64,000 bases of DNA from contig NW_027191408.1 in assembly GCF_041146345.1 (NCBI RefSeq), forward strand, positions 558,001 to 622,000, read 5' to 3'. This document shows positions 1-64,000 of the stretch, one piece after another. The position numbers and the translations under genes were made by a program. The stretch is from Neodothiora populina. Lineage: Eukaryota. Below the pieces are notes generated by a model. It did no database searches, had not been told where the DNA came from, and saw nothing but the letters and a program-made list of their open reading frames with translations. Every line of letters begins with the position of its first letter. Within the stretch, counting starts at the first letter, position 1.

Positions 1-676
1 AGGTCTTGATACCGAGACCGACGTGACCCTCGGAGTCACCGATGACAACGACGGCCTTGAAGCGGGTACGCTGACCGGCACGGGTCTGCTTCTGGACGGG
101 CTTGATCTGTAGGGAGGACGCTCGAATCAGTATGTGCTCTCGTTTCATGTCGGACTCTGTGCAATTGGATTCCCCAAGCAGTGCCATTTTTCTTTCCTCT
201 CTTGCTTGCAATGTCAGTGTCCGCCTTGGCGTTCACAACAACGTGTGGTGCGCAGACCACCCATTGCGACTTCTCAACCAGGTCCGTAGATGCTGAACGT
301 CTCTTTTCCCTTCTTCTGACCTCTGGCTCTTGTTCGCTTGCTCGTTTCCCCCTCTTCTGCACAGAATCTTCACTCGGCTGCAGAGCTGTTTTCTCACCTT
401 CATGACCTCATCCTTGAGCTTGGGGAGGAAGAAGTCGACGATCTGGTACTCCTTGATGGGGAGAGAGTGGAGGTAGATCTCCTCCATGTTCTTGATCTTG
501 CCGGCCTTGACGAGACGACCGAGCTTGGTGACGGGCTGCCACTCCTTCTCAGCGTCCTTTGCGCCGCCACGACGAGGTCCCCTGCGGCCACGGCCACGGC
601 CACGCTCTCCACCGCGGTCACCACGGCTGCCGAATCCACCGCGTCCTGCGGGTGCTGGTGCTGCTGCGTCTGCCAT
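1..676 (-). CDS. RPS2: 40S ribosomal protein S2 (uS5), 3' end outside the window
   Basis: RGG-rich N-terminus, then [19 protein letters not shown]...LKDEVMK. Exon 1 is 676-398, intron 397-107 (GTGAGA..TACAG). Exon 2 starts at 106 with [17 protein letters not shown] and runs off the window. Confidence 0.97.
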
Positions 677-1642
677 CTTGATTGTAGAAGTTTCCTTTGG
701 TCAAGGGAAGATGGTCGAATTGTCGTCGCTGGGGAATGAACGGTTCCTGGCGAAGCAAAGCTGAGACGGAGCCCACTCAGATTCTGAAAGTTGCGCGTGG
801 GTGCTCCGTGCTTGCTTAGCGAGAATTTCGGTGCCAAGTCTTTGGGTTGTGTGCAGCCTGTGAGTTGGTCTTGGCATTTGTCCTCTTCCCCCACACCGCT
901 TACTGTAGAGTGCAGCCCGATCGTGGTATGGTACATTACTCGTGGAAAAGTACATCTAGCAGTCTGCATTGTTGTATCCAATTAAAACAACAGTGTCTTG
1001 AGAACTTTGGGCGATATTCTTTCGCTTCAGCACAATGCCTTTGGTCATTCAACAATTTTCTGTTCGTAGAAATAACAACAAGAACGTAATGTCCAAACCC
1101 ATGTCGCTCATAGTCATGACATGGCAGAGAAGAGAAACCACATGAAACTCCTCGGCTCCGATCTCCCCCATAACCTGGTCCTGCCGCTGGTGTCGCAGTG
1201 TACCTCTGTTTTTTTTTACTTGAATCATTTCTCTATCCTAACCATTCTTTTCATGCACCGGTTACGCGCAGAGCCTCGTGAAGCGGGGCCTATGACGGAC
1301 GGCTGCTGCGGCTCTGGATCTTGCTTGATATGTGGAGTCTTGGTGCTGCCTTCCAAGGTCGATCGACATTTCTTGTTCTAGTTTTGTGCCCACACAATTT
1401 GGGATCATCTCGCCCAATTCCCTTCCAGTAAACAGCGTACAGCATGTGTGCTCGGTGTGTTGGGCGTTCTTCCCAGACCGGCCTTTCCTCTCCGCTCCTA
1501 CCACAGCATGATGCGGAGAGGCGTACTTGCGAGCCGAAAGCCTTGTTGATGTGAAAAGCGATCGGCTCGGTGATATGTTGTAGACTCTTGCAGGTGGTGC
1601 ACAGCCTTTTTCAACTTTTCGAGACATGATCGGGTGCGCCGC

Positions 1643-3301
1643 TTAATAGCTCTGGGGGAATTGGCTGGCTGGAGGACTGTTAAGCATATTCTGTCGCTCG
1701 TTCCTTCCCTTCTTGATGTGCCTCTTCAGTGCAGTGGAATCGAGCGGCTTCAACAATTCAAAGCTGCACAGCAGCTCGCCCGAGACCGACATGACGGCGC
1801 CCCAATTGTCGAACTCTCCGCAGTACTATAACGAGCTGTCAGCCATGGCGTCATACGTCTCGTCTGCGAGGCTACTTACATTTGGCGCTGAAAAGACTGT
1901 CACAAGAACTCTATCCGTGAAAAACTCATAGCCGTCCTCGACGACCATGTGCGCTCGGCAGACCAAATCGAAGTCATGCTTTGCCAAAAATTCCATAATG
2001 ACCTTCTTGCCAAAACAGTAACTGACACCTCGTTCATTGGCCTCCCAGTCAGCCTCCATATCTGCTGGATCACTCCACAGTAGGTCGTTGAGCAGGCCGT
2101 AGTCAGGAACATCGGTTGGTCGAGCAATGTTGCGGATATCGTCCATATGCGTCAAGCTTGGGGACAAACCACCGTGCACACAGAAGATCTTGCCGGCAAC
2201 GATGGCTGCAATGGGCAGAGTATTGAAGGTGTCGACGAAACTCTTCCATATCTTGACGTTCGTCCTTCTCTTACATTCATCATAAAATCCATAGACACGA
2301 GTGACGTTGGCACACTCATGATTTCCCCTCAAGAGGAAGAAGTTCTCCGGAAACCTCAGCTTGTAGCAGAGGAGTAGGAGGATCGTCTCGAGTGATTGCT
2401 TGCCACGGTCCACATAGTCACCCAGGAATAGATAGTTGCTGTTCGGGGGGAAGCCACACATCTCAAACATGCGGATGAGATCGGTGTACTGGCCATGAAC
2501 GTCACCGACGATCTTGACAGGTGGTGAAAGCTCGATCAAGGCGGGTTGTGACAGGAAAACCTCTCGCGCAGCCTGACAGATGGCGGTGATCTCGGCGTTC
2601 TTCAAACACACCGTCTTTGTGACCTTTCCTGCATATCCCGCATCGATAAGGCGCTTGATCATGTCATCGAGATCGCCAGGCTTGAGTGCACCGATCGCCA
2701 TGTCTCCACTCGGCGGTGAGTTTGACGAGAGCGCCAACGCAAGAGCGGCGGGACTTGACTTGTTGACGGTGGTGCTCTCCTTCTTCATCAGAATCGATTC
2801 TCGCGGCTCTTGTAGGGTGCCGACATGCAGGGCGCCGGTAGGCGGAGCATCGGACACAGCGTCGACTTCGCCCGTACGTTGGGCCTTTGCAATCTCGGAA
2901 TGGCCGTGACCCAAAGAAGATGACATGGTCGGCGACGGCGGTGGTTGTGGTGCAGCGGGCGAGACTGGCTCGCTTCCAACGGCGCTGTTCCTCCTAGAGC
3001 CACTGCCCTCGGTGTCTACCTTTGCAAGCGATGGCGTTGATCCGGTGCGTCTGTGATTTTTGTTGCTCGTGCCTGATTGGATGGACAGAGCATCCGTCGA
3101 GTCCATCGCGGCGCCATCTCTGGGCGATGACAGATCAGCAGAAGATGCTCTGGGCGAATCAGAAGATACCTTGCCCGGTATTTTGGACTTTATAGAGCTC
3201 CGTAGGGATCGAGAGGACTCTTTTGTGTCTGAGCGCGAGAAGGAGGGGTATTTCTGAAAGCCAGGGTCGCTGCTTTCGCCTTTTGAAGGCTGATTACCCA
3301 T
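1643..3301 (-). CDS. PPZ1: Ser/Thr protein phosphatase Z (PP1-related, PPZ type)
   Basis: Myristoylation-type start MGNQPSK, Ser-rich N-terminal arm, PPP motifs GDVHG, GDYVDRG and RGNHE. Exon 3301-1880 (…FSAPN), intron 1879-1826, exon 1825-1643 ([12 protein letters not shown]…QSY*). Confidence 0.93.
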
Positions 3302-4946
3302 TGTGTTCTAAGTTAAAGATGTGCGTTTGGGTCGTGTCGGTAAGGTAGCAATTCCGAAACTTCGCAGAGTCGATGTCGCGTGAGTTGGGCACTGACGTGA
3401 ATGATCGGAAGAGTCTATGGAAATTTGTACAGGGTAGGGGATAAATCAGATATGAGGCCTGGAGGGGATGCTGAGGTCAGGACATGTGCGTTGTCGCAGT
3501 CTCCAGCCACGTCGAGATAGTTGTGAGATGATGGAGGAGATGGTCTCGTAAGTATGCAAGTTTGGCAGTGACGAGTAAACAAGTCGGTTTTGGTATGGAG
3601 ATGTTTTGGATTGAAGGAAACGAGCGAGCAACACAGTGGTATATTCACCGATTCACCGAGTACACCGATCCGATACGACGAGATGTAAGATGATGGTCCG
3701 ATGGAGTTTGGCGGATATAGATGCAGTCAAGTTCGAGTCGCGGACCTTCACTTTTTGCCTTCCGACAGGAGAGACGGCTTGGTCAGGCTAAGGTGAGGTA
3801 GGGTAACGTAAGGCAGAGAGAAAGTAAGGTACAATGTAGCTGCCTGCTAGCTTGGGGAGGGTGCGGGAAGGAAGAGCTAGACCAGATTGAAAGTTCCAAG
3901 GATGGATTTATTGATTGTGTGAGTCAGAGGTAAAGTACGAGTGGATTGTGGTCTACCGCCGAGGAGCTTCGCAGCAGAGTTACTTTTTTGGTATGTGCTA
4001 TATGGGAGGAGGTGTGGTGTAATATTGTAAGGCAGAGGCAGTTGCGTATACCGCGAGTCACAGGTACCTAAGGTAAGACAACGAGAGAAACGCACACGAT
4101 GACGCCCGTCTGCGGCAAACGCCGGGGCTTGGGAATGTCTTGGTGCGGGTCACCGAGAGAGATGTGGATGAGAAAGACTGGCCGTGCCTTGGGTCTAGAA
4201 TCAACACTGTAATCCTTGGTATCAGACTACAATATCAATTGCTTACTGAACTGTCTACGCTACCTCCTGTTTGTGCTTATGGTACATAGCTCAAGCTTTT
4301 GTGCTTCAATGTACGGAAGATGACAGGACAGCTGAATTGGTCTGCATCTCATTAGCACCAAGGTCCTATAGCCATGGTTGAAGTTGCAATACACCGATAC
4401 ATTCTCTTGATCAATATCATGCTTCTTCGTGGTTACACTTGCTGCCATGCAATCGAAGACTGCATCTTACCTCACAACTTCTGCAAATGCTTATACACCA
4501 GATACAGTACACAGACATGTCGGTACCTGTACTCCGCAAGCATACCTTAGGTAGAGTACTTAGCTACCTGGACCGAGAGAGGCGCAGTGGCGTTCTCAGA
4601 GCAGCCCCAAAAGCCAATCATTGATAATGACAACATACCACCTGTTCTCCTTTAGGATGTCATGGTGATATCTGTGAAGCGACTGCAAACCATGTGCCAG
4701 CGAGCTTGACCTCGTTGGAGGAAAGGGGGCAACTCTTTCGTGGTACGAGCAATGTCCCTCCACCTGCATTAGCGTATCATGTTCCACCGGGCGGAGATAG
4801 ACTATCTGGGCAGCGCAGAAGCCAATCTGGGTGCCTACGTGTACGCGCGCACTCTCAGTAGTGGGGACTGCGGCAATAACATTACTTTTCAAGCTTGTGT
4901 GGCTAAGTCGTGACCAACGTCGCACGCTTCTGGCATACCAAAAGAG

Positions 4947-6799
4947 ATGATGTTGCCAGCGATGAAGTCTGTTCTTCTAGCATCTCTCGCCGTCTTAGGT
5001 CGCTCTTGTCAGATTGGCCAGTACCTACTGAGCGATGATAGCCCTACTAGATATACGCCGTTCAGCTCAGAATTTGACTTCTTCGTCGAAGAACTATTGA
5101 GAGAGTGGCATGTTTTTGGTCTAGCCATTGCTGTCGTTCACGCGAACGAAACTTGGTCAAAGGTAAGACTCGACTGTCGTGTATTCACGAAACGCCAATA
5201 TGTGACCCCACGCCCACATCCATGTCCGTGAAATCTACCTTGCTTGCCTTTGACATTCCAGAAAAGCCCGCATCTCACAGTAGTAACATTGGGAAAGGGA
5301 TATGGTTATGCGGTCCTTCCGGACGAGCCAGTGACTCCACACACTCTGTTTCAAGGCGCTAGCACGACTAAGTCCTTCACAGCCTCATTGGCGGCCTTGC
5401 TAGTCGACGACAATGATGCTTTTAAAACCGTTCAGTGGTCAAGCTCGATGCATGATCTGCTCGGGACCGAATTCGTCCTTGCCGATAAGGATCTAACCCA
5501 ACATGTGACCGTCCAAGATGCACTCTCCCACAGAACTGGTATTCCAAGACACGACGCAGCCTGGGTCAATAATGATATCGATGTCGAAGGAGAAGTGCAT
5601 GCTTTACGATACCTGCCAGCCTCTGCCCCTTTGCGAACCAAGTTCCAGTACTGTAATCTGATGTTCACAGCCGTGTCTCATCTGATTCAGATAGTCACAC
5701 ATAAGTGGCATGGCAACGTGTTACGTGAATGGCTATGGGATCCACTCGGGATGAACCAGTCATACTATTCCTACGCAGACGCGCACAAGTGCCGGCTTAC
5801 AGATGCTCGGTGCAAGATGGCCACCGGGTATGCCTGGAACAACGTGAGTCAGAAATATCATGCCATCCCGGACTCAGCATACCACGCCGGCAACGGGGCT
5901 GGCGGTATCATTTCAAATGTCCTTGATTATAGCAAGTGGCTCCGAGCTCTGATCTATGAAGACGGCCCGGTCCCTGCGGCGGGCCATTCGGCCATAAAGT
6001 CGCCAATGTCTGTTGCTGCTGCTGACCAGTATCCTTACTCGGGACCTCTGTGGTATGGCTTGGGTCTCGAAGGAGGTGTATACCGAAGCCATAAGGTACA
6101 CGGACACAGTGGAGCGATAGGAGGGTACTGGTCACGTTTTGCTGTTGTGCCAGACAAACAATGGGGATTCATCGCGTTTCAGAACGCATCTGGCCGTGTG
6201 ACGGACGTTGTTCAGTGGCGGCTCATTGACGAGATGTTGAAGGTCCCTGTGGGCGAGCATGCGGCTATGAACGAGCAGTAAGTGCTTATGGTGTTGTGTC
6301 AGTACAGCAAACAGTTACTGCGAGGCTAACAACCAATGACAGCCTTCTCAAGAAAGAAGCCGAGGAGCTGGAGTCGAGACGTACGCTCCCGAGCAAGCTC
6401 TACTCTACCACTCCGTCGCAGCCAATACCTCCGAGTCTATCGCTGACTTACTACGAGGGTAGCTACCGCCATGCAGGCTATGGTCATATCAACCTCACAC
6501 TGACAGCACCCGTATCCGATGTAGTTCACAGCTCTCCGATCAAAGGCGCAACTGACGCGGCACTATACGCCATGGGTAGGTGTGAAGAGTCACTGTACAC
6601 ACTGCGTCACGCATCGGGGGAGCATTGGCTGCTGGAAATGAGATATCACGTGCACAACACGCAAGTGGTAGACGGCTATACCAAGGCAAGATTCGAGATA
6701 GGTTCCAGCGGGGCAGTGGGACGACTGGGAGTGATGTGGGACGCGTCTGAGCAGGAGGAAGATGAAGGATGGGTCTGGTTCCATAAGAGTAGACAGTAG
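4947..6799 (+). CDS. Secreted beta-lactamase/transpeptidase-fold serine hydrolase with C-terminal DUF3471-like domain
   Basis: Signal-peptide-like start, SxxK (ASTTKSF), YxN (YCN) and HSG motifs, C-terminal YEGSYRHAGYG. Exons 4947-5162, 5298-6277, 6343-6799; phases join correctly. The first acceptor (AAG at 5295-5297) is the least certain. Confidence 0.85.
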
Positions 6800-7385
6800 T
6801 GATGCTATGGTACAGTACAGTAGCTTGCTTGCCTTACAGTATCTTACAGTAGACAGGGTGCGGAGATACTTGTACATTAGGTTGTATGCCTCAAGGTATG
6901 GATGGAAGTGGAGGTGGAGGCGGAGAAGCAACGTCATCAGGGTCTCTCTAAGGTATTCTTCTATGGCTTGCGTGGCTCGTGCTGCGAAGGAATCCAAGAT
7001 GCAAGATTCAGAGGAGATTCAGAGGTCGGAAAAGCGTGCATGTTTTGTGCTTGGGTTGTTGTCCATTATCGCCATTGCTTTCTTCGCTGCGAGGACAGGT
7101 TTGTGTTCCACGTCAGGCATCTGTGTTTTACTCTGTTGTACACTTTCCACCTCTGCATCCGGGCGCTTGAGCTTCGGTGTTTCTTTTCATCTCTCCATCT
7201 CTGTGTCCCACAATAATAACATAGATTGTTTCCTTCCCCATTAGGCTTGATCCCCACCAACACCCCTCCATTTGCAATAAATTATCAGCCTGACCACACA
7301 CACTTTCCCTCCCCCTTTCACAAATCGGCAGAGTATCACAGCATTCATCGCCACGATCTCGGCTTGAACAAGGCCTGCGACAACC

Positions 7386-8966
7386 ATGGTCAAAGACACG
7401 GCCTACTACGATGTGCTCGGTCTGCCGCCGACCGCCTCGGAGATTGAGATCAAGAAGGCATACCGCAAGCTGGCCATCAAACTCCATCCCGACAAGAACC
7501 CCGGCGACGAGACCGCACACGCAAAGTTCCAGGAGATTGGTGAGGCCTATCAGGTCTTGTCGGATCCTGCGCTGCGCAAGAGATACGATGACTTTGGCAA
7601 GGATGGAGCCATGCCCAGCTCTGGCTTCGAGGACCCGAGCGAGATGTTCACAGAGATCTTTGGTGGTCACGCGTTTGCCGAGTGGTAAGCTTTATTTCTT
7701 TTTGTCGGTATAGGACACTAATCGCTGACAACGTCAAGGATCGGTGAGATTTCCATGGTGAGAGATCTAGAAAAGTCCATGGAGATCACCATGAGACACG
7801 ACGAGGAGAATGCAAAGATAGAACACGAGATGGAGGAAGCTGCCATGGAGGCTGGAGCCGCTGGTGTCGACGTCGGCATGGACAACACAGCCATCCCTGC
7901 AGCTTCTGCCGCCGGTGACAGGGCGGCCGCGGCCTCGGTATCCGAAGATATGGAGAACATGCACCTGCACGAGAAGGGCGCCGCTGCCGCTGCAGCATCA
8001 GAGACTGACTCGGGGACCTCGACTCCGTACTCGTCGGAGAAACCCACCGGAGTGCCTACCAGGCTCGCCATCACCGACCGTGCCGAAGAGGAGGCTCGCA
8101 TGGAAGCTGCGGGTGTGTCCGAGGAAGAGAAGCAACTGCGCGAGAAGTCGAAGAAGAAGGGTGGGCTGACCAAGGAGCAACGCGAAGAGCTTGCCGCCTT
8201 CGAAGCTGAGAGACAGAAGGTGCGCCAGGAGCGCGTGGATGACCTCGCCAAGAAACTCGTCAACCGCTTGTCTCTGTGGACCGAGACCGACAAGGGCAAG
8301 GACGTGACCCAGTCTTTCCGCAAGAAAATGGAGGAGGAGGTGGAGAATCTGAAGATGGAGTCCTTTGGTCTCGAAATCCTACACGCCATCGGACAAACCT
8401 ACACCTCCAAAGCCGCCACCTTCATCAAGTCGCAAAAGCCCATCATCGGTGGAGTCACCGGCTTCTTCTCACGTCTTAAGGACAAGGGCACTCTTGTCAA
8501 GGAGACTTGGGGCACCGTCAGCACAGCCATCTCTGCTCAGATGGAGATCGAGGACATGGCCAAGGCCGAGGAGCGCGGCGGTGAGGACTGGACCGACGAG
8601 CGCAAGATGGAGTTTGAGCGTCGCGTCACTGGAAAGATCCTCGCTGCCGCTTGGAGAGGATCCAAATTCGAGATCCAGAGTGTGCTTCGCGACGTCTGCG
8701 ACAAAGTCCTCTACGATAAGACCGTCAAGCTGGACAAGAGAGTGGAGCGCGCACATGCTTTGGTCGTCATCGGAGACGTCTTCAACAAAGCCGCCAGGAC
8801 AAGCGAGGAGGAGGGCGACCATCTGGCTTTTGAGCAGCTCATGGCCGAGGGCATGGCCAAGAAGGACAAGAAGAAGAAGAAAGAGGATAAGAAGTCCGAG
8901 ACCGGGTCTGCTCACCACCACTCCCACCACTCAGATTTCGCTCGTCCTTCTTCCGCCCAAGCCTGA
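7386..8966 (+). CDS. Hsp40 J-domain protein with DnaJ-X domain (Djp1/Caj1-like)
   Basis: [12 protein letters not shown]…KLHPDKN J-domain and [15 protein letters not shown]naJ-X region. Exons 7386-7684 and 7739-8966, intron GTAAGC..CAAG with GCTGAC branch point. Confidence 0.92.
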
Positions 8967-9222
8967 GTCTTCCTTCTTCCTATCTGCCTCTCTGTCCCCT
9001 GCCTCCGCTTGTCTATTCACACAACTCTTTGTCTCGGCCTTTAGCGATCTGGGCGGCGTGGGCTTTTTTTTGGTTTCTGATTTACTCGACGAAATCTCCG
9101 CCGCTATTTTCTCTGCACTCTCCATCAATCGTGTTTCGTTTTTGCTCTTCTGCAGGAGCAGAGAGAAGGATGTTGACTTATGCTCGGGTCAAGTTTCTTT
9201 TTATATACACTATCAAGTCACC

Positions 9223-9594
9223 ATGCCTACCATGCCATGCCATACCATACCATACCTACTCACATCTCTCCCACTGTTCTCTTCCTTTGACACCCATTTG
9301 CCAGATTCGAAAAGCACTTCCCACGAAAACTACAAACCTCCCCCAACTCAAGCTCCACCCACTAACACTAACACCCATACAAGTTTCCACAGCGACCCAG
9401 CCTACGCCGGCCTCTCCTTCATAACACTCATCCTGCCCGACCACTCGACCCGCCGAAACTGGTTGTCGCTGTCCTGGGCCGTCTATCTCTGGTTCTGCAT
9501 CCTGCTGGCCGGAGCCATGCCTTTGGGTCTCGACAATGCGCCTCAAAAGGCTTGGGGAAGTGCGGGTTCGTTGGGGTCGTTGTTTAGTTGTTGA
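9223..9594 (+). other. Possible small membrane-protein ORF or orphan coding exon
   Basis: ATG at 9223 (GTCACCATG) opens 123 codons. The part after a CTAAC…CAG acceptor-like site (9390-9392) has C/G-ending codons and hydrophobic segments (…GLSFITLILP…WAVYLWFCILLAGAM). No family recognised. Confidence 0.3.
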
Positions 9595-10421
9595 TCAAGT
9601 GCGTTTTGGCGGGGGTTGTGTACTAAACTAGTGTAGAAGAGAGCGAGAGAGGATTCAGATTCGAGGTGTCTTGCAATAGAGTACGAGGATTGCGGAATCA
9701 TGATAGCATTCTTTATGAGCTAGAGCGAGAGAGGACCGTCAAGCAGTAAAATGAAATGCATGTATGGTGAACTCGAGGGCGACCCTGTCTAGTCGCGCCA
9801 AGTACCAAGACTTCACTCTACCATTGTCCAGAACGACTGTTCCTCTATATGGATACTTCGAATCCACTATTGACACGATCTTTGGTTCTCGTGGTAATTG
9901 AACCGTCACATCAACACGGTCTTGGATGTTGACTTGAGTAAATCCTCGACGACCACACTTACGGCAGATCTCCACGGCCAAAGACATCGACAACACTCTA
10001 CACATTACACACAAAAAGCACCAAATGCCACTACCACACACAGGTCAAAAACGATCATGAATCAGCAACAGTCCAACCAGCAGCATCTACAGCAACCAAT
10101 ACCTTGCATGATCAATTCACCCCTGACCAGTCCAACACCCAGCCACTAAGAGGAAATCAAGACTGCACAGCAGTAGCGTACAGCAAGTAGCCGTAAGAAC
10201 ACTGCGCGGAGGAGCCGTCTGGTCTAGACTTACCGTACCTCCTTTACTATCACACTTCCCGCCTGACACTTCACAACAGTGCTGGCGCGTGCCCAGGCCA
10301 GGTTCAGTACAGCAGCAGCTCGTGGCCTTGCAATCAGCTATTTTCTCAGCTATCAGCTCTCGGCTGGTAGAGCACGAGAGGGTGTATTTGTTTCAGCTAA
10401 GTACAGGGCCAGCAAGGAGTG

Positions 10422-10683
10422 TTATCGGAGAAACTAGTGGTTCGGCCTGATATGGCAGTACTGGATGTATGGTACTGGGTAGATGGTTCAGCATGTTAGA
10501 CTACGACGATCATGTCGGCTACGAGTCCGGCGAGGATCATTGGGGAATCAGTGGTTCGGTTGGCTGTAGCTGTATCATTGGAGAAATAGTCCTGATGTTG
10601 GCTATAGGTAGTATATACTGGGTAAAATCAGTTCAGCTGGCTGGCTGTAGCAGTATTATCGGAGAAACATGTCACTGTAGCTG
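10422..10683. repeat. Degenerate ~38-42 bp tandem repeat (about 5 units)
   Basis: Recurring ATYRTYGGAGAAA…GTTCRG…TGGCTGTAGC-like blocks starting near 10422, 10536, 10574, 10613 and 10655. Confidence 0.55.
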
Positions 10684-13600
10684 AAATCGCGATATTCAGC
10701 CTACCTACCTTATGGAGTGTACAGCAAGTAGCTAGCGGTGACATGTCCGAAGTAGGTGTTAGTAAATGGTAGCAACACGAATTAGGACAAGGTTCCTTTG
10801 TTTACTTTTTGAGACTTTCCAACATTGATATAGTGCAGTGCAGAGGTACCTTTGTATTGTAAACAAGTCTCTTGCCGTCTGGCATAATCTCAAGCAACGG
10901 CCTTGCGCATCAGGCTATTGTCGTTACTACTACAGGGAACGAGATACGGTACTGTACGTATACTATTCTCTTGACTACCCAAATGTACAGGGAATATGTC
11001 TACAAGTACTGTACAATACAAGGCATAGGTCGTACGAGCTAGGGTGCATGATATACAAAGTCGTTGTTGATCTGTGCCTCAACTGATGCTCTGGATCGTT
11101 GTACTAAGCAACAAATCTCAGGTACCTTACTGCATCATCCTTGTCGTTCTGTGCCTTTTTCCTTCAAATCGCACTTCCGTGTAAGCCACCACTGTACTTT
11201 ATTTTACCATGCAGCTTTCTGATGCCCACCCCTGGCCTAGGTTGTTGGTAGCCTCAGCTACTGTACTGTACTGTACTTAGCCAGGTCCAGCTGGTGCGGC
11301 TGAGAACGCTGTTTCCCCTGCAATCTATGTGTGATGGTCAAGATAAGGCAGGTGGCCCATAAAGATACTTGTCGCTTGCCTTTACTATCTTACCTACGGT
11401 ACCTACAGTACAAGTCTTGCACTTCAGTCATAATTTGGTGCCTGTAACTTTCGGCATCTGAGCCTTGATTTTATATGGCATTGCGTTGGCTTTACCTTCC
11501 ATGTCTTCTTACACTTTGTTGCGTCGCTACAACCTTCCACGAAGAAGAAAAGTGGCTGTGACGAGCAAACTTTGTAGAAAAGGTAATTCTTGTTCCTTGA
11601 TATTTTGTGGATGCTCGGTCGCGGCGATCCCGGGACCACGGGCGTGTTTTCATTTGACCTTGGCAAGGAAGTTTAAATGTCTATACTCATCCTGTTATGT
11701 GTTGCGATGCGTTGCGTTGCGTGCGTAGACGACGACCGGCATTTCCGGCAATGCAAGCGCATTCCTTGCAGAATACAGATGTTCATGATCGAGGGCTATA
11801 TGCTGAAGCTTGTAAAATTGGTCTAGAAGACGAGAAAGTTTTTTCCGGTCGATATTTTGTGTTCTTCCCAATCTCGAAGGCGCGCGTCTGGAAGCATGCG
11901 AAATGATGATGTTTCTATTTGCGAAAGCAACTTGGCAAAAAAGTCTAAAACCAAGGTTTCGAGAATAGAGATAATTATGGTCGTCCGACTTGAGAGCGTG
12001 GTTCGGGAAGCCAAGGCACCGCACCCGTAAACAGCAAGTAAAGGCTAGGCAAGCTACCGTAATGGTAAGAGATGAAACTTGCGTACGTTCACAGTACGCC
12101 TTTCCCAATAGACTGTGCTCTCTTTAGCTGTGACGCCATAGTCTCAAGTGGATTACTCTGCGAACGACATGGTTCGATGGGCCTGCGTGCTAAATACAAG
12201 CACAAGAAAGGATCTATTTCGGTATCGAGCATCGATCCTCACGCATCTCTGAAAATCACGATCGTGATAATTCGGACATATCCGAGAATGGCTAGGTGTA
12301 CGCTGACTGGGGGTTGATTGAGGACTCGAGTCAATCGCAAGGTTAATACAGCAGAATAGATTGTCACGGTATCTCAGGTACGTATCAAGGTCCACGTGGG
12401 ATTTGTGTGTGGCGCCCGCTTGAAACTCTAGTCAGATATCGAATGCCAACTGTTAGATACTTGTATACGTTGCTATCAATGGCTTGACCTCCCGCAAAAC
12501 CACTCGATCTGAGCAAGTTAGCGCAACAACCTACTCTTGTTGCGTGATCATGTCGGATGTAGAGAGCCGGCTGCTGTAGCCAAGATAATGCCTGGCTAGG
12601 TAGCTGCGAGGATTCAAATCAGAGGAGCAATGAGGGGAAGGACGAAGGGAGGAGATTGCCCCGTGTACGATGCCGACTTCACAACAAGGTAATCAAGGTA
12701 CGTCAGGCACCACTTGAGGCAGTTCCTCCGTGCTAGCGCAGCCACACTTTGCTCTGCAGTAACTGTGAGACGTCCACGTTGCAACTATCACATCATCATT
12801 CGGTTACCTACAACATGCGTGTTCATGTCGTCTTATTGTCCACCGATTCAAGGACGAATCAGGTAAAGCGAAGGGTTCGCTCCCTTCCCACGCGGACAAT
12901 CGTACGTTGTCATTGCATGCTGCACGCTGTGAAATAGAGTGTTCAGGTGCCTCACCGGTGCAGATCAAACTCACGATATGAAGATGGCCATGCACAGCTA
13001 CTCCACAGGCACTGCCGCTTACATACCCCTTGCCCTGTCTCCAGATCCAAGCTGCTGACTGTCATACCCTTGATCGACTTTCGTGCCAAGATGGCATCAT
13101 GTGCACCACAAGGACATACGCATCAGGCACCGATGTCCATTGCATACTGAACTATAAACGCTAGCTGTCACTTCGCATAAAGTGCCGGCATCGTGTGATG
13201 TATGCCAGGGATCATGTGCTCGTTATAGCGTGCTGCACATCCTGAAGGGACAAGTGGACGATGGTCATTGGGCTCACAATCGCCGCGATATGCAATAGGT
13301 CGCTGAATTACCTTGGCACCCTGGCGGGACTGGAAGAGGAAAAGCAAGACGCTGAGTCTAAAAAACCGAACCACCGTACATAGCGTGCATGCAATACCTT
13401 ATCTGAACCCGTACCCTAGCTTGTCGACTCGATGCGTCATGCATGATCAGGCAGACGCACCACCGTGTTGGCTGTGTTAGCTGTTGTCTGCAGCGATTCG
13501 TGCCCCGCCCCTGAGAGAGATGCATTAACGAACCGTGAACGCCTCAGGAGAGATGCCAACATGTCTCACATATGCAGCACCGTCGAGAGACTCATCTAAA

Positions 13601-14531
13601 TCGCTCAGGTACAGAACGAAACAATAGCAGCATTATATGTGAGGTCTTTTCTTGAGGCGCCCTTGGCATATAGATGTATTGCGCCTGATTAAGATCGTGG
13701 CACCTCGCGAAGGACGGAGTGCCTAAATATAAGCTCAAGGATTGAACTAAAATCCCAGGTCAGGTACCCGGCGCTTGGCGACCGCGCGAGAGATCACAAT
13801 CATGACAATTTGCGCAGAAATACAAATCACCGCTCACAGGGCACGATTGCAGGTATGCAGGAACAATATAGTGGTAAAAATGAGTGAAGCATTACTATTC
13901 AATAGCGCCATGAATCGCAGTACCAAAGTACTGTACAGATAAATCAAGAAAAATGACCAGGCGCGAGTATATCAGCTGCCTTTGGGGTATATTTGCCGCA
14001 ACCATCCGAACCCAAAAATGCTAGCAGCGAAAGCCCGAAAAGACAATGCAATGAACTCCGTAGACCAAAGGTCCCATGACCAATGCTGAAAAACCCCTCC
14101 TTCATGCCAAAGCACCCCGTATATTAAAAAAATTCGTAAAGAAGTTGGCCGATAATAAGCCGGCCAGCAGCAATCGTCAGGCTGACAGGAGCAGCGGTGA
14201 CACTTTGATGCAATGCTCGCAAGTGATTTGATTGCCATCGGCTGGAGACATAAAAGTGTGAAAGCCATGCGTAAGATGTGCTTACGGTGGGGCGAGTCCC
14301 GTCGATAGCCGCTGATTGTCGTTTCCCGTGACGCCTGTTGTCTTTGTTGCGACATCCCATGTACACCAGATAGATGAACTCCATAGAGACAGGCCGAAGA
14401 TAAGAAACGAGTCATGGCTCTCATTGGCCGATCCCCTCTGCTCCACAAAGCAACGGTGTCAAGTCATGCAGAATGACTTGGAGAGAGGAGGATCTTCGTA
14501 AAGTTTGAGTCATGTTATCCACCTGGAGATA

Positions 14532-14609
14532 TCATGATCGTGGAAGAGGAGGTAGAGGCCTGTTTGGGGGAGGGCCGGGGCAAGGAGGATAGTCAACTGC
14601 AGCAGGCAT
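14532..14609 (-). CDS. 25-aa proline-rich micropeptide MPAAVDYPPCPGPPPNRPLPPLPRS (candidate SH3 ligand)
   Basis: ATG 14609-14607 in context TCAACAAAATGCC, TGA at 14534-14532. It is the first AUG downstream of a TATATA (14856-14851) and a ~240-nt C/A-rich leader. 11 of 25 residues are Pro and it contains RPLPPLP. Confidence 0.6.
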   Translation of the reverse strand: MPAAVDYPPCPGPPPNRPLPPLPRS

Positions 14610-14850
14610 TTTGTTGATTGATGTCGTTGGTCGAGGACTTGAGTTGGTCGATAGAATGTTCGTTGTATGTGTTCAGATAAGGCGTCGAGTAATTAGATGA
14701 TACCAAGCAGTGGTTATAGGCAAGCTTTTGAACAAAGTCTGTTGAGCTATGTTGGGTTGGAGTGTTGGTAGTAGAGTAGATTGTGTTCTGTTCGTATGCT
14801 TGGGTCTTTGAGTTTGCAGAAGAGTTTGGGAATGGGAAACAGGGAACGAA

Positions 14851-14858
14851 TATATATG
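14851..14858 (-). promoter_or_regulatory. TATA-like element upstream of the micropeptide ORF
   Basis: The minus strand reads GGGCATATATATTCG followed by a pyrimidine-rich tract (TTCCCTGTTTCCCATTCCC), typical of a fungal core promoter. Confidence 0.5.
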
Positions 14859-17820
14859 CCCTTTTTTCTAATGACAGCCTGCGCTTGCGCCTCGTGTGGG
14901 ATTCATCAGGTAAAATGCAGTGACGCCAGAAGGCATAAGCTAGCGGGAAGTCAGAAACGGCGGTGTCCGAGCTGCGTGGCTCCAGGAAAAGGGGAGTGGC
15001 AGCGCTTCGTGTGGGCAGGGCTGACACCGCTAATCTTGGAAACCATAAGGTGCTGAAGCTTGCACAGTGCTCATCCTTGACCTGCTTTTTCCCGCCTGTC
15101 GTGACGTCTCTGTTATGATCATCGAGCACAGAAGATACAGAGCACCACACGGTTGCCTTGTTTCCACCACCGTCCTCCAAAGCTGTGCCGTGCCTGCATT
15201 TGTCACCCTGTAGTGTTCACTGCATGATACACCTTGGTAGGTGATCAGGCCCTTCGGCTACGGGTCTGGTAGGCCCGAGGCAGCCGGACTTGCATGGAAA
15301 CGCGCATATCGAACCATCTTGCAAGCCTTCCAAAGCTTGCCGGATCCCAGATGCACGGAAAACTAACCATGCACTGACACCTCTAGTGCCCGCGTCGATG
15401 CACAGAGCTTACAGCACTGATCCTCCGTTTCAGCTGTGAGCCGTAGTGGCAAATTACAAGTTCACTTCGTTACACAATGTTCATCAAACAAAGCACATTT
15501 GCTGACTCACAGACAATGCATAGCTCTAGCATGGTGCCGTGCTTTACAAATTTTCCGACATATCAAAGATTGATGACCGAGGCAGAAGCGCGGTAGAAGC
15601 ACGGTAGAAGGCGCCACGAAAATCTTCAATCTATCTCGAGTTCCATGGAACAAGTTTGAAAAGGACCTTCGAGAAATTCACACCACACAGTGTCGCACGA
15701 TATTCTGTCCCATTGGCGAGATTGGCTTGTGATATCATGCACATACACAACCTGCTCCGTGGAAGCCATGGAGAGTTTCAATCCTTGGGTGCTGCCAACG
15801 TGACGGGATCTGCCCTTCGCATAAGCGTTCCCGTCCCACGTGGACACGTTCATCCCGCGTTCTCTCCCTCTCTTGGCTCGGAGTTTGGGCATAAGGATTG
15901 TGAACCGGCTTTCCTCGCAAGCGACTGCACGCGTTCAGCATGTCCCAAGGCTATTCCTGAACTGTGTCCTTGCGCACTTACTAAAGTAGCTAGGCATTGC
16001 AGCGTACCACAGGTAGGGTAAGGCACTGCACCTGAACAGAGACCTGATCATCATGACGATGTCACAAGTACTACAGTGCCGTGCTTTCCCGCTTGTCCCA
16101 AACTCTTGGGACAAATGGAAGTGCTTCTATACTGGGAAGTCCTTCCATGATCACTGAGCCGTGATCACTAGGAGCACAGCGGAGACAAGGCCGATATTCG
16201 AGGGTTGTAAGGTCTGATGCTCGCGTTTCACCGCCCACCTCACCCCGAGTCTTTACCACTGCGATAAGCTTTTGTGTTGCTCATGCCTTTCTTTGACGTA
16301 CCCAGAGTACAGACAAACCGGATCACAGCTCAGTCGACACATGTACTTGTGACCCAACGAGTGGGTCGATATCTGTCCAGACGCCATCACTCTCCGCGTA
16401 ATACCTGACGTGCTTCGACTATATGCGCCCCATCCGCTCACTTCCTCCTGCATGTAGGATATATCCGGAAATCTCGAGTTCAGCTAGTCATGGATACGGT
16501 CTTGCAATAACGCGAGCCACTGTTTCTGGGGACAACTGTGTCCGTTCCGATATACAAGTAGAGCCTCCGTGCGGGAGAAATCGCGAACATGCGGTGATCA
16601 AGTTTTGACAACATGAATGCTGTGCGCTTCTTGCTGGTGGGACGGTGCCCTCTACGGTTCGAACGTACAACATCACACCTCACGATCGACCCGAAGCAAT
16701 TAAGAATCTTGTCAATGACACCGACTGATTCTATCGTGGTCACACCTCATTTGTGGACCCCAGTATGTCAATGTAACTCGCTCGATGAAAATTCTTCACT
16801 TCATGTTCTCGATTTAGGGTCCATATAAATTGGAGATCATGATATGGTACGGTCTGCACATGTTGTTGCCTTGAAGAGGAAGTACAATGAAGATCTCGCT
16901 ACTTTAGAGCAATATTCTAGACAACACCGCATGTTGTCTCTGCAAACATGGCGAAATAGCGATCTAGCTGCATGCATCCATATGGCCAAGTGTCAAGAAT
17001 TAAGTCAATGGGCTAGGACCACCCTGGATACCTGTATCACAAAGTGATGTTTCACATTTTGTTGGCTAGTTGGAATCTTAGCAGCTCTAATCTATACAAA
17101 TAGCGAAAACTTCTCGAGAGCTCCATCGCAATAGCAAGCTCGCGACAGATTTACTCTCGGGTTCAGGTGACAGGATTCCTACGCATTTGACAATTGAGAT
17201 TTGTGCGGACTACAGTTGCTGTTATGCTACGACAAAAGAGCACTGCTTTAGATCGTGCAAAATAATCCCTTGTAAAATACGTGGGTATTACACTCGATGC
17301 AAATAAAAGTCTAGCGCATCTTCCCGTCTGTTCTGACTTGCGCAGGACGGACTGGATAGACGATAGCCGACAACGTCCGAGAAATCCAACTGATTGTATT
17401 TTGGAAAAGTGTAGTATTACTATAGGTGAGCGGTGAATGGACTTGTTAGACCACAACAAGGGTCCTTGAGTCTCACCGCGTGCAATGATCTACGTGCACC
17501 AACATTTACGGCTGTTAATCCAGAAGGCGGTGGAAGCCGAGGATTGCCAGATAGATCGTCTTTACACCAGCCACTCGAGGATCATTCGGCCGAAGAAGAA
17601 CCACTGTTATATTGCTTGTTGCTCTTGGAGATTGATGAATAACTCCAATAAGCGGTGGCTCGTTCATGGCATAAGGTGGTCAATGGCTATTGTAAATCGA
17701 TCTATCTTACCGTTGTCCAAATGTAGATTGCTTAAGCGGGATGACCGCTACTCGCTTTCCTAACTTGATATAGGAGCCGCGCAGGTATATATAGAGCAAA
17801 CAACAGCAAACTAACATAAA

Positions 17821-17913
17821 TCCGATGTGGTCTAGTGGCTAGGATTTGCCGCTCTCATCTTTCGAATGAAAGAAAGGTCCGGCAAGGCCGGGGTTCAATT
17901 CCCCGCATCGGAA
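17821..17913 (+). tRNA. tRNA-Glu(CTC) with 21-nt intron
   Basis: Acceptor stem TCCGATG/CATCGGA plus discriminator A, A-box TGGTCTAGTGG, anticodon stem TGCCG/CGGCA, anticodon CTC at 17854-17856, intron 17858-17878 after A37, T-arm GGGGTTCAATTCCCC, T-run downstream. Confidence 0.96.
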
Positions 17914-18832
17914 TATTTCTTTTGGCACTGTGGTACAGTAATGTATCATTGTCGTGGAGCCTGCATTTTTGATCTGCTGTTGTGTTACAGTGGATGGCTG
18001 TCAGGCGCTTGTCGTGTAATGTAAGGCGGAGCGCTTTACTACCAACTTCAGCCAGCTGTAGGGCGTTCATTGCGACGTGCTGCAAATCTGTAGTATCTAC
18101 GTGAGATGCAGGCTGTGCAATTTATAAGAAGCATTGTCAAGTCAGTCAGAACTACGGCTGCATCACGTCCTCATGTAAGCTGTCCACTTTACTCAGGCGT
18201 TCAGGTCATGAATAGTATTAGGAGCAGTGTGCTAGTGCTAGTCGCGCCAGTGGTATTATTCGAAGGAATCACGTAGGCTGAGCAGCCACCGTCCGAGTGA
18301 TGCATTTTCCACGCCGTTGCTTGTAACGGCTGGGGTCATCGCCAGCTCTCAACTCCACAGCAGGGCCTCGAATTAGAGTAGCTGCAGCTACTGCTGAGGC
18401 TATGCCTAAGCTGCATCAGGCGCCTGATTTCACTGTACAACTTTACATGACTTTGCTATCTCGGTGGGCTTTTCCTTATTGCGGTAGTAGGACATGTCTC
18501 GCTGCCTGGAAGAGTATCATAGCACTCACGTCAGCTGCGGCTGATTTCCAGGACTACAAGGTAAGCATGTGCCTTTATTCCCAATGTTGAAGGCCTTATC
18601 TACCTACACAGTTGCTCTAAGCCTTACTTTACCTGAGCGACTTTCACATGATCGAAGGATAGAGATGTCATAAATATGGCGGGAGATCACACTCTACATC
18701 CATATTTTGGTGTATCAACTAGCCACTTTCGAGCGAACCCAAGTGCGACGGCGATACTGCATTTGCTTTCTTCCACATTGATTCTGTAATTGACAACAAC
18801 TCCAGTATCTTGCAAGCGTTTAGAGTGCTAGG

Positions 18833-20152
18833 ATGCAGCCCTCATCTGAACCCCGAAGGCTGTTGGTTTTCTGCGACGGCACTTGGTGCGGCCCAGAGAC
18901 CGGCACGAGGACGAATATCCAGATACTGGCTGAGATGGTTGATATCGATGTCACTGGTGGCAAGCTCGAGGTCGACTCCAAGGAAAGAAACCTCAAGGCT
19001 AGATACTTCTATGGGATTGGTCTTGGCTCCACATTCATATCATACCTCTTCAATGGGTCTACAGCAAACGACATCTCGACCATGTGCGTTGAGACGTACA
19101 GATGGATCGCCGAGAATTTTGAAGAGGGAACTGAAGTCTGGATGTTCGGTCTGAGCCGTGGAGCATACACCGTTAGATGCGTGTCAGGAATGATTAACAA
19201 TTGCGGGGTTGTCAGACGTCCATTTGGAAGTAGCATGTGCGACGAAGTCTACCGGATTTATTCAAGTCCTTACGACGAGGACAAGCCGGATTCAACGCAA
19301 AGTCAGATATTCCGTGCCCAGGCGAGCTGGCCCGATACAATTCCGATCAAGTTCCTCGGACTCTTCGACACGGTAGGGAGCATTGGCATCCCAACCATCG
19401 ATGCCGGAAATGGCCCTTCGTATCCGACGTTATGGGATCAGGTCGTCCCCAGCGTCGTGCAAACAGTATATCATGCATGCTCATTGCACGACCGTCTGTC
19501 GGTATTCCAGCCATGTCTCACCAAGCTCTCGGAAAAAGAGGAAAAGACCAGACAGCGCCCGCAGATCACAGAGCAGTGGTTTCCTGGTTGCCATTACGAC
19601 CTCGGCAGGCAGAAGTTCAAGTTCCTCCGTCAACGAGTCCATGGTCTTGAAGCCTGGTTGTCTGTAATCCCAAATGCATTGAGCAAGACGCTTGAACCCA
19701 ATGAGGTTCTGTCAGATCTCGTCCTCAGCTGGATGCTTCAATCGATAAAGAAGACCTTCCCACTGCAGCATGCCATCGAGGACATCGATACGGAGATCTC
19801 AGCACTTGATATATCCATCGCAAAGGTGGATAAAGGCGTAGGATCTGGCGATGTCTATTCTAAGCCCTTGGCGTACGCTCCATTTGGTCTTTTGTTGAGT
19901 GCTTTTAATACCCCTGCTGTCTTGTCAGATACCGCTAGGGTGCTCCTTGCTCTAAGAGATCGCCGTATCCCGGATGACAAGGCCATTGTTTATCCTTACC
20001 ACAAGCCCTACGGGGAGCAGCGAACCTCGATCGAAAAGCTTGCTAAGCTTACACCAGAACGATACCCGTCTAAGACCTTCTCGGCATTCAAAGAATGGCA
20101 GAAATATTTTGGTGTTGCTTCCAAGCAAGATCGCACTAATGGGTTCGCTTGA
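18833..20152 (+). CDS. DUF2235 / Tle1-like alpha/beta-hydrolase (putative phospholipase)
   Basis: Intronless, 439 aa, with RRLLVFCDGTW, GLSRG (GxSxG), LFDTVGS and WFPGCHYDLG motifs. Confidence 0.9.
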   Translation: MQPSSEPRRLLVFCDGTWCGPETGTRTNIQILAEMVDIDVTGGKLEVDSKERNLKARYFYGIGLGSTFISYLFNGSTANDISTMCVETYRWIAENFEEGTEVWMFGLSRGAYTVRCVSGMINNCGVVRRPFGSSMCDEVYRIYSSPYDEDKPDSTQSQIFRAQASWPDTIPIKFLGLFDTVGSIGIPTIDAGNGPSYPTLWDQVVPSVVQTVYHACSLHDRLSVFQPCLTKLSEKEEKTRQRPQITEQWFPGCHYDLGRQKFKFLRQRVHGLEAWLSVIPNALSKTLEPNEVLSDLVLSWMLQSIKKTFPLQHAIEDIDTEISALDISIAKVDKGVGSGDVYSKPLAYAPFGLLLSAFNTPAVLSDTARVLLALRDRRIPDDKAIVYPYHKPYGEQRTSIEKLAKLTPERYPSKTFSAFKEWQKYFGVASKQDRTNGFA

Positions 20153-22497
20153 AGATGCTTCCGTGACCTAAATCACTTGACAGTGGTTTGAATAGCGCTG
20201 GCTCACTGGAAAGTACCGAGATTGACGATATTTGGCTTTGATATGATACAATTTTTTCCAATGTTCATGAACACAGTTTTGTTTGGTTCTTTCTTTACGG
20301 TGGAAAGCTCTGCTTGGATTTAGCTATGTTGAGATGATCGAGCTTTCGTTACATTTAGACGGATCTTGGAGAGAAGGAGCAAAGAGGAAACTTCTGACCT
20401 AGAGTATATACATCACTTTCATTCCACTACCAATCCTAATATGATGATACTTGGTTCTTCGATGCGCATGTTGATTCATCTTGATGGCTGCCGGGACCAT
20501 TGAAATAGCGAGCAGACGCCTGCTCATGAAAGCTTTGAACAATTACACCTGCGCAACAGCAGCATACTAGTTGCTCAAATCATGTCCAGCAACCTCTAAC
20601 CATAAGCTCAGCTGAGTATACCGTGCAAAGTCGGCACTCACATCAATATCGCAATCCATGAACTCAAGAAGGGGAGCTAGTGTAGACAGCTCCATGATTG
20701 GGGACTGACAATGTCATCATACCTCTTGTTAGATGCCACATGAAAGGCTGCACGACGATTGACTTCGAAAATTGATAGGCCAGTGTTCTTCTGTACAGGA
20801 AGGACGCTTCTCATCGGCCGTGTCACTTCAAACCATGACGCAACAATCCGAGCCCGAACATCTGCGTGTACCTGTCACTTTCCAGCATCAAGTCGAATGC
20901 ACATTGCCAGGCGATTTTCACTTCTCGATGCTAAACGTCGCTATTGCGAGCCGCTTAGAAGACGTCAACTGTCCCATTTAGGCGGTGATCGCTAACGCAA
21001 GAGTTTTGTGTGACGGGCGATCAGGTACTGGCAAGCGAGGTGAGTGCTTAAAGAAGGGAATGCTACATGTTACTTTTGCATAGGGATCGTATCACACCTA
21101 TCACAACTCGATCTGCCTGTGAAATCGTCCAGACCAGTCGTCGGAGAAATGCGCCTTACCTAGAATGCATTGAAGAACGTCGGATTTGTCTCGATGTTCC
21201 TTGTCTTGCACGCGTCTTTTTCCAACGTGTCTCAGACGGCCAAGGGTCCAATCAATATACACGTAGGTTCCGTAGAACCAGACGTGAGTTTCGAATGCGA
21301 GTGGGAATCCCTCGGATAATCAGATGTGATTATGAAACATGCCCCATAATAAACAACACCTTGTCTCTTTGGTATCTTGGAGTGCGTCGGGATCTGCAGT
21401 AAGTCATCATTGGCAGCTAGGATGGCTTCACGGCTGTTGACCCACGCCGTGGTCCTGGACTGTTGGGAGACAGTAAGCGAGAGGCTGTGGTAAGAGAGGA
21501 AGACAATGCCGACATTATTGCTTGTATGCCGGATATCCTGTGTCCTTCTGGCCTCATGTGTCAAGCCAATATTGGTGATGGAATGTACTCTAAGTACGCG
21601 CACAAGATATTCTACTGACTGATATGCCCCGATGGCTGATCTACAGTATGCTCTGGTATGTTTTCATAAAGTCTTGTGGCAACGTAATCCTAAAGCGCTT
21701 CAACTTCAGCTCCAGACTCTATGTTCTGTTCTAGTACAAGAGGTAGACACGCCGAGACGTGTACAGATCGATACACCTTACAAGTAGTGCAGCACTCGTA
21801 CGATGGGGCAAGTACTTGTACATTATACTTCATTGTTCGTTGCAGCTCAGGTTGAGAAAGGAAAGTCCTTGGCAACGGTATATATAGCGCCTAGACCCCG
21901 GAAATAGTAGGACCAGTCAAACTTCCACTTCATCACATCACAACTAGTAGGTACACTTCCTACTTCTACCCGCAGAAGGACTTCTGCAACAAGAACACTG
22001 CTCACAATTGCACTATTGGAGAGTATCAATCCCGACTGCTGAGCAGCTTCTTCCTGCATCATCTATCACTATACATATGCTGATATGGAAGCGAGCATCG
22101 GCATTGGTCGATCAACGTTACATATATCAGACACAATAACGTCGAAGCCATGTCTCTCCCTTAATCTCACAACGGTTGTATGGGATTGCAATGACAACCA
22201 TTCTACCATACTTTCTATATGTTTTTCACCTGTACTGGCGGAGCAATGTTTGTCGCCACCATCAACGGGATGGTTATATGACAACGCAATGCGATGCTTG
22301 GACATCTCGAAGATTAATAGTTCTTTTTACATATAAGGGTTCAACGACAGGCTCGCTGTAATATTTTTCAGTGTATTCCTTACTGTCAATCTTTTTGATT
22401 GGCACCCATTTCTATTCCTTTAATTCTTGAGTGTTCGATTTAGTGGTTGATATACATATTTTATTCCAATTCTACACTGTTCGTATACATATCTACA

Positions 22498-23523
22498 ATG
22501 CTTGTCAACAGCATTTTTATCGCCGCTCTCGCAGCCATTGCGAGTGCTTCTCCAGTAGCACAATTCACAAGTGCTTCGATGACAACTGCAGCCATCTCAG
22601 TTACAGTCGGAGTGCCAACACCCCTCGTCACAGAGGACAGGCTGGTCGCCAGGGCGGCTCTTCCTACTTGCAACCCGAATAACGTGTACATTGTCAAGCA
22701 ACAGAAGCCGCAGTCCTCGGCCTTCTGCAGCAGCTGGCGTGCTGCCGGCAGCGTCCACAAGGCACCACTTACTGTCACTGGTCTCAACACCAAGCAAATC
22801 AGCAACATCTGCAGCTGCATTCTGACCGGCAAATATGTGACCAACGCTCCATTCACCGTCAAGGTAAATTCATGTCGAACCACCCATATCTCCCTATATA
22901 GCTAACTGAAGACGTAGACCTCAACTACCAAGACAACTGCTGCTGCCGTATCTCATGCCACTACGTACCAACAGCGTGTCCTTGTCCATCACAACGTGCA
23001 CCGTGCCAACCACTCTGCGTCTGCTCTTACCTGGAGTTCAAGTCTTGCCAACACGGCAGCCAAGATTGCTAACTCCTGCGTATACGCGCATGATGTGTAA
23101 GTCAATGCGGATGTTCTAAGCACGAAGCCCATACTCATCAATCCTCACAGCAACACAGACGGAGGCGGTTACGGCCAGAACATCGCTGCCGGTGTTACCC
23201 CTGACAAGATCTCTGCTGTCATCACTGACCTCTTCTACAACGGCGAGGTCAACTACTACACCCAGTATGGAAAGTCCGACACCGACATGTCCAACTTTGA
23301 GAAGTGGGGACACTTTTCTCAGGTCGTCTGGAAGTCAACAACTCAAGTCGGATGTGCCACAGTGGACTGCTCTGCCAAGGGTCTCCAGAACGTTGGCTCT
23401 AATGTTGCACCGTACTTTACAGTGTGCAACTACGGTCCTCCTGGCAACTATCTTGGCCAGTTCGGAACTCAAGTCGGAGCTTCCCTCAAGAAGCCTACCG
23501 TGCAGTACACCTATGGCCTCTAA
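22498..23523 (+). CDS. Secreted CAP/SCP (PR-1/Pry-like) protein
   Basis: Signal peptide MLVNSIFIAALAAIASASP; CAP motifs HNVHRANH, YGQNIA, GHFSQVVWK and VCNYGPPGNY. Exons 22498-22863, 22918-23096, 23151-23523. Confidence 0.93.
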
Positions 23524-24572
23524 GCCATGCTGGACAGTGCAACAGCTATGTAGAAAGATTTCTCCTCGTAGATCTGTTCCTGCAGACGATAACGCATCAC
23601 GCATTAACAGAATCCTGCGCTTCTCCGGCTTTGTACAGTTGAACACGCCGACTTTATTTCTTTCGCTTCTCCCCTCATGGGAATATTCAAATTCTTATGT
23701 AGAAATATATGTGACACGACACATCCCATTCAAATTCAAGACTAGTTTCTCTTCTAATGAACCTCCACCGTCACCAAAGACGCCTTGGGACTGTATACAT
23801 CAATCGCAATTAAGCAAACTTCAACTTCTTCTCCTAACCTCAGATGATCGACCGACCCTGTCCATCATTGTTCTTCAATTTAGAGCACAATTGACTTTAT
23901 GGTGGGCATGGGATGGTCCCTGGCTGGTCTATATCGGGCAGTAACAGAGTCGCGAGACAGGTGTGTCAAGAGTATCGCGTTGTATAGTGGCTATAATTGA
24001 TCTCGCAGCTCCAGAGTAGGTGATGATAGTTCTTTATTCACTTGGTACACGTGGGCACTGTCGCTTTGAGGGGATGCCAAGAATGTTCGTATGATGGGGT
24101 ATTGCAATTAAGTCTGATTATCTATACACGAAAAAAGCGCATGCTATGGCCGCTGCGTTCGTTCCCTCCGTTTCTTCATGGACTAGGCGATGAGATGTAT
24201 TGTACCCGCGGTGGACGAAGCGTGTGGTTTGTTGCACGGCGTAGTTGACGGCCGTGAACTGAATGGGGCTCTTGTCATACTGTAGCTAGTGACGTATGTC
24301 CTCGCTGTCTGTATCTGGAAGAGTACGTTGAGGTGAGTTCCATGGATTCCATGATCAGGGCTACCGCGTCTCGGCCCCGGCACACAGCGACGGTACATAG
24401 AAAGATTCACTCGATTGCTCCCATTTCCTGTCGGAGGTGCTGGCACGGGAGTCAAGCTTGCGACATTGCGGGACATTGACGGGCTTGTTTTTTGGGGTCG
24501 AGCTGGTGTTGTGCTCGGATAGTCTCATTTATGATTCATAAGATGCCCAAGGCGGTCGTTCGATATTCCAGC

Positions 24573-26358
24573 TCAACACCTCATGAACATCTTGTAGACT
24601 GCATTGTCCGTCTCCTCGTGGTAGCCGTAGCCAAGGTCGACGAGGAATTTGTCCAGTTCTGCCTCTTGGCCTTTAGGGCACTGGATACCCGCAAGCACCC
24701 TGCCGACATCGCCTCCATAGTTTCTGTAGTGGAATAGGGAAATGTTGAAGCCGGGCTGCAGAGTCGTGAGGAACTTGACCAAGGCGCCACCTCGCTCGGG
24801 AAACTCGAACGCGAAGATACGCTCGTCAGCGGCCGCGCTACGCCCGCCGACCAGGTAACGAATGTGTGACTTCGCAATCTCGTCATTGCTGCAATCGGCG
24901 GCTGTCATGCCCTCCTTGGCTAAGCGCGCGATCAGGTCCTTCAGATCTGCTTGACGAGACATGGCAGACAGTTGCACGCCGAGCAGGATGTTGGCCTCGG
25001 CGGCGGAGGCGTAGCGATAGCAGAACTCGGTCACGACCATGGGCGAGACGATAGAGATGAGCTTGGCGAAGGCACCGGGCATCTCGGGAATAGTGACAGA
25101 GAGAAGGGCTTCCTTCTTCTCTCCCAAGGCGGCACGCTCGGCGACGAAACGGAGTCGGTCGAAATTCATGTTTGCGCCAGAGGCAATGGCGACGAGCTGT
25201 CTCTTGGGGTCGGGAGATGGGTTCTTTGCGACATACTTCTTCAAACCCGCAAGGGACAAAGCACCGGCAGGCTCAAGAATGGAACGGGTATCTTCGAAAA
25301 CGTCCTTGATGGCAGCGCAGATCTCGTCGGTGGTCACCTGAATAACATCGTCGACGACCTCGGTAGCCAGTCTGAATGTCTCTTGACCGACGGTCTTGAC
25401 AGCAGCACCGTCGGCAAACAAACCGACCTCGTTGAGAAGCACACGCTTACCGGCCTTGAGCGACTGCACCATAGCGTTTGCATCGTAGGTCTCAACGCCG
25501 ATGATCTTGACGTGAGGTGCGATGCGCTTGATATAGACACCGATACCACTGATCAGACCACCTCCTCCAACACAGCAGAATATAGCCTCAAGCTTGGTGA
25601 GATCAGCTTGGCGCACAATCTCCATACCGATAGTGCCCTGGCCAGCAATGACATAAGGGTCATCAAATGGTGGGATGTTGATGAGGCCATGCGCATCAGC
25701 TAGACGGGCGCATTCGGCCTTTGCCTCGTCAAAGTCAGCACCGTGGAGAACAACAGTGCCGCCCAAACGTGAGACATTGCTGTGCTTGATGGCCGGGGTT
25801 CCCACCGGCATGGTGATGGTGGCTGGGATCTTGAGTTTGCGCGCTGAGTAGGCGACACCCTGGGCGTGGTTTCCGGCGGAGCAGGCGACGACGCCCTTCC
25901 ATTTCTCTTGTGGCGTCAAGTGAGCCATCTTGTTGTAAGCTCCTCGTAGCTTGAAGCTGAAAACAGGCAGGAGGTCCTCCCTCTTGAGGAGGACATCGCA
26001 TTCAAGACGGTTAGATATGTTGACTGCCTGAGTGAGCGGCGTTTCTTTAATAACATCGTAGACTCGTGATGTGAGAATCAAGCGCAAGTACTGTGATACA
26101 TGTCAACATCTGACGCATTGAAGGGTTTATAGGCCGATGGATGGGACGAAGAGGGATGATGGAAGGAAGGACAGCATTTACATCAGGGTAGCCATTGGGC
26201 AACAAGAAGGCTTCAGGAACACCAGCAGTCACAGTCTTGTCTTTTGGTGTTTGCGACGGAGGAGAAGGATTGGTAGCATATTCCGTCAAGCTCAGTGAGT
26301 TGACAGCAGGGGTCTGCGGCCGAGAAAGGCCATTAGGCGTTGCGGTCGCGTCAGTCAT
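24573..26358 (-). CDS. ILV1: Biosynthetic threonine dehydratase (threonine ammonia-lyase)
   Basis: PLP lysine motif [24 protein letters not shown] and two C-terminal regulatory ACT-like repeats. Exon 26358-26182, intron 26181-26091, exon 26090-24573. A possible upstream micro-exon is discussed in the findings. Confidence 0.96.
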
Positions 26359-26458
26359 AGTATGTGTAGTCCTGTGTAACTCAAGCAGGCAACGAGCAGT
26401 GATAGATAATACAAGGCGAAGGGGAGGGCGGACTGCAGAGATAAGAAGACACAGGAAT

Positions 26459-26465
26459 TGAGTCA
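26459..26465. promoter_or_regulatory. Gcn4/CpcA (cross-pathway control) element TGACTCA
   Basis: Exact TGA(C/G)TCA about 100 bp upstream of the ILV1 ATG at 26358; ILV1 is an amino-acid biosynthetic gene. Confidence 0.55.
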
Positions 26466-27001
26466 GCAATAATGCAGAGTGACCGTACAGTAGCAGAATA
26501 GCAGGCAATTGTTTCACAGCTTCGAGTCCAACTCGGGATCCATTCACACATGCGTCAACGGCCTACGACAAAACACCATCAAACACTCCCGATTGCGGGA
26601 TGATATCTTTTTCTCGAGCTAAGTGATTGGGCGGTCAACCGTATTGGAGATAGCCCGTTTCCTGCATGAGGTGATGTCGACTGCGAAAATCTCCTTGATC
26701 GCCCCCTCCGTGAGAAGCCGTAGGGCTGGCATGGCCGAAGGTGGCCGAACTCGAGGTGTCGGCCCGGATCACGGAAGAGGAAACAGCAGCCCTAGAGATG
26801 GTGAAGCTTGGGCCATCGACATCATCACTTTAGCTCCGGAGGGAAAGTCGCCCGCTTAGTGGTCGAGATGCAATCAATCCATCATAATAAGTCTTCAATC
26901 TATCCGCAATATCACCTTTCTGTGCCTTTGCGGAGTCTGCAATTGACCAGAATCCATAACATTGCGCGGGCCGCAAAAATAGCTATCTATCTCCCACAGA
27001 C

Positions 27002-27648
27002 ATGAATTCCGCGCCGCCGCCATCCTCCTTCGACAATGACCTGTATGCAACACCCGATCCACGATGGTATTCTTCGCCTTCCTTAGCTCTCACTGACTGT
27101 AAACCAGCGACTTCTACGAAGAGTCACGATGGCAGAAGCTCAAGCGTCGTCTTGTCGAAGAACCCTTGATTCCTCTCGGATGCGCCTTGACTTGCTGGGC
27201 CCTCTACGAAGCCACGGCATCCATGAAGGCCGGTGACCACCACCGTACAAACCGCATGTTCCGACGCCGTATCTATGCCCAGGGATTCACCCTGCTCGCC
27301 ATGGTCGCTGGCTCGGCTTACTGGAGTGGAGATAGGGCCAAGCGCAAGGAGTTTGAGGGTCTTATTGACGAGAAAAAGAAGAAGGAGAAGCACGAGGCTT
27401 GGATCAAGGAATTGGAGATCAGAGACCAGGAGGACAAGGACTTCACTGCCATGAAGCGAAGAATAGCCCAGGGCCGTGCCGCCGAGGAGAAGGGTCTTGA
27501 CGAGAACAGAGCGAGAACTCTCGAGGCCAATATCCGCCCCGACAATGGCAGCGGCAGCATTCGCAGCGCCCTCGAGGCTAGCGAATCGAGGAACAACACA
27601 GGCGTTCTGGCCGCTGCCGTACGATTGTGGGAGAGCAGCAGGAGGTAA
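27002..27648 (+). CDS. RCF1: Respiratory supercomplex factor 1 (HIG1 domain)
   Basis: PPPSSFD…DFYEE…KLKRRLVEEPLIPLG…NRMFRRRIYAQGFT…WIKELEIRD. Exons 27002-27042 and 27108-27648. Confidence 0.93.
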
Positions 27649-28283
27649 GGCGGCACAAAGGACATCAGCTCACGACTTCTGTACAAATATTCATCATTTT
27701 ATCATCCTCACACATCTTATATCTCATAAAGTAGTACTTATTCAGTCTCCTTCCTTCTCTGAAACCGCGCAATTATGTGCGCAGAGAACAACTGAGCGAA
27801 GATATCCATTGAACGAATACACAACTGTGAAACCACATGAGAGCAAGTGTCGCGTGATCAGCATGACAGCCTTGTTCGTCTAACAAATCCCTCTTGCGCC
27901 GCCCCACCCGCTTGCAACAACTCGCGCCAAGAATACCATTTCATGGCTTCGTCACCAATAAACCACCTGTTCGCTTTTTCACAGATTGCTGTATGCCAGT
28001 AGTATTTGTAGCGCCCACTGACCCATGTTTGCTGTCAATTCAGTATGATCGCGTGCACTTGAAAACCTATTCGGGAAGGCTCGACGTGTTCACGGATCCG
28101 GCCAAATCTTCTAATTTCGCATGCTGACAACATTCGCCTCAACCATAATCGGGCTTTGCGAAAGCCCTGTGCTGTGCCTATTAACCATACTTTTTCGAAG
28201 TGCGAGTCCAGAAAATACGATATGAGTATTAGTTTGAGACCTTTGCCTTCTGTCATCTCGGGTCGCAACCTAGCAACGCCGGT

Positions 28284-31200
28284 ATGGCCTCCGCGTCGAC
28301 CCCATCATCCTCACTCACGAGATATCCTCGTTGGGTGTGGGCTCTCACAGGCTTAGCAGCCGCATATGCCACCTATACCATATGGACTACTTTCGATTCG
28401 CCCCCTCGATCCAATTCATCTGGTTTGCATCGCAGAGCTGCCGTTCGACAAGCCAGGCGTCGCTCGCCGCAACAACAGCAGCAGCAACAGGAACAACAGC
28501 AACATCTGTCTGCCAACATGCATGCTTCGACGCGTCCGCCAACCTCTGCTGAAGATGCGTCGTCCCCGTTTGGTACCATTACTGCTCAAGTGAACAACAG
28601 TAAGTCTCGGACCTTGTCTTCGGCCCTGCATGGTAATATACTAAACATCACTCAATAGGCGAAAGTATCTATGAGATTGGACCTAGACCTCCTTCATTAC
28701 AGCAATTGGAGCGAGACTTCAACCTCTCTGGTGCTACTTTGCTCCGTATCCATGCCGACATGCAGCACGTGCTCCTTGATATCATCATTGAGCGACTTGT
28801 GGAGTCGAACTCAGAGGAGCTCTTTGGCTCTTGCGGTCCTGTCTATCGTTCACTGCTGCCTCTGATCGTGCCTTTGAGAGACAAGAATATTGTAGATCTG
28901 TTGGGGCTGACTAGTCTACTTGCAAGTCCGGGTCGTGCAGACTCAGAGGCGGACCCAGAGACTGAGTGGCGATTCGAACAGGCAAATGTCGCGCTAGCTT
29001 TCGCGAGACGTTGCGGCATCGACGTAGAACGAGGAAACCGTAGTCGACTGGACGACATAGATGGCTTGGATATTGACCTGGCTGAGACTGTTTTGGACTC
29101 GGATGCTGGGGGTAACACTCACCAACCTGGCCAAGGGTGCGTAGAATCAATCACCAATCTCCGCTTGGACTTGCATAGCTGACACGTACGACAGTATCAT
29201 GGGCCTCTTGTACACAATCGCCGAGGAGCAAGCTAAAAGAGGTGCCTACATTCACAGAGGGACTCGCTGCGACTCATGTGGCGAATTTCCCATCCGCGGT
29301 GTTCGCTGGCATTGCATCAATTGTCCAGATTATGATCTTTGTTCCAATTGTGAAAGTCAGTCACCAGGTGTCCATCCACGCACACACGTCTTCGCCAAGA
29401 TCAAGATTCCTATCGCAACATTAGCTCAGCCGCACGAGGTACACGATCTCTGGTATCCGGGAGACCCTATAAGACACTGGTCGCCGCTGCATGGAAGCCT
29501 CAGAAAAAGACTCGTCGCGGAGACAGGCTTTGAGGATGTGGCATTGGAGGCTTGTTACGAGCAATTCACATGCATAGCGAACGTTCCTTTCCCAGACGAC
29601 CCCGCTCACATCAATGCTGCTATCGACAGACGCGCCTTCACCAAAGCTATGAGTAGTGATAAGTGGCCTGCGCCCGTGGAGCCGAACTACCTTTTCGACC
29701 GCATGTTCAAATTTTACGACACGGACAATAATCAGCTCATCGATTTTGAGGAGTTTGTGCATGGTCTAGCCTACCTGCGTCAACCCTCCGGCCTTCAAGG
29801 ACGAAAGCGCAGGAATATGGATAGGATACTGCAAGGTTACGATGCAGACGACGATGGACTGCTCTGTCGCGCAGACTTTGTGCGGATGTTCAGTGCCAAA
29901 TACGCGATCCAGAGACATATCATTCACGACATAATTACCGCCGAGGAAACCGAGATTCTGGCTCACACAGGCGATATTATTCGCTCCAGCCAGCCCATTT
30001 CTGCTGCGTTCACCGGTGAGGATGTTCCGTACGGCGAGCGCAGAGAGCCCACTATGAAGAGGCAGGACGAGTATGGTGATTTTCAGGTGACGGAAGAATA
30101 CCCATTTAGGGAGCCAGTCTTGCCCAACGGCGTAGAGGTTTGGGACCAGTCCACTATTAATTCTGTAGCAAGACGCTACGATCGACTCGAAGATATAGTG
30201 CGAGAAGGAGACCCTCTATCGCCAGCGCGCGCTGAGGAAATACGGCGGAGATATAACAGAGTGGAGAGCTGTCCAATTGTCGCTGAGCCCGACATTGAAG
30301 GCGTGCTCGACGACTATGGCGAGCCCAGGTATCTTGTTGAGACCGATTCAAGGACGAATCGAGGACGGAGCGATCTCCAATCCGCAGAGGCAAGATGGAG
30401 AACTGACCTGATCGACGCGATTTCGGGTGGAGCTGCTGGGTTTCTTGACGCGGAAGACACCCACGACGACTTACACACCACCATACAGAACGGTCACGCC
30501 ACAGGAAAGGAAGCAGAGCCAGCTCACATGTCTCTGAATGGGACTATCAGCGAGGAAACTGATCATGAGAATAATGGAGAAAGCCAGTTCCCGGACTTCA
30601 TCCTCTCCCGTGGTCGTGCATACGATGTACCCCATACCGAAGTTGACTCTGGCAGTGAGGTCTTGTACCAAGTCATACAAGACAGCATCAATGAGCTGAT
30701 TGACCCTCTGTTTCGTGAACGCGAAACCCTCGGGGCCGACGTACGCGCGACCAGATCAGAAAGGAGACGATGGAGAAAAGAGATTAATCAATACGTCCAG
30801 GATAAGAAGGCTTTCCAAGAAAAGACGAGAGCTGGAGCCGCAGATCCCTTGATCGCAATGGCTCTGGAGTCCTCTCGAAATCGGAGACAAGATCCAAGAC
30901 AAGAGAGCAGACGAGCTGCCTCGATTCCACGGTCCTCACTCGGAAGTCTTGGCTCAGTCGCATCGTCATCACCATCTCACCATACAGGACCAAGCAGCCC
31001 GGACCTACCACAACCGCCAGCAGAGCACACAGCCGAAGAACCGCAAGACATCGCAGCAGAAATACGCGCTCGAATCCAGCATCAGAACGAAGCTCTGCCG
31101 ACTGACGACGAGGGCATCGAGAACCTCGAGCGAACAATCCGCCAACAACCCTTGGACGACCTACTTGCCAGTGCAGGCTATAGCATAGCGTCGCCGATTG

Positions 31201-31757
31201 AGGAACGCCCAAGCGTATCGGTAGATGACCGGACGATCGCACGCAGCGCAGCGCCTTCCCCATCTCCAGCCAGAGAGGATAGTGACAACACCACGCCTGC
31301 GGATTCGCTTGACGAGATGCAAGATCTAGATCCCACTCTGCCGCAGAATCGACCTAACTCTGAGATACACATGCCTACATTGAACGGTCATCAAGAAGAC
31401 AATGCTGCGCGAGAGACTGAAGAGGAACCGATGCGTCTTTCCCCATCATCGCCACCTACGCCCTTACCACCAGGTCTATCACGAGCGTCATCCGCATCGT
31501 CCGCAAACAGTCTCGACGTTCACTATAGACTCGGAAACAGCAACGACAGAAACAATAACGAGGAAGACTATGCGAGTCCTCCATCTTCAGCACGTCTTGA
31601 CTATCTGCACCGACTAGACGAAGAGGAAAGGAGAATATTGGTCAGAGGAGGTCCGGGACGATTGACGTTCGAAGAGGTCGAGGAGATTTGTCGGAGGGAT
31701 AATAACAGGGGTATACTTGAGCTCGTAGAGAGTTGGCTAGAATGGGCTGGCTTTTGA
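28284..31757 (+). CDS. Membrane-anchored ZZ zinc-finger + EF-hand protein
   Basis: N-terminal hydrophobic anchor, poly-Q, ZZ finger CDSC…HCINCPDYDLCSNC, EF loops DTDNNQLIDFEE and DADDDGLLCRAD. Exons 28284-28599, 28659-29136, 29195-31757. Confidence 0.88.
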
Positions 31758-31991
31758 TCGACGACTATCACCGTAGGAGCAGAGGAATATCATACGGCAT
31801 TATACGAGGCACATTGTATCGTTATCAATCAGTATAAAAGAGCTGCGCAAATGAAATCGAGAATTTGATCACTGATCAGTACTTTACGTGAACGATGAAG
31901 AGACCGTATTCCACAGCGACCCCGACAAGATTATAGAGTATGGAATATCATCCAGGCGCTTTCTCATGAAACGTTACGAAATGGGGTCCAT

Positions 31992-32671
31992 TCACGCAAT
32001 CTGTTCAGAAACAGTCACTTCGACCAAGCCGGCAGTCAGAGTCGTCCCATCAGCACAGCTCGACGCCTGAAAGTTCACCTTCGCATGCCCAAACGCAGTA
32101 ACGAACCAATACGGATACGGCCCAACTCTGTCCACACTAATCAACTTTACTTTTCATCGCCGCAGCCATCCAATCACGCCTCTGCTCCCAGAGAAACTCT
32201 GGCAGATATCACCTGCACTCGAGGAAGGAAGTGGTACTTACGCTGGATCGATATACGTGCGCTTCACATCCAGAACTCCGCTGGGTCCGAATCGGTATGA
32301 GACCGTGTTGTTTGCGCAGGGATAGTAAGTGTCTGCGTCGATGGCGCTACCGTTGCTTCCTGGGGGCGGGACATGGTGGCAATCTGTTTCGAGCTCGAGA
32401 CCTGCAGCCGAGATTGTAAGCATACCGCAAATATCATCATACATGGACGAAATATGAATTTACCTGGACTCGTGTCGCTGAAGTTGACGCTGAAGGAAGA
32501 GGGGTTTTTTGGGGAGCTTGGAGAAGCGGCGGTGTATAGAGATAAGTTTGTCAGAGCCCACGGGATATTCTCAGTGATGCGTTTGCTTAAGGTTGCTGGT
32601 AGAGCATTTGTTAGAAGAATATGGTATGATTAAAGTAGGGAGATGAGAACGGAGAGGGTGCTGTAAAACAT
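31992..32671 (-). pseudogene. Small secreted protein gene (~167 aa, effector-like) with premature TAA at codon 14
   Basis: Exons 32671-32464, 32401-32242 and 32127-31992 join in phase through GTAAAT..CAG and GTAAGT..CAG. Product: MFYSTLSVLISLL*SYHILLTNALPATLSKR-ITENIPW…TDC…YYPC…YIDPAVGPYPYWFVTAFG…EQIA*. The stop is at 32632-32630 and there is a TATA-like motif near 32761-32766. Confidence 0.75.
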
Positions 32672-33727
32672 GTTGGAGTTTTAGTCGATGTTGCCCGGTG
32701 AGATTGGAAGTAATTTCACCAAGTGATAATCGAAACTGTCCTTTGGTTCATCCTAAGACTTATATACATACCTACCCTAGGTCTTTATATACTCGACCGA
32801 TGCGTTGATCAGAAAGGAAAGAGCAGGCGGTGAGGTTAGCCGAAGAGACACACAAGATGCACTGCCCACCTTGGTACAAAGGCATGTGTCGTACGAAGTA
32901 CTGTACATATCCACTTTCTTGGCCACCGCGGGTAAGAGATGCAAAAGTGAGAATTGCAACCTCAAATGAGCCCCTTGCATCGGCATCTGTAGTTTGCCTG
33001 TCACAAAGACTACGGCTAGGGTGTCACTAATTACGAAGTCAACTATACCCTAATTGGCGTTGAGAGGCCGCATCTATTAGAAAACACAGTCACCTCGAAC
33101 ACACTCGGCCCTCGAGTCTTCCTGTGCCCCATCATAGTCCGAAGGGTCTGCAAGTGCAGCACAAGTCATGCACCGTGCTTCAACAAGCAAGGTGCTAAGG
33201 ATCCTACCCCAAAGGCGATCAATACTGCCTCTGGACATGCGGAGTGCTATGACAAGTTCGGTGTTGCACCTGACGACAGAGAGCTCGAGCAATCTCGGTT
33301 GGTCTACGATGGAGAAGTTGTTGCGCTGGAGCGTAGATGATCGTCGTCATTCTGACTGAATGCAAGAGAAGCGTTCTTTCTCTTCTCTCCCACCTCAAGT
33401 TCGTCGTGTGTCTAATGATAAAAGTAACAGGTGTGATATGCCCCAACTCGTGTGTCCGTGCTACGAGTGACAGTCAACAAAGACCATTAGAATGAGATGT
33501 CCAACAGGGACCAAAACACGCCTCAATCTTCGGTATTATGGAGTGAGACCATGCCAAGGAATGGTATGCTTGGCGTCCTACATCACCTTGTGATTTAGTG
33601 ATTTGTATTATTCCATCGGTGTAACCAAAGGGCTTGGTGTTGGATGCGTTCGTCTTGCTCACAGTATGTATAGGTATTATCAGATCGCTTTGTGACAAGC
33701 ACACTCGTGACATAATGGTGCATCACA

Positions 33728-35244
33728 ATGAGAACACCCGACACATTGCAGCGGTCGATATCGCCTCCTCAGATACGAATGGTGGCAAGGTCGATCGCCA
33801 TACGGAACCAAGACGAGCGAGATGAAACTGCTACGGTCTCGCCAGATGAGCCCCAGCCTACTCTTGCTGCTATAGAAGCTGGTGAGGTACAGATTCGAGA
33901 TCATCTGGCCTATTTCGCTGCTCATCTGAAGGCTGCATGTCGTATGCCAGTCCCCAACTCTCCACGCTTGTCAATCGACGAATGGAAGGGACTGTATACT
34001 AGAAATCAGCACAGACATGGTCGTCACTTTGTTGTGCATCAGCACGACCACCCAATATCAGGTGAATAGACTTGATTCGCGTTGATAGCGAGACTCGTAC
34101 TTCTGATCGTTCGATCGTATCACGAATGCTTGTCGGTGCTTCATTGGGACGTTCCAGGCTGACTGGTGTGCCTTGAACATAGGCGTGCATTATGACTTGC
34201 GTTTGCAGTTCTCCAGCGATAGTTCGATAAGTTTTGCGATACCATATGGCTTGCCCGGTAACCCGAACTCGACAAGACCAATGAGGATGGCCATCGAGAC
34301 ACGAGTACATTGCTTGTGGGTATGTTTCTTCTCCATGAATGCTTAGTGCATGCACTGTGTCCGAGATGTGGACGACGTCCGCCGTCCGTCAGTAATGGCG
34401 TTGCATGTTCCAATCATGAACCAAATCTTACCTGTTTCGCCAGAATCATCTCATCGAGTCAGCATCCCATGCCACAGGACCACTGCTAATCTGGGACACG
34501 GGCGAATACGAAATCATCGAACCTCAAAAGGCGAAAGCAGTGCAACCCGAAACAGACTCGGATGACTCTAGCGATCCTGAGCAAGCCAATAATGGCACAA
34601 GGCTGACTGATAGTGAAAAGCTCAATATAGCCTTCGGAAGGCGACATATACGACTGCGCCTGCATGGAACTCGACTTCCACAAGGCTACACTGTAGCGTT
34701 GCGTTTGCCATCAGCGAATGACACCAGTGGCGATCTACCGAAGAAACCCAAGTTCAGACCTCGCAAACGCACAAAGTCTCATGCTTCTCGTACACTTACT
34801 GTCGAGACCACTGATAGCGACAGCGAAATGTTACACAAGTCCGACGACAGACGCAGTTCACAAGATATCAACAAAGAAACTCTCGGGAGTGATGAAGCTG
34901 CTTTGGCCTTTGATGATGATGCCGAAGACGATCTCATCAGAGCCAATAATGCTTACCCTGGCGCGACGAACACGATAGGGTCTATCCATCAAAGACGCTG
35001 GTTTCTCTCCTTGGACAAGGAGCACTCGGGATTTGTCCGATCAGTCAGAACAGGTAGATGGACACACTCAAGCATAACCGTGGACAGTGTAAGCCAAAAG
35101 GATAGCGGTCAGCAGACCTTTTTCGTGCTGGGCAGAGATCACGAGAGAAGCGTGGTGACTGGGCGCTTGGCGATGGAGGTCATGGAAGATCAAGGCGTGA
35201 CCATGTACAAGGGCAGGAAGATGTGGCGTGCAATTACAGAATGA
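33728..35244 (+). CDS. Stand-alone DNA ligase D-type 3'-phosphoesterase (LigD PE domain) protein
   Basis: The spliced product contains FVVHQHDHPISGVHYDLRLQ…GLPGNPNS…RMAIETRVHCLWNHLIESAS…LIWDTGEY and RLHGTRL. Exons 33728-34061, 34183-34319, 34444-35244. Confidence 0.85.
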
Positions 35245-35512
35245 CCAGTCACGCAACGTGTAGGCCGGGCTTGCATCACTTCGATTTGCTTGATAGAGGA
35301 TGGTAGATCTTGAGCGCTTCGAAAAGCCAAGTGTTACGAAGCATTGTTGTCTAGCATACCGGATACAGCTATCTCAGCAACTCGTTGTGGACCCATAGGT
35401 GCTACGTGACTGTGGTCCTTTTGTGTCCATATGAAACTAGGTGGCAAGCGACGTCTTACCTCCTTCATTGTTCTATCGTCTATTGTGTCGTCTTTGCCGA
35501 CTCTCCGCTGAA

Positions 35513-36429
35513 TCAACTTTTCTTCCTGGTAGCACCACCATCCACTGTGAGATCCTGGCCAGTCACAAAACCCGCATTTGCCAAGTACTCTGCAGCATCT
35601 GCGATGTCTCTTGGTCGACCAGCACGATTGGTCGGCAGGTCACCGACGTCTTTATCTTCGTTCTGCTCTTCCCAGCCTGTTCCTTGTTCATCGCCGACTT
35701 TACACTCATGAGCGACCTTGATCCGACCGGGGGCGATGAGGTTTACCCTGATCCCAAGATGTGCCAGACTGATAGCCATGCTGTGCGTCAAGCCGATTAG
35801 TCCGGCCTTGGTACTGGCGTAGCCCTCCTGGTTCGGATCACTCTGGAGAGCTCTGAAGCTTCCCACGTGTATGATGCAAGGTCCAGCATCACTGGCGGAT
35901 GTGCTCGAGGCGCTGCTTTGATCGTGGCGCATATATGGGAGACAAGCTTGGGACACCACGAAAGGGGCCGTCAGGTTGGTCTCGATGTAGCTGATGAGGC
36001 ACGAGATAGATTAGATCAGTGTTTGCCATAGCACGCCATACACCAACAGAGGCTTTTAACGCAGAGAATCGTGATTGTGACTGACGCCTGCCACTCGACC
36101 AACGTGTCCATGTTATCCATCATCTTGCCATCCTTCCACCGAGGCGCAGCAATACCCCCGTTATTGACCAACACATCGACCCGACCATTCAGAAACTCCG
36201 CAGCCTGGACGACCTGCTTCCGTATATCTTCAACGTCTCGCAGGTTGCACAGACTCGAGCTCAAAGTGCCAGCCTCGAAGTACTGCTTCAGATGTGAATG
36301 GACAGTGTGGTCGAGTTCTTCCTGGTCGATGTCGAAGATGTATACGCGGTAGCCGAGCTCGCAGAACCGACGGACAAGACACCTGCCTATACCTCTTGCT
36401 CCACCGCTAATGAGTGCACTTTTGGCCAT
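35513..36429 (-). CDS. Short-chain dehydrogenase/reductase
   Basis: SGGARGIG Rossmann motif, LVNNGG, YASTK (YxxxK), VTGQDLTVDGG. Exons 36429-36086 and 35990-35513. Confidence 0.92.
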
Positions 36430-37360
36430 ATTCTTGTCGATGGGAAGAGCGGAAGAGCAGAAAACGAAAATGGACTATCGATCAATGGTCTGAAAGGAAA
36501 ATGTATCGGGAATGATATGGAAATGGTAGTGCAGCGGTGTTATCGTATATCTATACCTACCTTCTATCCCGCCTCATTTTTATTGAGCTCACTAGTAATT
36601 ACTGGTACCGTACCTTGACTTGTTTGCATTCGTTGAGGGAACGGGCAGGGATGCCTGTGAGTCGCGACGGGAGCTGCAGGCACGCACACATCGTGACAGC
36701 TGGATGACCTCATCCCTGCAATGTCAACGTCTGTGGAGGTAGCTTGCTTTATGCAGCGTTTGTCTCTCCTTTGTGTAGGGGTCCGCAGAGGATGAGAGCC
36801 TTTACAACGTGAGTGTGCTATCAGTTCAATCCGCTTTTGAATTTGAGCAGTCGGATCGCAAGGTATCGGATGCTGGGAAGAGCATATCTACAGTCAAAAG
36901 GACAGTAACTGAGGTAGATAAGAAAGGACAGCCACGGTAAGGTAAGGTATAAATCTAGGGAGATCTTCGCGTGACACAGTACTATATGTAGCTTCGCACA
37001 GTACCTTACCTCAAGTATAAGGTTCCTTATCGCAACATGTGAGGTCCAGGTGTTGAGGCTCTGCGGTATATGTGGGGTACGGTAGTTCTACATGTACAAG
37101 TATAATCAATACTGTGGAGGTGCGGAGACACTCCATGGGCTTCGAGTTACCTTAGGTACCTCTTTTATTCAACATATCTGTTGGAGTTTTAGTGGAAGGT
37201 TTGTACAACCTCTGCATGTACTTCTAGATGGGTCACGGAAAGCCTTACTATAGCCACATATGCTTCTGCACCGTATGTGATCAGAGAACTACCAAGTGTC
37301 ATAGTTCATATCGTAAGTCCGGTTCGAGCAATATTTATGGTTGTAATTCGAGTCCTCGTT

Positions 37361-38671
37361 CTACGATCCACACCTATAACCACTGGTGCCAATGCAAAGG
37401 TCGCCAAGCAGATTAGGACAAGTCCATGTCTCCTGACGCCCGACCTTGACGACCTCAGGACGCTCATTAAGGTTCAAGATCCTTTCCCTTAGGTCTGTCA
37501 ACTTAGCGACGAATTCGTGGTTTGGTGTTTCGACCTCGGTATCACTCCTTAAGACCTCTATCACCTCGATTTTCTCCTTGCCATCCTCTGTCTTGACCTC
37601 CTTGATCCTGTCCGGGCCGGTCCACCTTGATTTGGCAGAGGCTAGAAATTCTAGTCCTTCAAGGCCTTGACAGAAGACTGCAGACTCCCACAACTCCTGT
37701 TTCCAATCCAGTTCCGTGATCTGTCCAACCGCACCACCCCAGTACTCATCATTGTTTTCTCTTCTGAAGAATGACCAGCCTCTGTGATTGAGACTTTCGA
37801 GTCCCGCTTTGCCCAGAGCCGCAACCCACTGGCGATTGAAACGGCGACTTGTAACCAGCCACTCCAAGGATAGCTGATGAGTATGGCGAAGCTGCACGTC
37901 CGAAGCATAGGGACCATGGTCAGTTTGCACAGCGCGCCTTGGGTCGATGGAGCCATCGTCAAGTCTGACATCCCGTGCAGAACCTTGACAAGCGCTACAG
38001 GCCCAGTCCGGCAAACAATACTTGATGTATTCTAAACGTGTTTCCTCTCCCAGCATAGCCCGCTTCCACTTACCAGTCACACTGTCTCGACCGTCGAGAA
38101 TGGCGTCGAAGTCACCGACGAACAGTTCACCGTATATCGCCAAGTGGAAAACCGCCTCATCCGGATCCGAGTGGATGGTATATGCGTTGCTTACTCCACC
38201 GTCCCAAAAGTTGGGGGTTGAATACCACTGTGTCCCGATACACTTGTCTATAAGGTCCGTGACGGGATTCAGAGTGGAGAACCTGAGAGCATGTAAATGT
38301 CGGATCCTTTGCATCGTGAGATCGCAGCCAGTGGTGGTATCGAGACAAAGGTTCAGTAATGCATCGATACCACCGGAAAGTATACTTTTGAGTCGTGATG
38401 CATTTGACGTCGAGGATCTCGCCCAGTCGCCCAGAGTGCGAGCGACAGCGGCGACCAGAAAGTGAGGGGATGGGCGAAAGAAGACTCGAGATGAAGCTAC
38501 AGCGAGCTGGAACAGGCTTGTTGCACGAACTGCATCCTGGAGTGCGTGCAGAGTTCGGCAGGTAGACGTAAACGAGTTGAAGTCCTCGATGTCATGGAGA
38601 GACTCGCAGACTTTGATGGTCAACTCCACAGGCAAAGATAAAAGGCTACGTGACGTCCTATCTGAGACCAT
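37361..38671 (-). CDS. F-box-like domain protein of unknown function
   Basis: Intronless, 436 aa, N-terminal LLSLPVELTIKVCESL…FTSTCRTLH F-box-like pattern. Confidence 0.75.
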   Translation of the reverse strand: MVSDRTSRSLLSLPVELTIKVCESLHDIEDFNSFTSTCRTLHALQDAVRATSLFQLAVASSRVFFRPSPHFLVAAVARTLGDWARSSTSNASRLKSILSGGIDALLNLCLDTTTGCDLTMQRIRHLHALRFSTLNPVTDLIDKCIGTQWYSTPNFWDGGVSNAYTIHSDPDEAVFHLAIYGELFVGDFDAILDGRDSVTGKWKRAMLGEETRLEYIKYCLPDWACSACQGSARDVRLDDGSIDPRRAVQTDHGPYASDVQLRHTHQLSLEWLVTSRRFNRQWVAALGKAGLESLNHRGWSFFRRENNDEYWGGAVGQITELDWKQELWESAVFCQGLEGLEFLASAKSRWTGPDRIKEVKTEDGKEKIEVIEVLRSDTEVETPNHEFVAKLTDLRERILNLNERPEVVKVGRQETWTCPNLLGDLCIGTSGYRCGS

Positions 38672-39385
38672 TGTGAAGACGCAGCACGCAGTTGGCCACG
38701 GCGGAGAGGGGTCGGCTTCAATCTATGCTAACTGCGGCGATGATGAAAGTGAATGCACAATGTGGTGTTCTATAGACAACCCCGCATGAAAAGGTGATGT
38801 GAGAGCGTAACTCATCCAGATCCGTCCATAAAATACGTCCTGCTTATAAGTAGACGAAACTACATACCGAGGACGAGTCAGAGTGGAGCTAAGGCAACTG
38901 CACTGGTAGCGATGATGACCCCGCAACCAGCGCTGTCTCGATGCGGTACCTAAGGTAACTTACCTCATGTTTGACACCGCTCCACCAGACACGAACCAAT
39001 CCACCGCGATAACACTGTAAGTTAGCCAACGTGTGTCTTGGCTGTAATGCGGTGAGTCGTCCAGAATACCTTATTGATCCTAACCATTGGAAGTTAAGGT
39101 GAGGTGGCGATGGCAGACTGCGTCAGCGGTGCCAAGATATCGTCGATTTCCCGATTGTGGTTCGATTAGGATTAGATCCGCAGAACCCATCCACTTCCGA
39201 GATTAGATAAGGATAAGATGAAACATCTGAACTTTCCCATAGTAATTTGTATACGGAACCACAATCACCACCGCATCAAATTCTCTGAAACAGCATCTTC
39301 CCGACCGACAGGATCTGCTCGCACGACTCAAGCTATGATGCATTGATTGAATAATATACCGCGGAAAGACGGCGAGAAGAGAAAG

Positions 39386-42300
39386 ATGCTACGACACACT
39401 CGCGTCCTCCGCGCGGCAGCAACTGTGAATCCGTGGGCGCAGACCTTGAGTCTTCCCAAATCCACCTTTCCAGCTCGACCCACAGCAGCAGAACTGCTGA
39501 AGTATCGAGCCGAGTCCGCAGATGCTTTCTATGCCTGGCAGAAGGAGAACCGCCCAGCTAAGACAGAGGAAGGCAGAGACAACACCTTTGTTCTCCATGA
39601 TGGACCGCCATACGCCAATGGATCGGTGCATGTCGGCCACGCTCTGAACAAGATCATGAAGGACATGATAGTAAGAAGCAACTGCGCGCGAGGTAAAAGA
39701 GTAGAATACAAGCCTGGATGGGACTGCCATGGATTGCCCATAGAACTGAAGGCACTGCAGCTGCATCGGGGTGAGGAGTCACCGGCATCTGGCACCGCTG
39801 CCCCAGATACGACTACTCTTGGACCCCTTGGCATTAGAAAGGCTGCGAGACAGCTGGCGAGTAAAACAATTGAGGAGCAGAAAAATGCTTTTAGAAGCTG
39901 GGGAGTTATGGGAGATTGGGACGCCCCGTATAAGACCATGGACCCCGACTTCGAAATAAGGCAATTGCGTGTCTTTAGTGATATGGTCGAGAAAGGTATT
40001 GCGACTGCTGTATTGTGAACAACCAACAGTCGAAGCTGACAAGGATGCGGCAGGATTGATCTATCGTCAGAATAAGCCGGTTCACTGGTCGCCGTCTTCG
40101 GGAACCGCCCTAGCGGAAGCTGAGTTGGAATACGATGAAAATCACAAAGTCGTCGCTGCTTTCATCAAGTTTCCCTTAGTAAAATTACCTGATGTTCTCT
40201 CGAAGCGCGATGGTGTACACGCGGCGAGCGTCAGTGCTTTGATTTGGACAACTACACCATGGACCCTGCCAGCGAACAAGGCTATTGCCATCCGATCTGA
40301 TATGGAATACGCGCTTGTTGAATTCCGCACCGACCCCGCCTCCAAAGACATCCAGGGCCAATTGCTGATCTCCAAAGACCGAATAGAAAGCCTGCTGGCT
40401 CATCTACCAGAGGGTACGACTTACGAGATCATCGTTGACTCGATATCGGGGGCCACACTTGAGGGTACAGAATACACCAACTTGATATCAGGGGAAAAGT
40501 GCAAGATCATTCATGCAGACTTTGTCACCTCGTCTTCCGGTACAGGACTAGTACACATCGCCCCTGGTCACGGCATGGACGATTACAACGTATGCATGAA
40601 GCTCGGCATTGGCCCAGCTTTTGCACCCGTGGACGACAAGGGATTGTTCACGGACCAGGCCTTCCCAGCCGACCCAGCTTACTTACAAGGCAAAGAAGCA
40701 GAATACGGAGGCGCCAAGGCTGTCATTAGTCTGTTGAGGAACCCTTCATCGAAATCATTGCTTGCGTCTGACACCTCGCTTGTTTTCGCAACCCACAACT
40801 TTAAACACAAAAACCCGATCGACTGGCGCACGAAGAAGCCTGTCATCGTGCGAGCGACTGATCAGTGGTTCGCGGACGTGGGCAAGGTACAAGAGCTAGC
40901 TTTGAGCAGCTTAGAGACAGTCAAATTCATTCCTGAAAGCGGCAAGGCCCGTCTTCAGTCTTTCTTGAAGGGCCGCTCGCAGTGGTGCATCTCCAGGCAG
41001 AGGTCGTGGGGCGTGCCAATCCCTGCCCTGTTCAACAAACAGACAGGCGACTATGTCATGACAGCCGCCAGCATTGATCAAATCATTAGCGTCATACAGA
41101 CTCGAGGCATTGACGCATGGTGGTCCGATGCTGAAGATGATGCTGCGTGGATTCTCCCGGGCCTTGAGGGTGAATACATTCGTGGGAAAGACACGATGGA
41201 TGTGTGGTTCGACAGTGGTACCGCCTGGGCTACATTGTCACCCCGTGAAGATGGCACCGTTGCAGATGTTGTTCTGGAAGGGACAGATCAACATCGAGGC
41301 TGGTTCCAGTCGTCACTTCTCACCTACGTCTCTGAGCAAGATAGCAAATCTGCTGGCATCGCTCCGTTCAACACTCTCATCACCCACGGTTTTACTCTGG
41401 ACAGCGCTGGTCGTAAGATGAGCAAGTCTCTCGGAAATGTCATCTCTCCACAAGAAATCCTGAGTGGCTCTCTACTACCACCTTTGAAAGTCAAGAATAC
41501 CGGGAAAGGCCGTAGCGCGGCGATCCGTCCTTACAAAAAGCAAAACGACGTCATGGGGCCCGACGTCCTACGTCTATGGGTTGCGAGCAGCGACTACACC
41601 AAAGATGTTGTAATTGGCCAGCCGGTTCTACACGCAGTTCACCAAGCCCTGCAAAAGTACCGTGTTACCATGAAGTGGTTTCTGGGAGTCTTAGACGACT
41701 ATCCGGCTGCCGGCCCGGCGGAAGAATTGCTTGATGATCTTTACTGTGCCGACCAAATCATTCTATATCAGCTTTCCAAGGCTTCCATTCAGGTTTTCGA
41801 GGCATACCAGAACAACGAGTTTTACAAGGGAATAGCGGCCCTCAACCGCTTCATCAACGCAGATCTCTCGGCATTCTATTTCGAGGTTATCAAGGACAGA
41901 CTTTATGCCGATGATGAAGACATCAGACGGCACACGCAGACGGTTCTCTTCCTCATCCTGGACGAGCTGTGTCATATGCTCGCGCCAGTCACGCCACTGC
42001 TTATTGAAGAAGTCTGGGCACATATGCCGGAGCACTTCAAGACTCACGAAGAACGCCCACATCCTCTACAGCGCGTTTGGGACGAGCCATTCAGCGCTGC
42101 TTTCGACCAATTCGGAACTCCTGACGCAATGGAAGGCATGCGAACGATTGTAGATCGAGTGCGCAGTGCCGTGACCGCCGCTCAGGAAGATGCTCGTCGT
42201 GCCGGCCGTCTTGGCTCGGGCCTTGCTTGTCGCGTCGAGCTCCGCTTGCCGCGCGAGACAGCAACTCAGCCACTCGCTCTCCTGATGGACCTACGCGAGA

Positions 42301-42662
42301 AAGACGAATTGTCTGAGCTGTTGGTTGTGAGCGACGCCGAAGTCATGCCCCTCGACGACGACTACAGGAAGAAGCTCATCGAGCAAGAGGAGAACGAGGC
42401 AATCAAGCAGATCATTCGCGAGCGCGAGAATCCAGCTTGGAAGTTCGAAGTCGAGTTCGAGTGTGGCGATGCTGAAACACCAGCCACAGGAAATGCAGTA
42501 GTCTTGCCACCGTTCGGTGAGAAGTGCGTCAGATGCTGGCAGTATATTGCAGAGGAGCCGGATACGCTTTGCGGACGCTGCGCCGACGTCGTCGGCGAGG
42601 ACTCGATTCAGGAGATGCAAGCACGATCGGAGGCGCTGAACGACTTGGCCAAGTTCCAGTGA
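39386..42662 (+). CDS. ISM1: Isoleucyl-tRNA synthetase, mitochondrial type
   Basis: Presequence-like MLRHTRVLRAAA, LHDGPPYANG, HVGH, GWDCHGLPIE, WCISRQRSWG, KMSKS and C-terminal CxRC…CxRC. Exons 39386-39995 and 40054-42662. Confidence 0.93.
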
Positions 42663-43619
42663 GTTGTTAGTGGTCGCGGCCTCGAGAGATTGTTGTATAT
42701 TATCAAGACCTGCATGAAGTGTAAGATTTGTACGATAGGTGAGGATTCAGCTTGGGTTTGGCACTGTTACAACAAAAGAAGAGATATATTTTTGTGAATA
42801 CTACCAGCTGTAAATTGGAATCAACGCAGGAACTGGTCAACCTCTGAATCTCTCGACACCATCTCTAGTCATATCCACGTGATGTACTTTGCAGAGGAGA
42901 CGTCTTCAACTGTGCCCTGTACATGGCATTGACATTTTCGTATCACGTTATGCATCTTTATCAAGAGTGGAGCCGTACAGTAACGATGCGTATAATGACC
43001 GTCAGTGCAGCCAGATAACAATCCAGAAACATGTCCTACAGTAAAATAGCCAAGTAGTAATTAATGCAAACTCTAAAAAGCGAGGACTAACATCGAGCGC
43101 AACAACTTTATTTTTATAACGTACAATCCAGTACGTCACCTACTATAACACAACTTAATTTTTTTGTACATTGACCAACATCACGTTGTGTCTCGAGATT
43201 GTTCAATTACATTAGAAAAGTATTGCTCCCAAGGAGAACTATCGATAAACAAGAAAACTGTCAGTTGCTATATAGTGCTTGTTGATTGCTTTGTACGGTC
43301 AACCGATTGCTTCTGAAGGATAGAGTTGACTTTCAGGACTTTTCGTACACTTTTTGATTCTATTGTCTTCTGAACGAAATTTAGGCTTGTTCTTTTTCAA
43401 TTTTCTGCTCTCTGATTCATTTCGGTGTACGAAGGACAAACGAATGAAACGACGATCTGTGACATCCTCCCTGCAAAAAGTCGAGGGCGAACCAGTGGGG
43501 CCAGCAACAGTATCTTCTGCTGAACATCAGACCCTCGCTCTAAGTGCGCATATACACATGATCTGAGATTCGAAGACATAGAACGAAAAGAACAAACAAG
43601 AAAAAGGGAAAAGGAAAAC

Positions 43620-44557
43620 ATGGACCGGACAAACAGCAACCTCGAAGCCCTAGGCCAAAACAGCGACTCCACGACAACGAGACGAATAGGCAGAAATATC
43701 AAGAGCCATTTGATCCAAGACCTCAGCGAATCATGGGGAGACTCGGTATTGATCCTGAGCTGTTTCGTCACGGGACTTCTCGACTCTGCCGTGTTCAACG
43801 TGTGGTCTTGTTTCGTGAGCATGCAGACCGGTCAGTTGCCACCCCACTTCCTCGATACACAACAAGAGTCCAGCCCAGCAGGACAACCACAAGACCCCAA
43901 ACGCTCCTCTCCAGTCATCAAAACTACACATTCACTAAATCATCCTCAGGAAACACAATCTACGTCGGCCTCGGCGTATCCAGCCAACCCAAATCCTCAC
44001 CCTACCGCTGGGCGAAATCGCTAACCTCAATCATCTTCTTCGTCTTCGGCGCCTTCTTCTTCAGCCGCACAATGCGCGCCCTCGGGCCCATGAAGCGCTA
44101 TACCGTCGTGCTGTCATTCGTCTTCCAAGCCCTGCTGACATTCATCCCCGCCGCGCTCGTGCAGAGCGGCTTCGTGCCGCAGGACGCAGGCGATGCGATC
44201 CCAGACGACTGGATCGTGCTGCTGCCGCTGGCGCTGCTGGCGTGGCAATCCGCCGGCCAGATTGTCATGTCGCGGATTTTGGGCGTCGGCGAGATCACGA
44301 CTGTTGTGCTGACGAGCGCGTACTGTGATCTTTTCTTCGATGATAAAGTCCTCAGTGCGCCGCTCACGGAGAACGTCAAGAGAAATCGCCGCGTTGCGAG
44401 TGTGGTTTTGTTGCTGTTGGGCGCTGTGGCGGGGGGGTTTCTGACGCGCCGGGGGGATATTGCGCTGGCGTTGTGGGTCGCGGGTGCGATCAAGGTGCTG
44501 ATTGCTGCGGTTTGGATGGGGTGGAGGGGGAAGGCGGAGGGGATCAGGTTGGAATAG
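43620..44557 (+). CDS. DUF1275 (YoaK-like) multi-pass membrane protein
   Basis: CFVTGLLDS…FVSMQTGNT…QSAGQ…ITTVVLTS…RNRR signature. Exons 43620-43830 and 43950-44557. Confidence 0.88.
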
Positions 44558-44871
44558 ATGTGGTTTGTGGAACAGAACAGAAGAGGAGGAAAGATTGAGA
44601 ATGAGGCTTACTTTGTGTATATATATGGTGAAATATAAGTGGTCTTTTTTTGAAATCTGCTTTTGTGCGTATTCTACGCATCCACGAAGTGAAACAATGT
44701 CGCTTTACAGGCTGTTTTAGCTTTGATAATGATGATGGCTCGTGTTGACCGTCGAATGTGAGCATCGACAAGTCTAGAGATGATATATCTGAAGTGTTCG
44801 TTTGGTTCAGAGCTTGATCCCATATAAATAAGAGTCAACATTGAAATCATCCATCGTCAAGCAGAGTCCCC

Positions 44872-46819
44872 CTATTGCTCGCCAAAGACGTCGCGCACCA
44901 ACAACTTCTTGTTGATCTTCCCCATCGCATTTCGCGGGATGCTCTCGACGACCTTGAGCTCCTGAGGAATCTTGTAGTTCGCCAATTTATTCTTGAGCGC
45001 TCTACGCAGATCCATGGCTCCATACGGCTTCCCGTCCTTCTTGCCCGTCTTCCCTTCTTCACCGAGCACAATGACAGTAGCGACTTTCTGGCCCCAGGAC
45101 TCAGATGCCAGACCCACGACCGCGCACTCGCTGATTTCCGGCAGAGACAGCATCTCGCGCTCGACTTCCAGCGCGGAAATTTTCTCGCCGCCGAATTTGA
45201 TAATGTCGGCGGATTTGCGGCCCTGGATGAAATACATGGGGCCGCGAGCCCAGTCGCCCGAGTCGCCGTTCCCAGCGCCGTCGACGACGCGGCGCACGGC
45301 GATGTCGCCGGTCTTGAAGAAGCCGTCTGCGGTGAACTCTGATGCGGTGGCGGTGGGGTTGCGCCAGTACTCGCGGAAGATGGTGGGGCCTTTGAGCTGG
45401 ATTTCGCCTTGTCGTTCGCGGCCCCGAGAGTCGACTTCTTGGCCCGGTTCGATGATCTCGTTGGTGTCTGAGTCGACGAGACGGACGCTCACGGATGGCA
45501 GTGGCCAGCCTACGCTGCCGTCGACGCGGTCTTGGAATGATAGGCCGCAGGAGAGTGCCATGCCTACTTCTGTCATGCCGTAGCGCTCGAGTAGGATATT
45601 GCCGTCGCTAAGATCGGCCCAGGCTTGCTTGGTAGGCGTAGGCAAAGCGGCTGATCCGGAGATGTTGAGACGCATGGTAGATGGTTTGAGTGATTCCTTG
45701 GTCGCAGCTTGCATGTCTGGCGATAACGACTTGTGAGACTGCAGGAGGCGGTTGTAAATTGTGGGAACAACCGTCAAGAAGGTAACCGGCGGTCGGGTCG
45801 CCTTGGTATCAGCTAGAAAAGGGGCCGCGAGGCGATGCCACACCCGATCGACGGTAAATGGAAAGATGAACTCGATCGTACTACCTGCCAAAAGAGGAGT
45901 AATGATGGCGTTGACGATGCCATGGATGTGATGTAGTGGAAGTACATGAAGCAAATGGTCTTCAGGAGTGTACTCCCAGGCCTGGAGGAGGGATTTGGAC
46001 TGAGCCGTGAGGACATCTTGGGGCAGGAGAACGCCTTTCTACAAAGAAAATTAAGGCACATGGCTGAAAAGAGCACATGACATCTCACCTACCGGTCTGT
46101 TCGTGGTGCCACTTGTGTAGAGCATCATTCCACTTGTTGTGGCCTCTTTTCCAACATCCTCCAAGAAAACCTTCTCTGGCGATGCTCGGCCGTCGACGAG
46201 CTTCTTGACGGGAATGTTGACAAGGTCATGGGCCAAGCCTTCTTTCATGACCTCGTCAGCTTTGGCTGCAAACTTGGTCGAAGAAAGGAGCATCAAGGCC
46301 TCGGACTGCTCGAGGATGTATTTCAGCTCCCCAGCTGGGAAGTTGGGGGACAGAGGGACAGCGATAGCACTGCTTCCGAGTACAGACAGAAGAGTCACTA
46401 AAACAGGCAAGATTCAGCAGGAGGTTGTGGTATAGACTGAGGATACGTTCCTGCGCACCCACATAGTCGTATGAATTCTCTATCAAGAAAGCGACACGTT
46501 GGCCTTGTATGGCCGAGCCGACCGCGGTCGCCTGTCTGGCAAGCTCGTCTTTCCTCGCTGCGACATCTTGGAGTAAGGATGCATAAGTGAACGACCGGCC
46601 AGAAAGGGAATGGACGACAGCGGTAGATTGCGGGTCGTGACTGGAGATTGCTTCGAACAGCGGAGTGCTGGGTAGCGTTGCTATTGTGCGTCTACTGATA
46701 GCTCTCCTGGCTGCTATCGTACTTCTGATATAAAAGGGAAGAGCAGGCCGATAAAGATGAACATGTCCGGCCCGCGAAGCAAGAGCCGACGTGCACGACG
46801 CGGAGGTTCGTAGCAGCAT
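44872..46819 (-). CDS. AMP-forming acyl-CoA synthetase (ACSF3/malonyl-CoA synthetase-like), probably mitochondrial
   Basis: YTSGTTNRPKG, LPLHHIHG, ERYGMTE, FKTGD and PRNAMGK motifs, Arg/Ala/Ser-rich presequence. Exons 46819-46459, 46397-46093, 46038-44872. Confidence 0.9.
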
Positions 46820-47695
46820 TATAGTATTCGGTCAAGGCATCACATGCATGGTCCACACCACGGCCTTGTGCTACTCGAGCTATTCGTAGCTGTTATGCAG
46901 ATACAGCAGATTTGTCTTCATGCACGTGAGTATAATACGGTAAGGAGGACACCTACGGTAGTCTTAGGATGGAATCAGATGCCATGCCGCTGGTACGGGC
47001 TCGGCGCACGAGTCATGCGAGAATGGTTTCGTCGGACTTCGTTGTGACTTGACCTTGTGTCCTTGACATATGGATGGCTTGTATCGTGTTCGACTGCAGA
47101 CTAACTACTGTGGTCTGGCTAGAATCATAAACAGACGGAAATGACATGGAATCAGACAGTCGAAACGACCATGAAACACAACTGGCCGTGGCTAGCAACA
47201 TGCACGCTGAGTCATGTAGATTGTATAGTGCATGTAGCTGTACACTTTGTACACCGGCAAAAGCCGAAGGAATGACAGCATGCGCATGCGGACAACGAGA
47301 GACAGCGACAGACAGACGGAGAGTCAAGCTACTAGTTGCATCTCTCTAACACCATAGCTATCACTCTGTCACCACCATCATCCTGTCCCATTTCTCATCA
47401 CGCTGTTGTTTCTTCTGCAGCACAGTCACTTTGCACAGCTGCTTTTGTCTTGATTCTTCCTGTTTCCTTCCTTTTCTTGGCAACACAACAAGACAGGCAG
47501 GAGCAAGCACCACTCGCCTCTCTGCTGCTCACTCATCCTCTCATCCTCTCGTCCTCTCATCGTCTCATCGTCTCATCACCACCATCGCCACGACTACTTT
47601 GTAATAACACATCATCCACCCGCGCCCTCATCAGCGCTCTCATCAGCAGAGCTCATCGCATCACCCGGCGCCGAGTTTCGTAGAACGCTACAACC

Positions 47696-50600
47696 ATGGT
47701 CGGCGTGTCGTCAGCCGCTGGCCTCGTGGGCTTCTTGTCCGAGCCGGATCACGCCCTGCAGGTGTTCGCGCTGGAACGACTGAATGAAGACATTGACAAC
47801 ATCTGGACCGAGGTCTCTGCATCAATCGGTCAAATGTATCGTCTTACCCTATGATTCCCTTCCTGCTTCGAAGCAAAGCAACCACCGAGAAACAAATGCT
47901 GACCTCGAGACAACCACCCACAGTGAGGCCCTCTATGAAGATGAATCATTTCCCGCCCGCGAACTGGCTGCCCTTGTTGCCGCCAAGGTCTACTACCAGC
48001 TGCAGGAATACAATGAGAGCATGGTCTTCGCCCTCGGTGCTGGCAAGCTCTTCAATCTCGACAAGCAGGGCGAGTTCGAGGAGACGATAGTCGCCAAATG
48101 CATCGACACATACATCTCCCTCTCCGCCATGCACAATCCGCCCGCTCCTGCTTCCTCGGCCGGTCAAGCAGCCGTCGACCTCGGCTTCACGCCTTCGGCC
48201 GGCAAGGGCAACAGCGCCGCCAGCATGAACGCCACCACCACCACTCCCTTCTCCCAGTCGTCTCAGCCTTCAAAGTCGCTTCTGTCGAGAGAGAACACAT
48301 CGACCTTCGACGAGAAGCAGCCAGGAGGTGGAAATGCTGGCATTGCCGGTGCACACCCTTCGCCTCTCACGCTGTCGCGAGGAACGCAGAAGAGCCTGCA
48401 GGCCATCATCAAGCGCATATTCGAGTCCTGCTACCAGCTCCGAGCCTACAGGCATGTCGTCGGTATCGCGGTCGAGGCGAGGAACATGCAGGTGTTGGAG
48501 GAGGCCATCTTGCGCTCATCCAAGGACGAACAGTCCAAGGGCCAGAGCTCAATGGTCGACTCGAACACCACGGAAGAGGTTATGGAGTACGTGCTGAAGG
48601 TGTGCATGGATGTTGTCCAGGAACGAGGTCTCAGGAATGAGATCCTTCGCCTTGTCCTCCGCCTCCTCAAAGACATCCCCAACCCCGATTACTTCGCCAT
48701 CGCCAGGTGTGTCGTCTACCTAGATCAGCACAGCATGGCCTCGAACATGGTTCGGGATCTGGTGCAAAAGGGCGACGGCAAGTCTCTCGCCATTGCCTAC
48801 CAACTCTCCTTCGACCTGTACGACAACGGCACTCAGGAGTTTCTGAACAAAGTCATGGAGGAGCTGCCGGAAGCCGAGACCAAGTCGGAGCACGCAGAAG
48901 CAAACGGCGCAGCTGTGCAGCCGGCGGTCTCGTCAGCCAACGACGACGAGAACGCGGCCGAATCGGATCAATTGCTGTCGGAACTGAACGAGAACGCTAG
49001 CAAAGCAACGCTCGTGCAGAGGAGTAAGCAGAACCCAGAGTCCGAGGCGGAGAAGAAGGCCTTGTCCAACGTCCGCGACATCCTGCGAGGCACAAAGAGC
49101 ATCGGATTGAACCTCGAGTTCCTGTACCGAAGCAGCCACACGGACCGCAGCATTCTCAACAAGATCCGCGACAGTCTCGAAGCTCGCAACTCAATCTTCC
49201 ACACCGCAGTCACCTTCTCCAACGCCTTTATGCACTCGGGCACCACCATTGATGCTTTCTTCCGCGACAATCTCGAGTGGCTCGGCAAGGCCGTCAACTG
49301 GTCCAAGTTCACCGCCACTGCCGCTCTCGGTGTCATCCACCGCGGAAACCTCAGCCAGGGCCAGAAGCTCTTGGAGCCATACCTGCCCAAGGACAACCCC
49401 ATCCAAGGCTCGGGTTCTCCTTACAGCCAGGGTGGTTCTCTTTACGCTCTTGGTCTGATCTACACCAACCACGGCCACCACGTCATGGACTATCTCCGAA
49501 AACGTTTCACCGAGACCAACGAGGAAGTCGTGCAGCACGGCGGTGCCCTCGGTCTCGGTGTCGCTGGTATGGCCACCGGCTCCGAGGACGTCTACGAGGA
49601 ACTCAAGACGGTCCTGTACAGCGACTCGGCCATCAACGGAGAGGCTGTCGGTCTGTCCATGGGTCTCGTCATGCTGGGGACTGGCAATATCAAGGCTCTC
49701 GAGGACATGATCCAGTACGCACACGACACGCAGCACGAGAAGATCGTCCGCGGTCTTGCCATGGGCATGGCGCTCATCATGTACGGCCGTGAAGAAGGTG
49801 CAGACGAACTCATCAGCGGCCTCCTCGAAGACGGAGACCCAACTCTCCGTTACGGAGGTATCATGACCGTTGCCATGGCTTACTGCGGTAGTGGCAGCAA
49901 CAAGGCTGTGAGGAAGTTGCTTCATGTCGCTGTCTCGGATGTGAGTGACGACGTTCGCCGCGCTGCCGTCATGTCTCTCGGGTTCGTGCTCTTCCGCAAG
50001 CCTGGAAGCGTGCCCCGCATGGTCGAGCTGTTGTCCGAGTCCTACAATCCCCATGTGCGATACGGAGCCACCATGGCCTTGGGTATCGCTTGTGCAGGCA
50101 CTGGTCTCGACGAGGCTGTCGATCTGCTCGAGCCCATGATGAAGGACTCTGTAGACTTCGTCCGCCAGGGTGCCCTCATCTCTCTTGCCATGATCATGGT
50201 GCAGCAGAACGAAGCCATGAACCCCAAGGTCGCCACGATTCGCAAGTCTCTGCAGAAAATCGTCGCCGACAGACACGAAGATGCCATGTGCAAATTCGGC
50301 TGCGCCTTGGCTCTCGGTATCATCGACGCCGGTGGTCGCAACTGCACCATCGGCCTTCAGACGCCCACGGGCAACCTCAACATGGCCGCCATCGTCGGCA
50401 TGGCTGTCTTCACACAATACTGGTACTGGTTCCCATTCACCCACTTCCTTTCGCTAGCCTTCACACCGACAGCCATCATCGGTGTGGATCAAGACCTAGA
50501 CGTGCCGGCCTTCAACTTCCACTCAAACACTCGCCCGAGTCTGTTCGACTATCCGCCGGAACAAGAAGTCAAGACAGAGGAGGCTCCCGAGAAGGTCAAG

Positions 50601-51308
50601 ACCGCCGTCCTGTCGACGACGGCCCAAGCGAAGCGCAGAGAGCAAGCCAAGAAGCGACAACAAAACCGCGAGTCGATGGATGTCGACCAGACCCCGAGCA
50701 CTCCCAAGACGGAGAAGCCCGCCGACGATGCCGACAAGATGGACATGGACGAGGCCGTCATCGACACAGCAAAGGTAGCCGAGGACAAGTCTGACGCCGC
50801 CCCTGCCGAAGGTGCCACCAAGAAGAAGGCAGAGCGAGAGAAGATCGGATACGAGCTAGGCAACATGTCTCGAGTCCTCCCCGCCCAGATCAAACACGTC
50901 TCGTTCCACAAGGAAGGCAGATACCACCCGGTGAAGAGAGTGACCCCGGGCATCCTGGTGCTACACGACACACAGTCCGGACAAGACAAAGACCTCTTAG
51001 AAATGAAGGCGCGCAAGAAGACGACCGTCCCCGCCGCACAACCGGGTCAACAGCTCGGAGGTGGACCCTCGACGCCAGCCAGACAAGGCGCGGCACCAGG
51101 CATGGACGACCTGCTCCAACAACTCGTCGGAGGCAGAGGTGGCGCCGGAGGAGCGAACCCCTTCCAGACTCCCGCGAACCAGACTGGCAGCGGTGGCGCG
51201 GCCGCAGCCGCAGCTGTGCTGAACGCCGTCGACGAGGACGTGGAAGGTGGAGAAGAAGCCGAATGTCCTGATGAATTCGAGGTCAGCGAGGGCGAGGACG
51301 ACGAGTAG
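47696..51308 (+). CDS. RPN2: 26S proteasome regulatory subunit Rpn2
   Basis: MVGVSSAAGLVGFLSEP, PC repeats (NWSKFTATAALGVIH; DDVRRAAV; SYNPHVRYG), FTQYWYWFP. Exons 47696-47835 and 47924-51308. Confidence 0.96.
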
Positions 51309-52213
51309 AAAGGGTTCTTCAAGTCCCGAGACCGGGCTTCCGGTTCCTTCTCCCCCAACTATTGTAGTAGCTGTAGTAGTAGTATGACAAGAGTTCGTTG
51401 TAGTTATTCACGAAATAGAATCAAGAGGAAGAGGAGCTTGTTTTCCATCTTCTTTCTTCTTCTAATTGTCCTTGAATCATGTTTTAGACTTACCTACTGC
51501 ACCCACGCCGCTGCACCAGAAATGCGAGTACACCGAAAACTGCACCGTTCGACAAGTGAATGACCTCCTTTTGTCACAAACTGATGCTTGAAGCCACACT
51601 AAAGATAAAAAAAAACCATCACTGTTGTGTTCGCGTTTGTGTCCTTTGGCAAAAAGCACATCGGTTATAAGTTGGATTTTGAGTGTTTCCTATTAGAAAA
51701 ATGGAGGAATGGGTATACCCAGTTACTTGAAACAAAAAACAAGACAAAGAACCGTTGCAATCAATCATCATTCTTCTTCCCTCCTCGCCATGCTCTCTCA
51801 TGTGCCCAAAGCCCACGCCCATCTTTCGCAATAATGGTTACTCCTCTCGGGCGACACCCATCTCCCTACCGCATGTTGTGCCTCCCCCTGTTTCGTAATC
51901 TTTGACAGAGCATCATCGTTATGATCAAGTCAGAGGGCCACTTGCTCAACCTCCTAGATGATGCTCCTGCCGTCGCCATGCGTTTTTATCCTTTAATGAT
52001 TTCGCTATGGCTCACCGAGTGTCTTGATAATAGCGCAGTCTCACGCACACCTTGCCCAAAGACCTCCCTCTTCCTTTCCTCACCCCAAGTTCATAGTGGG
52101 CTGAATAAGATACGTAGCCGACATAACCTCTTTTGTGATTGATACAAGAGTGCCTGGCGCTGCACTTGTACTGCCGTCCGAGCGGGCGTGCTTGATCAAA
52201 AAGCGCGATTGGC

Positions 52214-53055
52214 TCAGACGCTGAACTTGGCCTTGGCACGGGACGAACCTGCGTTGGCAGAGTCGCTGTGGCCCATGAACTCGACGGGCTCGCTGGCCTT
52301 GAGGGCGAGGACGGTCTTGAAGCGCTCGCCGATCTTGAGCAGAATGGCCTTGCTCTCCTCGGCGGATCGCTGGGGTCCGTTGCCAGCTTTGGCATTGGCG
52401 GGAGCAGCCTTGCCGGCACTTCTCGTCCAGAGACCAATACGGTAGAAGGCCTTACGGATGTTGACGACAACGCCCATGACTTCGTTGTCGGAGTCGTCTT
52501 CGAGCTGTTCACCAATGGCGGCGAGAAGGACGTGAAGCCAGATGTCGTCGTTAGCCTTGCGCTCCTTGAAGGTGTATGCCCAGCGACCTCCGTGCTTGTT
52601 CTGGGGGTCTTCCCACTCGGGTCGGACACCCTGCTTGAAGAGGTGGTAGTCGGACTTCTGAGCCAAATCGCTAGCAGGGGTGATGTTGTTCTGCGAGACA
52701 AAGTCAGTGATTTGATTCTTCGCTACGAGTGGCGGTGGCATTTTGAGATTTGCAAATAACGCCTTTGACTGGACTTGAGACATACGTAGATTCCCCAGAA
52801 CTCCTCGACGCTGTTGAAGCTGATGACCTCCTTCAAGAGCTCGTTCCAGTCCTGCTTGCCGGATGGGGGCTTGGTGAACCAGAGAGTCCAGGTGTGAGCA
52901 AGAGGGTGCTTGACGTTGAAGTTGTTGGGGTCGTGGAAGACAGTGACGGTGTCTCCGGCATTGTCGCTGTTGCCTCCACTGACACCTCCCTCAGGCGAGA
53001 TGGGGATGGTGTCAAGAGGCACAGGAGATGCTGCGTTGTCTGCGACGGCGGCCAT
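52214..53055 (-). CDS. Translation initiation factor eIF4E (cap-binding protein)
   Basis: KHPLAHTWTLWF, SVEEFWGIYNNI, DYHLFKQGVRPEWED. Exons 53055-52786 and 52690-52214. Confidence 0.94.
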
Positions 53056-53958
53056 GTTCACAGGTTGATGGACAGATGCGAGATTCCGGGGTTATAAGAA
53101 AAAAGAGAGAGAAAGCTCAGGGTATGCACCACAACCGACGAGCTGGATGTTGGTGGCAGAGAAGAAGAGGAGTAGGTTACGAGAAGTCGACAATGAGAAG
53201 TTGCGACTCTGGGTTTATTTTGCTGGTCTCGAAAACGCGAAGTCGTCACGGCTCCTGCACTTTTCGCTCTCATCTGCAAATGGAAGTCGCACCGCCGCAG
53301 CGTACTGACGGAAGTTGCCGTCGGAGGCTCCCCACCTGAGCCTCGCTATTTTGCTGCTATACAGTACAAGCCATCTTCACTTTCACTCTACCTCATACCC
53401 CTATTGCTGATTTACTGTACTTTGACACAAGAGGCATACAAAGCTCACTCGGAGTATATCAGTAACCTAACGTTCCTGATGCTGGTCGACAGTCGCAATG
53501 ATCATTCTTTCTCCTACATTTACGTCGCCAATACAACCTATGTGAGGCTCTATCTGAATATGATATAAATATACAACCTTGGAACTCTTGTCAACACATG
53601 GGCGCCTGATCTCTCTCTTGTAACCCGACGACACCGCCTTGATGTTCCTCGAAGTGGAAGGGTAATCGCTTCTGACAACGTGTGCCTTGTCTTTATAGTC
53701 ATCATTGTCGGCGAGTCTGTCAGCTCCATTGCAACTTAGAGGTCAGAACTGATCACAAGTAACGGGGTTTCGCCCCAGACGTCTATGTTACGGCGGCTGC
53801 GTGAGTGAGTGTGCAGCGATCTGCTGGAAACCCTTTTGTGCACTCTGAACCGGGGTTCAACCCCGCCCGTGGTACATCTGGTGAATTCCAGACTGTGATC
53901 CTCGAATATTTGGTCTTACTAGGAGATCGAAAATCCAAGTATTCGTGTGAATTATCGC

Positions 53959-56900
53959 TCAGTCTGGTGGAGACAGCTCTGCCACAAGCTTTTCCATACG
54001 AGGCATCAACTCTCTGATTGTGAAAGGTTTGGTGACCTGGTGACGTTAATTTCATCTCTGAGCTCACTACAGTAGTGTTGAATGAATTGCCACCTACTAC
54101 TTCGTTCATTCCTGCAGCCAGTGCATTCTGAATCTGCTCACTTCTTGCATTGGCCGTTATGGCAATCACAGGCACATGTCGGATGATCTCTCCTGTTCGT
54201 TCTAGTTCTCGAATCCGTGATATGCATGTAAGACCGTCCTGTTCGCGGTTAGTACACGCGGTACTGTTGACTTGTTCCAAAGCGGTATTTACCATTACTG
54301 GCATCTCGAGGTCCATCAGAACCACGGAAAGAGGGACGCCTGCGGATGACCTGTAGAATGTTGTTTTCGTGAGGAAGCTCAAAGCATCTAACCCATGATC
54401 GGCGGTCGACACTATGCATCCAAGCCGGCGCAACTGTTGCGCCATGACACGCTGGTTAATCGCATTGTCTTCGACGACCAGCACATGCAGTACACCAGGT
54501 CTGTGCTGGGGCGCTTGGAGACCAACACCACGCATATGACCGACTGTGCGGTCCAACGCCTCATTACCACCACTGTGCCTTCTCCTCTTCGTACTCTTTG
54601 ATTGACCTACATCGTGCTCCTCGACCACTCGCCTAGCCTTGACGAAGAATGCAAAGATACTGCCGACTCCGGCCTCACTGTGCACTCCTATCTGGCCTCC
54701 TTGCAGGTGTGTGAGTTGCTGAGAAATGAACAGACCGAGACCACTGCCACCATACTGCTTGTATGTACGTGGGTTGCCCTGCGAGAAACGATGAAATAGA
54801 ACTTTCATCTCCTCCTGCGTGAGGCCTTTGCCGGTATCTTTGACGGCAATTTGTATGTATACCTCTTGTCCAGTCCCCCAGTCCGCTGCTGTGGTCTTAG
54901 CAACGGCAGCGCTTTTCTGGTGTCGCGGGGCAAATGCCAGGTCGTACTCCTCGCCTGTAGGAGGCGTTTTCGATGCACTCAGTATTAGCGTAATTTTCCG
55001 ATCGGGCAAATCTTTCGTAAATTTGATGGCATTGGTCAACAAATTGATAACGACTTGTAGCAGTCTACTCGGATCCAACATGACTAGATCGATATCCAAC
55101 ACAGTATAATTGTTTCGTACTTCCAAGGTACAGGTGATCTCGGCTCTCCGAAGTTCGGCATCATACATCTTTAGTGCTTTACGAATGAGCTCTAGAGGAT
55201 TGACTTTGTCAGGGGTGATTACCAGAAGGTTCGAGTCCAGTTTCGAGATCGTCAATACATCATCCACGATGTTCTTCTGGTGTTGGGCACATAGCACAAT
55301 CGTTTGCGCCGCGTCAAGTATTGTGTCTGCAGTCTCAGTGCTGATTGTGACTGTCGATATTGGTGGGGTGGGTAATGTCATAGAGGAAGATATTTCGTCC
55401 GCTAATTGTAGAATTGCCGAAAGTGGATTTCTCATTTCGTGACTGGTCATGTCCTGCAGGGGGCCTATGTGAGCAACGAGAGGAGAGCCTTCCCACCGCC
55501 GAAAATATTGACTTACAATGAATCGCTCGGATGCCCTCTTGTTTTCGAGTGCATCTTCGAGCTTCTCTGCCATCAAGGCCTCAGTCAGCTTGCGATGACT
55601 GATGTCGTACAGCCAGCCCATGACCGTGACCACTCTACCCTCTTCATCCAATTCGGGGAATGACAGGTTTTCAACCCATTTATGATTTCCGTCTGGAGTC
55701 TTGATCCGATACTCGACTTTTGTTGGGGTCTTAGCATCTCTAAGACCCTGCCAGGTTTTCGCGATAAATTCAGCATCTTCTTCGTAGACAGTGTCTCGCC
55801 AGGCAAGCCCAGTGGCTGCCTTTTCCGCAAGTTCACTACGAGTCATATGGAGTAGTTCGAGGTAGCTATCATTGACGAATTTGGGATCCCCGTTGGGATC
55901 ATACATATACATGCCAAAAGGCGCGTTTCTCGCCATCCTCGGACAACATTAGCATAAATTCTTTCGGAAGGACTGTGTATATATACCGCATAAATGTCTC
56001 TTCGTTCTTCTCGGCCTTCAAAGCGGTGATGCGTAGTTGCTGGGTCAATGCTAAATTGAGTTCTTCGAAACGCAGTTGATCTTTGCGTTGCTCCTCAGGC
56101 AGAGAGATCACAGCAGCGAATCTCAGTATCAAATCTCGGACATGATTGATGAACAATCCGAGCTCTTCAGTGTAAGGTCTCTGAGGATTCAGCCCAACGA
56201 CAATGAAAGCCAGCTGATGCCCACTCATACTAGAGATCGGGCAAATGCAAGCGGTTGAGACTGTGCCACGCTCCTTATAATCGATGGCCAGGTTCGGTGG
56301 CATGTCGTTCTTGCTGAGCATCTCTACTTGTTGAGAAGCACGGGCACGTCGGAATCCTTCAGCGAGATCAGGCTCCAAAGATATGTTTGTCATGTCTACA
56401 GAGGATGTGAACGCATGTGTTGGAGCACCAATGAATCCTTCAAGGTTGAAAAGGTCCTGTGAGTCTGACTCCGCTGTGTAGATGGCGACGTACATGGTGT
56501 CATTCAAGTGGCCTTCTAAGTCAGCTAAAAGCGTGCTCCAAAGTCCCGGTAAAGTCTGCGCCAGGGAGGTGTGCTCGCTGACCTTCGCTAAAACTTTTCG
56601 TCTCTGGTCATTGTAAACGTCAGAAGTGCTTTCAGTGTATTCGTTGACGGCTGCAATGGTGTGACCATCGTGGCCAGGTACAGGAAGGAGATGGATGTTC
56701 CAGTAAGTCTCTTCGATCCTTCCATCACGCTCTAAGATTGCCTTGAAGTCGTACGCTTGGTCTGATCGTCCCTTGAAGATGGCATTCTTGAGTAAATCCA
56801 TGTGTCGCTGAAATATGTCGGGTCCCCAAACATCAACAAAACGCTTGCCTATGATCCCGGGGTGGCGATGGCCTATAATCGTAGCGGCAGCTTCATTGTA

Positions 56901-57581
56901 AAGTATTGCCTGCTCAAAGCCCCAATATACCATTCGTGGATCCGGGCATGCCATTATGATCACAGCCAATCTGCAAAGTTCCTCTGGCCAATCACTGATT
57001 GGCCCCAATATCGTATTTTCCCAATCGTAAGACTTGACAAATTTGATCCAAGGTGGGTACTCAGTCACATCGACTGAATCTCTTGTCCAATCAATAGGTT
57101 TGCGGCCACCTTCGACAATGTCGCCCCAAGTCGATGGCTGAGAAGAAGAGGAATATCTTCGACGAAGAGGCACAGTGGGTTTCCTAGGCATTACCCCTCG
57201 CCCTTGTATGATCCGCCATATGTGCTTGAACGGTCTGCTTGACCAGCTTTTGCCTTGGAAAATGCCTAATTCAGTGCCCTTTTTGTTCGAACGGGGAAGG
57301 TTAGCCAGCCATTCTTCGAACGCCTCTTCGCCATCCCGACTCCCGAATGACTGTGCGAATAGGACGTTCTTAAAAACTATACGTGGCTTTTGCGAAAGGT
57401 CTTCGACTATGGTTATAGGTCTGTCATCGTCAAATAGGTAGTCCAATAACGGACGAACATCAATTTGGCCATCAAGAAGTGAAGCATGCGGACTCCTCAA
57501 TCTTTGTATGCCTCCACCATCACATTGTGACCCTTCCGGCAATGGGTTATTTGCCCTACTTGATATGGAAGGATCCTGCAT
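53959..57581 (-). CDS. Hybrid sensor histidine kinase (PAS-like/GAF-like sensors, HisKA, HATPase, receiver)
   Basis: H-box DMTSHEMRNPL, N-box NLLTNAIKFT, DTGKG, GGSGLGL, receiver VEDN…LMDLEMP…TKPF. Exons 57581-55987, 55937-55517, 55453-54293, 54238-54098, 54036-53959. Confidence 0.92.
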
Positions 57582-59827
57582 CACTAGCTGCACAAATGCA
57601 CATAGTAATTAATAAAGAGCCGCCGACTGTTTTGCACGTCAGCAGAAGTGGGTTTTCTCCATGAGAATGCTTCGCGGCAGACAGGTACAGGGGGCAGGGA
57701 TGACGCACATACGCTGAATCGCGAAACCAATGAGACAAGGTGATAGTAGATGCCTTGTGTACGTTTTGACTCCAAAGTTAAACGACAGTGTCACTGCGGA
57801 CAGTTCCAAACATCAAGCTGAGAGACACGATACTCGTCCAATGTTTGGATCTACAATAATGCATAATCTTTTGTCCGCGTAGGGTCAAAGCCTATTTGCA
57901 TCCGGCAGTTGCATATATTCACTTATGCTCTCACACGCGAAACCTCGGCAAGCACATTCTCTATGTACAATTTTCAAGAAATATAGACAAAGCAGCGGTT
58001 TCCACTTACCTGTAATTTGGATGTGCAGTAACTCTGATCTGCCGTTTATACACAAAACCTTTCATTGTAGGTCGATGACGAGTATCTTGACAGAGCCAAA
58101 GATACCTTAGCTTGCAGTATGGATCTAACTTACTTTGAGTCTATCGTTCAAATGCCACGCCAGGCAGCCATCTCACGTCATCTCATACAGTACATCCACT
58201 GAGGTTACAAGTCCGTGCGTAAGGCCTCCGGGCCGGACTCTTCGATTTCGTCGTTCGCGTTCTCAACGCGGACAGTTTGTGCTGGATCTGTTAGGAGGTC
58301 GCTTCACGATGCATGCTACTTCATCGAAGATATTTTCGAGAGAGAGCACATCAGGCGTGAACATAGGCTTATAGTGGAATGAGTGAGGTTAGCGAAAAGA
58401 AATAAAAAGCCACTGTGAAGCCAGTTATCTAGTGATTAGCCCGTGAAATTGAATTACGACATTAGTACTCGCACTTGTTCTCCTCAATATGCGTGTCATA
58501 ACTCGGACTCTTCATGTTTGATCCATGCTGCTGAGCTACAACGCATTGCAATTGTCGGATCATCATGTTGCCAGGCTGGACCGTTCGGCAAGTATGAGAT
58601 TCGTTGTCAGCAAATCTGCTCATTCGTGTAAACCAGACAGCGACTGATGCACATGGCCTTGATCTTGCACAACTGACCCAAGCTCTCCGAGCAGAATTGG
58701 GTGTTGTAAATCGCAGCCGCACAGCATGTTTGATGAGGGAGACCAACTGTCGACGATGCTGGAAATAAAGCTTGCGAGTATCCGCTTATATTTAGACTCT
58801 GCCTTCGAGACTGGTATAGAGTGCGACCCAGACGACAGTCTCATAAAATATATCATGACCATACCTCGCCCAGGGAGTTGAAAAGGCTCTGACGTTGGGG
58901 GGGAATCCTTAAAAGGTGAGCATCGCAAGCTTCGGAGGGACGATTAGTTGAAGTGATAGCGAAGACAGCAGTATATACAAGAAAAGCTGCGAGGCTCCCT
59001 TATAAAAACAGACATGAGTTCATGTGCCGCACCCCTACATGCAGGAAAACCTAATGTCAAACATAAAATCATTCGTATATATGAACCCGCTTATCATCGG
59101 ATGCCGAGGTCATACTGCTATTCGTGCAATGAGTGGTTGGATTGAAATTGGTCTCTCGCTGCGCAAAGCATACCTTAAGTTCACAGGAAACATTGATCTC
59201 GTACGCCGATGAGCGAAGAACTCGGCGAACTCGGAATCGTCGAACTCGCAATCACCGCAGGGGGATGAGGTCACAGCAATGTATCTTATGATCGTGTACA
59301 TGTATAATGTACAGTACTATTATAAACTTTACCACCTTGCCTCAAGCAAAAGACCTACCGTAGCTCCGTAGCTTGAGACCCTCGAGGTGATGTGATGTGC
59401 GAAAGGGTCTGTCATTAACTTTGTCTCTCTATATCCTGCTGGATCCTACAAAGCATTCCAGAGTGAGATTGAAGTTTGGACCACCGAGGTTACACACCTC
59501 ACATTGTGGTATACTAAGGTAAGCTAAGGCAGCGATCAAGGTACTCAGGACAATGACGCTGACCTACTGTATCGGTAGCTACCATCTAGTCGGCACAATT
59601 ACCGCTACCGAGCCGCACCTCGGGCTGATATTGTTGCCGTAGATCTAATTCCTCATCATCTTGTCGCACATGTCGCAATGTAAGATAGGCAGGTAAGGTA
59701 GAGACTCTTATGATACGGAGACTTCTATCTGCATAACTCCGGCTCCAGCATTTGTCGTATGCATAAAACACTCAGCTAGTTGCCGCCCGAAACCCGTTGG
59801 TGTCGGCCTATGCTTAGACGACCCGAC

Positions 59828-59847
59828 TCTTCTTCTTCTTCTTCTTC
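59828..59847. repeat. (TCT)6+ microsatellite
   Basis: tcttcttcttcttcttcttc upstream of the Zn-cluster gene. Confidence 0.8.
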
Positions 59848-60117
59848 CCACTTCACCATTCTAGGCGGACCTAAGTACGATATACCAGATCGTGGCAATG
59901 TAACAGATCTTGCCGCTCGAGCCTTTCCAAGTGTAAGCCTTCTGCAATGTTCTAGCATAGAAAATATGCGTGCACGATTCAGAGGTAGGTCTCATATATA
60001 GAAATGGATGTGATTTCGCTCATTCAATTTGCGCCTCTCGCTATCGGTCTTGTACCCCCTATATCCACATTTCCATTGTTACAAAGAAGTGCTGCACATC
60101 CTCTTCCGAGGTGAGAG

Positions 60118-61622
60118 ATGAAGCCTCGACGCACGCATATCAAATCGAGAGCAGGATGCCACACATGTCGGCAGCGGCGGATCCGTTGCGACGAGTGCCG
60201 GCCTCAGTGGTGAGTACAGCGCGACCTGTCATAAGATGTCACATGCTGAGTATCTCAAGTCTAAATTGTATACGACGTGGTGTACCTTGCGACTATGATG
60301 AGGCTGAGTCATCAGCTACGGCCGCCTCACGCTCTGCTCAGGTGGATGGCCCGCCGGCGCAAGCACAGGTGCTGAGCGCAGATGATGTCGAGTTACTGCC
60401 GAGTCATCTGATACCACTATTGCAACGGCCAGTGTCGGAACTACCTGGCTTCACGGACGAAGAGAGTTTTCTGGTTCACCACATCCATGATATGAGCCAA
60501 AGACTCGAACACAGCGATACCAAAAATGTCGGGTTTTGCACTTCTGTACTCCCGGAGTAAGCATTGTCTTTTACCCATTGAAGAAACATAGCTCACCTTC
60601 TCTCGTCAGATTCATTAGAATCGCGTTTTTGGTCCATTTCGTCCGTGACTGCATTTGCGGGATATCTTCGTTTCATCTCGCACTGCTCACCAAATCTAGC
60701 TCTATGACATATCTAAGCTACAAATATAGAGCCAAAGCCTTGCAAGGCCTACGAGAAACTTTAGCTTTGACATCGGGTCCTGGGGATGTCGATGCCACTC
60801 TTGCGGCCTCGTTCATGTTATCTTGGCAAGCGCCGGACAGCTTTGAATTTTGCCAAACGATGAAAGGAGTGGATCTGGTGAGTGCACTGCTTCGTCCTTC
60901 TATATGTCCTTGCTCTGTGATACACGAAGACGCAGAAGGTGTATCGCTTCTCTGACCTACGAGCCCGAGCGAATGGCTATCTGGTCTGCTCTTCACACGT
61001 TTACTCAAATACTAACAACCATCAGGCGTTAAAGGAAATGGCTGAACGAAATTATACCTCGCGCCTTCGAGACCTCTGGGGTGTTCTGATACCAGAGTCG
61101 CTCGTTGCAGCATCATCATCGCATTCTATAGTACCGTTAGATGCTGCAAGTGTAGCCTTACAAGAGCTACGTAAACACGTCGAACACAATCCTGAGCTCG
61201 TTCGCGGTGTCAAGGAGCTATACAATTTTGTCCAAAATATCCGGATAGCTCCGCCTGGAAGGATGCCCGCCGAACAGATACAAGCACTATATCCTGTGAG
61301 ACTCTGGCTCCCCTGGATCCCGAAGTCTTCATATCTTATTGACAGAAAGGATCCGTCAGTGCTACTGTTTTGCGCCCATTTTCATATGGTCATTGTGGCT
61401 ATCGGAGGGCTCTTGCCAGTCACGGTGGGCGCGTTCGCCATTCCCAGACGAGCAGAATGTATCATGGTAATCAACACCATTTTGAAGCAGGTACTACCGG
61501 AACCTGCTCCAAGCGCAGGTCACAGCCATACAAACAACAAAAGACAAGAATCATTTCGCGAGCTGATGCAAGCGCCCCTAATGTTCGCTAAAGACTTCCA
61601 GGCTCGATACTCAAGCACATGA
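60118..61622 (+). CDS. Zn(II)2Cys6 transcription factor (Upc2-like architecture)
   Basis: RRTHIKSRAGCHTCRQRRIRCDECRPQCLNCIRRGVPCDY zinc cluster; downstream ISSFHLA…ALQGLR…LAASFMLSWQ. Exons 60118-60209, 60260-60556, 60610-60877, 61026-61622. Confidence 0.88.
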
Positions 61623-62245
61623 ATGTAGCACGCAATCACATTGACTCATATGTTCTCGAAAAACGATCACGTGTAACACACTATTTCACTCATGCAGAAG
61701 CTGGCGTATATGTAGAGGATGTCAAATATTCTGGGGGTTAGACGCATTTCTTGAAGGTGGGGGGACGGGGTGGGGGGACTTTTAGGGAAAAGTGTTGGTC
61801 GCTAGCAGCGAGTGTGTATCAGTATCACTGTATCTTTGTATGAATATTTCACTTCATTTTGATACAAGCGGAATTGGTTGCCGAGCTTGATGTGATAAGA
61901 CTGATGCGATGCATCAAGTCGTAACAATCATTCTATAGTAGCAGATGCCAGATGGAGCTTAGCCGCCCAAGCGGATTCTTGAATTACGATTTTGAGATGC
62001 GACTACGACGTCAGTAGGTCAAATTGGCCGTGCGAATTCGAACATAATACCACTGACGAACCTTTTGCAAGACGTGAGTACCACCTAACCAGTAAGATGT
62101 ATGTTCCATCAGATGCTGAGAGTCGAGTGTTGAAGGCTTTCATTATAGTGATTCAGTGACAGGATCTCGCAGCACGTACAAGAAGGCTCGACCTCTTAGT
62201 TGTGCGAATCATTGGGCAAGGAGATAATAATTAATCGCAATGACT

Positions 62246-62277
62246 ATTGCGGCATTGCGGCATTGCGGCATTGCGGC
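62246..62277. repeat. (ATTGCGGC)4 perfect tandem repeat
   Basis: Four exact 8-bp units about 310 bp upstream of the glucosyltransferase ATG. Confidence 0.9.
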
Positions 62278-62589
62278 CGAAACACAAGATGTGGCTGAGG
62301 GCGGTCGTGCGCGCGGATAGATCTCTACCTGTGATCGGTGCTTAGCGTCTCCGCTGACGTCCGGTGATGACGAACGAAAAAACAAGGGGACTTTCCCTAT
62401 ATGCGACCAGAAACTGTTCTTACTACGAGGAATTGTAAAGTTTTCATACCCGCGAAACGGATCGAAATGGATATAGCCACATGGTGAAATATGCATTGCG
62501 CAAACTATCTTTAATATCTCCTCTTGTTCGGTCATCCGAGCGCAGCTGGTAAAGCTTGTTCTTCGGCGAAGTCCCATTATAAGGCAAGG

Positions 62590-64000
62590 ATGCATTGGTA
62601 TCCACTCGGATTGTTACATCCAACCCAGGACTCCACTGAGCTTCAGCGAACTGGATCTCATGTGACTGAGGATGGTAGGGTGGACCTCTCCTTTCCTCGT
62701 CATATACATCTCAAGGAAAGAAAGGAAAAGCAGGTAGAGGAAGATGGCGGTGGCGTCGAACGTAAACAGGGTAGACGGACGGTCAGACCGAGGAAGAAGG
62801 ACTTCCATCCACCAGTTTTGGAAGAATACGCATGTGTACCGCGCATGAACATCGCTATACTAATCACAGGGTCGCGTGGAGATGTGCAGCCATTCATCGC
62901 GCTTGGCCAGATACTACAAAAGCCACCCTACAATCATCGTGTACGTCTGGGTACACATCCCGTCTTCAAGGACTTTGTGGAAGAAAATGGCCTTGAGTTC
63001 TACTCTATTGGCGGCGACCCAAGTAAACTCATGGCTTTCATGGTGAAAAATCCAGGCATCATTCCAAGTTTTGACTCTATCAAGGCGGGAGATGTTGGTG
63101 CGCGCAAGGCCGAATTGGCAGAGATGATGGAAGGGGCCTGGAAGGCATGCACTGAACCTGGCGATGGCATTACGAAAATCGATCTTGGCGCCTATCTGCA
63201 TGATGAGGACATTTTGCTATCCTTACCGCCGCCTTTTGTGGCGGATGCGATCATTGCAAATCCGCCGACTTACGCACATATACATATCGCAGAGAAACTA
63301 GCGATACCGTGTCATATGATGTTCACAATGCCATGGTCGCCTACTCGCGCCTTTCCGCATCCACTTACTAATGTGGACGCAAGCAAGGTTGACAATCCGG
63401 GTCTTGCCAATCTACTCAGTTACAAGCGTATGGAGTTGTTGACTTGGGAAGGCCTGAGTGATATCACTAATCACTTTCGAGAGAAGACTCTGAATCTTGA
63501 TGCTGTCAGTCCTCTCTGGGGACACAGACTGTTTCCCAAGCTGCGCATACCCTTCACATACTGTAAGTACGCTGCACAAGATAATGCTCGGCTATAAAAA
63601 TCGCTAATATTCACACCGGCAGGCTGGTCAGAGGCACTAATCCCAAAGCCTTTAGATTGGGGATCGCACATCAGCATCGCCGGCTTCTTTTTCTTCCATT
63701 GGCCTCAAGCTATAAACCAGATCCCGAACTCCAGGCGTTTCTGGATGCAGGCCCTCCCCCGATTTATGTAGGGTTCGGTAGTATCGTTGTAGATGACCCG
63801 GAAAGCTTGACTGAACTGGTATTCGAGGCTATAGAATCAGCCGGAGGTACTGTACATCATCGCTCTCAGATGTGATCTACTGCTGACATGTGTTTTCTAG
63901 TGAGGGCTTTAGTGTCGAAAGGATGGGGCAACGTGGGTGGCAGTAAGCCTCCAAAGAATGTCTTTCTTCTTGGCAATGTGCCACACGATTGGCTTTTCCC
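62590..64000 (+). CDS. GT1-family sterol 3-beta-glucosyltransferase-like protein, 3'-partial, with an apparent 1-nt frameshift
   Basis: [23 protein letters not shown]…[32 protein letters not shown]. Introns 63563-63622 and 63847-63900. The frame breaks at 63688-63692. The start codon is uncertain. Confidence 0.88.

Follow-up and report, generated by a model that had tools for sequence, protein, structure and literature searches.

A putative stand-alone micropeptide gene of filamentous ascomycetes with a product resembling an extended class I SH3 ligand

The window, that is, the whole 64,000-nt stretch of Neodothiora populina DNA analysed here, contains a micro-ORF of 25 codons and a TGA on the minus strand at 14532..14609, with the ATG at 14609-14607 and the stop codon at 14534-14532. 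Its product, MPAAVDYPPCPGPPPNRPLPPLPRS*, is exactly the peptide that a preliminary description of this DNA had read on the minus strand between these ends. The micro-ORF lies in an ORF-poor region of about 9 kb, which extends from a DnaJ-X gene ending near 9594 to a DUF2235 gene from 18824, and all three reading frames terminate within about 25 nt past its stop. The sequence behind the stop (13972..14531, minus strand), presumably the 3' UTR, contains a 150-aa ORF (14424..13972) that is not conserved. Pfam searches with the five ORFs around the micro-ORF gave no credible family, DUF3683 at E 0.17 being the only hit, and neither the Rfam nor the tRNA scan of the locus gave a match. Three contigs of 135-349 nt from a sequencing run, probably of DNA, agree with the window at 13298-13432, 14684-14875 and 16241-16589 with 100% identity and no joints; they say nothing on expression.

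Inside the window alone, the micro-ORF is not beyond chance. By hexamers, its 25 codons score -6.5, compared with an average of +21 for real 30-codon coding windows, and its codon usage looks non-coding. None of the ORFs in 9600-18800 has a coding-like hexamer score (the best reaches 0.37 per codon versus about 0.70 in the training genes), and as many as 93 ATG-initiated ORFs of at least 20 aa overlap the 7.5 kb of 11000..18500. The plus-strand GC skew at 14500-14999 is +0.40, which makes the minus strand C-rich. The proline and leucine codons of the micro-ORF are unremarkable by themselves, because a C/T-rich strand yields them by composition. What raises the micro-ORF above chance is its conservation elsewhere; nothing within the window does so.

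We ran a degenerate DNA pattern for Y-P-P-C-P-G-P-P-P-x-R-P on the window, on a metagenome collection and on prokaryote genomes. The pattern matches the window once (0 in 100 shuffles) and 66 loci of the metagenome collection. As a chance control, 596 Gb of prokaryote DNA gave two matches, both without a Met-Pro start nearby, without a following LPxΦP and without a stop codon close by. Since the pattern itself prescribes Y, P, P, C, P, G, P, P, P, R and P, these residues are invariant in the 66 loci by construction. Three further features are independent of it and occur at all 66 loci: an in-frame ATG-CCN 5-14 codons ahead of the Tyr, an L-P-x-[L/I/V/T]-P after the Arg-Pro, and a stop codon 1-5 codons after LPxΦP, for which TAA, TAG and TGA are all used. 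The motif-bearing ORFs, which we regard as orthologous to that of the window, are 24-33 codons long in every case (66/66). Related samples contributed many nearly identical copies, and the independent lineages therefore number far fewer than 66. With the window counted, the loci reduce to 42 different DNA sequences and 30 different peptides, which are 24-33 residues long and fall into six N-terminal types. We assigned the metagenome contigs to fungi solely from their neighbouring genes. In the alignment of the 30 peptides, the invariant columns mark out a core of 17 codons, which reads YPPCPGPPP-N-RPLP-P-L-P in the window (14541..14591, minus strand). All 30 peptides start with Met-Pro, with all four Pro codons in use.

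We then compared the codons of these loci. The first two positions of the core codons are fixed, and position 3 has an entropy of 0.9-2.0 bits; the core Arg is encoded by both AGR and CGN, and the core Leu by both CTN and TTG. In 656 pairs between N-terminal types, identity is 0.90 at core positions 1 and 2 and 0.32 at position 3, and the 30 nt of flank farther upstream and downstream have identities of 0.31 and 0.26 in the same pairs. Position 3 of the core is thus about as divergent as the flanks, indicating that the synonymous sites are as saturated as the DNA that can no longer be aligned. The L, P and P codons outside the search pattern have a pS of 0.71 versus a pN of 0.014. Similarly, the 12 N-terminal codons of lineage A, which also lie outside the pattern, have a pS of 0.57 versus a pN of 0.13 in frame, and the asymmetry is absent from the other two frames (pS/pN of 0.24/0.22 and 0.08/0.29). 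The variation at third positions, the codon switches of Arg and Leu, and the retention of start and stop amid saturated flanks are together the signature of a constraint on protein rather than on nucleic acid. This comparison shows purifying selection in this frame and a conserved coding ORF, and we have little doubt that the micro-ORF is a selected coding sequence. The search that the preliminary description had suggested thus found frame, peptide, ATG and stop conserved with synonymous changes.

The DNA upstream of the start codon cannot be aligned across the 42 distinct sequences, unlike the C at -4 and the A at -3 (14610..14613, minus strand, in the window), which are found in 39/42 and 38/42 of them, respectively. 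Ahead of the start, the window has a C/A-rich stretch without any AUG at 14610..14903 (minus strand; G 0.10), presumably the 5' leader together with the core promoter. The base fractions in the 200 nt before the start are 0.38 for A, 0.32 for C, 0.10 for G and 0.21 for T, and the closest upstream ATG is at 14906-14904, 294 nt from the start. Over the whole family, the AUG-free stretch spans 15-325 nt (median 230 nt), and the short values come from some loci of lineage A that have an upstream ATG in frame. Throughout the family, G is uniformly scarce (about 0.10) and C abundant in the 200 nt ahead of the start, and the composition is normal again past the stop. In 43 loci, ATG is depleted in -200..-1 (23 observed versus 62.3 expected from shuffles), but not downstream of the stop (296 versus 198.8), where the first ATG follows at a median of 48 nt in the family. 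A TATATA box lies at 14851..14856 on the minus strand, 242-247 nt upstream of the ATG, and a TATA-like element is found at the same aligned place in three relatives (L024, L060 and L012). Farther upstream, a block of 57 nt at 14913..14969 (minus strand; cggacaccgccgtttctgactt ... ttctggcgtcactgcattt) is 78-84% identical to L012, L060 and L024, and it stands out, as the DNA around it is not alignable among the window and these three loci. More collinear blocks occur up to about 1.3 kb upstream in this lineage, and the rest is unalignable. The TATATA box and the start context tcaacaaaATGc had been pointed out before, and both are present in the window; the C/A-rich, AUG-free leader with its good start context is likewise verified and recurs in relatives. 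This anatomy (conserved block, TATA box, AUG-depleted leader and Kozak context) would fit a promoter of its own with this ORF as the first AUG.

What lies downstream depends on the lineage. In lineage A, a Sam37/Tom37-like gene on the same strand starts 924-1950 nt downstream, with 13-35 ATGs in between. In lineage B (L002, L003 and L013), a gene for IleRS, a class I tRNA synthetase, is found on the same strand about 900 nt downstream; in L002 it starts at +901, with 15 ATGs in between. In the window, no coding signal was found for about 4.9 kb downstream of the micro-ORF. No ORF of at least 35 aa within -1500..+2000 of the stop is common to different N-terminal types, except for alternative frames over the micro-ORF itself. 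The IleRS gene of the window is 25 kb off on the opposite strand and is 55-57% identical to the lineage-B IleRS, which fits an old linkage that was scrambled by rearrangement. Since the fungi that differ to this extent in IleRS share an identical 17-residue core, the core is far better kept than a housekeeping enzyme. Lineage A also carries a block, ATACCC(C)ATGTAC, at +449..+585. We rejected the idea that this block encodes a protein C-terminus ('..IYPCT..'), because its frame is not kept even between close relatives such as L014 and L037.

No GT donor is conserved at the end of the ORF. The window's copy and many others have no GT there at all (TCA TGA in the window, and AAA TAG, AAA TGA or CAT TAA elsewhere), and in some copies the stop overlaps a GT (AAG|GTAA, AAG|GTGAGC). 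The sole GT within the window ORF is GTTGAC at codon 5, which we take to be a poor donor by the fungal consensus. Taken together, the differing neighbours, the 13-35 intervening ATGs and the lack of a conserved donor argue against reading the micro-ORF as a first exon or as a uORF belonging to a conserved gene. A conserved-peptide uORF was rejected on the grounds that the gene downstream is Sam37-like, IleRS or none according to lineage and that nothing downstream matches across lineages. The 150-aa ORF at 14424..13972 was rejected as a main ORF, as it has no Pfam family, no coding score and no alignment to L024. Canonical splicing out of the micro-ORF was set aside as well, there being no conserved donor and the frames closing soon after the stop. 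The preliminary description had seen no recognisable main ORF behind the micro-ORF and had taken it not to be a uORF, which is upheld, and it had named splicing into a longer protein as the outcome that would speak against it; a conserved canonical donor was not found. Given a selected coding micro-ORF, a stand-alone gene is the probable arrangement.

We searched 1.84 billion representative proteins with a profile of the 30 peptides at a cut-off of E<=0.001. Ten proteins were returned (best 1.5e-07), all with the same motif and none from this window; the gene is apparently missing from the protein set of this genome. In six of the ten, the motif is located at the very C-terminus, with 1-5 residues past the last Pro, and the N-terminal side is extended by a long stretch of low complexity. 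In our reading, these ORFs were called too far upstream, through a leader that is poor in stops. The other four run 22-137 residues beyond the motif, and either the 'micro' size is not universal or the models of these four are wrong. Substitutions seen in the profile matches are Y to F or L, N to D, and C to S, the last of these in a Lichina protein, and Met-Pro is missing from three of the ten. The named members are 'hypothetical proteins' of 48 and 78-79 aa from Fusarium oxysporum, where the two models agree in their first 28 residues only, and a 73-aa protein from a Lichina confinis MAG. The threonine dehydratase encoded in the window is 100% identical to a Neodothiora populina protein, and the next best matches are from Dothideales. 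With the Dothideomycete of the window, the Fusarium and Lichina matches extend the family over at least the Dothideomycetes, Sordariomycetes and Lichinomycetes, and these sequences are best read as a micropeptide gene conserved across the Pezizomycotina. A word-index protein search with the 46-aa stop-to-stop translation gave no match. We consider this a false negative for a proline-rich query, because the profile found the 48-aa F. oxysporum protein within the length range that had been searched. A profile search of the PDB with the peptide gave 0 matches at E<=10.

The family appears to be essentially undescribed. Its existing records are a few from F. oxysporum and one from Lichina, all named 'hypothetical protein', and their models disagree. 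A literature search with the family peptide strings matched no paper. By term search, 'proline' and 'SH3' are absent from a review of hidden fungal genes and from a survey of conserved fungal small ORFs, one of which is PMC7394265. A 2024 review describes the functional microproteins of filamentous fungi as a field that is barely explored (PMC11413187). The micropeptide offers a concrete and cheap test case for this field, and it shows that length cut-offs in annotation hide deeply conserved genes.

The last seven residues of the core, RPLPPLP, match the class I SH3 motif +xΦPxΦP. The preliminary description had recognized them as such (+xxPxxP), and the variation within the family fits class I SH3 binding, as the x position varies and the Φ and P positions do not. 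The Arg occurs in 10/10 profile matches and in 30/30 peptides, those of the loci having it because the pattern demands it; both AGR and CGN codons encode it. The positions after the Arg-Pro are not imposed by the pattern: among the 30 peptides, the L-P and the final P are invariant, x is P, A, K or Q, and the second Φ is L, I or V. Three loci (L005, L007 and L040) have T in place of the second Φ.

The closest known counterpart of this motif is in yeast, where Pbs2 binds the SH3 domain of Sho1 via VNKPLPPLPVAG (PMC4904012). The window's ...PNRPLPPLPRS matches VNKPLPPLPVAG at N-[K/R]-P-L-P-P-L-P, and both are of class I; NRPLPPLP of the window is one conservative change from NKPLPPLP of Pbs2. 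Another study describes an 'extended motif' in Pbs2 (85-99), in which residues up to about 8 positions N-terminal also tune Sho1 binding, and reports that extended motifs likewise set the binding of Abp1, Nbp2 and Bem1 (PMC12505296). The Pbs2 extension parallels the invariant 10 residues preceding the Arg in the micropeptide. Because such N-terminal residues set the binding strength in motifs of the Pbs2 type (PMC12505296), [Y/F/L]PPCPGPPP may by analogy be read as an extension that gives specificity. The two systems also differ. The Pbs2 motif is a short stretch in a large MAP kinase kinase, whereas here it is nearly the whole gene product, and a helix is predicted for the N-terminal flank in Pbs2, in place of the rigid proline run here.

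We propose that the conserved block and the TATA box that follows it would act as a promoter for a monocistronic mRNA, which would consist of a G-poor, AUG-free leader of about 200 nt, a strong start context and the ORF of 24-33 codons. The product would have four parts: the Met-Pro, a variable linker of 3-12 residues, the invariant core [Y/F/L]PPCPGPPP-x-RPLP-x-Φ-P, and a short, mostly basic tail. Such a peptide is probably too small and too proline-rich (roughly half Pro) to fold, and its role would then be that of a free ligand in polyproline-II form. Within the core, the C-terminal half would serve as a canonical class I SH3 motif, while the [Y/F/L]PPCPGPPP half would be an 'extended motif' conferring affinity and specificity for one SH3 domain. 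By occupying this domain, the peptide would compete with its normal partners, or bridge them. An SH3 decoy or regulator, with the Cys as a possible modification site, had been put forward in the preliminary description and stays a hypothesis. We infer transcription, translation and SH3 binding alike from sequence. The peptide might be held at the membrane by its invariant Cys, and its half-life might depend on the N-terminal Pro; an N-degron for Met-Pro and a lipid or redox site for Cys are guesses. We put the probability of the whole reading, a stand-alone micropeptide gene with an extended class I SH3 ligand as its product, at roughly 0.45. Once coding and a stand-alone gene are granted, the odds lean slightly towards an SH3 ligand. 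The stronger formulation, in which an ancient gene of filamentous ascomycetes encodes nothing but one extended SH3-docking motif, a linear motif acting in trans, is offered a little more tentatively than the reading as a whole. If the peptide is an SH3 ligand, a signalling network would be tunable by a separately encoded docking motif, and research would gain a natural peptide with which to target one SH3 domain of fungi.

Sho1 is an attractive candidate for the partner by analogy, because of how Sho1 and Pbs2 behave between species. Yeast Pbs2 is reported to be still bound by, or functional with, Sho1 from Aspergillus nidulans and from Hortaea werneckii, a Dothideomycete; in the converse pairings, yeast Sho1 was not seen to activate Pbs2 of A. 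nidulans or to bind that of H. werneckii (PMC4904012). That the micropeptide acts on Sho1 specifically, as the missing endogenous ligand or competitor of the Pezizomycotina Sho1 SH3 domain, would be a long shot on this analogy.

The peptide might be functional with a partner other than an SH3 domain, such as a WW, GYF or WH1/EVH1 domain or profilin, or its key feature might be the Cys or the N-terminal Pro. The half with the strictest conservation, [Y/F/L]PPCPGPPP, does not by itself match a canonical SH3 motif, and the Met-Pro is invariant in the 30 peptides across all four Pro codons. An N-terminal Pro left by Met removal could act as a Pro/N-degron read by the GID ligase, and the Cys could serve as a lipid anchor, a redox switch or the site of a disulfide dimer. 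These two features are not strictly kept in the wider family, however, as the Cys is Ser in the Lichina protein and the Met-Pro is missing in 3/10 profile matches. PPLP, a WW class II motif, occurs in the window's copy, but it is not conserved, because the x position can be P, A, K or Q, and PPxY and PPGΦ motifs are absent. Moreover, the fixed and free positions of RPLPxΦP are exactly those of class I SH3 ligands. Another partner or key feature is a real but minor possibility. Alternatively, translation itself may be what matters, with Met-Pro and PPCPGPPP forming an eIF5A-dependent (spermidine/hypusine) cis-acting stalling sensor, which would regulate its own RNA, or something that lies downstream, as conserved-peptide uORFs do. 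Polyproline and PPG/PGP runs are eIF5A-dependent stall sites, and conservation at the peptide level is also typical of arrest peptides, such as the fungal arg-2/CPA1 AAP and the polyamine-sensing uORFs. Like these, the micro-ORF is short, conserved in its peptide and the first AUG after a long AUG-free leader; its proline run could slow ribosomes, and a housekeeping gene comes next on the same strand in two lineages. Unlike these, it has no conserved main ORF: within -1500..+2000, no downstream ORF is conserved across lineages, the neighbours differ, the start of the next gene is separated from the stop by 13-35 ATGs, and the roughly 4.9 kb downstream in the window has no coding signal. The distance from the core to the stop varies (1-5 codons, and more in Fusarium), unlike that of termination-arrest peptides, and polyproline stalling does not need an invariant R, L and Φ. 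We consider such a sensor unlikely, although it is the main rival.

Two further explanations would deny the micro-ORF its status as a complete gene. It could form part of a longer protein, either as the initial coding exon or as a fragment, with the remaining exons diverging too rapidly for alignment, as might be suggested by the F. oxysporum models of 48 and 78-79 aa, by one Logan protein that continues for 137 residues past the motif, and by those stops that overlap a GT (AAG|GTAA, AAG|GTGAGC). Many copies, including that of the window, have no GT near the ORF end, however, and the window ORF has GTTGAC at codon 5 as its only GT; all three frames close within about 25 nt past its stop. The Fusarium models agree for 28 residues only, and no conservation of a downstream exon is found. 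A longer protein is quite improbable. It could also be a chance ORF on a pyrimidine-rich promoter tract, with the conservation belonging to a DNA or RNA element; the strand is C-rich, the coding score is poor and ORFs of such a size are common here. The variation sits at third codon positions, however, and the start and stop are kept amid saturated flanks. Neither are the loci recent copies of one sequence, because their flanks are unalignable. We give a chance ORF hardly any credence.

The proposed micropeptide gene with an SH3 ligand as its product can also be compared with other classes of short genes. The lipopeptide pheromone precursors of the Neurospora mfa-1/ppg2 type are stand-alone Pezizomycotina genes with their own promoter, an ORF of about 24 codons and a CaaX end for prenylation. 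The micropeptide is similar to them in its probable stand-alone gene, its putative own promoter and an ORF of this size, but its single Cys lies inside the chain, 13-18 residues ahead of the C-terminus. A precursor of the a-factor type was rejected, since 0/30 peptides have a CaaX end. Fungal RiPP precursors (MSDIN, dikaritin and borosin) have a variable core, a conserved leader and clustered processing enzymes. We rejected this class also, since it is the core that does not vary in the micropeptide and the lineages share no conserved neighbour. Competitive microProteins of plants and animals, with yeast Nrs1, are comparable in that a small product is proposed to occupy the interaction surface of a larger protein; Nrs1 is mentioned in PMC11413187. 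The known cases are either small folded domains or young peptides restricted to a lineage, whereas a bare linear motif is found across fungal classes here. The nearest clusters in the ESM Atlas are small plant proteins with CYSTM or XYPPX repeats, which score 0.79-0.83, below the 0.9 line of the tool, and so serve as a lead only. CYSTM (PF12734) itself, with an Atlas score of just 0.80-0.83, was rejected, as the peptides have a single Cys, end 1-5 residues after PxxP and lack the C-terminal Cys-rich transmembrane module. The resemblance lies in the N-terminal Tyr/Pro-rich stretch of these plant proteins, which is similar to the N-terminus of lineage A.

The micro-ORF, a 25-codon minus-strand reading frame (14609..14532) for a proline-rich peptide, lies in the middle of a gap of about 9 kb (9600-18800) between a DnaJ-X gene (7722-9594) and a DUF2235/Tle1-like hydrolase gene (18824-20152). 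None of the ORFs in this gap has a coding-like hexamer score. Pfam searches with five ORFs within 9600-18800 gave no credible family, and Rfam and tRNA scans of the same interval gave no matches. The gap is unusually large for a compact fungal genome. Otherwise, the gene content of the window is ordinary fungal housekeeping and signalling; like the two flanking genes, these were assigned by Pfam and encode a PP1/PPZ-type phosphatase (1826-3307), a beta-lactamase-like protein (5232-6281), a threonine dehydratase (24573-26102), a ZZ/EF-hand protein (29145-31757), DUF1275 (43562-44557), an AMP-binding enzyme (44872-46038), proteasome RPN2 (47784-51308), a PAS histidine kinase with a receiver (53783-57608) and a GT28 glycosyltransferase (62515-63597).

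We found four short collinear blocks upstream of the micro-ORF (15017-15043, 15415-15458, 15577-15616 and 15809-15851) that resemble L012 and L060, two metagenome loci of the window's own lineage, within an identity range of 80-93%. The blocks reach 1.3 kb upstream, and the DNA between them is unalignable. These blocks may act as distal regulatory elements. On the downstream side, the lineage-A loci (L006, L011, L014, L017, L022, L027, L031, L038, L041, L046, L059 and close copies) carry an ATACCC(C)ATGTAC block at +449..+585 past the micro-ORF stop, with similar spacing in diverged surroundings; some lineage-A loci have ATACCCTTGTAC or ATATCCTTGTAC as a variant. A coding role for this block was rejected, since the reading frame is not preserved. 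The block might mark the 3' end of the micro-gene, or else belong to the promoter of the Sam37-like gene downstream. The window itself has ATATACCCC about +542 from the micro-ORF stop (13990), without the neighbouring TGTAC.

In lineage B (L002, L003 and L013), an IleRS-type class I tRNA synthetase gene directly follows the micro-ORF. Its window counterpart (39386-42662, plus strand) is 55-57% identical to these three copies, but lies 25 kb from the micro-ORF and on the opposite strand. Shuffled linkage is known in filamentous ascomycetes, and the arrangement fits it.

A word-index protein search with the 46-aa stop-to-stop translation of the micro-ORF frame returned no candidate, despite the presence of a 48-aa NCBI protein within the length range that has nine 5-residue words in common with the query. 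The index apparently omits proline-rich words, and blanks from it therefore carry little information for low-complexity peptides. Two Fusarium oxysporum 'hypothetical protein' records matched by the peptide profile (P0005 and P0009) come from one locus, yet have only their first 28 residues in common before diverging into 48-aa and 79-aa products; one or more of the predicted introns or extensions are probably erroneous. In addition, in part of lineage A the micro-ORF start is preceded, at a distance of 6-7 codons, by another ATG in the same frame, the sequence reading MPPTPST-MPSYY... in L027, L050, L061 and L064 and MLAQST-MPSY... in L011, L028 and L054. The true start may be earlier in these seven loci.
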